Position numbers and translations under genes: made by a program. Below are positions 1-64,000 of a stretch of DNA of 64,000 bases, one piece after another. The notes under the pieces were generated by a model. That model was given only the letters and a program-made list of their open reading frames with translations, made no database searches and was not told the origin of the DNA. The DNA lies in NCBI GenBank assembly GCA_964434115.1, contig CAYSSX010000002.1, forward strand, positions 9,680 to 73,679, read 5' to 3'. Position 1 is the stretch's first letter, and each line of letters begins with the position of its first letter. Source of the DNA: an uncultured bacterium. Its GTDB lineage: Bacteria > Omnitrophota > Omnitrophia > Omnitrophales > Aquincolibacteriaceae.

Positions 1-873
1 GAAAATCCGTTTCAGGCTTTCGCGAAACTTTCTTCCAGCTATGCGGAGCTGACAAAGGTCCGCCTTGTTTCTCTTGTTCTCATGAGCGCCGCAGCGGGGT
101 ATTTTCTGGCGCCTGATTTTCCCGGAAAGTGGGAAACTTTTTTGCACTTTCTGTTTGCGACCGGCCTTGTTGCCGGAGGATCGCAGGCCTTGAATCAATG
201 GCTTGAGAAGGATTTTGATGCCTTGATGCCGAGAACCGCATGCCGGCCTATTCCGACAGGCCGCATCAAACCCGAGCATGCGGTGCTCGCGGGCGCCGGC
301 CTTTCGTTGGCGGGACTTTTCCTGCTCTGGAAAACCTCCAATAGTCTGACCGTGATTTTGGCGGCCGCAACGCTGGTCAGTTATCTTGCTTTTTATACTC
401 CCTTGAAGCGCGTGACCTCCCTTAACTCGATCATGGGGGCAGTACCGGGTGCGATTCCTCCCATGATGGGGTGGACCGCGGTGACCGGCCGTCTTGACTA
501 CGAAGCCTGGGTGCTTTTCTCCATTCTTTTTCTCTGGCAGATGCCGCACTTTCTTGCGATTGCCTGGCTTTACCGCGAAGAATATTACAAGGCCGGCTTT
601 GTGATGCTCTCCGGAGACGGAACCAACAGCGGGCTGGTTGCCCGGCAGGCCGTGATTTATTCAGCCCTCCTGCTTCCGGTGAGCCTGATCCCCACCCTTT
701 GCGGAATGTCCGGATATATTTATTTTTTTTCCGCGCTTGGGCTCGGAATTTTTTTCCTGCGGGCAAGCGCCGCCGGACTTTCGGGTATGAATGAGAAAGC
801 CCGGCCTCTGCTGCGCGCCTCCATAATTTACCTTTCTCTGATTCTGCTGATTATGGTGGTGGATAAAGCATGA
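1..873 (+). CDS. ctaB: Protoheme IX farnesyltransferase (heme O synthase, UbiA family). 5' truncated at the window edge: frame 1 is open from base 1.
   Basis: Polytopic membrane protein with UbiA/CyoE-like motifs (..AIAWLYREEY.., multiple TM segments). The ORF extends in frame to position 1. Stop TGA at 871-873 overlaps the next ATG. Confidence 0.8.
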   Translation, partial: ENPFQAFAKLSSSYAELTKVRLVSLVLMSAAAGYFLAPDFPGKWETFLHFLFATGLVAGGSQALNQWLEKDFDALMPRTACRPIPTGRIKPEHAVLAGAGLSLAGLFLLWKTSNSLTVILAAATLVSYLAFYTPLKRVTSLNSIMGAVPGAIPPMMGWTAVTGRLDYEAWVLFSILFLWQMPHFLAIAWLYREEYYKAGFVMLSGDGTNSGLVARQAVIYSALLLPVSLIPTLCGMSGYIYFFSALGLGIFFLRASAAGLSGMNEKARPLLRASIIYLSLILLIMVVDKA

Positions 874-1844
874 GCTCAGAAAGCATGATTCAAGCGTTAA
901 ACCTCCGGCATGAATATCCGGCTTCCAAAAAACGGAAATCGCCTGTGCGCAAGGCCGCGCTTGACGGCGTGAGCTTTGAAGTGATGCGTGGGGAAATGCT
1001 CGGTCTTTTGGGACCCAACGGCTCCGGAAAAACGACACTCTTCCGCATTTTGTCGACCGCCCTTTTTCCAGCCTCCGGCGAAGTCCGCATTGCGGGTTTT
1101 GACCTTCGCCGGGAAGCCGGAAAAATAAGGGAAAGAATCGGGATTGTTTTTCAGTCTCCGAGCCTGGATGCAAGGCTGACAGTCCGCGAAAACCTTGTCC
1201 ATCAAGGATACGTCTTCGGCCTTTCCGGCAAGGCCCTGCAAACCCGATGTGATGAAATGCTGGAAAGACTGAAGCTCGCGGAGTACGCCAAAGAATTGGC
1301 CGGGAAACTTTCCGGCGGGTTGAAACGCAGGACCGAGCTTGCCAAAGGGCTCCTCCACAAACCGGAAATTCTTCTTCTCGACGAGCCCTCCACAGGCCTT
1401 GATCCCGGGGCGCGCATGGACTTATGGCGTTACCTGTCAGACCTCCGGCGCGAAACCGGAATGACTCTTCTGGTCACGACCCATTTGATGGATGAGGCGG
1501 AGCATTGCGGCCGTGTGGTTATTTTGCAGGAAGGCCGGCTGATTCGATCCGGGACTCCGGAAGAACTCAAAAAAGAAGTTTCCGGCGATGTGATCACCGT
1601 GCGCTCGCGGGAGCCCGAAGAGTTGAAAGCTTCCATGAGCCGTGCCTTCGGGCTTGAAGCGCGTTTGATGGATGGCGAGCTGCAGTTTGAACACCGCGAA
1701 GGCGCGCGTTTTATTGCCCAGCTGGTCGAAGCTTTTCCAGGCATGATTGAGGCTGTGACTTTTCGCAAGCCGACTCTCGAAGATGTTTTTATCCATCACA
1801 CAGGCCACCGTTTTTGGAATGAACCCGAGGGGGCTCACGCATGA
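870..1844 (+). CDS. ABC transporter ATP-binding protein (ABC-2/NosF-like)
   Basis: Walker A GPNGSGKTT, ABC signature LSGGLKRR, Walker B LLLDEPSTGLD. ATGA overlap with ctaB and with the downstream permease. Confidence 0.8.
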   Translation: MSSESMIQALNLRHEYPASKKRKSPVRKAALDGVSFEVMRGEMLGLLGPNGSGKTTLFRILSTALFPASGEVRIAGFDLRREAGKIRERIGIVFQSPSLDARLTVRENLVHQGYVFGLSGKALQTRCDEMLERLKLAEYAKELAGKLSGGLKRRTELAKGLLHKPEILLLDEPSTGLDPGARMDLWRYLSDLRRETGMTLLVTTHLMDEAEHCGRVVILQEGRLIRSGTPEELKKEVSGDVITVRSREPEELKASMSRAFGLEARLMDGELQFEHREGARFIAQLVEAFPGMIEAVTFRKPTLEDVFIHHTGHRFWNEPEGAHA

Positions 1845-2635
1845 ACCGCCGTGACTGGCTTTGCACTTTTTCTTTGTGGATGCGTGAAATGAAACGCTTT
1901 TACCGCCAGCCCAGCCGTGTCGTGGGCGCGCTGGCGTCGCCCTTGATGTTTTGGGTACTCATCGGCTCCGGTATTGGAAGTTCCTTTCAGGCCGGAAGCG
2001 GTCCCCGCACTCAGTCTTATCTGGAATATTTTTTCCCGGGAACCGTAATGATGATCCTTCTTTTTACGGCGATTTTTTCAACGATCTCTTTGATTGAAGA
2101 CCGCAAGGAAGGTTTTTTACAGTCCGTGCTTGTGGCCCCGGTTTCCCGGTTGAGCCTTGCGCTTGGCAAAATTCTGGGCGGAACATCGCTGGCCTTTGTT
2201 CAGGCTCTGCTTTTTCTTCTCATCGCCCCTTTCTTGGGGATCCGCCTTTCCCTTGGCGGGTGGGGCGTTGTTGCCATCGCCCTTGTCCTCAATGCTTTTG
2301 CCTGGACGGGCCTGGGTTTTCTTATGGCCTGGCGCATGCAGTCTGTTCAGGGATTCCACGCGGTCATGAACCTTCTTTTGATGCCGCTTTGGTTTTTGTC
2401 CGGAGCGTTGTTCCCCGCCGAAGGCGCACCCGGGTGGCTTCGGATCGTGATGTCGCTTAACCCGCTGACTTATGGCATGGCGGCTCTTCGCCATGCGCTT
2501 TCCGGAGGCCGGTCGTCCATTGTTTCACTGCCGCCGGAAGCCTACTCCTTTTTTATCATTACCTTTTTTGGATTATTTCTTTTTCTTCTGTCCGGGTTTG
2601 CCGCGTCAAGAAGAAGTGCGGAGGACTTACAATGA
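1841..2635 (+). CDS. ABC-2 family transporter permease (NosY-like)
   Basis: About six TM helices, ABC-2 permease size (264 aa), translationally coupled to the upstream ATPase. Confidence 0.7.
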   Translation: MNRRDWLCTFSLWMREMKRFYRQPSRVVGALASPLMFWVLIGSGIGSSFQAGSGPRTQSYLEYFFPGTVMMILLFTAIFSTISLIEDRKEGFLQSVLVAPVSRLSLALGKILGGTSLAFVQALLFLLIAPFLGIRLSLGGWGVVAIALVLNAFAWTGLGFLMAWRMQSVQGFHAVMNLLLMPLWFLSGALFPAEGAPGWLRIVMSLNPLTYGMAALRHALSGGRSSIVSLPPEAYSFFIITFFGLFLFLLSGFAASRRSAEDLQ

Positions 2636-3279
2636 ACATGGAAACAAAAATGATGAAGAGACGCTTCCTGCTGACTGTTTTTCTTCTGCCGCTTGCCCTG
2701 GTCTGCAGTTTTATTATTGCCCGCGAATGGAAGCAAAAAGTTTTCGGTTCGCAAGGCGAAAGCCTTCCGGTTTATAGTGAGATTGGATCCTTTGAGCTGA
2801 CCGAGCGCAGCGGTGCCGCGATGAGCAACCGCGATTTGCTGGGCAAGGTCTGGATTGCGGATTTTATTTTTACCCGCTGCGGCGGCCCTTGTCCCTTGAT
2901 GAGCGCGAATATGAAAAATCTTGAAACCGCCTTGACTGGCCAGAACATAAAACTTGTTTCTTTTACCGTGGATCCCGAATACGACACGCCCGAGCGGCTT
3001 ACGGTCTACGCCAGCCGCTTTGGCTCCGGCGCGGAGAGCTGGCTTTTTCTGACCGGAGAAAAGAAAACCATCCATGATTTGTCGCGCCAGCATTTCCTTC
3101 TAGGGGTCACCGAAATTCCCGAGGAAGAGCGCCAGGATTCCGAGGATGCGATCATGCACAGCACGCGGTTTGTTCTTGTGGACAAAGAGGGCCGCATTCG
3201 CGGGTACTACGAAAGCACAGAGTCCGGAGCACTTGAAAAACTGGTGCGTGACGCGAAGGCGCTGGCACAAAAACCCTGA
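2632..3279 (+). CDS. SCO1/SenC copper chaperone (thioredoxin fold, CxxxC)
   Basis: N-terminal signal/TM segment. CGGPCP motif, consistent with the SCO1 family. GGAGGA RBS upstream of ATG 2632. Confidence 0.8.
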   Translation: MNMETKMMKRRFLLTVFLLPLALVCSFIIAREWKQKVFGSQGESLPVYSEIGSFELTERSGAAMSNRDLLGKVWIADFIFTRCGGPCPLMSANMKNLETALTGQNIKLVSFTVDPEYDTPERLTVYASRFGSGAESWLFLTGEKKTIHDLSRQHFLLGVTEIPEEERQDSEDAIMHSTRFVLVDKEGRIRGYYESTESGALEKLVRDAKALAQKP

Positions 3280-3292
3280 TTAAAAGAGTTCT

Positions 3293-3706
3293 ATGGATCT
3301 TTCCGTTCTTCCATCCATCAATGCTTCCCTCAATGCCCTGAGCGCTGTTTTTTTGCTGCTAGGTTATTTTTTTATCCGCCAGGGCAAACAGCAGGCCCAC
3401 AAAAGAAGCATGCTTGCGGCCAGCAGCACCTCGCTGCTGTTTTTAATTTGTTATCTTTACTATCACGCTTACCACGGAGCCACCCGGTATCAGGGGCAGG
3501 GCGCGATCCGCACGGTCTATTTTTCAATTCTGATTTCTCATACGATTCTGGCCGTTGTGATCCTCCCGTTTATTTTAAGGACCCTGTACCTGGGCCTTCG
3601 CGGCCAATTTGAAAAGCATGCCAAAATCGCGCGCATCGTATTTCCGCTTTGGGTTTATGTCTCTGTCACGGGCGTTGTCATTTACTGGATTCTTTACAGG
3701 ATGTGA
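3293..3706 (+). CDS. DUF420-family small membrane protein (often linked to oxidase/heme operons)
   Basis: Four predicted TM helices, 137 aa, conserved-looking His/Tyr-rich stretch YYHAYHG. Confidence 0.55.
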   Translation: MDLSVLPSINASLNALSAVFLLLGYFFIRQGKQQAHKRSMLAASSTSLLFLICYLYYHAYHGATRYQGQGAIRTVYFSILISHTILAVVILPFILRTLYLGLRGQFEKHAKIARIVFPLWVYVSVTGVVIYWILYRM

Positions 3707-3710
3707 CCCT

Positions 3711-4163
3711 GTGAAAGCCGATGCCGAAGTCTTAAAGATTCTCGCGGAGGTTACCGAGGCCAGCCTTGGAACCGTTGAGGCGGATGGCCGCCCGTATGTT
3801 TCCTCGGTAGGTGTCCTTTATGAGCCCGCCCAGAATTCATTAGAAGAAACAGGACAAATCTTTCTTTTTCTCAGCGCTTTGGCCCGGCATACCCGGAACC
3901 TTGCTCAGAACCCCTCCATCAGCCTTTTGTTTTCAGCGCGGGAAGAAAAAACTCCGGTTCACGAAACCGCCCGGCTGACCGTTCAGGGGGAGGCCGCTCT
4001 TGTTGCAAATCCGGTTTGGGAACAGAAACTGCGAACAGGTTACCTTCAGCGTTTTCCGCGCTCCGAAATCTTTCTGAGCTTGCCGGATTTCCGGTTCTAC
4101 GAAGTGAGGGTCCGGGAAATTCACTGGATAGGCGGGTTTGGCAAGGCAAAAACCCTCCGTTAA
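3711..4163 (+). CDS. Pyridoxamine-5-phosphate-oxidase-like FMN-binding split-barrel protein (HugZ/PNPOx-like)
   Basis: ORF frame continues from 3609 but overlaps DUF420. In-frame GTG at 3711 lies right after the DUF420 stop. Sequence resembles the PNPOx-like family. Confidence 0.45.
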   Translation: MKADAEVLKILAEVTEASLGTVEADGRPYVSSVGVLYEPAQNSLEETGQIFLFLSALARHTRNLAQNPSISLLFSAREEKTPVHETARLTVQGEAALVANPVWEQKLRTGYLQRFPRSEIFLSLPDFRFYEVRVREIHWIGGFGKAKTLR

Positions 4164-4201
4164 AGCCTTGTTTTCAGGGCCTTTTCCGAAGGGCCGAAGC
4201 G

Positions 4202-4230
4202 TTGACACTCCCAGGCTTTGTGTGTATATT
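4202..4230 (+). promoter_or_regulatory. Sigma-70-type promoter TTGACA-17 nt-TATATT upstream of cysC
   Basis: TTGACA at 4202-4207, exact 17-nt spacer, TATATT at 4225-4230, about 80 nt upstream of the cysC start. Confidence 0.45.
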
Positions 4231-4308
4231 GACCCGTTGCCCCCTCAAGCGATTTCCAGTTTTTCCGCACGAAAAACCGAGAAAAAGCCTCTAAAGGAGC
4301 CAAAAAGA

Positions 4309-4878
4309 TTGGGCCGTTCTGTCTTCGATTGCACAGAAGTAATTGTCAATAAAGGAGTTACCCTCTGGTTTACGGGGCTTCCAAGCTCCGGAAAATCCAC
4401 GCTGGCCAGGCTCTTGGAGCGCCAGCTTAAGAAGTGGGGGCTCAAGACAGAGCTTTTGGATGGGGATGTGGTCCGTACCCATTTGAGCAAAGGGCTGGGC
4501 TTTTCCAAGGAAGACCGCGAAACAAACATTAAACGTATCGGGTTTGTTTGTCATCTTTTGACGCGGAATGGGATCGTGGCGATCGCCTCGGCGGTGTCGC
4601 CTTACCGGGAAACGCGTGATTATAACCGGCGTATGATTGGCAGTTTTGTTGAGATTTACGTCAAGACCTCCGTTGAAGAGTGCGAAAAGCGCGACGTAAA
4701 AGGCCTTTATAAAAAAGCCCGCGCCGGAGAGATCAAAGGGTTCACCGGAATTGATGACCCTTACGAAGAACCCTTGAGACCTGAGATTGTCTGTGAGACT
4801 GCAGGCGAAACCCCCGAACAGTCTGCGGAAAAAATTCTGAAACGTTTGGAAGAACTCGGCTACCTCAAGTTCGCCTGA
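4309..4878 (+). CDS. cysC: Adenylylsulfate (APS) kinase
   Basis: P-loop WFTGLPSSGKST and APS-kinase-like downstream motifs. TTG start 9 nt after an AAAGGAG RBS. The upstream part of ORF 4138.. is non-homologous and precedes the promoter. Confidence 0.75.
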   Translation: MGRSVFDCTEVIVNKGVTLWFTGLPSSGKSTLARLLERQLKKWGLKTELLDGDVVRTHLSKGLGFSKEDRETNIKRIGFVCHLLTRNGIVAIASAVSPYRETRDYNRRMIGSFVEIYVKTSVEECEKRDVKGLYKKARAGEIKGFTGIDDPYEEPLRPEIVCETAGETPEQSAEKILKRLEELGYLKFA

Positions 4879-4914
4879 GTTTTTCCGCTTGCCGGAGAAA
4901 ACGGGGAGCTTGCC

Positions 4915-5679
4915 GTGGCCGTTAAACTTGAAAATTTAGATCAGCTGAACCGGGAGTTTGAAACCAAGACGCCTTTTGAAATCGTCAGCTGGGCGATTCA
5001 GGCGTTTGCCCCGAAGATTTCAATGACATCTTCGTTTGGTCCGGAAAGCGGCGTTCTCTTGCACCTGGTCAGCCGCGTGGATCCCTCGACTCCTGTTCTG
5101 TTTCTTGAAACCGGCTACCACTTTCCGGAAACCTTGGCGTATCGCGATCAATTGGTCAGCCTGTTCGGACTCAAGAATGTCCGCGATCTTCGTGCGGATC
5201 CCGAAAAAAAAGCCAAGGTTGTGGCTGAATACGGCGGCGTGCCGTACGAAAAAAACCCGGACCTTTGCTGCCATATCAATAAAGTGGAACCGCTGCAAGA
5301 TGTGATTAAAGAATACGACGCCTGGATGAGCGGCATCCGGCGGCATCAAACAGATTTTCGCAAGTCGATTCAAATGATTGAAGAGTATGAGGGCGGCCGG
5401 TACAAGATCAGCCCTCTCGCGAATATGACCTCGCGGGATGCCTGGTGGTATATGAAGGAACACAAGATACCCCAGCACACGCTTCAGGATAAGGGCTATT
5501 TCAGCATTGGGTGCTGGCCCTGCACAAAGCCTGTTCAGTCAGGCGACGATGAACGCTCCGGCCGATGGGCAGGAAAAAGTAAAAAAGAATGCGGCATTCA
5601 CACCTTTTTGAAAGAAGTGAAACCAAAAGCCGCGGAAGAAAAAGAAAGCCCGTCACAAGATCTGGGAGCGGGACTCTAA
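4915..5679 (+). CDS. cysH: Phosphoadenosine phosphosulfate/APS reductase (thioredoxin-dependent, Fe-S type)
   Basis: PAPS reductase fold motifs (SSFGPESGVLLHL). CC..C and SIGCWPCT cysteine motifs typical of Fe-S APS reductases. GTG start. Confidence 0.8.
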   Translation: MAVKLENLDQLNREFETKTPFEIVSWAIQAFAPKISMTSSFGPESGVLLHLVSRVDPSTPVLFLETGYHFPETLAYRDQLVSLFGLKNVRDLRADPEKKAKVVAEYGGVPYEKNPDLCCHINKVEPLQDVIKEYDAWMSGIRRHQTDFRKSIQMIEEYEGGRYKISPLANMTSRDAWWYMKEHKIPQHTLQDKGYFSIGCWPCTKPVQSGDDERSGRWAGKSKKECGIHTFLKEVKPKAAEEKESPSQDLGAGL

Positions 5680-5715
5680 GCCTCGCTTTTAACCTGAGTA
5701 AATGAGGAGGAAGTC

Positions 5716-6669
5716 ATGACCCTGACCGCGAAATCAAGAACCAAGCCGCTTGTTGCCAATAACATTCTTGATCTGATCTGCAACACCCCCCTTGTGAAAC
5801 TCAACAAAGTGGTTTCCCCGGGCATGGCCAATGTCTACGGCAAGCTGGAAGGTTTTACGCCCGGCGGCAGCGTGAAGGACCGCATCGCGCTCAGCATGAT
5901 CCGGGACGGAGAAGAAAAGGGGCTTGTTAAAAAAGATACGGTGATTGTTGAGCCGACGTCCGGAAACACAGGGATTGGCCTCGCGCTTGTGTGCGCGGTA
6001 AAAGGGTACCGCTTAATCCTGACTATGCCGGAAACCATGAGCGTTGAACGCCGCCAGCTTCTGAAACGTTACGGCGCGGAACTTGTTCTTACGCCTGGCG
6101 ACCAAGGCATGAAAGGCGCGATTGCCAAGGCGAATGAACTTCTGAAAGAAAATCCGAATAGCTTTATGCCGCAGCAGTTTGCCAACCCGGCGAATCCCAA
6201 GATTCACCGTGAGACAACGGCTGAGGAAATCTGGGAAGCCCTTGACGGCAAAATTGATGCTTTTGTCGCGGGTGTCGGCACGGGCGGAACCGTGACAGGC
6301 TGCGGAGAAGTTTTCAAAAAACGGAATCCCAAAATAAAAATCGTGGCCGTTGAGCCCACGGCATCTCCCGTCATTTCAGGCGGCCAGCCCGGCAAGCACC
6401 GCATTCAGGGCATTGGCGCCGGTTTTGTGCCGGAAGTTCTGAACCGTGACGTCCTTGATGAAGTGATTAAGATTGAGGACATGGAAGCCTGGAGCATGCT
6501 CATGGCGCTTGCGGAAAAAGAAGGGATTCTGAGCGGAATTTCCACGGGTGCGAATGTAACGGCCGCGCTGAAAGTGGCCAAAGAACTCGGCGCCGGAAAA
6601 AATGTTGTGACCATCATCTGCGATACGGGCGACCGCTACCTCAGCATGGATGACCGCTTTAAGGCTTAA
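5716..6669 (+). CDS. cysK: Cysteine synthase (O-acetylserine sulfhydrylase, PLP)
   Basis: PLP-lysine motif GGSVKDR, glycine loop [10 protein letters not shown], strong GGAGGA RBS. Confidence 0.85.
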
Positions 6670-6690
6670 ATTCGAGAAGGAGTTTTGAAG

Positions 6691-7965
6691 ATGTCTTTTC
6701 TTAAAGGTTTGCGCTGCCGCGAATGCGGACGCGATTATCCGAAAGAAGCGCTTTATGTCTGTGAATACTGCTTCGGTTCTCTTGAGGCCGCGTATGACTA
6801 TGACGCGATCAAGGCCGTCTTAACCCGCGATAAAATTCTTAAAGGCCCCCAGAGCCTTTGGCGCTACCGGGAATTGCTGCCGATTGACGGGGAGCCCAAG
6901 GCTGGTTTTTACTCCGGTTTTACGCCCCTTGTAAAAGCCGAGATTCTGGGAAAAGAACTCGGCGTGAAGAACCTTTATATTAAGGATGATTCGGTTTGTC
7001 ATCCGACCTGCTCCTTTAAAGACCGCGTTGTGGCCGTGGCGCTTTCCCGCGCGAAAGAACTTGGCTTTGATACCGTGGCCTGCGCTTCGACGGGAAACCT
7101 TGCCAACTCGGTAGCCGCGAACGGCGCTTGGGCCGGCTTCAACCGGTACATTTTTATTCCCGCAAATCTGGAGCAGGCCAAGATTATTGGAACCCTGGTG
7201 TATTCACCAAATCTGGTAGCGGTGAATGGGAATTATGATGATGTGAACCGTCTCTGCTCAGAAATCGCTTCCAAATACCGCTGGGGTTTTGTGAATATCA
7301 ACCTGCGCGCGTATTACGCCGAAGGCTCCAAGACCGTAGGGTTTGAAATCGCAGAGCAGCTTGGCTGGCGCGCCCCGGACCACATCGTTGCGCCCGCGGC
7401 CAGCGGTTCCTTGATCACCAAAATCTGGAAAGCCTTAAAGGAATTCGACAAGCTGGGACTTCTTGAGAAGCCCATGAAGACAAAAATATACTGCGCTCAG
7501 GCAGAGGGCTGCTCTCCTATCTCTACGGCCATTTTGAACAAATGGGAAGTGATCAAACCCGTAAAACCCGCCACGATTGCTAAATCGCTGGCCATCGGAA
7601 ATCCTGCTGACGGTTACTACGCCAAAGATGTGATTGAACAGTCAGGGGGAGCGGCCGCGTCTGTGACCGATGATGAAATCCGGGAAGGTATTAAACTCTT
7701 GGCCCGCACCGAAGGTATTTTTACTGAAACCGCCGGCGGCGTCACGGTTGCCTCCGCAAAAAAGTTGATTGAGCAGGGGATTATTCCGAAAAATGAAACC
7801 GTAGTTTTGACCATTACGGGAAATGGTTTGAAGACCCAGGAAGCTATTCAGGATGCGGTGGGCAAGCCGGCATTGATCGAACCGAACCTTGCTTCATTTG
7901 AAGAGCGCGTGATGTCAGGCCGCAGGGAAACCAAGCCCGCACCCGCGCCAAGCACGATCGTTTAA
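6691..7965 (+). CDS. Threonine-synthase-family PLP enzyme with N-terminal Cys4 zinc ribbon
   Basis: CRECG..(12 aa)..CEYCFG zinc ribbon. PLP-Lys motif SFKDR and ThrC-like fold motifs. ATG 6691 after a GAAGGAG RBS. Confidence 0.7.
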   Translation: MSFLKGLRCRECGRDYPKEALYVCEYCFGSLEAAYDYDAIKAVLTRDKILKGPQSLWRYRELLPIDGEPKAGFYSGFTPLVKAEILGKELGVKNLYIKDDSVCHPTCSFKDRVVAVALSRAKELGFDTVACASTGNLANSVAANGAWAGFNRYIFIPANLEQAKIIGTLVYSPNLVAVNGNYDDVNRLCSEIASKYRWGFVNINLRAYYAEGSKTVGFEIAEQLGWRAPDHIVAPAASGSLITKIWKALKEFDKLGLLEKPMKTKIYCAQAEGCSPISTAILNKWEVIKPVKPATIAKSLAIGNPADGYYAKDVIEQSGGAAASVTDDEIREGIKLLARTEGIFTETAGGVTVASAKKLIEQGIIPKNETVVLTITGNGLKTQEAIQDAVGKPALIEPNLASFEERVMSGRRETKPAPAPSTIV

Positions 7966-7983
7966 TTTCCGGAGGAGAAACGC

Positions 7984-8262
7984 ATGGCCGTTAAAGTAAG
8001 AATTCCGACGCCGTTACAAAAACTCACCAACCAGAATGCCCTTGTTGAAATTCAGGCAAAGACGGTCCGTGAACTCATGGATGTTTTGGAAAAGAATTAT
8101 CCGGGAATCAAGGAACGGCTTTGTGAACCCACGGGAAAAATCCGCCGCTTTGTGAATGTTTATTTAAATGAGGAAGATATCCGTTTCCTCGGACAGGAAG
8201 AAACGGCCATCAAAGACGGTGATGAGATTTCAATTGTTCCCGCGATCGCCGGAGGGTGCTGA
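7984..8262 (+). CDS. MoaD/ThiS-family sulfur-carrier-like protein ending ..AIAGGC
   Basis: 92 aa beta-grasp-like sequence ending Gly-Gly followed by one extra Cys. GGAGGAG RBS. Confidence 0.6.
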   Translation: MAVKVRIPTPLQKLTNQNALVEIQAKTVRELMDVLEKNYPGIKERLCEPTGKIRRFVNVYLNEEDIRFLGQEETAIKDGDEISIVPAIAGGC

Positions 8263-8263
8263 T

Positions 8264-8506
8264 ATGGCAAAGAAAGCCTACCATCTTTTTTTTGAGCAGA
8301 AGATGATCAAGGAGCCGATTATGTTTCTCGTGGCCCGCGATCATAACCTTCTTTTGAATATCCGCCGCGCAAAGATTACGGCAGAGACCGGGGAAGCGAC
8401 CGTGGAGCTTGAAGGCGATGAAAAACAGATCTTGAAAGCCGAGCAGGCCTTTCGCGCCAAAGGCGTGAAGGTTGAATCCGTGTTAGGGGATATCCTGGAA
8501 GGTTAA
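8264..8506 (+). CDS. Small NIL/ACT-like domain protein (80 aa)
   Basis: Short ferredoxin-like pattern with an LLLNIRRAKI segment reminiscent of the NIL domain of methionine-transporter C-termini. Translationally coupled (TGAtATG). Weak call. Confidence 0.3.
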   Translation: MAKKAYHLFFEQKMIKEPIMFLVARDHNLLLNIRRAKITAETGEATVELEGDEKQILKAEQAFRAKGVKVESVLGDILEG

Positions 8507-9567
8507 TGATGAGTTCCGAAACAGGAGAACAAAAACAGATGATGAATTTTATAGAAGAGCTCAAGCTCCGTGTTCTTGGCGGAGGGGAAGTTACTTTGGA
8601 GGAAGCGCTTCGTCTGGTCGAAATTGAAAACGGCTCCGAAGACTTTAAACACCTTTTGGAAGCGGCCCGCGAAATCACGTTCAACTTCAATTCCGATGAA
8701 CCCGGGCTTTGTTCTCTGATTAACGCGAAAAGTTATTTGTGCGCGGAGGATTGCGGGTTTTGTTCCCAATCGGTTCGTTTTGACACCCGGGTGAACCGTT
8801 ATAAGCTCATGGGCATTGAAGAAGTGGTGGATGCGGCCAAGGCCTTTGAAAAAAAGGGGACGCAGAATTTTTGTATTGTGACGAGCGGCGGGGAACTCGA
8901 TGACGCAGAGTTTGAACAAATCCTTGAAATGTACCGCCGCCTGCAGGCCGAGACCCAGCTGAAGCTCGACGGGTCGCTTGGATTTTTGTCGCCTGACCGC
9001 GTGAAGCGTTTGAAAGAAGCGGGCGTGCGCCGCTTTAATAACAACCTTCAAAGCTCCCGGGAATTTTATCCGAACATAGTCTCAACCCATACCTATGACA
9101 AGCGTATCGAAACCCTGAAGATGCTTCAGGACGGAAACATGGAAATTTGTTCCGGCGGAATTCTCGGCATGGGGGAAACCCGTGAAGATCGTATCAAGCT
9201 TGCCTTTGAGCTTAAGCCCTACGCCCCGCATTGCCTGCCGATGAACATCTTGAATCCGAGACCCGGCACGCCCCTTGAAAATCAGCCTCAGCCCGAACCG
9301 CTTGAAATGGTGAAGACGATTGCGGTTTACAGGTTCATTCATCCCAAAGCCAATATCAAACTGGCGGGCGGGCGTGAAATTAACCTGGGAGACACGTACC
9401 AGGAAATGTCGCTTCTCGGCGGAGCCAACGGTTTGATCCTCGGCGGGTATTTAACGACGGATGGAAATCCGATCAAGGCTGACCTGGATATGCTTGAACG
9501 CACGGGTTTTCAATTGCCAAAAGCCAAGGACAGCGGCGCCCAACAAAAACAGCCGGCCGTATCCTGA
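8506..9567 (+). CDS. bioB: Biotin synthase (radical SAM)
   Basis: CAEDCGFCSQ CxxxCxxC motif and BioB-like downstream cysteines/YNHNL-like region. Confidence 0.85.
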   Translation: MMSSETGEQKQMMNFIEELKLRVLGGGEVTLEEALRLVEIENGSEDFKHLLEAAREITFNFNSDEPGLCSLINAKSYLCAEDCGFCSQSVRFDTRVNRYKLMGIEEVVDAAKAFEKKGTQNFCIVTSGGELDDAEFEQILEMYRRLQAETQLKLDGSLGFLSPDRVKRLKEAGVRRFNNNLQSSREFYPNIVSTHTYDKRIETLKMLQDGNMEICSGGILGMGETREDRIKLAFELKPYAPHCLPMNILNPRPGTPLENQPQPEPLEMVKTIAVYRFIHPKANIKLAGGREINLGDTYQEMSLLGGANGLILGGYLTTDGNPIKADLDMLERTGFQLPKAKDSGAQQKQPAVS

Positions 9568-9634
9568 AAAAGGCCGTGTCTTATTTCCCGCGGTGTTCCC
9601 TCTCGGGGAGCCGGCCGCAAGACCGGATCATCGC

Positions 9635-10369
9635 ATGACCTCAAACCTCTCCGGAAAAACCCTTCTGATTACGGGCGGCACAGGCCGCCTTGGAGAATCC
9701 CTGGTACAGCAAGCGCTTGCCGCGGGCGGGCGTGTTTTTTTTACCTGGACACAGGCTCATGAGAAAGCACGCGCCTTGGAATCTCAAGGCGCCAAAGGGT
9801 TTCAGCTCAACCTCGCGGACATGCGGAAGATCGAAGAGTTTGCCGATCTTTTGAGGACTGCTGCTCCGCGTCTCGATATTCTGGTTCACAATGCGGCCGC
9901 GGTGCGCGACAAACTTCTCCGCGATATGGAAGAAGAGGACTGGGATGAAGTCCTGAAGGTGGATTTGAAAGCCCCTTTTTTTTTGACACAGAAACTTTTA
10001 CCCGTACTTCGCACCGCGAAACCCGCGAAAGTTTTTATGCTGATCAGCCGGGCCGCGGCCCTGGGCGCTTACGGGGCATCCAATTATGCGGCGGCCAAAG
10101 CAGGACTTGTCGGGCTTGTGAAATCGCTGGCTCAGGAGTGGGGGAATGAAGGGATTCTTGTGAATGCCATCAACCCCGGATTCATGCTTTCACGGATGAC
10201 AGAAAACCTAGCCGAGGAATACCTTGAAAGAAACCGTCGTGCCAGTCCGCTGTCCCAATATTCCAACCCTGAAGAAGTGGCGCGCTTTATTCTTTATCTT
10301 TCCTCAGAGGCCATGACACAGGCAACCGGACAGGTGTTTCATTTCGAATCCCGGAGGATACCCTTTTGA
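9635..10369 (+). CDS. Short-chain dehydrogenase/reductase, FabG-like 3-oxoacyl-ACP reductase
   Basis: TGGTGRLG Rossmann motif, YGASNYAAAK catalytic Tyr/Lys motif. In-frame ATG 9635 after the bioB stop. Confidence 0.75.
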   Translation: MTSNLSGKTLLITGGTGRLGESLVQQALAAGGRVFFTWTQAHEKARALESQGAKGFQLNLADMRKIEEFADLLRTAAPRLDILVHNAAAVRDKLLRDMEEEDWDEVLKVDLKAPFFLTQKLLPVLRTAKPAKVFMLISRAAALGAYGASNYAAAKAGLVGLVKSLAQEWGNEGILVNAINPGFMLSRMTENLAEEYLERNRRASPLSQYSNPEEVARFILYLSSEAMTQATGQVFHFESRRIPF

Positions 10370-11586
10370 TGCACGGGCGCGCAGTGGTGATTACAGGGCT
10401 TGGCGTGGTTTCCCCGATCGGAGTGGGAATTCCGGCGTTTCTTGAAAGTCTGAAAGCTGCCCGCTCGGGAGAGGGGCCGATTACATCCTTTTCAGCAGAC
10501 TCTTTTCCATTCAAACGGGCTTTTGAGGTGAAGGGTTTTGACCCGCATCATCACGGACTCCAGGCTGTAGACCCCTTTATTCAGTATGCCGTAGCTTCCG
10601 CGGATGAAGCGATTCGCGATGCGGGTTTTGATTCGGGTTCCGTGGATCCCTACTCCATCGGAATCTCGGTGAGTTCCAGCAAGGGAGGGGTTCACACGAT
10701 TGACCGTTTCAAGGAACGCCTGATGAGAAATCCGAGCGCCATTTTGGGCGCGCGTGTTTACTCAAGTGCGGTTCCCAATTTTGGAGCGCAGTGGATCGCG
10801 AGACGCTGGAAAGTGCAAGGCCCGGCCAAGTGTTATGTCGCGGCCTGCGCGACAGGAACCGTTGCTGTGATTGAAGGCATGCGGATGGTTGCGGAAGGTG
10901 TTGTCGATTACTGCATCGCGGGGGCGAGCGACGCCTCAATTGTGCCTCTGATGCTTGCCGGGTACCGGAACATGAAGGCTCTTTCGAATGATGAAATGCG
11001 GCCTTTTGATAAACGGCGTAACGGCTTTCTGGTGGGGGAAGGCGCGGGAATTGTTTTCCTTGAGACCCGCGAAAGCGCAGAGCGGCGCGGGGCAGCCATC
11101 TACGGAGAGATTCTGGGGTTTGGCTATGGGAGTGATACGAGCGACATGCTTCGCTTTGATGAAAAAGAGCACGCTCTTTCCCGCACAGGCGCGGCGGCAT
11201 TGAAACGCGGCGGCCTTTCGCCCGGAGAAATTGATTACGTGAACCTTCACGGAACCGCGACGCCTACGGGAGATATTTATGAGACCCGTGAGATGAAACA
11301 GCTGTTCGGAGAAAATGCTAAAAAAATCCCCATGAGTTCAACGAAATCAATGACAGGCCACATGCTCGGAGCTTCCGGTGCGGTGGAAGTCATCGCCTGC
11401 CTTCTTGCCATGAAGCATGGTTTTGTCCCGCCCACGATCGGGCTTCATGAAAAAGATCCGGACTGCGATCTTGATTATGTGCCCAACACGGCCCGGGCAG
11501 AAAAAATTCAGAACGCCCTTTCGGTTTCTATGGGTTTTGGCGGGCATGTCGCAGCTCTTCTTCTGGGCCAAGGCCGGGGGCGTTGA
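10366..11586 (+). CDS. Beta-ketoacyl-ACP synthase I/II-like (FabF-like)
   Basis: Active-site AACATG Cys, HGTATPTGD and GHMLGASG His motifs. Start overlaps the SDR stop (ATGA). Confidence 0.85.
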   Translation: MMHGRAVVITGLGVVSPIGVGIPAFLESLKAARSGEGPITSFSADSFPFKRAFEVKGFDPHHHGLQAVDPFIQYAVASADEAIRDAGFDSGSVDPYSIGISVSSSKGGVHTIDRFKERLMRNPSAILGARVYSSAVPNFGAQWIARRWKVQGPAKCYVAACATGTVAVIEGMRMVAEGVVDYCIAGASDASIVPLMLAGYRNMKALSNDEMRPFDKRRNGFLVGEGAGIVFLETRESAERRGAAIYGEILGFGYGSDTSDMLRFDEKEHALSRTGAAALKRGGLSPGEIDYVNLHGTATPTGDIYETREMKQLFGENAKKIPMSSTKSMTGHMLGASGAVEVIACLLAMKHGFVPPTIGLHEKDPDCDLDYVPNTARAEKIQNALSVSMGFGGHVAALLLGQGRGR

Positions 11587-11587
11587 G

Positions 11588-12784
11588 ATGGCGGATTCTC
11601 CAAAAACGGAATTTCTTTTTGAACAGCATTTGAAAGAAGCTCTGCACGAGCTTGAAGACCGCGGCATGCACCGGAAGCTTCGCACCCTGAAACTGACCGC
11701 CGCTCATCAAACGATGCTGGAAGGCCGCCCTGTAACCCTTTTTTGCAGTAATGACTATCTCGGACTTTCCCGTCATCCCCGTTTGATCAAAGCCTTTCAG
11801 GACGCAGCTGTTTACGGGACCGGATCAGGAGCCGCGCGTTTAATTTCGGGATCCACTGATTTTCATGACCGGCTTGAAAAAAAAATTGCTCAATTTAAAG
11901 GCTGTGAAAAAGCGCTTCTTTTTTCTACCGGGTACCTCGCAAACCTCGGTGTGCTGAGCGCTCTGGCGGGGGAAGGTGACCTGATTCTGATGGATAAGCT
12001 TTGCCACGCGTCACTTATTGACGGCGCCAGGCTTTCGGGGGCGGCCCTCAGGATTTTTCCGCACAAGCAGTATGGGAGATGCGAAGAAATTTTAAGCCAA
12101 TCCTCAGGGTTCAGACGCCGCCTATTGGTCACTGATTCTGTTTTTAGCATGGATGGTGACATTGCGGATCTAGGCGAACTGATACGTCTGAAAGAAACCT
12201 ACGATGCTGTTTTGGTGGTGGATGACGCCCATGGCACGGGGGTGACCGGTCCGAAGGGGCGCGGCTCGTGCGAGGACCCTCAAACCGGAAAAAGGCCTGA
12301 TGTGGTGGTGGGGACCCTCTCCAAGGCCCTGGGATGCCTCGGGGGTTTTGCTGCGGGATCCGAGGCGGTGATTGAAACCCTGGTCAACAGGGCAAGGTCC
12401 TTTATTTTTGCAACCTCTCTCCCTCCAGCGGTTTGCGCTGCGGCCTATGAGGCCTTTTGCGTGGTTGAGGAGGAGCCGTCCCTGAGGGAGAAGCTTCACG
12501 CCAACATAAAGATTCTGGAGGAGGGCTTGAAAAACTCGGGTTTTGATGCGATCCTTTCCGGAACGCCGATTTTCCCGGTTATTTTAGGAGAAGAGAGGGC
12601 CGCACTCGAGGGGTCCAAAGCCCTTTTGGAATCAGGCTTTTTGATCCCCGCGATACGCTACCCAACGGTGGCCAAAGGAAAAGCCCGCCTTCGGATTACG
12701 GTCAGCGCAATTCACAGCGAAAAGGAAATTCGGAATCTGATTGATAAAATCAGGCTTATAAAAAAGCAAACTCTTCCGATATAG
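11588..12784 (+). CDS. bioF: 8-amino-7-oxononanoate synthase
   Basis: AOS-family PLP enzyme motifs (DDAHGTG, TLSKALG). ATG overlaps the KAS stop (TGAgATG). Confidence 0.8.
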   Translation: MADSPKTEFLFEQHLKEALHELEDRGMHRKLRTLKLTAAHQTMLEGRPVTLFCSNDYLGLSRHPRLIKAFQDAAVYGTGSGAARLISGSTDFHDRLEKKIAQFKGCEKALLFSTGYLANLGVLSALAGEGDLILMDKLCHASLIDGARLSGAALRIFPHKQYGRCEEILSQSSGFRRRLLVTDSVFSMDGDIADLGELIRLKETYDAVLVVDDAHGTGVTGPKGRGSCEDPQTGKRPDVVVGTLSKALGCLGGFAAGSEAVIETLVNRARSFIFATSLPPAVCAAAYEAFCVVEEEPSLREKLHANIKILEEGLKNSGFDAILSGTPIFPVILGEERAALEGSKALLESGFLIPAIRYPTVAKGKARLRITVSAIHSEKEIRNLIDKIRLIKKQTLPI

Positions 12785-12790
12785 AAGATC

Positions 12791-13561
12791 ATGGCAGGAA
12801 CGAAACAACGGCTGTCTAAAATTCGTGAGGAAGCGGGAAAGCTTTTCTCGCTTGAGAGTACCCTCCAGAAAAGCGTTACCGCGCTTAACCTCGGCGCATT
12901 GTTTGGAGTTATTTATCTCACGCTTCCCTTATCTTCCAGGGGGAAGATGGATCCCCTTCAGACAGTGATTCTTGTCATCCTCGGACTCTTTCTGGCGGCC
13001 AATTATATTCAGCATGTGGTCATGATGCGCCTTCGTGCCAAATGGGCTGAAATCGAAGAGCAGTCTTCACACGATGGCCTGACAAAGGCGTTCAACCGCG
13101 AAGCTTTTGATGACATTCTCGAAGAAGAAATGAGCCGCGCGAAGCGTTACAAGTACCCGCTCAGCCTTTGCATCATCGACCTCGATAACTTTAAAACTTA
13201 CAATGACACTTACGGGCATCCCAAAGGCGACAGGCTTCTGATGGACTTCGCCGACCGTGTGCAAAAAGCGATTCGTACCGCCGACTGTTTGGCCCGTTAC
13301 GGCGGCGATGAGTTCTGTGTGCTGCTGCCGCACACTGACCTGGTCAGCGCTGAAAAATTTCTTTCCCGGATTCTCCCTGAGATCCAAGAGTGGCTGGACT
13401 TTACTTTTAGTGCCGGTGTCACAAGTTTCCGGCCAAATGACAACAGCTTGGAATTTGTCACGCGTGCTGATCTGGCGCTTTATCAGGCGAAACGTGAAGG
13501 CAGAAACCGGATCCGCTGTTTGATTGGTGAAGATGACAGCTCTGTGGTTGTGAAGTTTTAA
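12791..13561 (+). CDS. Membrane-anchored GGDEF diguanylate cyclase
   Basis: Two N-terminal TM helices followed by a GGDEF domain with an intact RYGGDEF active site. Confidence 0.8.
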   Translation: MAGTKQRLSKIREEAGKLFSLESTLQKSVTALNLGALFGVIYLTLPLSSRGKMDPLQTVILVILGLFLAANYIQHVVMMRLRAKWAEIEEQSSHDGLTKAFNREAFDDILEEEMSRAKRYKYPLSLCIIDLDNFKTYNDTYGHPKGDRLLMDFADRVQKAIRTADCLARYGGDEFCVLLPHTDLVSAEKFLSRILPEIQEWLDFTFSAGVTSFRPNDNSLEFVTRADLALYQAKREGRNRIRCLIGEDDSSVVVKF

Positions 13562-13610
13562 TTTTTTCTTCGAATGAGTTCCTCAGACGTACCCCTCAAA
13601 TCAGGATGCT

Positions 13611-15730
<2,120 letters not shown>

Positions 15731-15734
15731 TTCT

Positions 15735-16853
15735 ATGTTTATGGAAAAAAAGAAAGTCCTGGTGGCCATGAGCGGCGGTGTTGACAGCTCTGTGACGGCC
15801 GCGCTTCTTAAAGAGCAGGGTTATGATGTGGGCGGAGCTACGATCCGCACCTGGGCTTCCAATACCTGCGCGAGCGTAAACACCCGGGCCTGCTGCGGCC
15901 TGACGGGTGTTGAAGATGCCCGGTCCGTGTGCGACACGCTTGGAATTCCTTACTGGGTTTTCAACTTTGAGAAAGAATTCAAGACCCATGTGGTGGATTA
16001 CTTCGCCTCGGAGTACCTGAAGGCCCGCACCCCCAACCCATGCATTGCCTGCAACGAGCATATCAAGTTCCGCTTGTTTCTCCAGCGCGCGCGCCAGCTG
16101 GGTTACGACTTGATCGCGACGGGTCACTATGCCCAGCTTCACCACGACGCGGCCCATGACACCTTCTCTATCTCTGAAGGCGTGGATCATCATAAAGACC
16201 AGTCCTATGTTCTTTTTCCACTCGACCGGGAAGTTCTCAGCCATTTGCTGCTGCCAGTCGGAGGATTCACAAAGTCAGAAATCCGCGAGAAGGCCAAAGC
16301 CTATAACCTCTGCGTCATGAACAAGCCTGACTCTCAGGAAATCTGCTTTATCCCGAGCAATGATTACGGCGCTTTCTTGGAAAAAGAATTTGTCCGCGAG
16401 GACACCCGAGTGCCCTTGCCCGAAAGTCTTTCCGGGGAAAAGAAAACAGGCGTGATTCGAACGAAGGACGGAGAAGTCCTCGGCCAGCATGAAGGCTATT
16501 TTCACTATACGATCGGCCAGCGCCGCGGGCTCGGCGTCGCGGCCGGCAACCGTCTTTATGTGGTCGACATTCTTCCTTCGACCAATGAGGTGGTGGTGGG
16601 AAGCAAGGAAGATATTCTGCGCCAGCATTTTGTGGCGGCCCGCATCAACTGGTTTACAAAACCAGAAGCCGAGACTTTTCAGGCACACGTCAAAATCAGG
16701 TCTCAGCACAAGAAGTCTCCCGCCACGGTTACGGTGCTTGAAGATGGCCGTGTGGAAGGTGTTTTCCATGAACCTCAGGAAGCTATCACGCCCGGTCAGG
16801 CTGCGGTTTTCTACGATGGACCCCGCGTGATCGGCGGCGGCTGGATCGATTAA
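15735..16853 (+). CDS. mnmA: tRNA-specific 2-thiouridylase
   Basis: PP-loop SGGVDSS plus conserved MnmA cysteines. Starts 5 nt after the bioD stop. Confidence 0.85.
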   Translation: MFMEKKKVLVAMSGGVDSSVTAALLKEQGYDVGGATIRTWASNTCASVNTRACCGLTGVEDARSVCDTLGIPYWVFNFEKEFKTHVVDYFASEYLKARTPNPCIACNEHIKFRLFLQRARQLGYDLIATGHYAQLHHDAAHDTFSISEGVDHHKDQSYVLFPLDREVLSHLLLPVGGFTKSEIREKAKAYNLCVMNKPDSQEICFIPSNDYGAFLEKEFVREDTRVPLPESLSGEKKTGVIRTKDGEVLGQHEGYFHYTIGQRRGLGVAAGNRLYVVDILPSTNEVVVGSKEDILRQHFVAARINWFTKPEAETFQAHVKIRSQHKKSPATVTVLEDGRVEGVFHEPQEAITPGQAAVFYDGPRVIGGGWID

Positions 16854-16873
16854 CTCTGCAGGGGAAGGCATAG

Positions 16874-18250
16874 ATGCGAGGCATCACCCTCGAAGGTAAA
16901 AAAGAATCCACCCTTATCACCTGGACGCTGAAGCGTCTGCGCAACCCTGTTCGTGTCCGCATTTCTCTCAAGCAAGGCCCGCTGGATAAAACCACGGCTT
17001 GCGTTCGTCACGATGATTTGGTCAAAGCCGGCCAGAAAATCGCGGAACCCGCCGACTCTTTTTCCGTTCCCCTGCACGCCAGTGTTTCCGGACGCGTGAT
17101 TACCGTAGGCTCATTCCCGCATCCGACCCTCGATTCCTGCGATGCTATTGAGATTGTGGGGGACGGCAAGCATGAAACCGTTCCGGGTGTGGGAACCGAA
17201 CGTCATGGGTGGGATTTGCTTTCGCCTGATTCACTGACCGCGCTGTTTCGTGAAATGGGGCTTGTGAGCCTGACGCCCGGTATGGTTCCTTTGCATGTTC
17301 TTATTGAAGATGCTCGGCAGCACAAAATCCACACGCTTGTCATCAATGCCTGCGAGCCCGAGCCGTATGTGACAAGCGATCACTCCCTGATGATGTCGCA
17401 TCCGCTTGAAATTCTGAAAGGGGCGGAACTTCTTCGCCACGCCTGCGGCGCTGAAAAAGTGATCATCGCCCTTCAGGAAGACAAGATGCAGGTGGCTGAA
17501 CTTTTCAAAAGCAAAATTTATTTTTTGAAATGGGAGAATATTGAAGTCCGGGTTCTTCCATCAAAGTTTCCGCAGGGACTTTCACTGCCGCTGCTTCACG
17601 CGCTTTTTGGTCTGAAAATAAATTTCCCCCGGGAAGCCCAGGCCGAGGAGCCGGAACAGGCCGTTGAGCTTGGCTTGGCGAAAGAGTTTCACCGTCAAGG
17701 ACTCGCGCTTCAGGCTGTTGCAACAGCCTATGCTGTCTATGAGGCCGTGGTTTTGCAAAAACCTCTTTATGAAAGACCGGTCACCGTGGCGGGGGAATGC
17801 GTGATGGAGCCGAAAAATCTTTGGCTTCCGATGGGACTCAGCCTTCAGGATTCTTTCAAATCCGCGCGGGGCTTAATGAGGGAACCCGGAAAGGTTGTGA
17901 TGGGCGGTCCCATGCTGGGTTGGGAGCAGGAAGCTCTGGAGGCTCCGATTCTTAAAGGTACGACCGCGCTTTTGGCTTTGCCGAAAGAAGTGACTTTTGT
18001 TCCTGAAGTGACTGCCTGTACTCATTGCGGACGATGCGTGGAGATTTGTCCTTCCGAGATTTCCCCTGTGATGATTACGCTTGCCGCGGAGCAGGGCCTT
18101 TATGAAGAATCTCAGGCCTGGGGTGCTCTTGACTGCATCCGCTGCGGCAACTGCACGTACATTTGTCCCGCAAAACGCCCCATGGCGGATCTCATCCGCG
18201 ACGCCCGGCAGAATCTTTTGCCGATCAAGCGCGAAAATCAAAAAGAATAA
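16874..18250 (+). CDS. RnfC-like protein with two C-terminal 4Fe-4S cluster motifs and a degenerate flavin/NADH site
   Basis: Aligns to RnfC (..LVINACEPEPYVTSDHSLM..). C-terminal CTHCGRCVEICP and CIRCGNCTYICP motifs. The canonical GGAGFP motif is replaced by SLTPGMVPL. Confidence 0.7.
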   Translation: MRGITLEGKKESTLITWTLKRLRNPVRVRISLKQGPLDKTTACVRHDDLVKAGQKIAEPADSFSVPLHASVSGRVITVGSFPHPTLDSCDAIEIVGDGKHETVPGVGTERHGWDLLSPDSLTALFREMGLVSLTPGMVPLHVLIEDARQHKIHTLVINACEPEPYVTSDHSLMMSHPLEILKGAELLRHACGAEKVIIALQEDKMQVAELFKSKIYFLKWENIEVRVLPSKFPQGLSLPLLHALFGLKINFPREAQAEEPEQAVELGLAKEFHRQGLALQAVATAYAVYEAVVLQKPLYERPVTVAGECVMEPKNLWLPMGLSLQDSFKSARGLMREPGKVVMGGPMLGWEQEALEAPILKGTTALLALPKEVTFVPEVTACTHCGRCVEICPSEISPVMITLAAEQGLYEESQAWGALDCIRCGNCTYICPAKRPMADLIRDARQNLLPIKRENQKE

Positions 18251-19590
18251 TTCATTTCCCCGATATAAAGATTTTCAGGCATGCCGTATTCTTCATGAGG
18301 GCCGCCGGCGTAAAGCTGGGCCGCCAGCGTCAGGAGCAAGTTGCTTCGGAGTTCATAGCGGAGTTCCGGGCGAAGGAAAAGGCTCGTGTCATCCATGTTT
18401 AAAATCAGCCGGTGCTCAAAGCGAAGCAGTGAGGTGATGTTGTAGCCCATCAAAAGGGCGCTGTAATTTTTCGCAAGCTGCTGGATGTCCCCGTCGATGA
18501 AGCGAGCGACTTCGTAATCGTCCGTATTTCTCCGTCCCTCACCATTAAAATGATATTCCAAAAGCCCATAGACGTTGTGCGGAAAGTTGTAGTCCGCGTT
18601 TAAAGTAAACTTGATAAAGTCCCGCCCCTGATCGACTTCCCGGTAGAGGAACTCCCCGCGGACCGCAGAACTTTTAACATTTCCCTGAAAGTCAAAGCCG
18701 AGCGCATGATCCCGCTGAATACGGCCTCCGAGAACACCCATTTCAAAACCATAAATATCCTTTGAGATGCGGCCCAAATAGCGCTGAGGGTGGAGATCGC
18801 GGCCGCGGGGTGTGTAAATAAACTGCCATTTCATGTCCGCGAAATTTTTCGCGATCATGTTGACGGCATCCACGCCATCCCGTTCTTCAAGTTCAATCTG
18901 GGTGGGGCTGAAGGGATTGAATAAGTCGGTGGGGGTGAAGAAGTGGCCGACCCCCCAGGGAATCTGCTGACGTCCGATTTCTACCGAGAAATCATTGTTT
19001 TCATAAACCACGCTGGCCCGGTACAGGCGGTGTTCATAAAGAGCGCCGTGTTCTTCGACAAGATCCTGGCTGAGATCCAGGAACTGGCGCTTTTCGCTCA
19101 GGTTGTGGGCCATCCTGAAATCCCCGGATCCGACAAAGCTCCCGAAGGACGCTCCGTGATCGTAATCCACCTTCACCGTGACCCTGTGATTTTCTTTGAC
19201 GTCCCAGGTGCTTTTGAGTTTGAGGCGGATTCTTTCCATGCTGGAGAAAAGGCTCTCTCTTTTTTCTCCTCCGGCCAAAGGATTGTCCGCAAGCTCTGGT
19301 GTGAGTCCCGTGGTTTTGGTGAAAAAGTTCAAGGTTTTGATATACCCCGAAAGGTGGGTGTCGAGGGGCGCCTCGCCGGCAAAAACCCAGGCCGGAACAA
19401 GGGCAGCAAGTGAAAGCGCCGCGGTTAACCAAAAACGAAGAGGCAGTCTTGCCGAGGGCTTTCTTTTGAGACTCCCGGAAAAATTGGAATCAAGAAGTTC
19501 GGGCACCGCGGCGGGAGAATTTTTGAGTTCAAGGGCATCGTGAAGAATCGAACCCCGTTTTAAATCTTCCCGGATTTTTCCAGGCATCAT
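18238..19590 (-). CDS. Outer-membrane beta-barrel protein (C-terminal aromatic residue), last gene of the minus-strand operon
   Basis: Signal-peptide-like segment LTAALSLAALVPAWVFA. Alternating amphipathic strands. Ends ..EMNYSF. True start uncertain (long N-terminal lead before the signal peptide). 4-nt overlap with the upstream ATPase. Confidence 0.5.
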   Translation of the reverse strand: MMPGKIREDLKRGSILHDALELKNSPAAVPELLDSNFSGSLKRKPSARLPLRFWLTAALSLAALVPAWVFAGEAPLDTHLSGYIKTLNFFTKTTGLTPELADNPLAGGEKRESLFSSMERIRLKLKSTWDVKENHRVTVKVDYDHGASFGSFVGSGDFRMAHNLSEKRQFLDLSQDLVEEHGALYEHRLYRASVVYENNDFSVEIGRQQIPWGVGHFFTPTDLFNPFSPTQIELEERDGVDAVNMIAKNFADMKWQFIYTPRGRDLHPQRYLGRISKDIYGFEMGVLGGRIQRDHALGFDFQGNVKSSAVRGEFLYREVDQGRDFIKFTLNADYNFPHNVYGLLEYHFNGEGRRNTDDYEVARFIDGDIQQLAKNYSALLMGYNITSLLRFEHRLILNMDDTSLFLRPELRYELRSNLLLTLAAQLYAGGPHEEYGMPENLYIGEMNYSF

Positions 19591-20270
19591 GAAACAATCG
19601 CTCCGTCCTGCATGCGGATCACCCGCTCCGCCCGTTCAATCATCACCGGGTCATGACTGGCGTAAACAAACGTCATGCCTTCTTTCTTATTTAATTCTTT
19701 GAGAAAATCCATGAGCGTTGCGCCGGTTTTGTGATCAAGGTTAGCGGTCAATTCATCACCCAAAACAATTTTAGGTTTGTGCACAATAGCCCGGGCAACG
19801 GCCACACGCTGCTGCTGGCCCCGGCTAAGCTCGGCAGGTCTCCGGCCGATCAATTTTTCAATGCCAAAGCGGGCGCAGACTTCCAGGGCGCGCTGGCGGC
19901 GTTCCTGGGGGCCAACCCCCTGGAGCCAAAGAACGTATTCCACATTCTCAAGAGCGGACAAAGTTGGAATAAGATTGAAATCCTGAAAAATAAAACCAAT
20001 TTTGTGCAGGCGAAGCCGCGAAAGTTTCCCTTGATCATAGCGGCTGATTTCTTCGCCGTCGAGAAAAACCTCCCCGGAAGTGGGGCGGTCCAGACATCCG
20101 ATTAAATTAAGAAGTGTGGTTTTGCCTGAACCGGAAGGTCCGCAGAAGGCAACAAAGGAACCCGCGGCGATGGAAGTCGAGACTTCCTGCAGGGCCTGCA
20201 CCGGAAGGGAGTGTCCGGTAAAAACCTTCGATAATTTTTTAACTTCGACAAGAGGCTGTGTCATGGTCAC
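19587..20270 (-). CDS. ABC transporter ATP-binding protein, LolD/MacB type
   Basis: Walker A GPSGSGKTT, LSRGQQQRVAVARA signature, Walker B at VLGDELTANLD, about 227 aa. Confidence 0.85.
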   Translation of the reverse strand: MTMTQPLVEVKKLSKVFTGHSLPVQALQEVSTSIAAGSFVAFCGPSGSGKTTLLNLIGCLDRPTSGEVFLDGEEISRYDQGKLSRLRLHKIGFIFQDFNLIPTLSALENVEYVLWLQGVGPQERRQRALEVCARFGIEKLIGRRPAELSRGQQQRVAVARAIVHKPKIVLGDELTANLDHKTGATLMDFLKELNKKEGMTFVYASHDPVMIERAERVIRMQDGAIVS

Positions 20271-21490
20271 GAATGATAAATCGCTTTAACAGGTTCCATC
20301 CGCCCCGCTTTCCAGGCCGGATAAAGACTGATCAGGGTTGTTAAACTGAGAAGCGTTAAAACCGATTGGATGACGTGTGCGGGTTCAACCCGTGTATAGG
20401 TGACAGTGCTCATGTAGGAGCGCGAGAAAGCGGCCTCAAGCTCGGGAAAGGCAATGCCGGTGACACCGAAGTAGCCCACGACCGAATAACCGGCGAGAAG
20501 CCCCAAAAGAATGCCCCAGCATTCGAGAACAATAGTTTCAAGAAGAATGAGCCCGATGATGCGGCCCGGGCTTGTCCCTAGCGCGAGCATAACACCGATC
20601 TCACGGGTTCTTTCAAAAACAGACATCAGAACCGTATTCATGATGCTGACGCCAATCACCACCATGACCGCGACGAGAATGGTTTTGATAATGGCTTCCG
20701 CCCACTGGGCCCACTGTTCCACTTCCGGTACAATTTGATCCCAGGTTAAAAGCTCATAATCTTTTTCACTGACAAAGGGACGGAACGCTTTAATAAAGGC
20801 GCTGATATGTTTTCTCGAATCCAGGCGAAAGACCATTTCATGAGTGTCCTGGCCAAGCCCCAGCAATTCCTGCGCGGATTCCAGCGTGATGTAGGCGGCG
20901 ATCTCATCCACCTGCTGGCTGCCGGTGTGAAGAATTCCGGCAATGTGATAAGAGTAGCCCGCCAGAGTTCCGTCCAAGGCTTGGGTCATGACGACCAGTT
21001 TGTCGCCCACGCCCGCTTCCATGCGCTTGGCAAGCCTTGAACCGATGAGGATAGAGCGCTTGTCCTCCTTTGTTAAGTAGGCGCCTTCCCGGACATACTG
21101 TTCAAGCTGGGTGACTTTCTTTTCCTGATCCGGATCGATTCCCATGAGAAGAACCCCGCGGGAACGTTCACTGGTCCCTAAAAGCGCCTCGCATTTCGCG
21201 CGTTCCGTGTAGGTTACAAAACCCGGAAGTTTTGAGGCGTTTTTGAGAAGGGCCTCACGGTTTGGAATAATCAGTTCGGGTGAAAGGGCTTTTTCAAAAC
21301 CCGCGGCGTGAACTTGGACGTGGCCGGTATAGAGGCGTATGACATTCTCACGCATTTGTTCATTGGTACCGTCGCTGAAACCCCACAGGAAGATCAGGGC
21401 GGCAAGGCCAACGCCCACGGCAAGAACCGTGATCACGGAACGCCGGGGGTTACGGCCGATGTTTAAAAACGCGAGTTTGAGTAAAAACAT
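20267..21490 (-). CDS. FtsX/MacB/LolCE-family ABC transporter permease
   Basis: N-terminal TM, large periplasmic domain, three C-terminal TM helices. 407 aa, typical of LolC/E-MacB permeases. Confidence 0.8.
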   Translation of the reverse strand: MFLLKLAFLNIGRNPRRSVITVLAVGVGLAALIFLWGFSDGTNEQMRENVIRLYTGHVQVHAAGFEKALSPELIIPNREALLKNASKLPGFVTYTERAKCEALLGTSERSRGVLLMGIDPDQEKKVTQLEQYVREGAYLTKEDKRSILIGSRLAKRMEAGVGDKLVVMTQALDGTLAGYSYHIAGILHTGSQQVDEIAAYITLESAQELLGLGQDTHEMVFRLDSRKHISAFIKAFRPFVSEKDYELLTWDQIVPEVEQWAQWAEAIIKTILVAVMVVIGVSIMNTVLMSVFERTREIGVMLALGTSPGRIIGLILLETIVLECWGILLGLLAGYSVVGYFGVTGIAFPELEAAFSRSYMSTVTYTRVEPAHVIQSVLTLLSLTTLISLYPAWKAGRMEPVKAIYHS

Positions 21491-22425
21491 CAGGGGTATT
21501 TTTCAAGGTTTGACTTCGTGAAAAGGGAATCAGGGATTTCTTGATCAAAGGCGGCTTCCTGAATCGTGACGGTGGTGGAGCGGTCCTTATCCTTGTGATT
21601 GGACATCTTCCACACGGTCGGGATCTCATGAGTTCCGAAAGATTTGAAATCAGAATATTCCAAGGTCCGGATGTGAACGAGCTTTTCATTAAAAAAGTCC
21701 CAGCGTACAGGCGCGGAATCTTTTTGCCGGAGCCACACCACGAGCTTTCCGTAAGTGACAGGAGCATCGGGTTTGGGAATGAGTTCAAGGCGGTAGCAGT
21801 CAAACCCATCGATCTTTTCTTCCCCGGCAACGGAACCGTCATAATCGCGGGGCATATAGCTCAGCTTCACAAAATCATCATTGGAGAAGTCGCTGCCCAT
21901 AAAATCATCAAGCATGAGTGACGGGGGGATAAGGATGGTGCGCTCCGCAGACGGCAGGTATTGCCATAGCCGTGACTGAACTCTGAGAAAGCCCTGGCCT
22001 TCCGACTTGGAAGGGGAGAGAACGCGCGCAAATGTATAATCGATGCCCTTCATCCAGACCCGGATTTTGTAATCACGCTCCCAGCGCGAAGTCTTCACGT
22101 GAAGAACAACCGTCATGTCATGCGATTTTCCGCGGAGAACCTCGTCCATTTGAGCCAAAAGTATCTTTATGTCCGGCTGCGGCTCTGCGGCAGAGGCCGT
22201 GTCTTGGGTGCTCAAGACAGGCGCATTTGGGGTAACAAGGCTGCTTTCCAAAGCAACAGCCTTAGCCTCCGGCTCTGTTTGAACCGGAGCTTGAGATTGC
22301 GTTGGAGCTGGAGCCGCCGGTGTCGGCGGAACCGGAAGAGGCTGCTGTGGCGGACGACGGAAATAAAAAAAACAGGCCGCAGCAATAGCGGCTAAGACGG
22401 CTAGCAGTAACCAATTTTTTTTCAT
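21490..22425 (-). CDS. Periplasmic LolA-like (outer-membrane lipoprotein-sorting-like) protein with a Pro/Ala/Gln-rich linker
   Basis: Signal peptide, low-complexity PPQQPLPVPPTPAAPAPTQ linker, then a beta-rich domain resembling the LolA-like fold family. Overlaps neighbouring genes by 1-4 nt. Confidence 0.45.
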   Translation of the reverse strand: MKKNWLLLAVLAAIAAACFFYFRRPPQQPLPVPPTPAAPAPTQSQAPVQTEPEAKAVALESSLVTPNAPVLSTQDTASAAEPQPDIKILLAQMDEVLRGKSHDMTVVLHVKTSRWERDYKIRVWMKGIDYTFARVLSPSKSEGQGFLRVQSRLWQYLPSAERTILIPPSLMLDDFMGSDFSNDDFVKLSYMPRDYDGSVAGEEKIDGFDCYRLELIPKPDAPVTYGKLVVWLRQKDSAPVRWDFFNEKLVHIRTLEYSDFKSFGTHEIPTVWKMSNHKDKDRSTTVTIQEAAFDQEIPDSLFTKSNLEKYP

Positions 22426-23351
22426 AGGGCCGCCTCGACTTCCTTCTTAGTTTTTATAGAAGCCGCTTGAGAGACGGTTTTTTTTCGAGAGGGAAGGAAG
22501 AATTTTAGAACAATCCATTTTTTCAGGCGCATCAAGGGACTCCGCATACCCTGAGGGTAAGTTCTTATCACTGTTTTCTGGGTCATGAGGTCGGTTTGAT
22601 AAACCGTTGGAGCAAACGCTGTTTTTCTTTTGCCCGTCAGGTGTTTGACGGCTTCGGTTCCCGTAATAGCGCCGACCAGCATAAGCCCCGGCGAAACACT
22701 TGAGGCGCGCCGGCTTCCGAGCTCGGAAGCGCGCGAGTTCATATAAGACAGGCACAGAGGGGTTGGGGACAGGCCGAAGGCGAAAGCGAAATTTTTATCC
22801 TCTTCCGAAAGTCCGGGGCGAAAGTCAAAGTACTCTTCAAAGGTCATACCTTGCGGAGAAAAAACAAGGAGCGAAGCGCCGAACCCGAGCGGACAAGAGG
22901 TGATAACAGTAAGCCCCTTTTCGCGGCTCTTGCGAAACAGAAGAAGTTTGGCCTCGAGCGCGAAAAAGTCGATGCCATCAATAACGAGGTCGGAGCCGTC
23001 AAGAAAAGAGCTGATGTTTTTCTCGTGGACACCTTCCGGAAAAAGTTCGACGTCAGCTTCAGGGTTAATGGAGAGGACCATGTCCCGAAGAACCGCGACT
23101 TTGGATTTTCCCAAAGAATCATGCGTTGCGCCGATTTGGCGGTTCAGGTTGGTCAATTCGAAGACGTCAGGGTCCGCGAATTTAAAGCGTGTGATTCCGA
23201 GGCGGGCCAAGGCCTGGGCCTGAAAACCGCCCGCTCCACCAAGTCCCGCAATGGCCACCGTGGACTGCCTTAACTTGGCCTGTTCTTCGTTGGTCAGCCA
23301 GCCAAGATTACGGTCAAAGGCCTGATCATAATCAAAAACTCCGGCAGGCAC
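22422..23351 (-). CDS. ThiF/MoeB/MccB-type E1-like adenylyltransferase
   Basis: IAGLGGAGG nucleotide-binding loop, NLNRQ catalytic motif, DxD region (LVIDGIDFF). C-terminal about 130 aa of unknown function. No CxxC pairs. Confidence 0.75.
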   Translation of the reverse strand: MPAGVFDYDQAFDRNLGWLTNEEQAKLRQSTVAIAGLGGAGGFQAQALARLGITRFKFADPDVFELTNLNRQIGATHDSLGKSKVAVLRDMVLSINPEADVELFPEGVHEKNISSFLDGSDLVIDGIDFFALEAKLLLFRKSREKGLTVITSCPLGFGASLLVFSPQGMTFEEYFDFRPGLSEEDKNFAFAFGLSPTPLCLSYMNSRASELGSRRASSVSPGLMLVGAITGTEAVKHLTGKRKTAFAPTVYQTDLMTQKTVIRTYPQGMRSPLMRLKKWIVLKFFLPSRKKTVSQAASIKTKKEVEAAL

Positions 23352-23439
23352 TGTGGTCTCCTTTAAATTAGGTATCGCAAAACGAAGCTTTAAAAAACAA
23401 AAAAGGACATTTGATAGCTTAAGGCAAGAGCCTTAATTG

Positions 23440-24576
23440 TCAATCCTTGTTTCCCATGTGCAAGCTCTCCTCAGGAAGTAAAAAACTTTCAAGAGGCCGT
23501 CTGAGGGAGCGGCCTCCAGCGGGAGAGGCATAGCCGATGCGGAAAAGCAGGATAAGTCCTTGCCAGGGTTTTAATCCAAAAAGGTAAGAGAACCGCGATT
23601 TCATGTTTTCCAGTTTTTTGCGTTGCTCGCCGGAAAGATCACGGCCATTGGTCAGCTCTGAATTAATCAGAAAAATAGGCAAAGCTTCCATGGGTTGAAA
23701 TGCAAGCCCTTGGGCTGTGGCTTCATGCCAGATGCGCTGCATGACTTCACCGCCCTGGACATAATGCTCCGGTGCTTTTCCGGGTGCCACAATAAGTCCG
23801 CAGGCCTGCGATGAGAGCATTTGCATCTTGGCGTAGAGATTAAAGGAAAAACTCATTCCCAAAGCGTTCAGGAATTGCAGGCGGTTCCAGGACCGGAGAA
23901 GCCCGAACATGAGACCCGCAGAAGGGCCGGCATCAAGACTCGTTAGCGGAAGCCCGTCACGTGTTTCCTCGGCCTCTTTATCCGAGAAGCGCATGACCTT
24001 CATAAGTTCCTGGTGAAGACGGAAAATCTCAAAACGAAGCTGGTCCGCTTCCCCGATTAAGGAGGCCATATCCCGGTAATGCGCAGTTCCTTGTTTTAGC
24101 CAGAGCAGCCGGTAACCGCGGTTGGGGTCCGATTGATTTTCCAAGGCCCGGAACACCGGGTCCGGAAGCGGAGCGGAAGACTTATAAAATTTACGGTTGG
24201 TGTGCCGCTTTTCCAGGAATTGCAAATGCGGGTGCTTATGCGCAGCGCCCGGCAGCCATTCCACGTGAATGGGTTTTAGGGGATGGTCCGTTTCCGGAAA
24301 ATAGTCGGCCCGGATGCCTGCTCCGAAAGCAGAAGCCGCAACGCGGATATTTTCAACAACTGCCCCCGCCGAAAGGTAAGGAGCCGCGTAACCCTCATCG
24401 CAGTAACTGGCAAGCAGTTCGGGATTCAGGAAAAGATCGACCCCGTTTTCAAGAATCCGGAATTTCCACGGCTGGAGGTTGTCGGCCGAAGGTGCCAAAA
24501 TACCTTTTTTTAAAATATCCAGAACCTGATTCCGGGTCAGCTTTGCATGCGCCGTTTTTTGAACTTCAGGAGTCAT
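23440..24576 (-). CDS. Two-domain nitroreductase-superfamily (FMN) protein, SagB-like dehydrogenase
   Basis: N-terminal APSADNLQPWKF nitroreductase signature. Second repeat begins at EKRHTNRKFY. 378 aa. Confidence 0.65.
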   Translation of the reverse strand: MTPEVQKTAHAKLTRNQVLDILKKGILAPSADNLQPWKFRILENGVDLFLNPELLASYCDEGYAAPYLSAGAVVENIRVAASAFGAGIRADYFPETDHPLKPIHVEWLPGAAHKHPHLQFLEKRHTNRKFYKSSAPLPDPVFRALENQSDPNRGYRLLWLKQGTAHYRDMASLIGEADQLRFEIFRLHQELMKVMRFSDKEAEETRDGLPLTSLDAGPSAGLMFGLLRSWNRLQFLNALGMSFSFNLYAKMQMLSSQACGLIVAPGKAPEHYVQGGEVMQRIWHEATAQGLAFQPMEALPIFLINSELTNGRDLSGEQRKKLENMKSRFSYLFGLKPWQGLILLFRIGYASPAGGRSLRRPLESFLLPEESLHMGNKD

Positions 24577-25832
24577 TAGGCCGCGCCCTCTTTTTTGACA
24601 TCGGTTGATTTTTCAGGGAAATCCAGGTCCGGGTAAAGCGATTGAAGAACGGCTTTATTTTTCTGAATAAGGTCCTGCTTGATGACACCCTCGAAAAGGT
24701 ATTTCGAAAACAAATCCGTGTCCCACGTCAGGTACCGGCCCAGCTCTTCAGGCGACATGGGATTGTTCAGAAAGTACAGGCCTGCCCCCTTGTGAATAGA
24801 CGCTGTCCGGATAACGTAATCAAGGTCCATGTGCATGAGAAGCGCGGGTTTTCCCTGAGCGCCCGGGTAAGAGCGCACAGGCCCCACGGCATCAAAATGC
24901 AGATAGCGGTAAAGGTCTTTGTGCTTGGGATGCATTCCGATCACGAGGTCGGTGATGCCGCCCATAGTTCTCGCATAATCAAAAAGAATTTTGAACATCC
25001 GGAAAGAGCCGGTTAATTTCTGGAAATCCGTGAGCGAGAAAGAATGGCGGGTGAAGGCCTCACCGTCAAGCGCAAGAAGTCCTACTTCGGCAAGCCTTCT
25101 GCCGGGTTTTCTCAGAGAAGCGATTTCCTCAGGGAAAATGGATTCGAGCGGCAGCCCGCAGCCAGAGTCGGTAATAAGGCTCACCGTGCCCGCAAGATTT
25201 CCATTTTTTTCGAGAAGGAAAGTCCGCGACTCCGGAAGAATACTGTAAAGCGAGTAGTGGAGGCCGCGTGAATTTTGAGCGCAGTAATTCTTCAGACGGT
25301 ATTCCCTGTAAACCAGCTCATAGGCCTTTTGAAGTTCTTCGGAAGTGACCGCTGTTCTGCAGCCGAAATTTTTCTCATTGCGTTCTGCCAGGCTGCAAAT
25401 TTTGTCAGCCATGAAATACATGATTTTTTCTTTATTGGAAAGCTGGCGAAGATTTTTAAATGCGATTCCGCATTCCATGGCCGTTTGGCCGTTGGATGAG
25501 GGATTGGCCCACACGATGACGCCTTCGAGACGCACGGTTTTTTCAATTTCCGGAAGTTTAATGTCGAGATCTACCTGGGTGCCGACAGCAACTTTGCGGT
25601 CGAGTGCGAGGCGGACTCCGTTCCGGGAGACATCGATCGAATGGGAATGAAACCAGGGAAAATTTGCGCCCTTGGGGCGGTACCGTACGGGAAGACTGAA
25701 AGAGATGCGTGCTTCCCGGCGTTTTTCAAGAAGCGGGTCAACACTTACAGGGGCAGGCTGGGTTTGACCAAAAACATTGTCTTCCAAAATCCCGATGCCC
25801 AGTTCCCAGTTCCACGCGGTGCTCAGTTTCAT
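24576..25832 (-). CDS. PilZ domain fused to GNAT-fold N-acyl amino acid synthase-like domain (FeeM/OlsB-like)
   Basis: PilZ motifs RREAR (RxxxR) and DVSRNG (DxSxxG). C-terminal about 250 aa has an N-acyltransferase-like pattern (YELVYREYRL.., acyl-HSL-synthase-like fold). First gene of the operon. Confidence 0.5.
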   Translation of the reverse strand: MKLSTAWNWELGIGILEDNVFGQTQPAPVSVDPLLEKRREARISFSLPVRYRPKGANFPWFHSHSIDVSRNGVRLALDRKVAVGTQVDLDIKLPEIEKTVRLEGVIVWANPSSNGQTAMECGIAFKNLRQLSNKEKIMYFMADKICSLAERNEKNFGCRTAVTSEELQKAYELVYREYRLKNYCAQNSRGLHYSLYSILPESRTFLLEKNGNLAGTVSLITDSGCGLPLESIFPEEIASLRKPGRRLAEVGLLALDGEAFTRHSFSLTDFQKLTGSFRMFKILFDYARTMGGITDLVIGMHPKHKDLYRYLHFDAVGPVRSYPGAQGKPALLMHMDLDYVIRTASIHKGAGLYFLNNPMSPEELGRYLTWDTDLFSKYLFEGVIKQDLIQKNKAVLQSLYPDLDFPEKSTDVKKEGAA

Positions 25833-26036
25833 GAAACCTCATTATCGGGTTCAGGGGGTTGAACGTCCCACAGGTCGCGGTTCACAAAGCGCTCAAAAGC
25901 TCCAAAACACACTTTTCTTGCTAAACTTAAGTCTACCCGCCCCTATTAGTTAATACAAGGAAGGGCCAAGGAAAAGACCTGGAGGTTGCATCTTGCATCC
26001 AGAATTGCTATTTTGAGCCATAAAAACCAGGAAATC

Positions 26037-26978
26037 ATGCCCCAAAACACCCTGAAAAACGCGCCCTATCTAAGAGCCAAAGAGACTTCCAGCCTTATGG
26101 CCTGGAAGAAAACAGCGGCCCTTCTGCCGCTCGTGGCAACGGCTGTTATCTTTTACCGGCTTCCGGGAATTTTGCTGATTTCAACGACCGTCATTTCAGC
26201 CTTGCTGGCGGAACGAATTTCCCGTTTTTATCTTCGGGCCAAGCCGTCTTTTCAAGATGGAAACTCTGTTTTAACCGGGCTTATTGTCGCATTGGTGGTT
26301 CCGGCGGGGCTTCCTCTTTGGATTGCTGCTTTGGGTGCGTTTATAGCCGTGGCCATCGGGAGTGAAGTCCTGGGAGGCCCTGGGCATTCCCCGCTGCCGC
26401 CGGCCATCACGGGATATCTTTTTCTCCTGGTGAGTTTTCCATTAGCCATGAGGCATTCCTTGGAACCCGGGTTTTTGGAGCCGGCAGCAATGCCTCTTGT
26501 CTGGCTGAAAGAAGGTGCCTTAGATGCTTTACCTGGTTGGGGTGAGATTCTTGCGCGGCCTATTGCAGGACCGATCGGAACTGTTTTTTTTCCAGCGCTG
26601 CTGATCAGCGCCGCCATTCTTATTTCTCAGCGGCTCATTTTTTGGGAAATGCCTTTTCTCTATCTTGCCGCAGCAGGCCTTGCGGCTTTTGGTTTTGGAG
26701 AAGATCCTATTTTAGTTCTCTTTTTGGGCCTGCCGATTTTTGCCGCGTTTTTTATTATTCCGGAGTCTCTGACCGCGCCGCATCACCGCCACAGTGTCCG
26801 TTTTTTCGCATTGTTTGCCGGTGTTTTAACTACGGTTCTTCGGCATGTCTCTTTCGCGTTTGATCCCGCGCTGTCGGCGATTTTTCTTTGCTCTTTCTTG
26901 GCCTCTTGGCTGGATGAAGCAGGACGTCCCGAACCGCGTAAACCGCGCCAGATATCCGGAGCAGAAAAGCCGGCATGA
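26037..26978 (+). CDS. RnfD/NqrB-like membrane subunit lacking the covalent-FMN threonine motif
   Basis: Aligns well to RnfD (LTGLIVALVVPAGLPLWIAALGAFIAVAIG.., ..ESLTAPHHRHSVRFFALFAG..). The position of the canonical SGAT reads GLPI. Start ATG 26037 with an AGGA upstream. Confidence 0.7.
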   Translation: MPQNTLKNAPYLRAKETSSLMAWKKTAALLPLVATAVIFYRLPGILLISTTVISALLAERISRFYLRAKPSFQDGNSVLTGLIVALVVPAGLPLWIAALGAFIAVAIGSEVLGGPGHSPLPPAITGYLFLLVSFPLAMRHSLEPGFLEPAAMPLVWLKEGALDALPGWGEILARPIAGPIGTVFFPALLISAAILISQRLIFWEMPFLYLAAAGLAAFGFGEDPILVLFLGLPIFAAFFIIPESLTAPHHRHSVRFFALFAGVLTTVLRHVSFAFDPALSAIFLCSFLASWLDEAGRPEPRKPRQISGAEKPA

Positions 26979-27700
26979 AGACAAAACGGAGAGAAAGTTT
27001 TTTAAAAGCAGTTTTTTTTGTGCTGTACCTGGCGGTTCTTTCTGCGGGCATTCTGGCTTCCCGGATGTTTGCCCTTCCTGAAAGGGCTCCCGTCTCTTCG
27101 GAATTGGCATGGAAAGAGGGTGTGAAAGAACTGCTTCCAGCGCATGACAACTCTCCCCTGAAGGATGTCTTTTCTCTTGATGGCCGGGAAGTGTTCCCGG
27201 CTTTTCAGATCAAAGCCCATGAGGATGACGAGGGGCAGCTGCTTGAATTTTTTGACCTTAAGGGCGTTGCCTTTCGTGTTGAAGGGAAGGGGCCTTACGG
27301 CAGCTACGACTTGCTGCTAGGAATCGACACCGAAGGACGTGTGAAAGGCGTTCGCTTGATACGGCAGAATGAACCGCGCGGGGTCAGCCTGGCGGTTGAA
27401 AAATCGGCGGCTTTTTGGGAAAGTTTTAAAGATAAAAGCCGGGAGGATTTGTCGCTCCTCATGGATGGCGGAAAAATTGTGCCGGTTCTTGGAGCCGTGG
27501 AAGTGTCCCGCCGTTATACGGAAGCGATTAAAGAGGAGATTGAAAAATACCTTGCGGCAAAGCAGGTTTGGAAAGAGCAGGCTATGGGCTCCCGCCGCTC
27601 TTTCGAAGATCTCAAAAAACTTGAAGACGCCGAAAGCCAGCCGGTTCCGGCAAACCCCGAGGAAGGAAACAATGAAGCTTTTCTCTCCCGAGTATTCTGA
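26975..27700 (+). CDS. RnfG/NqrC-like FMN_bind domain protein (flavinylation Thr replaced)
   Basis: N-terminal TM plus periplasmic FMN_bind-like domain. The canonical S/TGAT region reads LGAVEVS. Overlaps rnfD and rnfE-like genes. Confidence 0.5.
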   Translation: MKTKRRESFLKAVFFVLYLAVLSAGILASRMFALPERAPVSSELAWKEGVKELLPAHDNSPLKDVFSLDGREVFPAFQIKAHEDDEGQLLEFFDLKGVAFRVEGKGPYGSYDLLLGIDTEGRVKGVRLIRQNEPRGVSLAVEKSAAFWESFKDKSREDLSLLMDGGKIVPVLGAVEVSRRYTEAIKEEIEKYLAAKQVWKEQAMGSRRSFEDLKKLEDAESQPVPANPEEGNNEAFLSRVF

Positions 27701-28208
27701 CAATTCAGCCTCAAGGGTTTTTTTGGCCTGCGCTCCCGTGTTGTTCTTTACGGGCAGCCCGGGGGAGTCCCTCTGGCTGAGTCTCTGGATTGCGTGTGCC
27801 CTTCTCGGGATGGTTTTATTTTTTACGCTGACGGCCTTTTGGTTTTCCGCCAAAGTCCGGCAGACAGCTTTCTTTCTGGGACTCGCCGTCGTTGTGCAGT
27901 GCCTGTTTCGGATCCAGGGACTTCATCCCGTGCTGATCGCGAGTCTTTTTCTTTTGATGCCAGCGCGCCTTTTTTCTTCGGGGCAAAGAGTTCCGGTGCT
28001 CAGGCAGTCCTTTTTAAGAGCACTTTTTTTTGTCGTGGTCATGGGGCTCATCGGCGCCTTTCGGGAACTTCTTGGGGAGCGCTTTTTGGTGTGGTCTTTC
28101 CGGCTTCCCGCCGGGGCGTTTTTTCTTCTGTTTGCCGGCGCCTTTCTTTGGAAAAATCAGCCTGCGTTGAGCGGCGCAGAGAGTTCGAATCGGGAGGTCC
28201 GGGCATGA
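27672..28208 (+). CDS. RnfE/NqrD-like membrane subunit
   Basis: LxxCPxL-like N-terminal motif (RVFLACAPVLF), six TM segments. Internal ATG of ORF 27369..28208. Confidence 0.5.
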   Translation: MKLFSPEYSDNSASRVFLACAPVLFFTGSPGESLWLSLWIACALLGMVLFFTLTAFWFSAKVRQTAFFLGLAVVVQCLFRIQGLHPVLIASLFLLMPARLFSSGQRVPVLRQSFLRALFFVVVMGLIGAFRELLGERFLVWSFRLPAGAFFLLFAGAFLWKNQPALSGAESSNREVRA

Positions 28209-28720
28209 GCGAAGAAGTTTTTTTAATCATTGCCGCCGGTTTCTTTCTTTCTCTGGAGCCTGGTTCTGAACTCGGGACACCCCGGTGGACGCTGATTCTT
28301 CAGAACCGTTTCTGTGAAGCCGTTGAGATTTTTTTACATGCGGCGGTCTTAATCCTTTTTCACGAACGCTTAATCAGTCTTTTGGGGGCTGAAGAAATCC
28401 GCACCTTTTTCCCGCTTTTTTATATGCTGGGAGCCTATGTTTTTGTTCTCCTGAGAGCTAAAAGCGCGCGGTTCCTCATGCTTTCCTGGATGACCGGTCT
28501 TTTTTTTACGGGGAACCATGCCGGCCTTCGTGAGACCCTCCAGCACCTTGCAGTGATGACTGCGGCGTCCGGCGCTTCGGCCTTGCTTTTATTGTGTGCT
28601 CAAAGGCGTCAGATTTTCTCCCGCGTTCCGGCGGTGGTGAAAGGACTCCCCCAGATCTTCCTTTTGGCGGCGTTTCTCGCCCTCGCCCTCGGATCCCTTG
28701 AGGGCTTCCTCGGTTTTTAA
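28205..28720 (+). CDS. RnfA/NqrE-like membrane subunit
   Basis: Paralog of the preceding gene, hydrophobic 171 aa. Internal ATG of ORF 27794..28720 overlapping the previous stop (ATGA). Confidence 0.5.
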   Translation: MSEEVFLIIAAGFFLSLEPGSELGTPRWTLILQNRFCEAVEIFLHAAVLILFHERLISLLGAEEIRTFFPLFYMLGAYVFVLLRAKSARFLMLSWMTGLFFTGNHAGLRETLQHLAVMTAASGASALLLLCAQRRQIFSRVPAVVKGLPQIFLLAAFLALALGSLEGFLGF

Positions 28721-28764
28721 TCTTCAAACTTTTCCTTTCAAAGCCGTAAACCTAGCATAGCCCT

Positions 28765-28797
28765 TCTCTGCTGGAGAGAGCTGGTTTTCTTTTTTCC
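28765..28797 (+). terminator. Possible rho-independent terminator after the rnfA-like gene
   Basis: TCTCT/AGAGA hairpin followed by a GCTGGTTTTCTTTTTTCC T-rich tract. Weak. Confidence 0.25.
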
Positions 28798-28833
28798 GCA
28801 ATGGGATGCTAAACTTCTGATACGGAGCAAATC

Positions 28834-29907
28834 ATGAACATCGAAGGTATTCTGAATTATGCGATTGAAAGAGAAGCCTCGGATATCCACCTCAGCGTGG
28901 GGCGTCCCGCATCCGTCCGGCGTCATGGCGAGATTATCTCCATTGATGACCATGTGCTTACCGCGGAAGATACCGAAACCCTGGCCCGTGAGATCACCAG
29001 TGAAGAACAGCGCAAAAAAGTGGAAGAGGTTGGCGGTATTGATTTTGGTTTTTCGTATGGCAAAAGCGCCCGCTTCCGCGTGTCTTGTTTTAAGCAGTCC
29101 GGCACTTACGCGATGGTGCTTCGTCAGCTGCCTTTTAAATTCTATTCTTTTGAGCAGATTGGTTTACCGCAGCAATTAGCCGGCCTTCTTTCCCGTCCGA
29201 GAGGTTTGATTCTTGTGACCGGTCCCACGGGCTCTGGTAAAACCACGACCTTGGCAACGATGTTAAACTACATCAATGAGAATTTCCCCCGCCACATCAT
29301 TACCGCGGAAGACCCGATTGAGTTCGTTCACCCGCATAAAAAATCGATCATGACCCAGCGCGAAGTGGGAGAAGACGTGCCGAGCTTTTCTGAAGCCGTA
29401 ATCAAAGCGCTTCGTCAAGACCCCGACGTTATCCTTATTGGGGAAATGCGCGACATCAACACCATGGAGTCTGCTATCCGCGCTGCAGAAACGGGACACC
29501 TTGTTTTTTCAACGCTTCACACCACGGGTGCGGCGCGCACCGTGGACCGGATTATTGACGTTTTTCCGTCCCATCAGCAGACGCAGGTGCGTATTCAGCT
29601 GGCCTCAACAATTGTTGCCGTTATTTCCCAAACGCTGATTCCCCGCCTTGATGGAAAAGGGCGTACTTGTGCGTTTGAAATTATGATCGCCACACCAGCA
29701 ATCCGGAATTTGATCCGCGAAAACAAAACCTATCAAATCACCTCTGAAATTCAAACCGGGGCTAAGTACGGTATGAAGGCCCTCGATGATCATCTCAAAG
29801 ATCTTTACCAGGCCGGTATCATTGGCTATGACGCCATGATTGAGGTGGCCCAGGACCCCCGAGAACTGGCCGCGCGTGTCACGCAGCCATCAGCGGCTAA
29901 GGGTTAG
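28834..29907 (+). CDS. pilT: Type IV pilus retraction ATPase
   Basis: Walker A GPTGSGKTT. PilT-specific motifs (AIRAAETGHLVFSTLHT, Asp box, His box). 357 aa. Confidence 0.9.
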   Translation: MNIEGILNYAIEREASDIHLSVGRPASVRRHGEIISIDDHVLTAEDTETLAREITSEEQRKKVEEVGGIDFGFSYGKSARFRVSCFKQSGTYAMVLRQLPFKFYSFEQIGLPQQLAGLLSRPRGLILVTGPTGSGKTTTLATMLNYINENFPRHIITAEDPIEFVHPHKKSIMTQREVGEDVPSFSEAVIKALRQDPDVILIGEMRDINTMESAIRAAETGHLVFSTLHTTGAARTVDRIIDVFPSHQQTQVRIQLASTIVAVISQTLIPRLDGKGRTCAFEIMIATPAIRNLIRENKTYQITSEIQTGAKYGMKALDDHLKDLYQAGIIGYDAMIEVAQDPRELAARVTQPSAAKG

Positions 29908-30054
29908 TCGCTACCCATTCATTTAAAACAACTTACAATAATTTATCGAAAAATCTCAGAGGCGTCTTCTGGGGCCGGCTCGGAAGTCTGAGCCTGAAAG
30001 TGAAGATTTTTTTTGGAAAGAGTGTCCGGACAACGACTTGCCCTTAAAGAAATA

Positions 30055-30083
30055 CTTGACGTAAAAGCGTCTATCGACTATTT
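30055..30083 (+). promoter_or_regulatory. Sigma-70-type promoter TTGACG-17 nt-TATTTT, about 220 nt upstream of polA
   Basis: TTGACG 30055-30060, 17-nt spacer, TATTTT 30078-30083. Confidence 0.3.
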
Positions 30084-30306
30084 TATCGGCGCTATTCAAC
30101 GACGCAATCCCATTCATAAAGACCCACAGTCCGACTCATAATTAATCCCTGAAATCATCTCGTACTTTGAAGCTCCGAGTCGCACCTTTCCTTGTGAAAC
30201 CAAACGAATGGGTCCAATCTCAAAGTTTAAGCTGAGAGTTTATGCGTGAACGATTGACCATGAAGGCCCGGCGGTAATGGTGCCGGCAGGACTTGAAGCG
30301 CGCCTG

Positions 30307-33012
30307 ATGGAAAAGAAAAAAGCAGGAACCGCTGGAAAGCTATTTCTGGTGGACGGTCATTCGTTCTGTTACCGGGCATTTTATGCCATCCGGAATTTGT
30401 CGAATTCGCGAGGCGAACCGACCAATGCCATCTATGGTTTTATTACCATGCTCCGGAAACTGATCGACCAATATAAGCCCGACCATGTAGCCATCTGCTT
30501 CGATCATCCAAAACCGACGTTCCGGCATGATAAATATAAGGAATATAAGGCGCACCGTTCGCCGATGCCCGAGGACCTGATCGTCCAGATGGAGCCGATC
30601 AAGGATTTTTGCCGGGCTTACCGCTACCCGATTTTTGAAGCCCCGGGGTATGAAGCGGATGATGTGATCGGCACGCTTGCCAATCAAGGGGAAGAGCGCG
30701 GCTATGAGGTTTACCTCATCACGGGCGATAAAGACGCCATGCAGCTTGTCACCGACCGCATTCATATTCTCAACCCGCACAAAGACGGGTTCGTGGCAGG
30801 CCGCGAGGAAGTCAAAAAGCGTTTTGATGGACTAGGCCCGGAAAAAGTGGTTGATGTCATGGCCCTTATGGGCGACGCCTCGGACAACATCCCTGGTGTT
30901 CCCGGAGTCGGGGAAAAAACCGCGATCAAACTGATTCAGGAATTTGGTTCGGTTGAAAACCTCATCAAGTATGTGGGGCGTATTAAATCGAAGAAACAGC
31001 AGGACTTGCTCCGGAAGCATGAGGCCGACGCCCTTTTGTCTAAAGACCTGGCGCAAATTGATAAATTTGTACCCCTCGATGTTGATTGGGAGGCCATGGT
31101 TCTCCAGGCCCCCGACGAAGAAAAACTCACGGCCCTTTTGCAAAGGTATGAATTCCGGGCACTGTTAAAAGGGATGACCCCCCAGGCCCCGGCAGACAAG
31201 GCCGAACGTGATTACCGGGTTGTGAGAACGCGCGAAGATCTTACGGCTTTGGTGAAGAGTCTTGAGAAATTGACCGCGGTTAGTTTTGATACGGAAACAA
31301 CGCATCAGGATCCGATGCGCGCAGAGCTTGTAGGGATGAGCTTTTGCTGGGAGCCTTACCGGGCCTTTTATGTTCCGGTGTCTTCCCCAAAGCATCAGGG
31401 GGAAGGCCTTCCGATGCAAGAGACGCTTGAAGCGCTTCGGCCGTTTTTTGAAAAAGCCGGCCTTGAGAAGTATGGCCAGAATGTGAAATATGACTGGATG
31501 GTCATGAACCGTCACGGGGTGAAGCTCCGGGGCGTTTCTTTTGACACCATGGTTGCGAGCTATCTGATCAATCCGGTCAAACTGAATCACAATCTGGACG
31601 ACATTGCGCTGGAACATTTGGGAGTGCGCAAAATTCCCACAGAGGCGCTTCTGGGAGCCGGCCGTGATCAGGTAACGATGGACCGCGTGCCGGTTGAAAA
31701 GGTTGCTGAGTACGCGTGTGAAGACGCCGACTGTGTGTTCCGGCTTGTGCCGCTTCTTAAAGCCAAGCTCGAAGAAAAGGGCCTTACGCCCCTTTTTAAA
31801 GAATTGGAAATGCCGCTGGCCTTTGTGCTGGCGGAGATAGAGCAAAACGGCGTTTATCTGGATGTGAAGCTGCTCGCGGAATTTTCCGCAAAGGCGGGCG
31901 AAGAACTTGAAAGCCTGACGCGGAAGATCTATGAAGAAGCGGGCGAGGAATTCAACATCAACTCCACGAAACAACTCGCGGAGATTTTCTTTGAAAAATT
32001 AAAATTCCCCGTGGTCAAGAAAACCAAAACAGGTTTTTCCACGGACGTGAGTGTTCTTGAGAAGCTGGCGGAAACTTACACGCTTCCCCGGATGCTTCTT
32101 GAGTACCGTGAAAAAGCGAAGCTGAAGTCCACGTATTTGGACGCGCTTCCGGACATGGTAAACCCTGAGACCGGTGTCGTGCATACGTCCTATCATCAAA
32201 CAACGACGCTGACAGGCCGGCTTTCCAGTTCGGACCCGAACCTTCAAAACATTCCGATTAAAACGGAATCGGGAAGGCTGATCCGCAAGGCTTTTATTCC
32301 GAGGCCCCGCGGCGCCCAGAAGGGCAGACTTCTTTCCGCGGACTATTCGCAGATTGAGCTTCGGATTTTGGCCCACTTTTCGGCAGATCCGCAGTTGATG
32401 AAGGCCTTTCAGGAAGAGCGGGACATTCACAGCTTCACCGCGACGCTTCTCTATGGCGTGAAAGAAGAAGACGTGACCCGTGAAATGCGGAACGTGGCCA
32501 AGACGATCAATTTCAGCATTATTTACGGGAAAACGGCCTTCGGCTTATCGCAGGATCTTCATATTTCTATCAGTGAGGCCGATGTTTTTATCCGGAATTA
32601 CTTCGACCGCTATGCCGGCATTCGAACCTATCTGGAATCCCAGAAAGAAAAAGCCCGCGAGCAGGGCTACCTGACCACTCTTCTCGGAAGGCGCGCTTAT
32701 TTTCCAGACATCAACTCTAAGAACGGGCAGCTTCGGCAGTTTGCAGAGCGGGCCGCTATTAACGCCCCGATACAAGGCTCTGCGGCGGACTTGATCAAAC
32801 TTGCCATGATTGCCATTCAACGGGATCTTGAAAAGCGCAAGTTTAAGTCGCTCATGATTATGCAGGTGCATGACGAGCTTGTGTTTGACGGACCCGAAGA
32901 GGAAATGAAGGACCTTGAAGCGCTTGTCCGAACAGGAATGGAAAAAGCTTTTGAATTAAATGTCCCGCTTCAAGCGGATGTTTTTATCGGAGACTCATGG
33001 TACAAAAAATGA
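30307..33012 (+). CDS. polA: DNA polymerase I
   Basis: 5'-3' exonuclease N-terminus (KLFLVDGHSFCYRAFYA), 3'-5' exo and polymerase motifs (..RRAAKTINFSIIYG.., QVHDELVFD). Start could also be ATG 30277. Confidence 0.9.
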   Translation: MEKKKAGTAGKLFLVDGHSFCYRAFYAIRNLSNSRGEPTNAIYGFITMLRKLIDQYKPDHVAICFDHPKPTFRHDKYKEYKAHRSPMPEDLIVQMEPIKDFCRAYRYPIFEAPGYEADDVIGTLANQGEERGYEVYLITGDKDAMQLVTDRIHILNPHKDGFVAGREEVKKRFDGLGPEKVVDVMALMGDASDNIPGVPGVGEKTAIKLIQEFGSVENLIKYVGRIKSKKQQDLLRKHEADALLSKDLAQIDKFVPLDVDWEAMVLQAPDEEKLTALLQRYEFRALLKGMTPQAPADKAERDYRVVRTREDLTALVKSLEKLTAVSFDTETTHQDPMRAELVGMSFCWEPYRAFYVPVSSPKHQGEGLPMQETLEALRPFFEKAGLEKYGQNVKYDWMVMNRHGVKLRGVSFDTMVASYLINPVKLNHNLDDIALEHLGVRKIPTEALLGAGRDQVTMDRVPVEKVAEYACEDADCVFRLVPLLKAKLEEKGLTPLFKELEMPLAFVLAEIEQNGVYLDVKLLAEFSAKAGEELESLTRKIYEEAGEEFNINSTKQLAEIFFEKLKFPVVKKTKTGFSTDVSVLEKLAETYTLPRMLLEYREKAKLKSTYLDALPDMVNPETGVVHTSYHQTTTLTGRLSSSDPNLQNIPIKTESGRLIRKAFIPRPRGAQKGRLLSADYSQIELRILAHFSADPQLMKAFQEERDIHSFTATLLYGVKEEDVTREMRNVAKTINFSIIYGKTAFGLSQDLHISISEADVFIRNYFDRYAGIRTYLESQKEKAREQGYLTTLLGRRAYFPDINSKNGQLRQFAERAAINAPIQGSAADLIKLAMIAIQRDLEKRKFKSLMIMQVHDELVFDGPEEEMKDLEALVRTGMEKAFELNVPLQADVFIGDSWYKK

Positions 33013-33632
33013 ACTCAAAACCCGGCCGCACTTTAGTCGGGCTCACGGGTGTTTTCGGTTCCGGTAAAAGTACCGTTGCCAGACTTTTCGAACCTTTGGG
33101 TGCAGAAATTCTGGATGCGGATCGTATCGCGCACGAAGCGCTCCTTGAAGGCAGCGCGCTTTATCCCGTGCTTGCCGCCCGGTTTCCTTCCGCCGCTGAA
33201 AGCGGTGGCATGGACCGCAAAAAACTTGCGGAGATTGTTTTTTCAGATCCCGGAAAACGCCGGGAACTCGAAGCCTTGATTCATCCTTATGTCTTTCAAA
33301 GAATTGCCGAGGAAGCTGCGGACAACAGCGCTCCGGTAGTGGTGCTTGAGATCCCGCTTCTTTATGAAACGGGTTTTGATAAGAACTGTGATTTTTGCCT
33401 TGTGGTGAAAGCCTCAAGCGAAGTTCTGGAAAAAAGGCTTCGTGAGAAGGGTTTTTCACCAGAAGAAATCCGGCGTCGTTTGGAAGCTCAAATGCCGCTT
33501 GAAGAAAAAGTAAAACGCGCGGATTTCGTGATCGACAACAGCGGTGATCTCGAAGCTACACGTCAACAAGTTGAAAAAATCTGGAAAAAATTAAACAACG
33601 CCTCGAAAGGAGACGTATCGCATTATGCCTAA
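32997..33632 (+). CDS. coaE: Dephospho-CoA kinase
   Basis: P-loop [12 protein letters not shown]. Overlaps the polA end by 16 nt. Confidence 0.8.
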
Positions 33633-35016
33633 AGAAAGAACCCATCACCCAAGACGGACGGATTTTCCTCCCAAACGACCCGGCAATGGTGTCCCGCCGG
33701 CCGCCGCCGTCAAAGAAACAGCCGAGCTTGAAACAGTGAACGCAGCTGGTGAAAAAGTCATGGATGTGGCAACGCTGAAGGAGATGAAGGTCGGCGAGCT
33801 GCATGAAGTCGGGAAGAAGTTTAATGTCGGCCCGACGACGGGAATGAAAAAGCAGGACCTTATTTTTAAAATTCTCCAGGCGCAGGCGGAGCAGTCCGGC
33901 CTTATGTTTGGAGAAGGGGTTCTGGAAATCCTGGAAGACGGATTCGGGTTTCTCCGCTCTCCGAATTACAACTATCTTCCCTCACCGGATGATATTTATG
34001 TGAGCCCCAGCCAGATCCGCCGTTTCAATCTCAGAACCGGTGATTGCGTCAGCGGGCAGATCCGTCCGCCGAAAGAAGGAGAGCGGTATTTCGCACTCCT
34101 GAAAGTGGAAGCCGTAAACTTTGAGGATCCCGAGTCCATCAAGGACAAGATCCCGTTTGATAACCTGACGCCTCTTTATCCCTTGAAGCGTCTGTTTATG
34201 GAAACGCAGACGGATGAAGTTTCCATGCGTGTGATGGATCTTTTGACGCCGATCGGTTTCGGTCAGCGCGGATTGATCGTGGCGCCTCCTTACAGCGGTA
34301 AAACGATCCTTCTTCAAAAAATTGCAAACGCCATCACGACAAACTTTCCTGAATCGTATCTGATCGTTCTGCTCATCGACGAACGTCCTGAAGAAGTCAC
34401 GGACATGCAGCGTTCCGTCCGCGGCGAGGTTGTTTCCTCGACTTTCGATGAACCGGCTGAACGTCACGTGCAGGTGGCGGAAATCGTGCTCGAAAAGGCG
34501 AAACGTCTTGTCGAGCATCGCCGTGATGTGATTATTCTTCTCGACAGCATCACCCGTCTCGCACGTGCCTACAACACGGTGGTTCCACATTCCGGAAAGA
34601 TTCTCTCCGGCGGCGTGGATTCCAACGCGCTTCACCGCCCGAAACGCTTTTTCGGAGCGGCCCGCAATATTGAAGAGGGCGGAAGCCTTACGATTATTGC
34701 CACGGCGCTTGTGGACACCGGTTCGCGCATGGACGAAGTGATCTTTGAAGAATTCAAAGGCACGGGGAATATGGAGCTTCAGCTGGACCGCAATCTCTTT
34801 CAGAAGCGCATCTACCCGGCCATTGATGTGAAAAAATCAAACACTCGTAAAGAGGACTTGATCATGCACCCCGATGAATTAAGCCGGGTGTGGATGCTTC
34901 GCAAGGTCCTCAACGAACTTAATCCGGCTGAAGCCATGGAATTGCTTGTGGACCGGCTTGGAAAAACGAAAACCAATGCGGAGTTTTTGCTCGGCATGAA
35001 TAAGGGAGATAAATAA
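33625..35016 (+). CDS. rho: Transcription termination factor Rho (with an N-terminal insertion)
   Basis: Rho RNA-binding and ATPase motifs ([34 protein letters not shown]). Confidence 0.9.
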
Positions 35017-35019
35017 TTT

Positions 35020-35367
35020 ATGAAACAGGATATCCATCCCAGTTATAACGTTGTCACCGTCAATTGCGCCTGCGGAAGCTCCTTTGAAACCCGCAGCACC
35101 CTTCAGGGCGTGATTCAGGTTGACGTGTGTTCTGCCTGCCACCCGTTTTTTACCGGGAAACAGAAATTCATGGACACCGCCGGCCGTATTGACCGCTTGA
35201 AGAAGAAGTTCGGCAATAAAATCGCGGTCGCGGCTCCTGTGAAGCGTCCTATTGCGTCAGCAAAACCCGCTGCTCAGGCGTCCTCTTCGAAGCTTTCGAT
35301 CAAAGACAAGCTGAAAGCGGCTGCGGTACAGCAGAAGCCCGCTGAAGCGCCGAAAGCTGCGGAATAA
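35020..35367 (+). CDS. rpmE: 50S ribosomal protein L31 (Zn-binding type) with a 45-aa Ala/Lys/Pro-rich C-terminal tail
   Basis: [17 protein letters not shown]31 core. Low-complexity tail [22 protein letters not shown]... Confidence 0.85.
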
Positions 35368-35406
35368 TTCCGCAGCCTTGGGTTCCGAGCGAGGTTTAAG
35401 CAACCA

Positions 35407-36486
35407 GTGATTTACGCGGACAAACTGCAAAAGACCGAAAAACGTTTGGCTCAGATAGAAAATGATCTTAGCCAGCCGGAAGTGGTCAAGGATCAGGCCA
35501 GATATCAAAAGCTGACCAAGGAATTGGCTGAAATCAGGCCGCTGGTTAACGCCTATGCGGAGTTCTGCAAAGTCGAGAATGAACTTAAGGCATTGTCGGA
35601 AGAACTGAACTCCAAAAAACTCGATTCGGAAATGCGCGATTTGTACCGCGATGAAGAAAAAAATTTGAAACAAAAGCGGGAAGTTTTGGTTGAACAGATC
35701 GAAACGCTTTTGATCCGGGATGATGACCCCCGCTCAGGCCGTGATGTGATTGCGGAAGTCCGGGCTGGTACGGGCGGCGAAGAGGCCGCACTTTTTGTTG
35801 CGGATCTTTTCCGTATGTACTCCCGTTTTGCCGCAGAGCACGGGCTGACCGTCGAGGTTATGGATTCCAACCCGACGGGAATCGGCGGCTTTAAAGAAGT
35901 CATTTTTGCTGTCAGTGGTCCCAACGCTTATTCTAAATTTAAGTATGAGAGCGGGATTCACCGGGTGCAGCGTGTTCCGGCAACGGAGGCCAGCGGCCGC
36001 ATTCATACTTCTGCGGTCACTGTGGCGATCATGGCGGAAGCGGACGAGACGGAAATTAATATTGATCCCACCGAGCTGAAGATTGATGTTTACCGGGCTT
36101 CAGGTGCGGGCGGCCAGCACGTCAACAAGACTGAGTCTGCGGTTCGTATTACCCACATCCCCACGGGGGTCGTGGTTCAATGCCAGGATGAAAGGTCCCA
36201 GCATAAGAATAAAGCTAGGGCCATGCGCGTCTTAAGGGCCCGCCTTTATGAGGCAGAGCAGGAGCGGCGCCATCAGGAACAGGCTAAAGAGCGGAAAACC
36301 CAGATCGGGTCAGGGGACCGTTCCGGCAAAATCCGGACTTATAACTACCCGGATCAGCGGGTTACCGACCATCGAATCGGTTTGACTTTGCATAGCCTGA
36401 ATGATATTTTAAACGGCCATTTGGACGAAATGGTCGGAGCTTTGGAGCGTGACGAACGCAACCGAAAGCTCATGAATGCGGCCTAA
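35407..36486 (+). CDS. prfA: Peptide chain release factor 1
   Basis: PAT tripeptide (RVPATE), GGQ motif ([11 protein letters not shown]). GTG start. Confidence 0.9.
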
Positions 36487-36512
36487 ATCAAGGCGCTTTC
36501 AGGGGTTTCGGA

Positions 36513-37370
36513 ATGACCGTTGAAAAGCTTCTCCAGTGGGGCAAAAGCGAACTCGTTGTCTTGGGTCCGGAAGAGGCGAGCGCAAGTGCCGAGGTTCTTT
36601 TATCGGAAGTTCTCAGTCTCCCGAGAATTTCTTTATATTTGGAAGCGCGTCAATCTGTTTCCAATGATAAAGCTTTGATTTTTGAAAGTTTGATTGCAAA
36701 GCGGAAACAGCGGGTTCCGACCGCGTATTTGACGGGCAAAGCCTGTTTTTGGAATGAAACGCTGAATGTGGGTCCAGGCTGCCTGATCCCAAGGCCTGAA
36801 ACAGAAACCTTGGTGCAGACCTTCATTGATCACTCAGGATTTCCCCAGAACAGTTCATTTGAATTTCTGGATTTAGGGGCAGGAAGCGGGGCTATCGGTA
36901 TTGCCCTGTTACGGCACTTCCCGAATGCCCGGGCGGTCTTTGCCGATAAGTCGCCTGAGGCGCTTGCGATTGCAAAGAGCAACATCGAGCGGTATGACCT
37001 GGGCTCAAGAGCCCAACTGATTCAAAGCGATCTTTTTCAGAATTTTCCGTATTTTCTTTGGGATGTCATTTTGTCAAATCCGCCCTACTTTGAACAAGCG
37101 GATTGGAGCCATGTGGAACCTGAAGTTTTACAGGAACCTCGAACAGCTCTTGATGGCGGGCAGGATGGATTATTTTTTTACAGAGTTATCAGTTCTGAGG
37201 CCCGGAAGCATTTAAAGCCAAAGGGCTGGCTCCTTGTCGAGGTTGGACGGGGGCAGGCAAAAAAAGTTGAAAGCATTTTCCTGTCGGAAGGATTTTCCGG
37301 CACTCAAATTTTTAAAGATGATCTAAACATTGAACGGGTTGTAACAGCCCGTTGGACGGCGCATGGATAA
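36513..37370 (+). CDS. prmC: Release factor glutamine N5-methyltransferase
   Basis: NPPY motif (ILSNPPYF), SAM-binding LDLGAGSGAIG. Confidence 0.8.
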   Translation: MTVEKLLQWGKSELVVLGPEEASASAEVLLSEVLSLPRISLYLEARQSVSNDKALIFESLIAKRKQRVPTAYLTGKACFWNETLNVGPGCLIPRPETETLVQTFIDHSGFPQNSSFEFLDLGAGSGAIGIALLRHFPNARAVFADKSPEALAIAKSNIERYDLGSRAQLIQSDLFQNFPYFLWDVILSNPPYFEQADWSHVEPEVLQEPRTALDGGQDGLFFYRVISSEARKHLKPKGWLLVEVGRGQAKKVESIFLSEGFSGTQIFKDDLNIERVVTARWTAHG

Positions 37371-38628
37371 GATTGTTATTACCGGCGGACGAAAGCTGAA
37401 AGGCGAAGTTGAAATTTCGGGCGCCAAGAATGCGGCGCTTCCTATTATGGCCGCGGCGCTTTTGGCCGAAGGCGAATCGATCATTGAAAACGTTCCAGAC
37501 CTGCGTGATATTCACACGATGATCCGGCTGCTTCGTTCACTCGGAGCTAAAGCCGTTTACGAAAAGGGCCTGGTCAAGGTTAAGCCGGGAAACAGCCTGC
37601 AGCCTTTGGCTCCTTACAAGCTGGTCAGCACCATGCGCGCTTCGGTTTGCGTGATGGGCCCGCTTCTTGCAAGAATCGGACACGCCGAAGTTTCACTCCC
37701 GGGCGGATGTGTTATTGGACCGCGTCCCATCGACCTTCATTTGAAAGGTCTTGAAGCTCTTGGAGCGAAGAACGAAATTCAGCATGGGTATGTGACATCC
37801 CGTGTTTCCAAACGCCTGACGGGTTCTGAAATTTATCTCGGAGGAGCTTTTGGCTCTTCGGTTCTTGCCACCGCCAATGTGATGATGGCTGCAACTTTGG
37901 CTAAGGGAAAGACGGTTCTTGAAAACGCGGCCTGTGAGCCAGAGGTTGTCGATCTTGCTCATTTTCTTCAGAGAATGGGCGCTAAGATTGATGGCATTGG
38001 ATCTCCGCGCATTGAAATCACCGGGGTTTCTAAATTGCATGGCGCCAGACACCCGATTATTCCGGATCGCATTGAAACGGGAACCTATATGTTCGCGGCC
38101 GCGATGACGGGGGGCGATGTGTTGATTAAGAAAGTGGATCCGTCACACCAAAACGTGGTTATCGACAAGCTTCGTCAGGCGGGTGTGAAAATTGAAAAAG
38201 GGAAAAACACCCTTCGAGTTCGGGGCGCGAAAAAACTCAAACCCGTGAATGTGACAACGCTTCCTTATCCGGCATTTCCGACGGATTTGCAGGCGCAGAT
38301 GATGGCGTTGATGGCGACAACACCCGGCATCAGCGTGATTACGGAAAAGATTTATCCGGATCGTTTTATGCATGTGAGTGAACTGAACCGTATGGGCGCC
38401 AATATTTTTCTTGAGGGTCCCACGGCGATTGTTCATGGTGTTAAGAAATTAAGCGGTGCACCGGTGATGGCGTCCGACCTTCGGGCCAGCGCGGCGCTTG
38501 TCATCGCAGGCCTTGTGGCCGAAGGCACGACCGAAGTTCACCGCGTTTACCATCTGGACCGCGGGTATGAGCGGCTGGAAACAAAATTTTCTGCTCTCGG
38601 AGCATCGATTCACCGGGAGAAGGAATAA
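37363..38628 (+). CDS. murA: UDP-N-acetylglucosamine 1-carboxyvinyltransferase
   Basis: MurA N-terminus (KLKGEVEISGAKNAALPIMAAALLAEG) and length 421 aa. Overlaps the prmC end. Confidence 0.9.
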   Translation: MDKIVITGGRKLKGEVEISGAKNAALPIMAAALLAEGESIIENVPDLRDIHTMIRLLRSLGAKAVYEKGLVKVKPGNSLQPLAPYKLVSTMRASVCVMGPLLARIGHAEVSLPGGCVIGPRPIDLHLKGLEALGAKNEIQHGYVTSRVSKRLTGSEIYLGGAFGSSVLATANVMMAATLAKGKTVLENAACEPEVVDLAHFLQRMGAKIDGIGSPRIEITGVSKLHGARHPIIPDRIETGTYMFAAAMTGGDVLIKKVDPSHQNVVIDKLRQAGVKIEKGKNTLRVRGAKKLKPVNVTTLPYPAFPTDLQAQMMALMATTPGISVITEKIYPDRFMHVSELNRMGANIFLEGPTAIVHGVKKLSGAPVMASDLRASAALVIAGLVAEGTTEVHRVYHLDRGYERLETKFSALGASIHREKE

Positions 38629-38674
38629 CCCCTTTCCGGAATTTTCCGGAAGGGAATTTTTTAGGAGGTTCCAC

Positions 38675-38950
38675 TTGGCAGTCAAGATCCGACTCAAACG
38701 TTTTGGTACGAAAAACCGCGATCAGTGGCGCATTGTCGTCAGTGATGTGAAGTTTCCACGGGATGGAAGATTCATCGAGGAAATCGGTCACTATGATCCG
38801 CTTCCCGCGAATGAAGTCATCACGGTGAAAAAAGACCGCTTGGATTACTGGGTTTCTAAAGGAGCTCAAGTGACACCGACGGTGAAAAGCCTGATTAAGC
38901 GCGTTGAGAAAAAGGCAAAAAAAGCGTCCTCACCCGCAAAGAAAAAGTAA
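38675..38950 (+). CDS. rpsP: 30S ribosomal protein S16 with a Lys-rich tail
   Basis: AVKIRLKRFG S16 N-terminus. TTG start 7 nt after an AGGAGG RBS. KKAKKASSPAKKK tail. Confidence 0.8.
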   Translation: MAVKIRLKRFGTKNRDQWRIVVSDVKFPRDGRFIEEIGHYDPLPANEVITVKKDRLDYWVSKGAQVTPTVKSLIKRVEKKAKKASSPAKKK

Positions 38951-38965
38951 AGGGTGACCGCGGAC

Positions 38966-39652
38966 ATGGCGCTGCGGATTGATGTTGTGACGCTTTTCCC
39001 TAAATTTTTTCACGGTCCGCTTGGAGAGTCTATTCTCAAGCGGGCGCAGGAAAAGCGGCATGTTGAAATTGGGCTGCATGACCTGAGGAAATACACTCAC
39101 GACCGTCACAAGACGGTCGATGATAAGCCTTTCGGCGGCGGTGCCGGAATGGTGATTAAACCCGAGCCTGTTTTTGAGTGTTTGGAAGATATCTCAGACG
39201 AAAAGAGCTGGGTTGTTTTGCTTTCACCGCACGGGAAACCTTTTCGCCAGGAAAAAGCGGCGGAGCTGGCGGGCCGGCAGCACCTTATTTTGATCGCAGG
39301 CCATTATGAAGGGCTCGATTACAGAATCCACGAGCACTTGGTGGATGAAGAGATCTCGATCGGTGATTTCGTCACGATGGGCGGGGAAGCCCCGGCACTT
39401 TGCGTGATTGAAGCCGTGGTGCGGCTCGTTCCTGGAGTTTTGGGGAATAGCGAGTCTTTAAAGCATGAGAGCTTTCAATCAGGGTGTTTGGAGTACCCGC
39501 AGTACACGCGGCCCCGTGATTTTCGAGGCTGGACAGTGCCCGAAGTTCTTGTGTCGGGTAATCATAAAGAAGTCGAAGACTGGCGAAAACGCCAGGCGCG
39601 GAAAATGACGCGCGAAAAAAGACCGGATTTGGTTAAAAGGAGCGATACATGA
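38966..39652 (+). CDS. trmD: tRNA (guanine37-N1)-methyltransferase
   Basis: TrmD motifs (IDVVTLFPKFF, PFGGGAGMV, CGHYEGxD-like LIAGHYEGLD). GTG 38954 is an alternative start. Confidence 0.85.
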   Translation: MALRIDVVTLFPKFFHGPLGESILKRAQEKRHVEIGLHDLRKYTHDRHKTVDDKPFGGGAGMVIKPEPVFECLEDISDEKSWVVLLSPHGKPFRQEKAAELAGRQHLILIAGHYEGLDYRIHEHLVDEEISIGDFVTMGGEAPALCVIEAVVRLVPGVLGNSESLKHESFQSGCLEYPQYTRPRDFRGWTVPEVLVSGNHKEVEDWRKRQARKMTREKRPDLVKRSDT

Positions 39653-39966
39653 AAGCGATTGATCTTATTGAAAAAGAAGCAACCCAAAAAGAAGTGCCCT
39701 CTTTTCGCGTGGGTGACACTCTGAAAATTCACCTGAAAGTGAAAGAAGGGGACAAGACCCGTATTCAGATTTTTGAGGGTACCTGCATCCGTAAGCGCGG
39801 CCGCTCTATCAATGCCAGCTTTTCGGTGATCAAAGAAACCCACGGCGACGTTGTTGAGAAAATCTTTCCGCTTTATTCCCCGACCATTGAAAAAATCGTG
39901 GTTGTGCAAGAAGGCAAAACCCGCCGCGCCAGGATGTATCACCTTCGCAAGAAGAAGGCTTATTAA
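39649..39966 (+). CDS. rplS: 50S ribosomal protein L19
   Basis: L19 motifs (FRVGDTLKIHLKVKEGDKTRIQIFEGTCI). Confidence 0.9.
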   Translation: MKAIDLIEKEATQKEVPSFRVGDTLKIHLKVKEGDKTRIQIFEGTCIRKRGRSINASFSVIKETHGDVVEKIFPLYSPTIEKIVVVQEGKTRRARMYHLRKKKAY

Positions 39967-39978
39967 GCCGTCTTCTTT

Positions 39979-40653
39979 GTGCGGGGTCTTTTAAGACCTG
40001 GAAAAACCGAGGGGTGCATTTTGAATACGGGTACCCTTGAGCGTCTTCAAGCCTTTGATCAGGAGGCCAGGTTATCATCCCGGGGCTATCTTGCGGGCGT
40101 TGATGAAGCTGGCCGGGGCCCCCTTGCGGGTCCCGTTGTGGCCGCTGCCGTTATTTTGGTTCGCCCCTTTCCCTTTGCTGAACTCAACGACAGCAAACAA
40201 GTTTCTGCCAAAACCAGAGAATCCTTATTCCGCCGCATTCTAGAAGGCGGTCCCGCGGGGATTGGAACGGCTTCTCCGGAAGAAATAGACCGCTTGAATA
40301 TCTACCAGGCAACCCGCCTGGCCATGCGGCGCGCCGTTTTAAATCTCAGTCCCACGCCGGGATTTCTCCTTATTGATGGCACGATGTCCCTTGATCTCCC
40401 GATTTCCCAGAAAGCCGTTGTTAAAGGCGACACCCGTTCGGCTTCTATCGCCGCGGCATCTATCTTGGCAAAAGTTTACCGCGATGCCCTTATGCGTGAT
40501 CTTGATCAGAAATATCCGGGATATTTTTTTTCCCGGCATAAAGGGTATGGAACCCGGGTGCACATGGAAAGGCTCGGGGCTCTTGGGCCATCGCCCATTC
40601 ACCGTCGTTCCTTTGCGCCTGTGGCCGCATGCTGCGGAGACGCCGCGCCATGA
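39979..40653 (+). CDS. rnhB: Ribonuclease HII
   Basis: GVDEAGRGPLAGPVV catalytic motif. Start codon uncertain (several in-frame TTG/GTG candidates). Confidence 0.8.
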   Translation: MRGLLRPGKTEGCILNTGTLERLQAFDQEARLSSRGYLAGVDEAGRGPLAGPVVAAAVILVRPFPFAELNDSKQVSAKTRESLFRRILEGGPAGIGTASPEEIDRLNIYQATRLAMRRAVLNLSPTPGFLLIDGTMSLDLPISQKAVVKGDTRSASIAAASILAKVYRDALMRDLDQKYPGYFFSRHKGYGTRVHMERLGALGPSPIHRRSFAPVAACCGDAAP

Positions 40654-41048
40654 AGCGATTTGAAATCAAAAACAAAGCGCAGTTTCGGCTTTCACTTGGT
40701 GAAAGAGGGGAAATGGCGGCATGGAATTATTTGATTCAGGCGGGGTACGGGCTTGTTGAAAAAAATTTCCGCTGCCCGCTAGGCGAAGTGGATGTTATTG
40801 CAGAAAGGAACGGCCGGCTTGTTTTTATTGAGGTAAAAACCCGAAGCAGTCATGACTATGGGTGCCCCGAGGAAGCTGTTCACCCCGAAAAGCAAAGAAA
40901 GCTCATCCTGCTTGCACAGGCCTATCTCAAGGCCAGAAAAAAGGAATGCCGTATTTCTTTTGATGTGCTCGCCGTAACGTGGAAACTGCCGGAGCCTCCC
41001 CGGTTTCGTTTGATACAAGATGCCTTTGAGGTTCCCGATAGTTCTTGA
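40650..41048 (+). CDS. yraN: YraN/UPF0102 family putative endonuclease
   Basis: GE(V/I)D..A ... FIEVKTR motif typical of the YraN family. Overlaps the rnhB stop. Confidence 0.7.
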   Translation: MKRFEIKNKAQFRLSLGERGEMAAWNYLIQAGYGLVEKNFRCPLGEVDVIAERNGRLVFIEVKTRSSHDYGCPEEAVHPEKQRKLILLAQAYLKARKKECRISFDVLAVTWKLPEPPRFRLIQDAFEVPDSS

Positions 41049-41139
41049 TTGCAGAAAGGCTCTACGTATAATAGGCAAACTTCGATCAAGAAATATCGGG
41101 ACTAGCCGAAAATAGCGGGTAAGTTAAAAAAAACCTTTC

Positions 41140-42462
41140 ATGAAAAAAACACTCTACTTTCTATTGATAATCACGGCGCTGACGCTCTTCGGAGCGTCGA
41201 AAGCGTCATTTGCCGCGCAGACGACTTACGATCGTTATGCGGCCATTCCGCGCGCCACCCAAGAGAAATCATCTGCCGCCCGCATTTCCACGGAGTTTCT
41301 AACTTATCCTCTTGAACTTATACGCTGGCCAGTAAGCAAATCCCTCTATCTTACCGAGAAGTATCACCTTGATAACAAGACGCAATGGGCGTTGGACAAG
41401 GTCACGGAGCAGGGAATCACGCCGCACCTGGGTCTTTTCAGCCTGACCGGCGGGTCATTTGGGGCCGATATTGATTATGTCCGGCTTTTTCGCCAAAAAA
41501 ACGATTACCCTGACTTGGTCATGAAAAGCTGGTTCGATTTTGCACGCAACCTTCGTTTTGATGTGGGTTCTGAAATTGGCTGGCAGGATCTTGGCGGCTC
41601 CGGTGTCGGAATTTTTGGGTTTGTGGATTACGAAAGCCGTCCCGAAGACGACTTTTATGGTTTGGGACCCGACACGAGCTTTGGCGAAGGAACATCCTAC
41701 AAAATGGAAACCACTACGGTGGGCACTAAAATGACCTATGACCCCCGGCCTACGTTAGGGGCGGATATTCATTTCGATTATAAGAATGTGAATATCACGA
41801 ACGGGGAAGACGGCGGGCGCGGAATTATTGATACGACATTCACACCTGGCAGCATTCCCGGTCTTGCGGGTGATGAACTCTTGGTCGTTGGTACAGAGAT
41901 TCACCATGACACCCGGAATCAGAGAGAGCTTTCGACTAGCGGGGGGCTTCGCCGCATCGGGTTAGATTTTAATGAAGGTCTCGGAAGTTCCAGCGCGCGG
42001 TTTCTGAAGTATCAAGGAGAATTGAGTCAGTATTTTACCGTGGGTTCTCAGAGGCGTGTTTTGGCCTACCATGCGTATGGCGAATATAACGATGAGCTTG
42101 ATCATCATGAAGTTCCCTTTCATCAGATGCCGAGGCTTGGCGGATACGGGCTTAACCCGTACCTGAGCCGAACCCTTCGCGGGTATGCAGAAAACCGTTT
42201 TACTGACAACAGCGCGATTGTCCTTAATGTGGAATACCGTTACGCCATCTGGGAGAGCCGGAATTTTCGTTTGGATACAGTAGCGTTTACAGACGTTGGA
42301 CAGGTTTTCAACAAGTTTAGTAAATTCCAGTTCGGAGATTTTCGCGAAGGCTATGGCGGAGGTTTTCGTTTTAGCGTTGCCAATCACATGCTCTTTGGGG
42401 TAGAGGTTGCCCACGGAGATGAAGGAACTAATTTCTATGTCCGGTCAAATACACCTTTTTAA
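41140..42462 (+). CDS. Omp85-family (BamA/TamA/TpsB-like) outer-membrane beta-barrel protein
   Basis: Signal peptide. Conserved loop-6 LRGY motif (SRTLRGYAENRF). C-terminal ..YVRSNTPF aromatic terminus. 440 aa (short N-terminal periplasmic part). Confidence 0.55.
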   Translation: MKKTLYFLLIITALTLFGASKASFAAQTTYDRYAAIPRATQEKSSAARISTEFLTYPLELIRWPVSKSLYLTEKYHLDNKTQWALDKVTEQGITPHLGLFSLTGGSFGADIDYVRLFRQKNDYPDLVMKSWFDFARNLRFDVGSEIGWQDLGGSGVGIFGFVDYESRPEDDFYGLGPDTSFGEGTSYKMETTTVGTKMTYDPRPTLGADIHFDYKNVNITNGEDGGRGIIDTTFTPGSIPGLAGDELLVVGTEIHHDTRNQRELSTSGGLRRIGLDFNEGLGSSSARFLKYQGELSQYFTVGSQRRVLAYHAYGEYNDELDHHEVPFHQMPRLGGYGLNPYLSRTLRGYAENRFTDNSAIVLNVEYRYAIWESRNFRLDTVAFTDVGQVFNKFSKFQFGDFREGYGGGFRFSVANHMLFGVEVAHGDEGTNFYVRSNTPF

Positions 42463-44077
42463 AAAAATCCTGTTTCTTCTAGCAGGGGCAGCCCTCTTTA
42501 CGCTGCTTCCGGGCTCAAGCTATGCCCTTGAGGTCAAAGCCCAGGAAACATCTTTTTATAAAGATGTTTTTGAGCAGAATGTGTATTACGAAGGAACTTC
42601 CTACCTGCGTCTTGACCGCTTGTACCAAGCCCTTTTCAAGAAACAGGTTCAGGCCGGTGACGTCAATATTTATGATGAAGTTCCCGATTCAGAATTTTTT
42701 GTTAACCGGCATGCCCGTAAAGCGCTTTCCATTGATGAATTGAAAAAAGGTTTTCAGGAGAGCGATGGACCGGATGCTTCCGGAAACCTGAAGGTTGTAA
42801 GCGGGATCTTTGAAGGCCTGCATCCGAACTTTCTGGTCGAAGATGTAAAAGGTAACCATTACAATCTTAAATTTGATCCTTCCGACAATTTTGAACTTGC
42901 AACCTCCGCTGAGGTCATCGGCAGCCGCTTTTATTACGCGATCGGCTACAACGTTCCACAGGTCACGATCACTTCGTTTGCTTCCGGTCAGCTTGTGCCG
43001 GCCGAAGGTGCCAAAATCATTGATGATAGCGGTTTCAATAAAGCGCTAAGCGCTGAGAAGCTTGAGGAATACCTTTTGTTTCTTCCTGCAGATGCAAACG
43101 GCAGTTATCGTGCGTCTGCAACCAAGACTCTCATGGGAAATGATAAGGGATCGCTGCAGTTTTTAGGGAAGCGCCGCGGGGATTCTAACGACAACGTCTC
43201 TCACCAAAACAGACGCTCGTTGCGGGCCCTTCAGATTTTTTCTTCCTGGCTTAATAACACAGATGTTCGCCCGGGTACGACAGCGGATATTCTTGTAACG
43301 GAAAACGGGCAAGAGGTTTTAAAACACTACCTTGTAGGGTTCTCTTCTACGCTTGGATCCACGCCGAAGGGTGCAAAGCCGCCTATGCATGGCCATGAAT
43401 ACCTTTTTGATTTCGGCGAAGCAGCGAAGGCCTTTTTTACTTTAGGATTTTGGGAAAAGCCGTGGCAGAAAAGATGGCGCGAAGCAGGGGAAAAGGTTTC
43501 AGCCGCTCCCGCAATCGGTTATTTTGATAATCGGTATTTTGATCCCTCGGCTTTTAAGACGCAGCTTCCTGGCTACGCCTTTAAAGACGTGACACGGGCT
43601 GATGGTTTCTGGGCCGCTAAAATTATAAAATCATTCAAAGATGAAGAGATCAAAGCGCTTGTTGCCGCGGGACAGTTAAGCAACCAAGAGGATGCCGAGA
43701 GTCTCGCTCAGATTTTAATTGAACGCCGAGATATTATTGCCCGCTACTGGTATCGGGTTTCGAATGCACTTGATGAGTTCGAATTTTCAGGCAGCACACT
43801 GAGTTTTAAAGATCTTGCGGTCGAGGCCTCATTTGTTCCTGCCTCCGGAAACAATTATCATTTTGAAGTGATAGCGCCACAGGGGAACAAAGGAACCCGT
43901 CTCGCTTCTCTCGATTCCGATAAGCCCTCGCTGGCGATTGACGCATCCTGGTTTTCCAACAGCGGAAAAGTAAATGTATTTATCCGGACCTCCCGGCCCG
44001 GGTCAAGTGATCCAACCCCCTATGTTCTCGTGAATCTGGATGCCGAAAAAATTCTTGGCATCATGCACGAAGATTAA
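42437..44077 (+). CDS. Secreted hypothetical protein with protein-kinase-like motifs
   Basis: Signal peptide ..LLPGSSYA/LEV. Internal NNTDVRPGTTADIL followed by LFDFGEA (DFG-like) and an upstream YNLKF. Overlaps the Omp85-like gene by 26 nt. Confidence 0.45.
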   Translation: MSGQIHLFKKILFLLAGAALFTLLPGSSYALEVKAQETSFYKDVFEQNVYYEGTSYLRLDRLYQALFKKQVQAGDVNIYDEVPDSEFFVNRHARKALSIDELKKGFQESDGPDASGNLKVVSGIFEGLHPNFLVEDVKGNHYNLKFDPSDNFELATSAEVIGSRFYYAIGYNVPQVTITSFASGQLVPAEGAKIIDDSGFNKALSAEKLEEYLLFLPADANGSYRASATKTLMGNDKGSLQFLGKRRGDSNDNVSHQNRRSLRALQIFSSWLNNTDVRPGTTADILVTENGQEVLKHYLVGFSSTLGSTPKGAKPPMHGHEYLFDFGEAAKAFFTLGFWEKPWQKRWREAGEKVSAAPAIGYFDNRYFDPSAFKTQLPGYAFKDVTRADGFWAAKIIKSFKDEEIKALVAAGQLSNQEDAESLAQILIERRDIIARYWYRVSNALDEFEFSGSTLSFKDLAVEASFVPASGNNYHFEVIAPQGNKGTRLASLDSDKPSLAIDASWFSNSGKVNVFIRTSRPGSSDPTPYVLVNLDAEKILGIMHED

Positions 44078-44124
44078 GCAAGTTACGCCTCAGTATTTAT
44101 CCGACATCTTCAGGAGACAATGCC

Positions 44125-44616
44125 GTGCGCTTTCCTGAACCGCTTATTCAATCCGTGATCCAGCATGCTGAAAGCGAATACCCCAAAGAATGCTGCGGCT
44201 TTTTGCTTGGGACTTCCCGGGATGCGGCTCTCTTGACCGCGGTTGTGCCCTGCCGAAACATTCAAGATCAGCTTCACGCGGAAGATTCCCTTCGATATCC
44301 GAGAAGGGCTAGGAGCGCTTATTTCATAGCACCTGAAGATCTATTGAGCGTCGAAAGACGAACTCGTTCAGGGGATGAGCAGATTCGAGGTATTTACCAC
44401 TCCCACATTGATGCCGGGGCCTATTTTTCTGATGAGGATAAAAAGATGGCGGTGTTTGAGGGAGAGCCTGTTTACCCTGGAGTTTTTCAAGCTGTTGTTT
44501 CTGTTCTTCAGGGAAAAGCAGCCCAGGTTAAGGTTTTTCTTTGGAATTCTTCCAAAGGGGAATTTGGGGAAACGCTCACAATCGACCTGCCTTTAAAGGG
44601 ACCATCCCCGGTCTAA
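44125..44616 (+). CDS. JAB/MPN(+) (JAMM) metalloprotease domain protein
   Basis: ECCGFLLG and HSHIDAGAYFSDED (HxH..S..D JAMM motif). GTG start. Confidence 0.7.
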   Translation: MRFPEPLIQSVIQHAESEYPKECCGFLLGTSRDAALLTAVVPCRNIQDQLHAEDSLRYPRRARSAYFIAPEDLLSVERRTRSGDEQIRGIYHSHIDAGAYFSDEDKKMAVFEGEPVYPGVFQAVVSVLQGKAAQVKVFLWNSSKGEFGETLTIDLPLKGPSPV

Positions 44617-46143
44617 AGATCGATACTGAATGGCCTCTGCAATATGCGCTGCTTTGATGTCTGAAGACACTGCAAGATCCGCAATGGTTCTCGCAATTTT
44701 TAGAATTTTATAATAAGCCCTCGCCGAAAGATGTAGTTCCTTCATTGCGCTTTCTAGAAGCTTTTTGCCCTCGGAATCCGGATACGCAAATTGTTTTATT
44801 TCCTTGGGCCGCATGTAGGCATTCAATTGAAAAACACGATTGGGATAACGGGACATTTGGATTCCACGGCAAATGCGAACACGGTTTCGTATGGACTCGG
44901 AACTCTCCGCTTTTTCTTCACTTGTGAGTACCTGATAAGACAAAGCCGGAACTTCTATGTGGAGGTCAATGCGGTCTAAAAGAGGTCCGGAAATCCGGGC
45001 TTGATATTTCCGGACTTGTCCAAGCGAGCAGCGGCACGGTTTCCGCGGATCAGAAAGAAAACCGCAGGGGCAGGGGTTCATCGCCGCGACCAGCATGAAT
45101 CGCGATGGGTAAGTAACCTGATTTTTTGCCCGAGAAATGGTAACACTCCCTTCCTCGAGGGGAGCGCGCAGAGTCTCAATAACGTCTCTTTTAAATTCCG
45201 GGAGTTCATCGAGAAAGAGAACGCCTGCATGCGCCAAAGAGATCTCTCCGGGTTTTGGCCAACTGCCGCCTCCGGCCATAGCAATTGCCGAAATGGAATG
45301 ATGGGGATCCCTGAAGGGGTGCGTTTGGATAAGTCGATGCGAATCCAGGATGAGTCCGGATACGCTGTGGATTTTTGTGATTTCAAGAGACTGTTCAAAG
45401 CTCAAGGGGGGTAAAATTCCCGGAATTCTACGAGCAATCATCGTCTTTCCTGATCCCGGAGAACCTATAAAAAGGAGATTGTGCCCTCCGGCCGCGGCAA
45501 TTTCAGCGGCCCGCCGGGCAAGGTATTGACCCTTGATGTCTGAAAAATCAGGATGGGAGTCATGTGTAACGGGTGAAGCCAGCATGGAATAAGAGCCGAT
45601 CGCTGGAGAGATTACTTTTTCGCCTTTTAAAAATTCGACAACCTCCCGGAGATTGTTTGCGGGGTAGACTCGAGCCCTTTTTTCGAGGGCCGCTTCTGCC
45701 GCATTTTCGGCGGGGATCACGAAATTTCGATTTTCATGCAAAGCTTCCGAAATTACGAGGGCACCCTTAAACGGACGCAAAGTTCCATCGAGAGCAAGTT
45801 CCCCCAGGAAGGTGTAGTCCTTAAGCCTATCTGCCGGGATTTCTTCACAAGCTGCGAGAATTCCCAAGGCCATAGGAAGATCAAATGCCGGCCCTTCCTT
45901 CTTGAGGTCTGCCGGAGCCATATTGATGGTGATTTTGTCAGGAGGAAACCGGTATCCTGAATTTTTAATGGCGGAACGGACCCGCTCTCTTGATTCCTTG
46001 ACGGTTGTATCCGGAAGTCCCACAACAATAAGCTGAGGCAGACCTGCTGCGACGTCCACTTCTACCTGAACCGGATGAGCCTGGATGCCCAAGCATGCTG
46101 CGGTTTGGATTTTTGCGATCAAGAAAACCCCCTTGCATTTCAA
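44593..46143 (-). CDS. comM: YifB/ComM-family Mg-chelatase-like AAA+ ATPase
   Basis: Lon-like N-terminal domain, Walker A GSPGSGKT, Walker B LFLDELPEF, CxxC zinc motif (CPCGFL..CRC). Confidence 0.85.
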   Translation of the reverse strand: MKCKGVFLIAKIQTAACLGIQAHPVQVEVDVAAGLPQLIVVGLPDTTVKESRERVRSAIKNSGYRFPPDKITINMAPADLKKEGPAFDLPMALGILAACEEIPADRLKDYTFLGELALDGTLRPFKGALVISEALHENRNFVIPAENAAEAALEKRARVYPANNLREVVEFLKGEKVISPAIGSYSMLASPVTHDSHPDFSDIKGQYLARRAAEIAAAGGHNLLFIGSPGSGKTMIARRIPGILPPLSFEQSLEITKIHSVSGLILDSHRLIQTHPFRDPHHSISAIAMAGGGSWPKPGEISLAHAGVLFLDELPEFKRDVIETLRAPLEEGSVTISRAKNQVTYPSRFMLVAAMNPCPCGFLSDPRKPCRCSLGQVRKYQARISGPLLDRIDLHIEVPALSYQVLTSEEKAESSESIRNRVRICRGIQMSRYPNRVFQLNAYMRPKEIKQFAYPDSEGKKLLESAMKELHLSARAYYKILKIARTIADLAVSSDIKAAHIAEAIQYRSLDRGWSL

Positions 46144-46187
46144 GAATCCCTACCTATAATAAACAAATCAAAAGGCGAGGCAGGAAC

Positions 46188-46208
46188 TTTATTCATTTTA
46201 TGAATAAA
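46188..46208. promoter_or_regulatory. Perfect 9-3-9 inverted repeat TTTATTCAT-ttt-ATGAATAAA in the AT-rich divergent region
   Basis: Seen directly. Flanked by TATAAT hexamers at 46155-46160 and 46214-46219, between divergent comM and PAP2 genes. Confidence 0.3.
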
Positions 46209-46272
46209 TTATTTATAATTAAATCATATTTCCTGATTCGAGTCAATCTCTCTTCAAATAATTCCTTTTAAC

Positions 46273-46728
46273 GTGACCCCAATCGATTCCCCCTTCTCAC
46301 CCATAAGAGCTTTCTGGGCAGTGTTCCTAAGCTGGGCTCTGTCTCAGCTGACCAAGGTCATTCGCGGCATGATTCGGGAGAGGCGCTTCAACTTCAGATG
46401 GATTTTTGACACAGGCGGCATGCCAAGCTCCCACTCGGCATCGGTTGCCAGCCTGGCAACGACCATAGGCCTTTATTATGGTTTCGTATCGATGCCGTTC
46501 CTCATGGCCCTGCTTTTCACAATTATTACGATGTTCGATGCTGCGGGCGTCCGGCGCAGCGCAGGCCGGCAAGCGCAGGTGCTTAATAAGATGCTGGATG
46601 AGCTTTATCAAAAAGGGCAGTTTGCGGAAGAGAGAGTGAAGGAACTTCTCGGCCATACGCCGAAGGAGGTATTTGCAGGAGCTTTTCTCGGGATTCTTAT
46701 CGCGCTTTTGCTGTGCGGAAAAACTTAA
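46273..46728 (+). CDS. Divergent PAP2-superfamily membrane protein (DUF212-like)
   Basis: GGMPSSHSA motif typical of the divergent PAP2 / acid phosphatase-vanadium haloperoxidase-related family. GTG start. Confidence 0.65.
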   Translation: MTPIDSPFSPIRAFWAVFLSWALSQLTKVIRGMIRERRFNFRWIFDTGGMPSSHSASVASLATTIGLYYGFVSMPFLMALLFTIITMFDAAGVRRSAGRQAQVLNKMLDELYQKGQFAEERVKELLGHTPKEVFAGAFLGILIALLLCGKT

Positions 46729-47510
46729 TGCGGCCAGGTGTTCTGTTTTTGGTTCTGACACTTATAACTTCAGGTGTAGGACTGGAAAAAAAGGTTGAAG
46801 CGGCGCAGAACCAGCATGCACTAGTGGCCCGGGCGAAAGAGTATGAGAGTCAAGGTAAGCTGCTGCAGGCGCGTCAAATTTATGAAAAAATTTTGACCCG
46901 AAGCGAGCTTCCCCCCGGCCTTCGCGAAGCAACCCGTAAAAAGTATGAGCAGGTGAGCATTAAATTAATACAGTCGAAACTGGAAATGCCCGAAAGTGAT
47001 TTTTATACTGTTAAAGCGGGAGATAGTCTTTATAAAATTGCAAAGAAGTACGACACCACAATCGCGCTTATTAAAAAGAGCAATGGCCTTAAAGCCGATA
47101 CCATCGTTCCGGGAGCTAAACTGAAAGTCTTGACGGCGCCATTTTCGGTCCGTGTCGATAAGTCGAAAAACGAATTAATGCTCGATCTCGGCGGAAGGCC
47201 GTTAAAAAAATACCGTGTTTCGACAGGAAAGAATAACTCGACTCCGGTAGGCAAGTTTAAGATCACGGTGAAACTGGAAAACCCCACTTGGTATTATGCG
47301 GATGCGGTTGTTCCGCCCGGGAGTCCTGATAATTATCTGGGAACAAGGTGGCTCGGGTTTGATATTGAGGGGTATGGCATTCACGGAACCACATTTCCTG
47401 AATCGATTGGAAAACAGGAAAGTTTAGGGTGTGTCCGGATGCTGAACAAGGATGTCGAAGAGCTTTATGAGCTTGTTCCTGAAGGAACAAGGGTGATGAT
47501 TCAAGACTGA
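46728..47510 (+). CDS. L,D-transpeptidase (YkuD domain) with LysM domain
   Basis: LysM (YTVKAGDSLYKIAKKY). Catalytic HGT...GCVRM motif. Signal peptide. TAATG overlap with the upstream gene. Confidence 0.8.
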   Translation: MRPGVLFLVLTLITSGVGLEKKVEAAQNQHALVARAKEYESQGKLLQARQIYEKILTRSELPPGLREATRKKYEQVSIKLIQSKLEMPESDFYTVKAGDSLYKIAKKYDTTIALIKKSNGLKADTIVPGAKLKVLTAPFSVRVDKSKNELMLDLGGRPLKKYRVSTGKNNSTPVGKFKITVKLENPTWYYADAVVPPGSPDNYLGTRWLGFDIEGYGIHGTTFPESIGKQESLGCVRMLNKDVEELYELVPEGTRVMIQD

Positions 47511-47547
47511 AAATTAGCCGGCATGGCCCAAAAAGGATGAATCTCCT

Positions 47548-48585
47548 ATGAGCAAAAAGAAAAAAAAGATTGAGAGTGATGAGGTGGTTTTGGAAGTAAA
47601 AAAGCCCAAAACGCTTGGGACGCGCAACTTGGCAGAGGCCTGTCTTTCCTTTGAGCGTCCGGTGATCGAACTGGAAAGGAAAATCGGAGAGCTTCGTGCT
47701 TCTGCCGCCCAGGGCATTGACCTTTCAGGCGAGATTAGCAGCGCTGAAAAGAAAATGGAAAAGGCCCTTAAAGATATCTTTGACAATCTTACTCCCTGGC
47801 AGCGTGTTCAAGTCGCCCGCCATCCGCTTCGTCCGTACACCATGGATTACATCCAGTATCTTACCCGGGATTTTATCGAACTCCATGGCGATAGGCATTT
47901 TAGCGACGATAGGGCCATTGTTGCGGGATTTGCAAAATGGGCTGGAGAATCGGTTTGTATTATTGGCCATCAAAAAGGACGCGACACAAAAGAAAATCTT
48001 TTGCGTAGTTTCGGGAGCGCTCATCCCGAGGGCTACCGAAAGGCCATGCGGATTATGAAACTGGCAGAGAAATTCGGCTTGCCCATTATCTGTTTCGTCG
48101 ACACCCCGGGGGCTTATCCTGGCGTTGGAGCAGAAGAAAGGGGGCAAGCTGAAGCGATTGCCTTTAATCTTCGTGAAATGGGAGAGCTGACGGTTCCTAT
48201 TGTTGTGATTGTTATCGGAGAAGGCGGCAGCGGCGGTGCCCTTGGTATTGGGGTCGGGGACCGCGTTTTTGTTCTCGAAAACGCCTATTATTCCGTGATT
48301 TCTCCGGAGGGATGTGCCGCAATTTTGTGGAAAGATTCGGCCCGCTCCGAAGATGCCGCAAAAGCCTTAAAGCTAACAGCCCGGGATCTTATTGAGCTTG
48401 GTGTTATTGATGATATGGTTCCTGAGCCGCTCGGGGGCGCTCACCGTGACTTTGAGACCACGGCTGAGAACATACGCAGGGCTGTTGATAAGGCCCTCAA
48501 AGAGCTGAAAGAAATACCACGCAAAGAGCTGCCTAATCAGCGCTATGATAAATTCCGAAAAATGGGAATTTTCGCTTCCAAGTAG
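47548..48585 (+). CDS. accA: Acetyl-CoA carboxylase carboxyltransferase alpha subunit
   Basis: AccA motifs (FVDTPGAYPGVGAEERGQAEAIA, IGEGGSGGALG). Confidence 0.9.
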   Translation: MSKKKKKIESDEVVLEVKKPKTLGTRNLAEACLSFERPVIELERKIGELRASAAQGIDLSGEISSAEKKMEKALKDIFDNLTPWQRVQVARHPLRPYTMDYIQYLTRDFIELHGDRHFSDDRAIVAGFAKWAGESVCIIGHQKGRDTKENLLRSFGSAHPEGYRKAMRIMKLAEKFGLPIICFVDTPGAYPGVGAEERGQAEAIAFNLREMGELTVPIVVIVIGEGGSGGALGIGVGDRVFVLENAYYSVISPEGCAAILWKDSARSEDAAKALKLTARDLIELGVIDDMVPEPLGGAHRDFETTAENIRRAVDKALKELKEIPRKELPNQRYDKFRKMGIFASK

Positions 48586-48621
48586 ACCCGCTCTTAAGAT
48601 GTTTCTGCCATAAGCTGAAAA

Positions 48622-48648
48622 GGGCGCCTAACCGGCGCTCTTTTTTTA
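48622..48648 (+). terminator. Rho-independent terminator after accA
   Basis: GGGCGCC-taacc-GGCGC hairpin followed by TCTTTTTTTA. Confidence 0.5.
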
Positions 48649-48787
48649 TCCCGCCTCAAATAAGAGTACTCAAAAGCACAAAGAATCGACTTTTCCCCGC
48701 CGACCTTTAGAAATAATTCGAATTAAAACTACAACATATAGTGTCCCTGTCTATAAACGCATACTATTGATCAAGGATGCTAAAAAT

Positions 48788-48866
48788 AGTTGTAAAAAAA
48801 ACTTGACCAATGGCGATCATATTTTATAGATTGTAATTTACAAAATGTAAACTACGTATTGTAAAT
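48788..48866 (+). promoter_or_regulatory. Promoter (TTGACC-16/17-TATAGAT) plus cluster of TTGTAA/TTTACA palindromic operators in front of the lipoprotein-merR-fliA operon
   Basis: TTGACC 48803-48808. Palindromes TTGTAAtTTACAA (48831-48843) and TTTACAaaaTGTAAA (48837-48851). Further TTGTAAA copies at 48790 and 48859. Candidate sigma-28-like TAAA-N15-GGCGATCA at 48793-48819. Confidence 0.4.
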
Positions 48867-49535
48867 ATGACCAAGCTGGCTCAAATTACGATTCTTATGC
48901 TGTTCTGTGGATGCCAGGCTCTTTCTCATAAACCGGCAGTGGCTAGGGATGTTGGAGTTCTAAACCAGCAGGCCCGCGAATCCTTGGTTCGCGGGGAGTA
49001 TTTCAAAGCACGCAAGGCGGCTGAAAAAGCCCTTGCGATTGAACCTCAAAATGAGGAAAGCCGCCAGCTCATGGCAGAAGTTCTGGATGGAGAAATTTCG
49101 CGGCAAAAAGAGACTTTTGATTCAAGGCCGACAGACGAAAGTGGATCTAGCGAAACAGAAGACCAGGTCAAAACGTGGCTTGAGCGTGCCCGGGAATTAT
49201 ATCGGGGTAAACAGTATGAGGAAGCAATGGAAGCAGCTGAAAAAGTGTTCAGCTTTGATGAAAGCAATATCGAAGCCTCTGAACTTATGGATCAAATTCG
49301 GAAAGAAGTTTATTCAGAAGGTAAAACCGAATCGGTTTTCTTAAAGAAGATGTATGAGACGGAAGCTGACGAGCGAATCTTGAGATACAAGCAGGAAGTT
49401 AAAAATCAGATGTCCGAAGGGGAGTGGGGAGCCGCCAAGCTTACCGCTGAAAAGATTTTGTTGCTGGCCCCGGAAGATAAGGAAGCCCGGAACCTCTACG
49501 AACAGATTCAACAAAGAGAGGCACTGAACTCGTGA
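48867..49535 (+). CDS. TPR/coiled-coil lipoprotein, hypothetical
   Basis: Lipoprotein-type signal (LFCGC) followed by an Ala/Glu/Lys-rich helical repeat sequence. Confidence 0.45.
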   Translation: MTKLAQITILMLFCGCQALSHKPAVARDVGVLNQQARESLVRGEYFKARKAAEKALAIEPQNEESRQLMAEVLDGEISRQKETFDSRPTDESGSSETEDQVKTWLERARELYRGKQYEEAMEAAEKVFSFDESNIEASELMDQIRKEVYSEGKTESVFLKKMYETEADERILRYKQEVKNQMSEGEWGAAKLTAEKILLLAPEDKEARNLYEQIQQREALNS

Positions 49536-49783
49536 AAAGAGAAAAACTCTTCAAGATCGGGGAAGTGATGCAGTACACAGGGTTGTCGCGTCAAACCCTC
49601 CACAATTACACCTTAACAGGCCTTATTCAGGAGGCTCGCCGCACCGCCTCAGGCCACCGGCTTTATGATGAAACAGTTTTTGATCGTCTCGAACAAATCA
49701 AAATCCTGCAATCTAAGAATTATACCCTACTTCAAATTAAAAAAATTTTAGAGCAGCAAAAAGAAAAAACTAAATCATTGTAA
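49532..49783 (+). CDS. MerR-family HTH transcriptional regulator (short form)
   Basis: KIGEVMQYTGLSRQTLHNYTLTGLI MerR-type HTH. 83 aa. GTGA overlap with the upstream gene. Confidence 0.65.
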   Translation: MKREKLFKIGEVMQYTGLSRQTLHNYTLTGLIQEARRTASGHRLYDETVFDRLEQIKILQSKNYTLLQIKKILEQQKEKTKSL

Positions 49784-49808
49784 ATCATAAAACCCGGAGG
49801 AACCCCCT

Positions 49809-50588
49809 ATGCGTGAAGAAGAAATCAGAATGTGGAAGAAATACAAGCGGACAAAAAGCCAGGCTTTACGAGAAGAAATTGTGAAGAAGTATCTTTACCT
49901 TGTGAAGTATGTGGCTGGCCGCGTTGCGATTGGTCTTCCGCCGAATGTTGAGTTTAACGATCTTGTCAGCTACGGCATTCTGGGACTCTTTGACGCGATC
50001 AACAAATACGATGTGTCACAGGGAAATAAATTTGAAACTTATGCGGTTTCCCGTATTCGCGGTTCAATCATGGATGAGCTTAGAAAGCTCGACTGGGCTC
50101 CCCGTCTTCTCCGTAAGAAAGCGCGCGAAATTGAAAAAAAATGCAAAGAGCTTGAAGAAAAGCACGGGCGGATTGCGAGTGACGACGAGCTTGCGACAGC
50201 GCTCAATATTTCAACCGACGAACTGAACAGCATTTACAGTGATCTGAATTCCACGACGTTTCTTTCACTGGATGAAGTTTGGCAGAATGACGACGGGAAT
50301 AAACCGATCTCCCGCCTTCAAACGATTGAAGACTCCCTCATCACAAATCAATTCAACTATGTTCATCAGAACGAAGTGAAAGAAATTCTGGCGCAATCGA
50401 TAGACGAACTCCCTGAAAAGGAAAAGCTCGTGATCGTACTCTACTATTATGAAAACCTGACTTTGAGAGAAATCGGAGAAATTCTTGATGTTTCGGAATC
50501 TCGCGTCTGTCAGATTCATACCAAGGTCGTAACGCGTCTTCGTTCCCACCTGACGCGGAAAGTAGGCGAACTGACACTCGAAGCCTAA
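49809..50588 (+). CDS. fliA: RNA polymerase sigma factor sigma-28 (FliA/WhiG family)
   Basis: Region 2 (FETYAVSRIRGSIMDELR) and region 4 (LTLREIGEILDVSESRVCQIHTKVVTRLR) motifs. 259 aa. Confidence 0.85.
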   Translation: MREEEIRMWKKYKRTKSQALREEIVKKYLYLVKYVAGRVAIGLPPNVEFNDLVSYGILGLFDAINKYDVSQGNKFETYAVSRIRGSIMDELRKLDWAPRLLRKKAREIEKKCKELEEKHGRIASDDELATALNISTDELNSIYSDLNSTTFLSLDEVWQNDDGNKPISRLQTIEDSLITNQFNYVHQNEVKEILAQSIDELPEKEKLVIVLYYYENLTLREIGEILDVSESRVCQIHTKVVTRLRSHLTRKVGELTLEA

Positions 50589-50617
50589 GAAAACCCGTGT
50601 TTTTGTCCGGAAAATCT

Positions 50618-50644
50618 TAAGTTCATGACCTCGACCGTCGATAA
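50618..50644 (+). promoter_or_regulatory. Sigma-28-type promoter TAAG-N15-GTCGATAA upstream of flgM
   Basis: 10/12 match to the TAAA-N15-GCCGATAA consensus, 70 nt upstream of the flgM ATG. Confidence 0.45.
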
Positions 50645-50714
50645 TCGTCTTAGAATACGGTTGAAAAGTGAACTGGCTTTTTAAGATCTAACATTATTCC
50701 GGACAAAGGGTTAT

Positions 50715-50987
50715 ATGAAATTACCGAGACGTGACTTTCATTCGGGCGGGGCGTCCGCTAAGCCTCAAGGAATCCGAATTGAAAAGCCCAGCATGGAACA
50801 TTATGAAGATGAGGGGCTATGGCGGGAAGTTAGAAAATTTGCTGAATTGATTCCTTCAGAACCCGACCCGAATTTTGGCCGTGTTCGGGAAATCAAAGAT
50901 GAGCTTAAAAAGGGAACCTATTTTACTCCCGAGGTTCTTGAGGAAACAGCCGCAAGACTTGCCATTCGGTTCATGACTCGGGAGTAG
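50715..50987 (+). CDS. flgM: Anti-sigma-28 factor FlgM
   Basis: Small (90 aa) protein with a C-terminal FlgM-like helix (RVREIKDELKKGTYFTPEVLEETAARLA), immediately downstream of fliA. Confidence 0.55.
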   Translation: MKLPRRDFHSGGASAKPQGIRIEKPSMEHYEDEGLWREVRKFAELIPSEPDPNFGRVREIKDELKKGTYFTPEVLEETAARLAIRFMTRE

Positions 50988-52251
50988 CGGTCCCCTCCTT
51001 TCTCAGTTTGCAGATTTCAATCCACCTTTGAATAGCTTCAAGCGACATAAACTTTCCCCAGACAACACCATCGTTCAGAAAATTTTCCAGTATCAAAACA
51101 ATAATTCCTTGATCAATGCCCACATATTCTTCCGCCCACCAGCGTTTGTCGAGATTAAACGCATCTTTAAACCCAAAATGTCCGTAAAGCTGTTGTTGAT
51201 ACTGCTCAAAGAAAAATCGGGCCGCATTCATCGATTCCTCTGGCGTAAAAATAATTGAGGAGAGTGCCGCGTAGGGTGCGATTGTCCCATCTTGCAAGCC
51301 TTCACCCGGCTTTCCGCCATAGGCTTTGTAACCTCCTGGACCCACAGAAGCTGAAAGCCCCCAGGAATTCTCCGAATAGCTTTTAGAAATATGTCTGAAG
51401 CCAAGCGAATATTCTCTATTTGCCAAGGAGGCTTGCCGGGAGTTTTCAAAATAGTTAATTCCAGCATCATCCAGATTCCGGAAGTCAATAAATGCCTGCG
51501 GATATTGATAGGTAAAGAGACTTCCCGAATAAGAAAAGACTATTTTGCGGCCGTTAAATTCGTCCTCTCTCCGCTCCCAGGAATTCCAAACTTCGCGTCC
51601 CACGGGATGAGTGGGAGACCCAAGCGCTAATGCCTGAAGGATCAGCTGCTCGTTGTACATGTCCCAATAATAAGGAAGAAAGCCTGTTTCAGGTTTCCAG
51701 CCCATGCAGAGAAGATCGGTTCCATTAAGCATCCAGTTCCAGTCTACGCGTGCATAGAGGTCGTTAGCCATTCTTTCAATATCGGTCCCAGGGTAGTACT
51801 GGGCGGCCACTAAGGCTCCTGCGATCAGAAGTGCCGTATCGATAGATGAAGCTTCAGAGGCCCAAACCCTGCGGCCGCTTTTGGGGTCAAGGAAATGATA
51901 AAAGAAACCGCGCTCATGCTGGGCTTTGGTCAGAAGACTTTTTAATGTCTTATGAAGGTATTCACGCGCCCAGGCTTCAGGAATCCATTGATGGGAGGCT
52001 CCTATGGCAACAGATGCGAGGGAAAACCCGGTAGCCGCTATGGAAGCAGGCGAGCCGGGCCGAGAGGTGTCTCGGGTGAGGCCTGTCTCTTTATCTGAGA
52101 GGCGTGGAAAGTACTGAAAAGTATCTTTTTGTATTTTCTTGAGCAGGTCAGCATCGCGTGGTTTCAGGGGGTCCGCAAAAACGCAAGGAAGGGATAATAG
52201 AAAGCAGAGTCCAATAGCGGCAAAAGCCTTGAGGGGATCAGGAATCCGCAC
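50971..52251 (-). CDS. Secreted (alpha/alpha)6-barrel glycoside-hydrolase-like protein (glucoamylase/DUF3131-like)
   Basis: Signal peptide after GTG 52251 (VRIPDPLKAFAAIGLCFLLSLPCVFA). Acidic/aromatic-rich catalytic-domain-like sequence. The upstream part of ORF to 52686 overlaps the HAMP gene and is low complexity. Confidence 0.4.
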   Translation of the reverse strand: MRIPDPLKAFAAIGLCFLLSLPCVFADPLKPRDADLLKKIQKDTFQYFPRLSDKETGLTRDTSRPGSPASIAATGFSLASVAIGASHQWIPEAWAREYLHKTLKSLLTKAQHERGFFYHFLDPKSGRRVWASEASSIDTALLIAGALVAAQYYPGTDIERMANDLYARVDWNWMLNGTDLLCMGWKPETGFLPYYWDMYNEQLILQALALGSPTHPVGREVWNSWERREDEFNGRKIVFSYSGSLFTYQYPQAFIDFRNLDDAGINYFENSRQASLANREYSLGFRHISKSYSENSWGLSASVGPGGYKAYGGKPGEGLQDGTIAPYAALSSIIFTPEESMNAARFFFEQYQQQLYGHFGFKDAFNLDKRWWAEEYVGIDQGIIVLILENFLNDGVVWGKFMSLEAIQRWIEICKLRKEGTATPES

Positions 52252-52912
52252 TGGTCTTGAATCGGGAAAGTTCGGATTTGAGAAGGGAAAGAGCCTTTGC
52301 CGGATCAGATTCGTTTTCCCGAATAATCGTTTTGACCCGGGACAGCGATTCGTCAAGCGAGGCTGCGGAGTCATTAAAATGCCGAGCAATCGTTTGCCCC
52401 TCATCTGCCTTGCGAAGCTGTATTCGGACGCGGAGATTTCCTTTGTTGATTTCTTCAAGGGATTTATCGAGCCGGTAGAATGGGCCTGCCACCTTATGGG
52501 ACAAGAAGATCGACCCCCAGGCGATGAAGAAGAGGAGAAGCAAAAACTTCGGCAGCAGACTTTTGTTGGAGTCGTCGAGAATCTCTTTGAATACCTCTCT
52601 CTGGCGCTCACTGAGCTTTTCGGCCTGTTTGAAGAAAGAAATGGCCGACCCTTGCTGCGCGTCAGCTGTTTGGCGGGCCTCTTCATACTCGGTGAGACGG
52701 GAAGCCGTCAAAAGGTCGTTGCGCAGCCTTTCGTTGGAGAAGGCATCAAGCATGCTTCCCCAAATCCCAATATAGAGGCCAAACATCATGATGATGGTAA
52801 TGACGAGCAAGGGAAAAGTTACATAAGTCATAAAGCGGAGCTGCAAAGGCTTGTTGATCAGAAAGTGCTTTCGGCGATTGGCTGTCATGAGGGATAATCT
52901 TAAGGCAAGCAA
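52238..52912 (-). CDS. Two-TM membrane protein with HAMP domain and no output domain
   Basis: TM1, periplasmic loop, TM2, then a HAMP-like segment (HKVAGPFYRLDKSLEEINKGNLRVRIQ). 224 aa. Confidence 0.5.
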   Translation of the reverse strand: MLALRLSLMTANRRKHFLINKPLQLRFMTYVTFPLLVITIIMMFGLYIGIWGSMLDAFSNERLRNDLLTASRLTEYEEARQTADAQQGSAISFFKQAEKLSERQREVFKEILDDSNKSLLPKFLLLLFFIAWGSIFLSHKVAGPFYRLDKSLEEINKGNLRVRIQLRKADEGQTIARHFNDSAASLDESLSRVKTIIRENESDPAKALSLLKSELSRFKTSADS

Positions 52913-53027
52913 TGCCAGGTGTCAAAACCAAATCCTTGCGGAGCAGTAAGGTTTTAATCAGAAAAAGCCGAAATCCTAATCAGGGTTTAGTCATTTTTAA
53001 TCATCCGGCCAGAAGGAGTTTGGAATC

Positions 53028-54530
53028 ATGAAAATTAATGTTGTCACAATTGCTTCCCGGAAATCGCAGGCAGATCTTTTTATTGCGGGATGTTTTAATC
53101 AAGAAAAGTTGGACAAAGACCTGATTTTTTGTGAACCCGAGTTCTCATCCAGCGCCAAGGTTGCGCTTAAAAAGCATAGGTTCTCCGGGAAATTTGGGGA
53201 AACCTTGGTGAGTTTTGGCGCCAAGCTTCGGCAAGCCCCCGAAACCGTGCTCCTCGGCCTTGGGGAGAAAAAGAAATTTTTTAAGGCCTGTGCCCGGAAA
53301 ACGGCGGGGTCGCTAATTCGGATTGCGCGCGAGAGAAAGGCGCTGAAAATCCGGGTCCTTGTGACGTCTTTCGTAAGCCCGGAAGTTTCTCTTGAATCGA
53401 TAGTTCGCATTTTTTCTGAAACGGCCTTTCTTGCGGCCTATGATTTCCGGAAGTATAAAGCGCAAGGCGCGTTAAGTGAACGGAGCACTCCCGCCGTCTT
53501 AGAGCTTTTGGTCGCCGGTGCGCGGGATGTTTCGAAACTTCAAAAAGCTGCGGACGAGGGACGAAAAATAGCAGAAGGCGTCATGTTTGCCCGGGATCTT
53601 ATTAATGAACCCGCCAATGTAATTAATCCCCAAACACTTGCTGCCGCGGCCCGGAAAATGGCCGCTCAAGCCCGGGTTTCCTGCCGAATTATCGGTGAAA
53701 AAGAACTTCGGAAGCTAAAAATGGGCGGAATTTTGGGAGTTAACCAAGGCAGCCTGACACCTCCGGCTCTGATTGTTTTGGAATACGGAAAGACTTATGC
53801 CCGGCAGGGGACGACATGCCTGGTCGGCAAAGGGGTCACTTTTGATACGGGAGGCCTGTCGCTAAAGCCCGCAGGCGGTATGGAGAAAATGAAGTACGAT
53901 ATGTCCGGTGCGGCAGCTGTTCTGGGGGCGATGAAAGCCATTGCCGGGTTAAAACTTAAGCGGCATGTTGTTGTTTTAGCGCCCGCTGTTGAAAATAACG
54001 TCGCGAACAATCCTCAAAGACCCGGCGATATTATCCGTATGTTTAATGGAAAAACGGTCGAGGTTTTAAATACGGATGCAGAAGGGCGCCTCATCTTAGG
54101 GGATGCCTTGTCGTATGCTGCCCGGTTCAAGCCTAAAGCGCTTATCGACATCGCGACTTTGACGGGGATGTGTGCCGCGACTTTCGCTGATCAAGCGATT
54201 GGTTTAATGGGAACGGATGAAAAGCTGGTGTCCAAAATAAAGGAAGCGGGGCAGAAGACCGGAGAACGCTGCTGGGAACTTCCGCTTTGGGAAGAATACG
54301 GGCAAATGATTAAAGGAAAGCAGTCCGATTTGAAAAATATCGGAGGCTCTAACGGCGGGACGATCACGGCAGGTATGTTTTTGAAAGAGTTTGTTCCGGA
54401 AAAGACGGCCTGGGCGCACTTGGACATTGCGGGTTCGGCGTGGTGTGAAACTCCGCGGCATGACTGTCAATACGGGGCGACCGGCGTCGGTGTCCGCTTG
54501 TTTGTCGAACTGTTATCGGGAGGTTTTTAA
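53028..54530 (+). CDS. pepA: Leucyl aminopeptidase (M17 family)
   Basis: NTDAEGRL M17 signature and metal ligands, 500 aa. Confidence 0.9.
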   Translation: MKINVVTIASRKSQADLFIAGCFNQEKLDKDLIFCEPEFSSSAKVALKKHRFSGKFGETLVSFGAKLRQAPETVLLGLGEKKKFFKACARKTAGSLIRIARERKALKIRVLVTSFVSPEVSLESIVRIFSETAFLAAYDFRKYKAQGALSERSTPAVLELLVAGARDVSKLQKAADEGRKIAEGVMFARDLINEPANVINPQTLAAAARKMAAQARVSCRIIGEKELRKLKMGGILGVNQGSLTPPALIVLEYGKTYARQGTTCLVGKGVTFDTGGLSLKPAGGMEKMKYDMSGAAAVLGAMKAIAGLKLKRHVVVLAPAVENNVANNPQRPGDIIRMFNGKTVEVLNTDAEGRLILGDALSYAARFKPKALIDIATLTGMCAATFADQAIGLMGTDEKLVSKIKEAGQKTGERCWELPLWEEYGQMIKGKQSDLKNIGGSNGGTITAGMFLKEFVPEKTAWAHLDIAGSAWCETPRHDCQYGATGVGVRLFVELLSGGF

Positions 54531-54534
54531 CATT

Positions 54535-54579
54535 TTGACAAGGCGTTTTATTGACAGCGTTTTAGAAACACGTTAAGAT
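54535..54579 (+). promoter_or_regulatory. Tandem TTGACA -35 boxes and a TAAGAT -10 upstream of the 54655 gene
   Basis: TTGACA at 54535 and 54551. 17-nt spacer from the second to TAAGAT 54574-54579. Confidence 0.35.
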
Positions 54580-54654
54580 TCCCGGCTGTGGCTTCAAATT
54601 TGAAAATTTTATGAAACGTTAAATGATGAAGTGAATCCTTTTGGGAGGAGAAAA

Positions 54655-55119
54655 ATGAAAAATAAATTTTTGTCACCCCTGCTTGTTGTTATGACAGCAC
54701 TTTCTTTTCAGAGTCAGCCGCTTTTTGCCCAAGGGTTTCGTGAAGCTGGAGCTTCCCTCCTTCTTCCGACCTCAGGTCAAGCCCTCAATGGAGAAATCCG
54801 GAGCACCAAAACAAAAATTATGGGTGCTATCGAAATCGCCAGCGTAACCACAGCCATTGTTCTGGGGACAACGGTTGGCGGCGGTGTTGTGTGGGCCGGC
54901 CTTGGTCCGATGCTTGCGAACCGTGTTTGGAGCTCAGCGGATGCTTATCGCGGGGCTAAGCGCAAGGCGCAGGAACAGCCCATGGTCCAGGCACAGGTTG
55001 ATGAAGCGCAGCGCACCCTCGAGTATTCACGGCAGCGTCGTTTTGATCGTGAGCAGGCTCAGCGCAGTGATCTTCGTGACCGTATGCGGCAGGCCGCAGA
55101 AGTGGGTTATAACTCATAA
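54655..55119 (+). CDS. Hypothetical secreted/membrane protein
   Basis: GGAGGAG RBS, signal peptide, Gly-rich hydrophobic segment, charged Gln/Arg-rich C-terminus. Confidence 0.4.
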   Translation: MKNKFLSPLLVVMTALSFQSQPLFAQGFREAGASLLLPTSGQALNGEIRSTKTKIMGAIEIASVTTAIVLGTTVGGGVVWAGLGPMLANRVWSSADAYRGAKRKAQEQPMVQAQVDEAQRTLEYSRQRRFDREQAQRSDLRDRMRQAAEVGYNS

Positions 55120-55142
55120 TCCAGCTTCTCATCTGGAAAAAA

Positions 55143-55177
55143 AAGGCCCTCACAGTCGTGAGGGCCTTTTTTATTTA
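55143..55177. terminator. Bidirectional rho-independent terminator between convergent genes
   Basis: Perfect 11-bp stem AAGGCCCTCAC/GTGAGGGCCTT, 4-nt loop, then TTTTTATTT. A-run on the opposite side. Confidence 0.7.
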
Positions 55178-55194
55178 GGGACAGAAGCGGGAAG

Positions 55195-55887
55195 TTAGAA
55201 AGTTTCTTGCTTGGGGCCGTAGTAATCTTTCCCAAGTTCAACTTTGGGGCGTCCCTGACTGACCCGCCAATCATTCGTGTCGCGAAGGGAGTAAGCGCAG
55301 CCGCAGTATTGCTGCTGATAAAATTCTTCGTTCCGGGCGATTTTGATCATCCGCTGTGAACCATTGTCTTTTCTCCAGTTGTAATCCCAATAGCGGACAC
55401 CCGGGAAAAGAGAAGCCGCTGCAATTCCCGCGCGGGTTACCTGGTCAAAGTCTTTCCAGCGTGAAATTCCAAGGCAGCTCGTGATAACCTTGAAATCATT
55501 TTTAGACGCATATTCCGCCGTTTTTACGAAACGCATTTCGAAACACATGGAGCATCGTTCACCCCGCTCCTCATCCTTTTCGTGCCCCTTCATTTCTTTG
55601 AACCATCGCTCAGCGTCATAATCCGCATCCACGAAAGGGATTCCCAGTTTTTGAGCGTAGCGTATGTTTTCATCTTTCCGGATTTCATATTCTTGGCGAG
55701 GATGAATGTTAGGGTTGTAGAAATAAATCGTGAGTTGGAGACCAGCCTGATGCATGTCTTCGATAACCGATCCTGAGCAGGGAGCGCAGCAGGAATGGAG
55801 CAGAACTTTCTTTTCTCCTCCGGGAGGAGTTAGGGCTCTGGAGTCTTGGGCTTGCTTTGAATTCATAGGCTTTTGGAAAGAGGGCAT
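55195..55887 (-). CDS. queH: Epoxyqueuosine reductase QueH (DUF208)
   Basis: LLHSCCAPCS cysteine motif and further conserved Cys (CGCAYS). Confidence 0.8.
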   Translation of the reverse strand: MPSFQKPMNSKQAQDSRALTPPGGEKKVLLHSCCAPCSGSVIEDMHQAGLQLTIYFYNPNIHPRQEYEIRKDENIRYAQKLGIPFVDADYDAERWFKEMKGHEKDEERGERCSMCFEMRFVKTAEYASKNDFKVITSCLGISRWKDFDQVTRAGIAAASLFPGVRYWDYNWRKDNGSQRMIKIARNEEFYQQQYCGCAYSLRDTNDWRVSQGRPKVELGKDYYGPKQETF

Positions 55888-55902
55888 TTGTGCCTATAAT
55901 AA
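55873..55902 (+). promoter_or_regulatory. Possible promoter TTGGAA-18-TATAAT for the ROK kinase gene
   Basis: Seen in the divergent intergenic region. AAAGGAGAGG RBS follows at 55933-55942. Confidence 0.3.
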
Positions 55903-55948
55903 CCGACATAGTCCGCTACAGCAAGGTTCTCAAAAGGAGAGGCAAACA

Positions 55949-56860
55949 ATGAAATCTGAGGGACTAAATGCGATGTCTGGTCTGCGCCTTGGGATCGACC
56001 TTGGAGGAACAAAAATCGAAGGGGTCATTCTTGACCGCGGCAGGGTAATTCTAAGAAAGAGAATTGCTACCGAACAGGAAAAGGGCTACTTCGGAATCCT
56101 GGGCAATCTTTACCGGATCTATGAAATCATGAAAAAAGAAATCCGCGGCAGGGCTCATACGCTGGGCATCGGTACACCGGGTGTATTATCTCTTCAGACG
56201 GGAAAGCTTAAGAATTCCAATACCTTATGTTTGAACGGCCGTCTTTCTCTCGAAGACCTGGAGAGGCATTTGGGGAGGCGTTTGGCTGTAGAAAATGATG
56301 CCAACTGTTTTGCCATGGCCGAAGCGTTGCTCGGCGCAGGCAGGGGACATCAACGTGTTTTTGGAGTTATTCTCGGGACGGGCTGCGGCGGTGGTATTGT
56401 GGAAGGAGGGCGCATGATTAAAGGCCTTCAGGGACTTGCCGGAGAGTGGGGGCATATGGCAATTGACCCGCGGGGACCGGTTTGTTATTGTGGCTCACGA
56501 GGCTGCGTCGAAACTTTGATTAGCGGGGGCGGCCTGGAAAAGCTGTACCGAAAACAATTTGGAACGGCGAAACGGCTTCCGGAAATTATTACGGCGTACC
56601 GCAGGAAATCCCCGCGTGCCGTAAAGTTTGTGGGACAGTTCTTTCGTCATTTTGGAAGATCCATGGCTAATTTAATTAATGTCTTGGATCCCGATATAGT
56701 AGTCCTGGGGGGCGGTGTTTCTAATATCCGGGAGCTTTATACAACAGGTGTTCGTGAAGTGAAAAGCCGGGTCTTTGGAAATGATTTTCGGACCCCGATT
56801 GTGAAACATCAATTAGGGGATTCTGCGGGTGTTCTTGGCGCCGCGCTTCTTGGTATTTAG
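55949..56860 (+). CDS. ROK-family sugar kinase (NagK/Mak-like)
   Basis: N-terminal LGIDLGGTK. Zinc motif CYCGSRGCVE. 303 aa. Confidence 0.8.
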   Translation: MKSEGLNAMSGLRLGIDLGGTKIEGVILDRGRVILRKRIATEQEKGYFGILGNLYRIYEIMKKEIRGRAHTLGIGTPGVLSLQTGKLKNSNTLCLNGRLSLEDLERHLGRRLAVENDANCFAMAEALLGAGRGHQRVFGVILGTGCGGGIVEGGRMIKGLQGLAGEWGHMAIDPRGPVCYCGSRGCVETLISGGGLEKLYRKQFGTAKRLPEIITAYRRKSPRAVKFVGQFFRHFGRSMANLINVLDPDIVVLGGGVSNIRELYTTGVREVKSRVFGNDFRTPIVKHQLGDSAGVLGAALLGI

Positions 56861-56875
56861 TTTACAAAGGCGAGT

Positions 56876-57694
56876 ATGCGATTTTATCAATACAAAGCAA
56901 AAGACATCCGCGGGTATTCCTGCTCCGGCAGCCTAAAAGCCGAAAGCGAAGAGGCTGCCCGCCGTCAGCTTGAAGCCCGCCGTTTAACAAGCATTGAGAT
57001 TGAAGAAGACCACGAAGCTTTTTCACGTGTTTCTGAAGCAACGCGGCGGATGCCGCCCGTCCGTCCCAAGAAGGAATCGAGCATCCAGAATTTTTTAAGT
57101 TATGCTATGCCCGCGGGCGCGGCTCTTCTGGCGATATGCGGGATTCCAATCGTTATGAGTTTGGTGAGGCCGGCAGCTCCCTCGGAAACACCCGTTAAAG
57201 TTTTAGAGGCCTATTTCCATCTTGAAAGCTCCGGGCAGTTTGAAAAGCAGTACGCTCTTCTAAGTTCTGCCAGGAAAAACAGTTTTAAAAACGTCAACGA
57301 TTATATAGATAAGAGAAAACAGTCTTTATCGCCCTCGGGGCTTTCTGGCCCCGTGATCCCCGGGAAATTTTCCGGCGCTAAACAAATTGAAAAAAAACAG
57401 CGTCGAGTCCGGTATGAAGTCAAAATTTTAAGACCTTCAGGAGTCGATACCGGGGAGGCAGTTTTAACACTCTCCCGGGGAAAATGGGGAGTCGATTCCC
57501 TGCGTGACCCGGGGATTGTGAATGCCTATCTTGACCGTTTGCTTGAAAGCAGCAGCGAAACCGCAAAGCACCCGGTTCTGATTGCGTTGAAACGGGAAAC
57601 AGGCTATTCCGACCTGGATATAGAAAAGCTTCTCAAAGACCGAAAAAGTGAAAAGAAAAAACAGGAAATCGGCGGCGATACCTTCCTTCTTTAA
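56876..57694 (+). CDS. Hypothetical single-TM protein with a GspF/PilC-N-terminal-like motif
   Basis: N-terminus MRFYQYKAKDIRG..G..A.S...A...L matches the F-Y-K-A-D-G pattern of GspF/PilC N-termini. One TM helix. Lys-rich C-terminus. Confidence 0.35.
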   Translation: MRFYQYKAKDIRGYSCSGSLKAESEEAARRQLEARRLTSIEIEEDHEAFSRVSEATRRMPPVRPKKESSIQNFLSYAMPAGAALLAICGIPIVMSLVRPAAPSETPVKVLEAYFHLESSGQFEKQYALLSSARKNSFKNVNDYIDKRKQSLSPSGLSGPVIPGKFSGAKQIEKKQRRVRYEVKILRPSGVDTGEAVLTLSRGKWGVDSLRDPGIVNAYLDRLLESSSETAKHPVLIALKRETGYSDLDIEKLLKDRKSEKKKQEIGGDTFLL

Positions 57695-57780
57695 AGCGTT
57701 TAGATTTTTCCTCAGAAATTCCTTCCCTTCGCCGATAATAAGAGCAAACGCATTGATCGCTGCTTTTTTAAGGAGCTCTT

Positions 57781-58458
57781 ATGCTGGAAACTTCGCTTAT
57801 TCAAGGCTGTTGGATTGCGCTTGCCGCTTTCAGCGCTTGGTTTTTAGGCGCCGCTATCGAAAGAACAAAAACTAACCGTCAACTTCGTTCTTCCTCCCGC
57901 CGGCTTGAAGTTTTGGAAAAAGAGACAGAGGGCTACCGGAAAGACTTAGGCCTTGCCCGCGAAGAAGTTGTCACGCTCCAGAAAACCTTGGCAGGTGAGC
58001 GTGCTGCGCAGACGGAAAGCCTGCTTACTATGACTCAAACGTTTCACAAGAAAATGTTACGGACCGCAGCCTTGTTTGCGGGCGGAGGGATGGTTCTTGG
58101 CGGCATTTTATGCGGTTGGGGAGTTCAAACAAGAGCGGACCTAGAAGCCGTAAAACATTTTATGGATCTTGAGGTTCAGGTGAGGGTCGCGCAAGCGCGG
58201 GCCGAAGGGCTTGAACTCCAGCTTTCCAGCGCGAAGCAGGATTATAAACAGCTCTGGAAAAATTTTATGGAAAACCTTGAAGTAAAAACAGTCACCACGG
58301 CAAAGCTCGAAAGCCTTTTAGACCAACTTTCCTCTCGGAAGCTTAAAGGAGCCTTGGAGCTTGACGTTGAAGCCCTGCGCAAGAACCTGGAGGAGCTGCA
58401 GAGGCATGATCCCGCACAGCTTGCCGAGTGGATGCCCGTTTCCCTTACAAAGGTTTAG
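57781..58458 (+). CDS. Hypothetical coiled-coil membrane protein
   Basis: TM, coiled coil, hydrophobic Gly-rich segment, coiled coil. No recognisable family. Confidence 0.35.
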   Translation: MLETSLIQGCWIALAAFSAWFLGAAIERTKTNRQLRSSSRRLEVLEKETEGYRKDLGLAREEVVTLQKTLAGERAAQTESLLTMTQTFHKKMLRTAALFAGGGMVLGGILCGWGVQTRADLEAVKHFMDLEVQVRVAQARAEGLELQLSSAKQDYKQLWKNFMENLEVKTVTTAKLESLLDQLSSRKLKGALELDVEALRKNLEELQRHDPAQLAEWMPVSLTKV

Positions 58459-58480
58459 GGTTTAAATAGCGCAGGGATTT

Positions 58481-58900
58481 ATGATTTTTTTTCTTCTTGT
58501 TCTGGCCGGTTTTCTCACGGTGCTTTTTTACCGCTTTTCCTACCCCGCAGTTAAAATCCGCCGAAGAATCAAGGCCCTTTTTCATGATTATTTTAAAAAA
58601 AGAACCTTGAGTCCTGATCTTCCCGAAAGCCTTATCTGGAAAGATGTGGCCGCTTGCTATTTTAAAGCCCGGGGACGAGGGGAGCAGGAGGTTGCGAGGG
58701 GTGCAAGGGTTCTCGAAGAAAGCTGTGAAGATTTTATGGCAAGGCACGATGTCCTTCGTATAGAAAAAGAAAAAGCCAAAGAGCTGGCCCGGCGGATTCT
58801 TCTTTATGAAGCGGGGACATTGAAGCCCGAGGGGTACGCAGGGGCCGAGAAGGTTTATGCGGATGTTGAGAGTGCGGCCCGCGAGTTTTTTAAGAAGTAG
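58481..58900 (+). CDS. Hypothetical N-terminal-TM protein
   Basis: Single N-terminal TM helix then a charged domain. No recognisable family. Confidence 0.3.
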   Translation: MIFFLLVLAGFLTVLFYRFSYPAVKIRRRIKALFHDYFKKRTLSPDLPESLIWKDVAACYFKARGRGEQEVARGARVLEESCEDFMARHDVLRIEKEKAKELARRILLYEAGTLKPEGYAGAEKVYADVESAAREFFKK

Positions 58901-58981
58901 TGTTCCATGCTGGCAATCAAAGCATTCTCTTATTATAATAAACCAGCTTTGCCTGACACATCCCTTTCAAGGAGATCTCTT

Positions 58982-59197
58982 ATGGAAAGAATCGCTGTTC
59001 AATCCCGCGACATTGCCCTTGTTGGTTATGACTCTGAAACAACGACTCTCGAAGTCACGTTTCGTGCCGGTGGAGTTTATCAATATATCCAGGTTCCTGA
59101 AAAAATTCACCGGGAATTTCTGGCCGCATCATCCATAGGGACTTTTTTCCGGGACAACATCCGCGAGCGATATTCTTATAAGAAAGTCAGCGGATGA
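58982..59197 (+). CDS. KTSC domain protein
   Basis: Internal ATG of ORF 58907... VGYDSETTTLEVTFRAGGVYQYIQVPEKIHREFLAASSIGTFFRDNIRERY matches the KTSC pattern. Confidence 0.5.
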   Translation: MERIAVQSRDIALVGYDSETTTLEVTFRAGGVYQYIQVPEKIHREFLAASSIGTFFRDNIRERYSYKKVSG

Positions 59198-59441
59198 GGG
59201 GCTTCGGAGTCCCTTGGCATTACTGCCGTTGGTTTTTTTGTCGAGTGCTTTTTTTCGTTTCAAGGCTATTGGATTTCCTGACGGCTTCCCCAAAGCCCTG
59301 CTTTTCAGAACCTTTCCGAATCATTCCTGCGGTCGTCATCAGGGTGATGAGCCTTGGTGGGTCTTACTGTTTGGCCCAAACCCTGCGCATCCCAAGCAAG
59401 CCGTTTTTTACCGTAACGAAAGACCCTGGATTTTAATTTTT

Positions 59442-59801
59442 ATGGATGATGCGCGTCTCGTTTACTCCACAGATCCTGAAAAAAATAAAACCTGCCCCAA
59501 GTGCCGCGAACTTTTGGAGTCATGCAGTTGTAAGGCCGCGTCGGGTGTCCGGGGAGGCGTCTTTACCGTGGTTCTTAGAATTGAAAAATCAGGACGCGGA
59601 GGGAAAACGGTTACGGTTATTGACGGGTTTCCAAGGTCGGAGCCGGTGCTAAGAGACATGGCCAGAGATCTAAAATCTCGCTGCGGCTCTGGCGGCACCT
59701 ATGGCTATGGAGAAAAATTCGGCTTCGTAGAAATTCAGGGAGATAAACGAGAGCTGCTGAGAGCTTTTTTTGCAGGAAAAGGAATTCCATGCAAAGGCTA
59801 A
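59442..59801 (+). CDS. yciH: SUI1/eIF1-family translation initiation factor
   Basis: C-terminal ..VTVIDGF..LRDMARDLKSRCGSGGT...VEIQGDKRE.. matches the YciH/SUI1 fold pattern. Internal ATG of ORF 59214... Confidence 0.7.
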   Translation: MDDARLVYSTDPEKNKTCPKCRELLESCSCKAASGVRGGVFTVVLRIEKSGRGGKTVTVIDGFPRSEPVLRDMARDLKSRCGSGGTYGYGEKFGFVEIQGDKRELLRAFFAGKGIPCKG

Positions 59802-59805
59802 AACT

Positions 59806-60948
59806 ATGATGAATAGCAAGCCCCGGAATAAAGCGCACCTTGTAATCCTTCAGACCTGGCAGCGATCAAAGCTCTATCTAGAGGAAAGCGCCGAAGAAAT
59901 GAAAGAATTAACCCGGTCCGCTCTGGTGGAAGTCGTTGGAGTGACCCAGGCACATTTACTCCACCCGAGTCCCAGCCATTTTGTCCGGGAAGGAAAGCTC
60001 GAAGAAATCCGTGATGCGGCTAAATCGGCCGGTGCAAATGTGCTTTTTTTTAATGTGGATCTCACTCCCGCGCAGGCGCGCAATATTGAAAAATTTACAA
60101 AAGTACCCGCAGTCGATAGAACGGGATTGATTTTGGATATTTTTGGACGAAGAGCTCAGACAAGCGAAGGTAAGCTTCAAGTGGAATTGGCGAGGCTTGA
60201 ATATATGCTGCCCCGCCTGGGCGGGCTCGGCGTTGTTTTCTCCCGGTTGGGAGGCGGTATCGGTACCCGGGGTCCTGGCGAAACTGAACTTGAAACAGAC
60301 CGCCGAAAATTTAGAAATCGTATCAAGCGCGTTAAAGAGGAACTTGAAAAAGTTAAAAAACATCGCGAATTACTCCGGGCCGGACGCCGGCGGAGAAATT
60401 TCACGACAGTTGCTCTGGTGGGATACACCAATGCGGGAAAATCAACACTTCTCAATGCTTTGACCGGCGCCGAGTCTTATGTGGAGGATAAGCTTTTTGC
60501 GACGCTTGACACCACGACGCGAGCTCAGTCGATCAACGGGAGAAGAGATCTTCTTTTTGTGGATACCGTGGGTTTTTTGAAAGACCTTCCCCACAGCTTG
60601 ATCCGTGCATTTCATGCGACTCTCGAAGAGGTTTCTGAAGCAGATGTTTTGATTCATGTGCTGGATGTTGCTGCCCAAAGCCCCCAGGATGCAAAGGCCG
60701 CGGTTGAAAAAGTTTTGGAAGAAATTGGAGCCGGAAGTAAACCGGTCGTACTGGCGCTCAACAAAGCGGATCTGTTAAGTGAAGACGCCAAGGTGCGTAT
60801 TCAGCATGAATGGAGCGGTGGTGTGTTGGTTTCAGCACGAGAAAAGCTTGGCCTTCGGAGTCTGCTGGCAGAAATTGAAAAAAGGGTTCCAAAAGACAAG
60901 GGTGAGGCCGGAGAAAAGCTCTCAGAAATGCCGGAGAACAAAGGGTGA
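59806..60948 (+). CDS. hflX: GTPase HflX
   Basis: HflX N-domain and G-domain motifs (VGYTNAGKSTL, DTVGF, NKAD). Confidence 0.85.
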   Translation: MMNSKPRNKAHLVILQTWQRSKLYLEESAEEMKELTRSALVEVVGVTQAHLLHPSPSHFVREGKLEEIRDAAKSAGANVLFFNVDLTPAQARNIEKFTKVPAVDRTGLILDIFGRRAQTSEGKLQVELARLEYMLPRLGGLGVVFSRLGGGIGTRGPGETELETDRRKFRNRIKRVKEELEKVKKHRELLRAGRRRRNFTTVALVGYTNAGKSTLLNALTGAESYVEDKLFATLDTTTRAQSINGRRDLLFVDTVGFLKDLPHSLIRAFHATLEEVSEADVLIHVLDVAAQSPQDAKAAVEKVLEEIGAGSKPVVLALNKADLLSEDAKVRIQHEWSGGVLVSAREKLGLRSLLAEIEKRVPKDKGEAGEKLSEMPENKG

Positions 60949-62276
60949 GGCATTCTGACGAGGGCCTTTCATCCCGAACCACTGAAGCTGACGCCCGGCG
61001 TTTGCATGCCCAAATAAGGCATGCAGGAAGCATTTGGAAAGATATCCGCGGCACGACTCAACCTGCTGACCGGTGGATCGGAAACTACTTTTTTCAGCAT
61101 CGGAAAAAATTAGGATCCCGTGACAGGAGATTTTTGTCTCAAACTATCTATGGATTGTTCAGGCACCGGAGCTATCTTTCAGCTTGGGCGGCTTCCCTGA
61201 ACCGCGAGGAAGATGAAGACTGCCTGGCTTTTTTGTCGTGTTTCCTTGAGGGGCTTGTTACCGAGGAAGAGGCCCGCCACGCAGCGCCCGTGGATGCAGA
61301 AGCGTTGAATCACTTTTTGAAACGTAAAAAAGAGTTCCTCTCGTTTGTTGACCCGATCACTGAGACGAAATCGGAAGAAGAGTCTCTTGCCCTCCGCTAC
61401 TCTTTTCCGCAGTGGATTGTCAGCCGATGGCTGAGCGCCTTTGGCCGGGAAAGAGTCAAAAAACTTTTTGATGTTTTTGAAAAACGGCCGCCCCTGACGA
61501 TTCGCGCAAATCCCGTGAAAATAAACCGGGAAGCCTTAATCGAGCGGCTTAGGAAACAGGGGTTTGAGGTGACGGCTTGTCCTTTGACCCCTTGGGCAGT
61601 TGTTTTCCGGGAAAGGATCGGGATTTTTGATCTCCCGGAGTTTCAAGAAGGTCTGTTTGAGGTGCAGGATGCCGGGAGCCAGCTCGCTTGCCTTATACTG
61701 GAACCAAAACCGGGTGAGCTCATTTGGGACGCTTGTGCAGGCGGAGGAGGGAAGAGCCTTCTTTTAGGAGCGCTTCTTGAAAATAAAGGCCGTCTCGTTG
61801 CGACGGATATTCGTATGCAGAAACTGCAGGACTTAAAAAAGCGTGCCAAACGTGCAGGATTGTTTAATGTTTTTCCAGCGGATCTTTCCCGCATGAATGA
61901 AATCCGTATTGCCCAGAAAGGATTTGATAAAATTCTGGTAGACGCCCCGTGCTCTGGAACCGGAACCTTGCGCCGGAATCCGGATGCGAAATGGAAATTG
62001 CGCGAAGAAGGATTTCAAGCCCAGCAGATTGAGCAGATTAAAATTCTTGAGAGTGTGCTCCCGAGGCTGAAAGTTGGGGGGCGGGTTTATTATGTAACCT
62101 GTTCGCTTGAACAGACGGAAAATGAAGAGGTTATTCAACGGGTATTTGAAGGGCGGAGCGATTTTCGTCTTATCCCTCTGAATGGTTTTGGAGAACCCTC
62201 CGCCAGAGGATCACGGCTTTGGCCGTCTGAGGAAAATGATGGATTTTTTGCGGCGGCGGCCGAAAAAATAAAGTGA
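60945..62276 (+). CDS. rsmB: 16S rRNA m5C methyltransferase, RsmB/Sun family
   Basis: SAM motif DACAGGGGKS and catalytic DAPCSGTGTLRRNPD. Confidence 0.8.
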   Translation: MRHSDEGLSSRTTEADARRLHAQIRHAGSIWKDIRGTTQPADRWIGNYFFQHRKKLGSRDRRFLSQTIYGLFRHRSYLSAWAASLNREEDEDCLAFLSCFLEGLVTEEEARHAAPVDAEALNHFLKRKKEFLSFVDPITETKSEEESLALRYSFPQWIVSRWLSAFGRERVKKLFDVFEKRPPLTIRANPVKINREALIERLRKQGFEVTACPLTPWAVVFRERIGIFDLPEFQEGLFEVQDAGSQLACLILEPKPGELIWDACAGGGGKSLLLGALLENKGRLVATDIRMQKLQDLKKRAKRAGLFNVFPADLSRMNEIRIAQKGFDKILVDAPCSGTGTLRRNPDAKWKLREEGFQAQQIEQIKILESVLPRLKVGGRVYYVTCSLEQTENEEVIQRVFEGRSDFRLIPLNGFGEPSARGSRLWPSEENDGFFAAAAEKIK

Positions 62277-62309
62277 TATGTCTTTTTAACCCCGATTTTT
62301 AAGGAGAGC

Positions 62310-62687
62310 TTGATGAAAAAAACAGCCTTGGCACTATTGGCATTCCTTTTTTTTACCCCAGCCGTTTTTGCTTACGACACAGGACACAGCCCCGAGAGCG
62401 TTTTTAGCCGCATTGGAAAAATTGAAAAGCGCGGCTTTTTGAATGTGCTTGGATTACCTGCGGAGCTTTGGAGAACGCCGGTGGATGAAGTCCATGCGCA
62501 CCCAAAACTCTGGCCGGTGACATTCTTTCCGAGGACCGTTACAAATGTTGTTATTCGGGCTGTTTCCGCGGCTTATGACATAGGTCTTGCTCCGATTGTT
62601 CAGCCGTTCAGCGATGACACGTCTCCGTTAACGGAAGCGATGGGGCTTCCTGATTATCCCTGGCAAACCGGTGACCGTAGCTACTAA
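62310..62687 (+). CDS. Hypothetical small secreted protein
   Basis: Signal peptide ..TPAVFA/YD. 125 aa. No family recognised with confidence. Confidence 0.35.
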   Translation: MMKKTALALLAFLFFTPAVFAYDTGHSPESVFSRIGKIEKRGFLNVLGLPAELWRTPVDEVHAHPKLWPVTFFPRTVTNVVIRAVSAAYDIGLAPIVQPFSDDTSPLTEAMGLPDYPWQTGDRSY

Positions 62688-62700
62688 GGGTTGACTCTAC

Positions 62701-63099
62701 ATGCCCGTCCGATGCCCCAGCTGCGGAAAGCAGCACGATGTCACCGAGTTTGAAAGCGACCAAAAAATAAAATGCACTTGCGGCCGGGAGCTCAATATTT
62801 TTCAGCTCGAAACCGTAGAGGACTTTCTGCGGTTTTTTGAAAGTGAGTCGGAAAGAGTTAAGGCGCTTGAGATTCAGCGGGATGCAGAAGATTTATGCCG
62901 CATGATCCTTGATGAAAGATGCGCGGATGTCGACATCGATATTGCAGAAACAAAACTTAGGGAAAAAGTGCTGGCTATGTTTCCGGAAAAAATGGAAACC
63001 TATCAAATGATTTATGAAGCCCGCTTCAAACGTCTTAGAGAGCAGTTCCGCAGCCCAGGGCAAGGGTTCTCTTCAGAAGACCCGGGTCGTCCGACATGA
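62701..63099 (+). CDS. Hypothetical zinc-ribbon protein
   Basis: N-terminal CPSCG..(14 aa)..CTCG zinc ribbon then an acidic helical region. The 3' end overlaps the convergent GDPD gene. Confidence 0.35.
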   Translation: MPVRCPSCGKQHDVTEFESDQKIKCTCGRELNIFQLETVEDFLRFFESESERVKALEIQRDAEDLCRMILDERCADVDIDIAETKLREKVLAMFPEKMETYQMIYEARFKRLREQFRSPGQGFSSEDPGRPT

Positions 63100-63832
63100 T
63101 TCCATCTGCGCCTCTGCGGGCGAGGTCCATCATCAGTTCGGGGTTGTTTACGGTCCAGTAATAGACGCTCATATTTTTGTTGTGAAGCCAATCAATCCAG
63201 GATTTTTTTTTCAGGTCAAAAAATTTATTTTCAACGGGGAGAGAAGCAACCAGTTTCGAGTCCTGTTTAGGCGAACGCCGCCGAAGATAGTATTCGGCGA
63301 GAAGCCTGAAAGCGGCTTGCCGGGAAGTGAAAATCTTTGTGGCCGCAGGGATTTTTCTGAGCTCTTGAAATACGGTATCCTCTAAAGAGCCTACCGTGCA
63401 AAGATTGACAGCATTATATTTCTCAACAAGGTCTAGAACTTTCCGAGTCAGTTCAGAAGATGAAGCCTTGATTTCGATAGCGAGTTTTTTTCCAGGGAAT
63501 TCCTGAAAGATCTCCTCCAGAGTGGGAATTCCTATATTGCGCGCACGTTGGGAGAAATCACTGGATTTGGAAGGGTCAAACCAGTAGCCGGCGTCGAGAG
63601 CTTTGAGTTCCTTGAGAGAATGTTTGGCGACTTCACCCTGACCGTTTGTGGTTCGTTCCAGAGTTTCATCGTGAATGACTACGGGAAAACCATCGCGAGA
63701 GAGGTGGACATCAAATTCAACCATGTCTGCTCCGTGAGTATTAAAGGCAAGCCTGAAAGATTCCAGGGTATTTTCAGGCAGCAACGCCGAAGCTCCGCGG
63801 TGACCGATGACAAGGGGCAAGGAAGTAAGCAT
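63035..63832 (-). CDS. Glycerophosphodiester phosphodiesterase (GDPD family)
   Basis: HRGAS..PENT and VEFDVHLSRDG..VIHD GDPD motifs. Start taken at the internal Met (MLTSLPLVIGHRG). Confidence 0.8.
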   Translation of the reverse strand: MLTSLPLVIGHRGASALLPENTLESFRLAFNTHGADMVEFDVHLSRDGFPVVIHDETLERTTNGQGEVAKHSLKELKALDAGYWFDPSKSSDFSQRARNIGIPTLEEIFQEFPGKKLAIEIKASSSELTRKVLDLVEKYNAVNLCTVGSLEDTVFQELRKIPAATKIFTSRQAAFRLLAEYYLRRRSPKQDSKLVASLPVENKFFDLKKKSWIDWLHNKNMSVYYWTVNNPELMMDLARRGADGIMSDDPGLLKRTLALGCGTAL

Positions 63833-63896
63833 ATTGGCATTATGGCGGAAATAAATAAAAAGATGCAAGTTTTAACTCGTGTGCAGGAGGTTTGTT

Positions 63897-64000
63897 GTGG
63901 CTGTTGCGATCGTATTGGTTGAACCGGAAAATCCGGACAATATAGGAGCCACTGCCCGGGCCATGAAAAATATGGGCCTGCGCGACTTTCGCCTTGTGAA
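63897..64000 (+). CDS. SpoU/TrmH-family RNA methyltransferase (TrmJ-like). 3' truncated at the window end.
   Basis: GTG after a [38 protein letters not shown] matches the TrmJ N-terminus. Confidence 0.5.

Follow-up and report, generated by a model that had tools for sequence, protein, structure and literature searches.

The PilZ-FeeM fusion gene and its operon

[quoted passage not shown]

24576..25832, reverse strand, PilZ-FeeM fusion gene (418 aa), operon gene 1
[quoted passage not shown]
22422..23351, reverse strand, TyzB-like ThiF-family ATP-dependent cyclase/adenylase (PF00899, 145 bits)
21490..22425, reverse strand, candidate LolA-like (TP_0789-like) periplasmic lipid carrier (PF17131, 169 bits), overlapping the ThiF gene by 4 nt
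20267..21490, reverse strand, MacB/FtsX-type ABC permease (PF02687 and PF12704)
19587..20270, reverse strand, ABC transporter ATPase (PF00005)
18238..19590, reverse strand, putative DUF1302-like outer-membrane barrel, the seventh and final operon gene, named after a relative with a weak DUF1302 match

The PilZ-FeeM gene is an uninterrupted frame with an ATG start and a GAGG Shine-Dalgarno sequence 4 nt upstream of it, and Pfam orders its domains as PilZ (aa 36–132) and then FeeM (aa 169–336). This is a real fusion and no assembly artefact. That two separate genes were merged by assembly or gene calling has practically no probability, given that the frame is continuous, that a 100% identical protein (P0001) occurs on independent contigs, and that both the architecture and the conserved junction recur in unrelated assemblies, in dozens of diverged homologs. 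We propose that the gene product is a two-domain cytoplasmic enzyme.

Judged by gene spacing, PilZ-FeeM heads a closely packed operon of seven genes and is translationally coupled to the enzyme genes behind it: neighbouring genes share 1 or 4 nt, the FDO start overlapping the PilZ-FeeM stop codon (TAATG, −1 nt), and the sole gap, of 88 nt, lies between the FDO and ThiF genes. The C-terminal half of the NCBIfam model NF005901 (‘Rv1355c family’, TrzS) matches the FDO with an E-value of 1.5e-60 (positions 365–718 of 722), as does PRK14851 (8e-64), and its closest PDB structure is that of Acg (2ymv), which was also reported in the case of TrzS. The 120 best matches listed in a homolog search with the FDO are all uncharacterised proteins, mostly from metagenomes, with TyzC, TrzS and OxzB not among them. 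The ThiF protein scores 333 bits against PRK08223 (cutoff 266) and 266 bits against the ThiF-FDO model PRK14851; its best PDB match is the cyclodehydratase TcdA, with the GLGGAGG, NLNRQ and VIDGID motifs aligned. All three window enzymes match the NCBIfam model PRK14852, in which FeeM, ThiF and FDO form one 989-aa protein. Together with a PilZ-FeeM-ThiF triple fusion among the homologs (P0085) and with ThiF-FDO fusions that align with the window FDO at 31–33% identity, this model provides a Rosetta-stone link between the enzymes. The likeness to TyzC and TyzB is thus drawn from NCBIfam profiles and from the logic of domains and gene order.

The last gene product is 45% identical (E 3e-127) to a protein of locus L006 that has a weak DUF1302 match; its own DUF1302 match is sub-threshold, and its C-terminus reads ...YSF. 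With TyzC-like and TyzB-like enzymes and an export system downstream of the fusion, the operon suggests that its product is an N-acyl oxazolone or a dehydro-amino-acid lipid. A scan of positions 17900..26200 for promoters and terminators gave counts at the level of shuffled sequence (4 versus 4.8 and 16 versus 13.4, respectively), so that we claim no regulatory site, and a scan of the whole window at Rfam gathering thresholds gave no match and thus no c-di-GMP riboswitch in the window. The earlier note on this DNA had considered the fusion apart from its operon; the TyzC-like, TyzB-like and exporter genes are its most informative context.

Domains and conserved residues of the fusion protein

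Within the PilZ-FeeM gene we distinguish the following features, from the N-terminus of the protein to its C-terminus:

25770..25808, reverse strand, N-terminal motif WELGIGILEDNVF (aa 9–21), preceding the PilZ domain and kept across the aligned PilZ-FeeM proteins
25437..25727, reverse strand, PilZ beta-barrel domain (aa 36–132; PF07238, 53.7 bits)
25707..25721, reverse strand, RxxxR c-di-GMP-binding motif (RREAR, R38 and R42; aa 38–42), from the translation
25617..25634, reverse strand, [D/N]hSxxG c-di-GMP-binding motif (DVSRNG, aa 67–72), from the translation
25380..25433, reverse strand, conserved helix (aa 134–151, FMADKIC) at the junction of PilZ barrel and NAS core in the AF2 model
24825..25328, reverse strand, FeeM-type NAS domain (aa 169–336; PF21926)
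25086..25088, reverse strand, putative catalytic glutamate E249 in an LAEV motif, aligned with the LAEV glutamate of FeeM (2G0B)
24579..24824, reverse strand, C-terminal helical extension (aa 337–418), common to PilZ-less members of the NAS subfamily

The earlier note had read both PilZ signatures, RREAR and DVSRNG, in the N-terminal part and proposed a Pfam scan. The translation bears out both, and the scan gives a clear PilZ match that lies far beyond chance (gathering threshold 22.5, E 2.8e-14). In the model, six beta-strands between aa 48 and 125 form the six-stranded barrel fold, and Foldseek matches it to MotI/DgrA (5vx6) and to the PilZ domain of BcsA (4p00/5ej1) at E-values of about 1e-5. 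DVSRNG fits the refined [D/N]hSxxG motif, V68 taking the hydrophobic h position (bioRxiv 10.1101/814665). Across 40 aligned PilZ-FeeM homologs, with identities down to 38%, few positions in the N-terminal half are as well conserved as the motif residues: R38 and R42 are each kept in 37 of 40, D/N67 likewise in 37, and S69 and G72 in all 40. By this measure the c-di-GMP-binding residues, like the catalytic ones (below), are under purifying selection, and such conservation supports binding of c-di-GMP by the PilZ domain.

PilZ domains that do not bind the ligand are known (bioRxiv 10.1101/814665), and the domain might instead be a ligand-blind structural or adaptor module, like the eponymous PilZ protein, with no role for c-di-GMP. 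Consistent with this possibility, RxxxR is missing from three of the 40 homologs and the PilZ domain of one protein (P0019) is degenerate. [quoted passage not shown]

The AF2 model of the whole protein has a pLDDT of 79 and a pTM of 0.71, with pLDDT below 50 over aa 1–41 and over the RxxxR segment. The WELGIGILEDNVF motif lies in this stretch, where a helix is predicted for aa 10–21 (pLDDT < 50), and its residues are well kept among the homologs (W9 in 35 of 40, E17 in 36, D18 and N19 in 33 each); it is possibly a regulatory lid.

The C-terminal part had been likened in the earlier note to GNAT-fold and acyl-HSL-synthase-like enzymes, and both likenesses were recovered. PF21926 (FeeM) matches far beyond chance at 121.2 bits (gathering 27, E 4.7e-35) over its full length (positions 1–158 of 158), and the profile match to FeeM itself (2G0B) has an E-value of 1.2e-23. 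FeeM is also the top Foldseek match of the C-terminal part (E 2e-12, target TM-score 0.79–0.85, 26–28% identity); the acyl-homoserine lactone (AHL) synthase LasI follows at 1.8e-6, and BjaI and TofI are significant too. The NAS domain is modelled at pLDDT > 90 and, in the model, has a FeeM/GNAT-type acyltransferase fold. The presumed catalytic E249 is invariant (40 of 40 homologs). Its FeeM counterpart is position 96 of the deposited 2G0B chain and Glu95 in the published numbering, implying a one-residue offset between the two, and the equivalent Glu103 of Nas354 is essential, the E103A variant being inactive (PMC4897644).

Between the two domains, D143 of the helix at aa 134–151 is invariant. 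This helix was considered as the C-terminal helix of PilZ and rejected as such, since PilZ-less homologs carry the same motif; on this pattern of conservation it belongs to the NAS module. At the other end, aa 337–400 of the extension are modelled at pLDDT of about 85–95, and PilZ-less homologs align through profile position about 404.

Relatives and characterised counterparts

At 90% identity the proteins with PilZ-FeeM architecture fall into about 44 clusters, and at 50% into about 45–50; they come from many independent assemblies, and almost all from Candidatus Omnitrophota MAGs. The order of the seven genes is kept in relatives at 57–90% identity (loci L008, L009, L010, L013 and L029). At many related loci, FDO and ThiF are missing, with radical SAM, AMP-binding and SDR tailoring enzymes in their place, which implies that the end product is not uniform across the family. 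The opposite domain order also occurs: two FeeM-PilZ proteins (P0066, P0067) adjoin a ThiF that is 38% identical to the window ThiF and belongs to its subfamily. In locus L054, the reverse-order fusion is followed by a gene for 365 aa that is not homologous to the FDO.

PilZ might bind c-di-GMP without catalytic effect and instead steer the enzyme's location or partners (ThiF/FDO or the membrane MacB exporter), so that channelling or export, rather than turnover, would respond. PilZ proteins mostly act via protein–protein interactions (PMC4897644), the fusion of FeeM with ThiF in P0085 and PRK14852 suggests a complex, and the amphipathic-looking N-terminal motif (aa 9–21) could serve as a docking element. 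On the other hand, the PilZ barrel meets the conserved NAS helix without a flexible linker, favouring intramolecular coupling, and the PilZ-FeeM fusion is retained where the neighbouring partner enzymes and transporters are quite different ones. We thus consider a purely localizing PilZ unlikely, if worth keeping in view, and prefer direct control of the NAS domain.

The earlier note had called a receptor–enzyme fusion of this kind unusual. Rare it is, but not unique: the architecture is a conserved Omnitrophota family, and the same pair in reverse order, published in 2016, is a partial precedent. Nas343 and Nas354 are N-acyltyrosine synthases from metagenomes that carry a PilZ domain and for which control by c-di-GMP was proposed without test (Thies et al., 2016, Sci Rep 6:27035; PMC4897644). 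Like the window protein, they combine in one polypeptide a FeeM-type NAS with a PilZ domain that has the two c-di-GMP motifs, and they keep the catalytic glutamate. Unlike it, they have the NAS domain at the N-terminus, a linker of about 80 aa and then PilZ, they have not been placed in an FDO/ThiF/exporter operon, and they come from a slaughterhouse biofilm rather than from Omnitrophota. As the NAS cores of the window and reverse-order types are only about 28% identical, the PilZ-NAS and NAS-PilZ fusions are probably independent. N-acyltyrosine synthase activity was demonstrated for Nas354, in E. coli and without deliberately raised c-di-GMP (PMC4897644), so PilZ need not be an obligate activator.

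The enzymes encoded next to the fusion have their closest functional parallel in pathways where a NAS, a nitroreductase-superfamily FDO and a ThiF-like cyclase make N-acyl oxazolones (PMC10404671; PMC12856293; bioRxiv 10.1101/2020.06.11.147165). As in TyzACB and TrzAS of Mycobacterium tuberculosis and OxzAB of Pseudoalteromonas rubra, a FeeM-fold NAS, an FDO and a ThiF-like cyclase are encoded side by side. Both settings include fused enzyme variants, and in both a lipid transporter lies nearby (mmpL9 beside tyz; MacB/LolA-like or MMPL proteins in PilZ-FeeM loci). The M. tuberculosis trzAS genes are moreover flanked by the c-di-GMP turnover genes rv1354c and rv1357c (PMC12856293). By contrast, none of the characterised NAS enzymes of these systems has a PilZ domain, and the window operon adds a dedicated LolA-like/MacB/DUF1302-like export set. 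The literature search found no relevant paper on a pairing of PilZ with oxazolone chemistry, and a review of PilZ domains does not mention acyltransferase fusions (bioRxiv 10.1101/814665).

A further difference concerns oxygen. The characterised pathways belong to aerobic bacteria (Actinomycetota and Proteobacteria) and need O2 for desaturation, as is the case for TyzC and TrzS. The window includes Rnf genes. Omnitrophota are a mostly anaerobic phylum. Hence the FDO step may differ here.

An O2-dependent FDO would indeed be odd in a likely anaerobe, and this is one of several points in favour of another reading, in which the C-terminal domain is an AHL-type signal synthase or acylates some other amine, the ThiF and FDO proteins being unrelated to TyzB/TyzC chemistry. 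LasI, BjaI and TofI are significant structural matches, substrates are not readable from sequence, and the tailoring enzymes are swapped in related loci. Yet FeeM is by far the best match in both sequence and fold, the Pfam autoinducer synthase family gave no match to the PilZ-FeeM protein at E-values up to 1, the three window enzymes all match the fused model PRK14852, and the FDO falls in the TrzS family (Rv1355c; E-value given above). [quoted passage not shown]

Regulation by a nucleotide has parallels as well. NasP, so far as its description in a later paper goes (Clardy and Brady, 2007, via PMC4897644), is a cAMP-activated N-acyl amino acid synthase and so would share the regulatory idea proposed here, a NAS under direct control of a nucleotide second messenger, although by that account its messenger is cAMP and its sensor domain a different one. 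In cellulose synthase (BcsA) and Alg44, as in the window protein, PilZ is covalently joined to a biosynthetic machine or forms part of it; these are membrane polysaccharide synthases, whereas the window protein is a soluble GNAT-fold acyltransferase predicted to make a small lipid. The output of both BcsA and Alg44 is switched on by c-di-GMP.

A proposed c-di-GMP-gated lipid pathway

Taking together the identity and fold of the domains, the conserved motifs, the structure and synteny of the operon, and the Rosetta-stone fusions, the best reading, which we hold to be somewhat more probable than its negation, is that c-di-GMP gates the first step in making an exported lipoamino-acid or oxazolone product. 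From the same evidence we infer ligand binding, allosteric control of the NAS domain by c-di-GMP, substrates, product and export route. The enzymatic steps are modelled on OxzAB, TyzACB and TrzAS by homology. With acyl-CoA or acyl-ACP as the donor, the NAS domain would attach a fatty acyl chain to an amino acid, probably one with an aromatic side chain; the TyzC-like flavoenzyme would then desaturate the N-acyl amino acid, and the TyzB-like ThiF enzyme, with ATP, would activate the carboxylate and cyclise it to an N-acyl dehydro-amino acid or oxazolone. Export of this product to the envelope or medium would fall to the MacB-type ABC transporter together with the LolA-like carrier and the DUF1302-like barrel. 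Binding of c-di-GMP to R38/R42 and D67/S69/G72 would shift the N-terminal segment and barrel against the NAS helix at aa 134–151, and this repositioning of PilZ would control entry into the pathway at its first committed step. If BcsA, Alg44 and the cAMP-activated NasP are a guide, the NAS would probably be activated.

N-acyl oxazolones and N-acyl dehydro-tyrosines were found only recently, between 2021 and 2025, and in the papers cited above their physiological role is called unresolved. A c-di-GMP sensor on the first enzyme of the pathway would be a concrete regulatory input and suggests a role in a sessile/motile or surface-associated switch. The reverse-order FeeM-PilZ proteins beside ThiF and the flanks of the M. 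tuberculosis trzAS genes would be two independent links of c-di-GMP to oxazolone-type chemistry, and with a phylum-wide fusion, the opposite order elsewhere and trz beside c-di-GMP turnover genes, the association appears to be more than a single coincidence. A broader claim, that c-di-GMP acts as a direct, post-translational gate on the committed step towards an N-acyl oxazolone or dehydro-amino-acid lipid that the cell exports, and that this coupling arose at least twice (as PilZ-NAS and as NAS-PilZ), we offer tentatively, as a conjecture that may well fail. If true, it would describe the conversion of an intracellular second messenger into an extracellular or envelope lipid signal, and oxazolone lipids would gain a general role in lifestyle switches under c-di-GMP control, in parallel to the trzAS flanks. 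Enzymes under direct PilZ control make up a short list dominated by polysaccharide synthases, to which the window protein would add a soluble lipid-making enzyme. Omnitrophota are uncultured, often host-associated nanobacteria, and the regulated exported lipid that is indicated here might mediate cell–cell interaction.

One candidate source of c-di-GMP is encoded in the window itself:

12791..13561, forward strand, GGDEF diguanylate cyclase (PF00990, 140.6 bits)

As the earlier note had pointed out, this gene stands amid biotin genes about 11 kb from PilZ-FeeM. Its neighbours are a bioF-like gene on one side and bioA/bioD on the other; on circumstantial grounds it is a possible source of the c-di-GMP that the fusion would sense. 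Its product contains, in RTADCLARYGGDEF, an RxxD I-site and an intact GGDEF active-site motif, by which it is probably an active cyclase.

The PilZ-FeeM protein and its predicted fold

The minus-strand interval 24576..25832 is exactly one ORF of 418 aa, with an ATG start and a Shine-Dalgarno GAGG 4 nt 5' of it. An earlier note on this DNA had claimed a PilZ c-di-GMP receptor fused to an N-acyltransferase-like enzyme, and both halves of that claim were borne out. [quoted passage not shown] NCBIfam added matches to the PilZ-type TIGR02266 and to the N-terminal part of PRK14852. No second PilZ or FeeM copy was found elsewhere within the 64-kb window.

An AlphaFold2 model built from a 40-sequence alignment (mean pLDDT 79, pTM 0.71) was best resolved in the FeeM core (~aa 156-340) and C-terminal helical extension (337-400), both at pLDDT ~85-97, followed by a six-stranded PilZ barrel (aa 48-125, pLDDT 64-84), while aa 1-41, including the RxxxR segment (R38-R42), fell below 50. 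The top Foldseek match in the PDB was FeeM 2G0B (E 2e-12, target TM-score 0.79-0.85, 26-28% identity), with LasI, an AHL synthase, and further GNAT enzymes next. The earlier note would have been refuted by a missing PilZ HMM match or by a C-terminal domain unlike an acyltransferase fold; both features are present. The N-terminal domain resembled MotI/DgrA and the PilZ portion of BcsA, a cellulose synthase, and no solved structure spanning both domains was found in this search. FeeM was likewise recovered when PDB sequences were searched by profile (E 1.2e-23), the alignment pairing E249 of our protein with the glutamate of the FeeM LAEV motif, the proposed catalytic base. The equivalent of E249 in Nas354, Glu103, was shown to be essential (PMC4897644).

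Conservation of ligand-site and putative catalytic residues among 40 full-length homologs (identity down to 38%)
R38, RxxxR motif: 37/40
R42, RxxxR motif: 37/40
D/N67, [D/N]hSxxG motif: 37/40
S69, [D/N]hSxxG motif: 40/40
G72, [D/N]hSxxG motif: 40/40
E249, putative catalytic glutamate: 40/40

Such conservation is what would be expected if a functional ligand site were coupled to a functional active site. The interdomain helix (aa 134-151, FMADKIC, with D143 invariant) also occurs in PilZ-less homologs, so the PilZ barrel is joined straight to an N-terminal NAS helix, with no flexible linker between them. Another motif, WELGIGILEDNVF (aa 9-21; 25770..25808, minus strand), lies on the N-terminal side of RxxxR and is kept throughout the PilZ-FeeM alignment. 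Its predicted structure is helical, with low confidence, and it could be a lid or docking element.

An operon resembling N-acyl oxazolone pathways

PilZ-FeeM is the first gene of a seven-gene operon (18238..25832, minus strand) in which adjacent genes share 1 or 4 nt, except at one gap of 88 nt:

24576..25832, minus: PilZ-FeeM (ORF and Pfam)
23440..24576, minus: nitroreductase-superfamily flavin-dependent oxidase, FDO (Pfam, NCBIfam)
22422..23351, minus: ThiF-family enzyme (Pfam, NCBIfam)
21490..22425, minus: LolA-like/TP_0789-like protein (Pfam)
20267..21490, minus: MacB/FtsX permease
19587..20270, minus: ABC ATPase
18238..19590, minus: 450-aa protein, 45% identical to a DUF1302-like protein and ending in ...YSF, hence a probable outer-membrane barrel

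The earlier note had cited only a GGDEF gene in the biotin operon as context and did not include this operon. Its FDO matches the C-terminal halves of two NCBIfam models, 'Rv1355c family' (E 1.5e-60) and PRK14851 (E 8e-64), and has Acg as its closest solved relative. The ThiF protein scores above the PRK08223 cutoff, also matches the N-terminal half of PRK14851 (NCBIfam), and is closest among solved structures to the cyclodehydratase TcdA, with nucleotide-binding motifs intact. The 989-aa fusion model PRK14852 (FeeM+ThiF+FDO) is matched by all three window enzymes, in successive segments.

A trio of NAS, FDO and ThiF constitutes the N-acyl oxazolone pathway in the published systems OxzAB of Pseudoalteromonas rubra (bioRxiv 10.1101/2020.06.11.147165), TyzACB and TrzAS (Rv1356c + Rv1355c; PMC12856293). 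Of the M. tuberculosis Tyz enzymes, TyzA uses lauroyl-CoA to N-acylate Tyr or Phe, TyzC carries out an O2-dependent desaturation and TyzB cyclises with ATP; mmpL9 adjoins the genes (PMC10404671). Comparative genomics led to the same three-gene set being proposed for the planctomycetal stieleriacines, which are N-acyl dehydrotyrosines (PMC12479983). By analogy, the window FDO would desaturate an N-acyl amino acid, the ThiF enzyme would cyclise it through adenylation, and the MacB/LolA-like/DUF1302-like set would export the product. However, the characterised FDOs are O2-dependent, whereas our organism is a probable anaerobe with Rnf genes; the acceptor, or even the reaction, may differ here.

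The operon lies between rnfC (16874..18250, plus) and rnfD (25986..26978, plus), splitting the rnf cluster (region 16874..26978), and is likewise nested in two homolog loci, L008 and L009. Directly downstream of the rnf genes is a PilT/T2SSE-type ATPase gene (28834..29907, plus), a place taken in L008 and L009 by a T2SSE-family ATPase gene.

Precedent and possible control by c-di-GMP

In our literature search, PilZ was connected with NAS only by Thies et al. 2016 (PMC4897644), who described the N-acyltyrosine synthases Nas343 and Nas354, termed their domain organisation unique, and proposed, but did not test, regulation by c-di-GMP. The domain pair is thus already known, but in reverse order: PilZ is C-terminal in those proteins and N-terminal in ours. 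Our homolog set includes two reverse-order relatives, P0066 and P0067 (FeeM ~48-205, PilZ ~312-390), with a NAS core that shares no more than 28% identity with that of the window protein; the ThiF encoded next to them is nevertheless of the window ThiF's subfamily (38% identity, E 7e-59). Two domain orders and diverged cores suggest that PilZ was coupled to NAS chemistry convergently, by independent fusions. The OxzAB, TyzACB and TrzAS papers do not mention PilZ, nor does a PilZ review mention acyltransferases (bioRxiv 10.1101/814665). The TrzAS authors did note that in M. tuberculosis two genes of c-di-GMP turnover, rv1354c and rv1357c, flank trzAS (PMC12856293).

The analysis documents the two domains and their fold, the conservation of ligand-site and catalytic residues, the coupling of the operon genes, their synteny and the fusions. 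Beyond this, we envisage that c-di-GMP would bind the RxxxR + [D/N]hSxxG site and reorder the N-terminal segment and barrel against helix 134-151, thereby gating acyl transfer. We favour activation, by analogy with BcsA, Alg44 and the cAMP-activated NasP. Nevertheless, high c-di-GMP might instead repress surfactant-like products, and Nas354 showed activity in ordinary E. coli (PMC4897644), so the regulatory sign could go either way. Three things are new here: the N-terminal PilZ variant of NAS, its phylum-wide conservation in Omnitrophota and its place as first gene of an operon for TyzCB-like, oxazolone-type biosynthesis and export. Whether c-di-GMP controls these lipids, which were discovered only recently, thereby becomes directly testable.

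The GGDEF gene of the earlier note does exist: it encodes a 256-aa GGDEF diguanylate cyclase (12791..13561) in which both the GGDEF active-site motif and an RxxD I-site are intact, and is wedged in the biotin operon (11417..15730, plus) between a bioF-like gene and bioA/bioD. The arrangement looks conserved, as L007, a distant Omnitrophota relative, has a GGDEF gene directly upstream of bioA-bioD. The link of the window GGDEF gene to PilZ-FeeM is circumstantial only. Two hydrophobic N-terminal stretches of the window protein resemble transmembrane segments.

Distribution and architectural variants

The fusion had been called unusual, and the architecture is indeed rare, but it defines a conserved family, not an isolated case, and the reverse order was already published. 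A 100%-identical protein occurs on independent contigs. A word-indexed search returned 67 homologs (~44 clusters at 90% identity with both domains), all metagenomic, the named ones mostly Candidatus Omnitrophica. Exhaustive HMMER over 1.84 billion representatives gave 449 matches at E≤1e-30, of which ~45-50 top matches aligned both domains and hundreds more only profile position ~135-404. Among GTDB species genomes, full-length matches were essentially all in Omnitrophota MAGs, and FeeM-alone matches occurred in Desulfobacterota, Acidobacteriota and others.

The whole seven-gene order is retained at 57-90% identity in five loci (L008, L009, L010, L013, L029). In more distant PilZ-FeeM loci the LolA-like gene persists together with a DUF1302 gene and a MacB/ABC or MMPL transporter. 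The tailoring enzymes of these loci differ: L003 combines ThiF with B12-radical-SAM enzymes and a beta-eliminating lyase, and L007 has AMP-binding and SDR enzymes. Within 10 kb, 48 distinct loci, many of them short, had LolA-like (19), MacB (19), ThiF (13) and FDO (10) neighbours. This pattern, and the same export set beside a PilZ-less homolog (L006), point to an ancestral module of NAS plus exporter, with ThiF and FDO as frequent additions and PilZ as an N-terminal add-on in one clade. Variants include PilZ-PilZ-FeeM (P0073, 510 aa), tandem FeeM-FeeM (P0133, P0182; 585 aa) and PilZ-FeeM-ThiF in one chain (P0085, 680 aa); these, P0085 above all, strengthen the predicted functional links.

RxxxR is lost in a few family members, such as P0019, a PilZ-FeeM paralog in L007 (10001..11281). 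Divergently transcribed there is a 417-aa FeeM protein (8465..9718, minus) with only a sub-threshold PilZ match; both are probably c-di-GMP-blind derivatives. In L003 (2527..7559), two B12-binding/radical-SAM proteins and the lyase stand in place of FDO, in an operon retaining ThiF, the LolA-like gene, DUF1302 and an MMPL transporter; the set may be an oxygen-independent tailoring route. Tandem PilZ-FeeM paralog pairs occur in many Omnitrophota loci (L005, L020-L025, L030, L036, L038), and the five FeeM-type and three FDO matches within ~20 kb of L030 suggest diversified lipid products.
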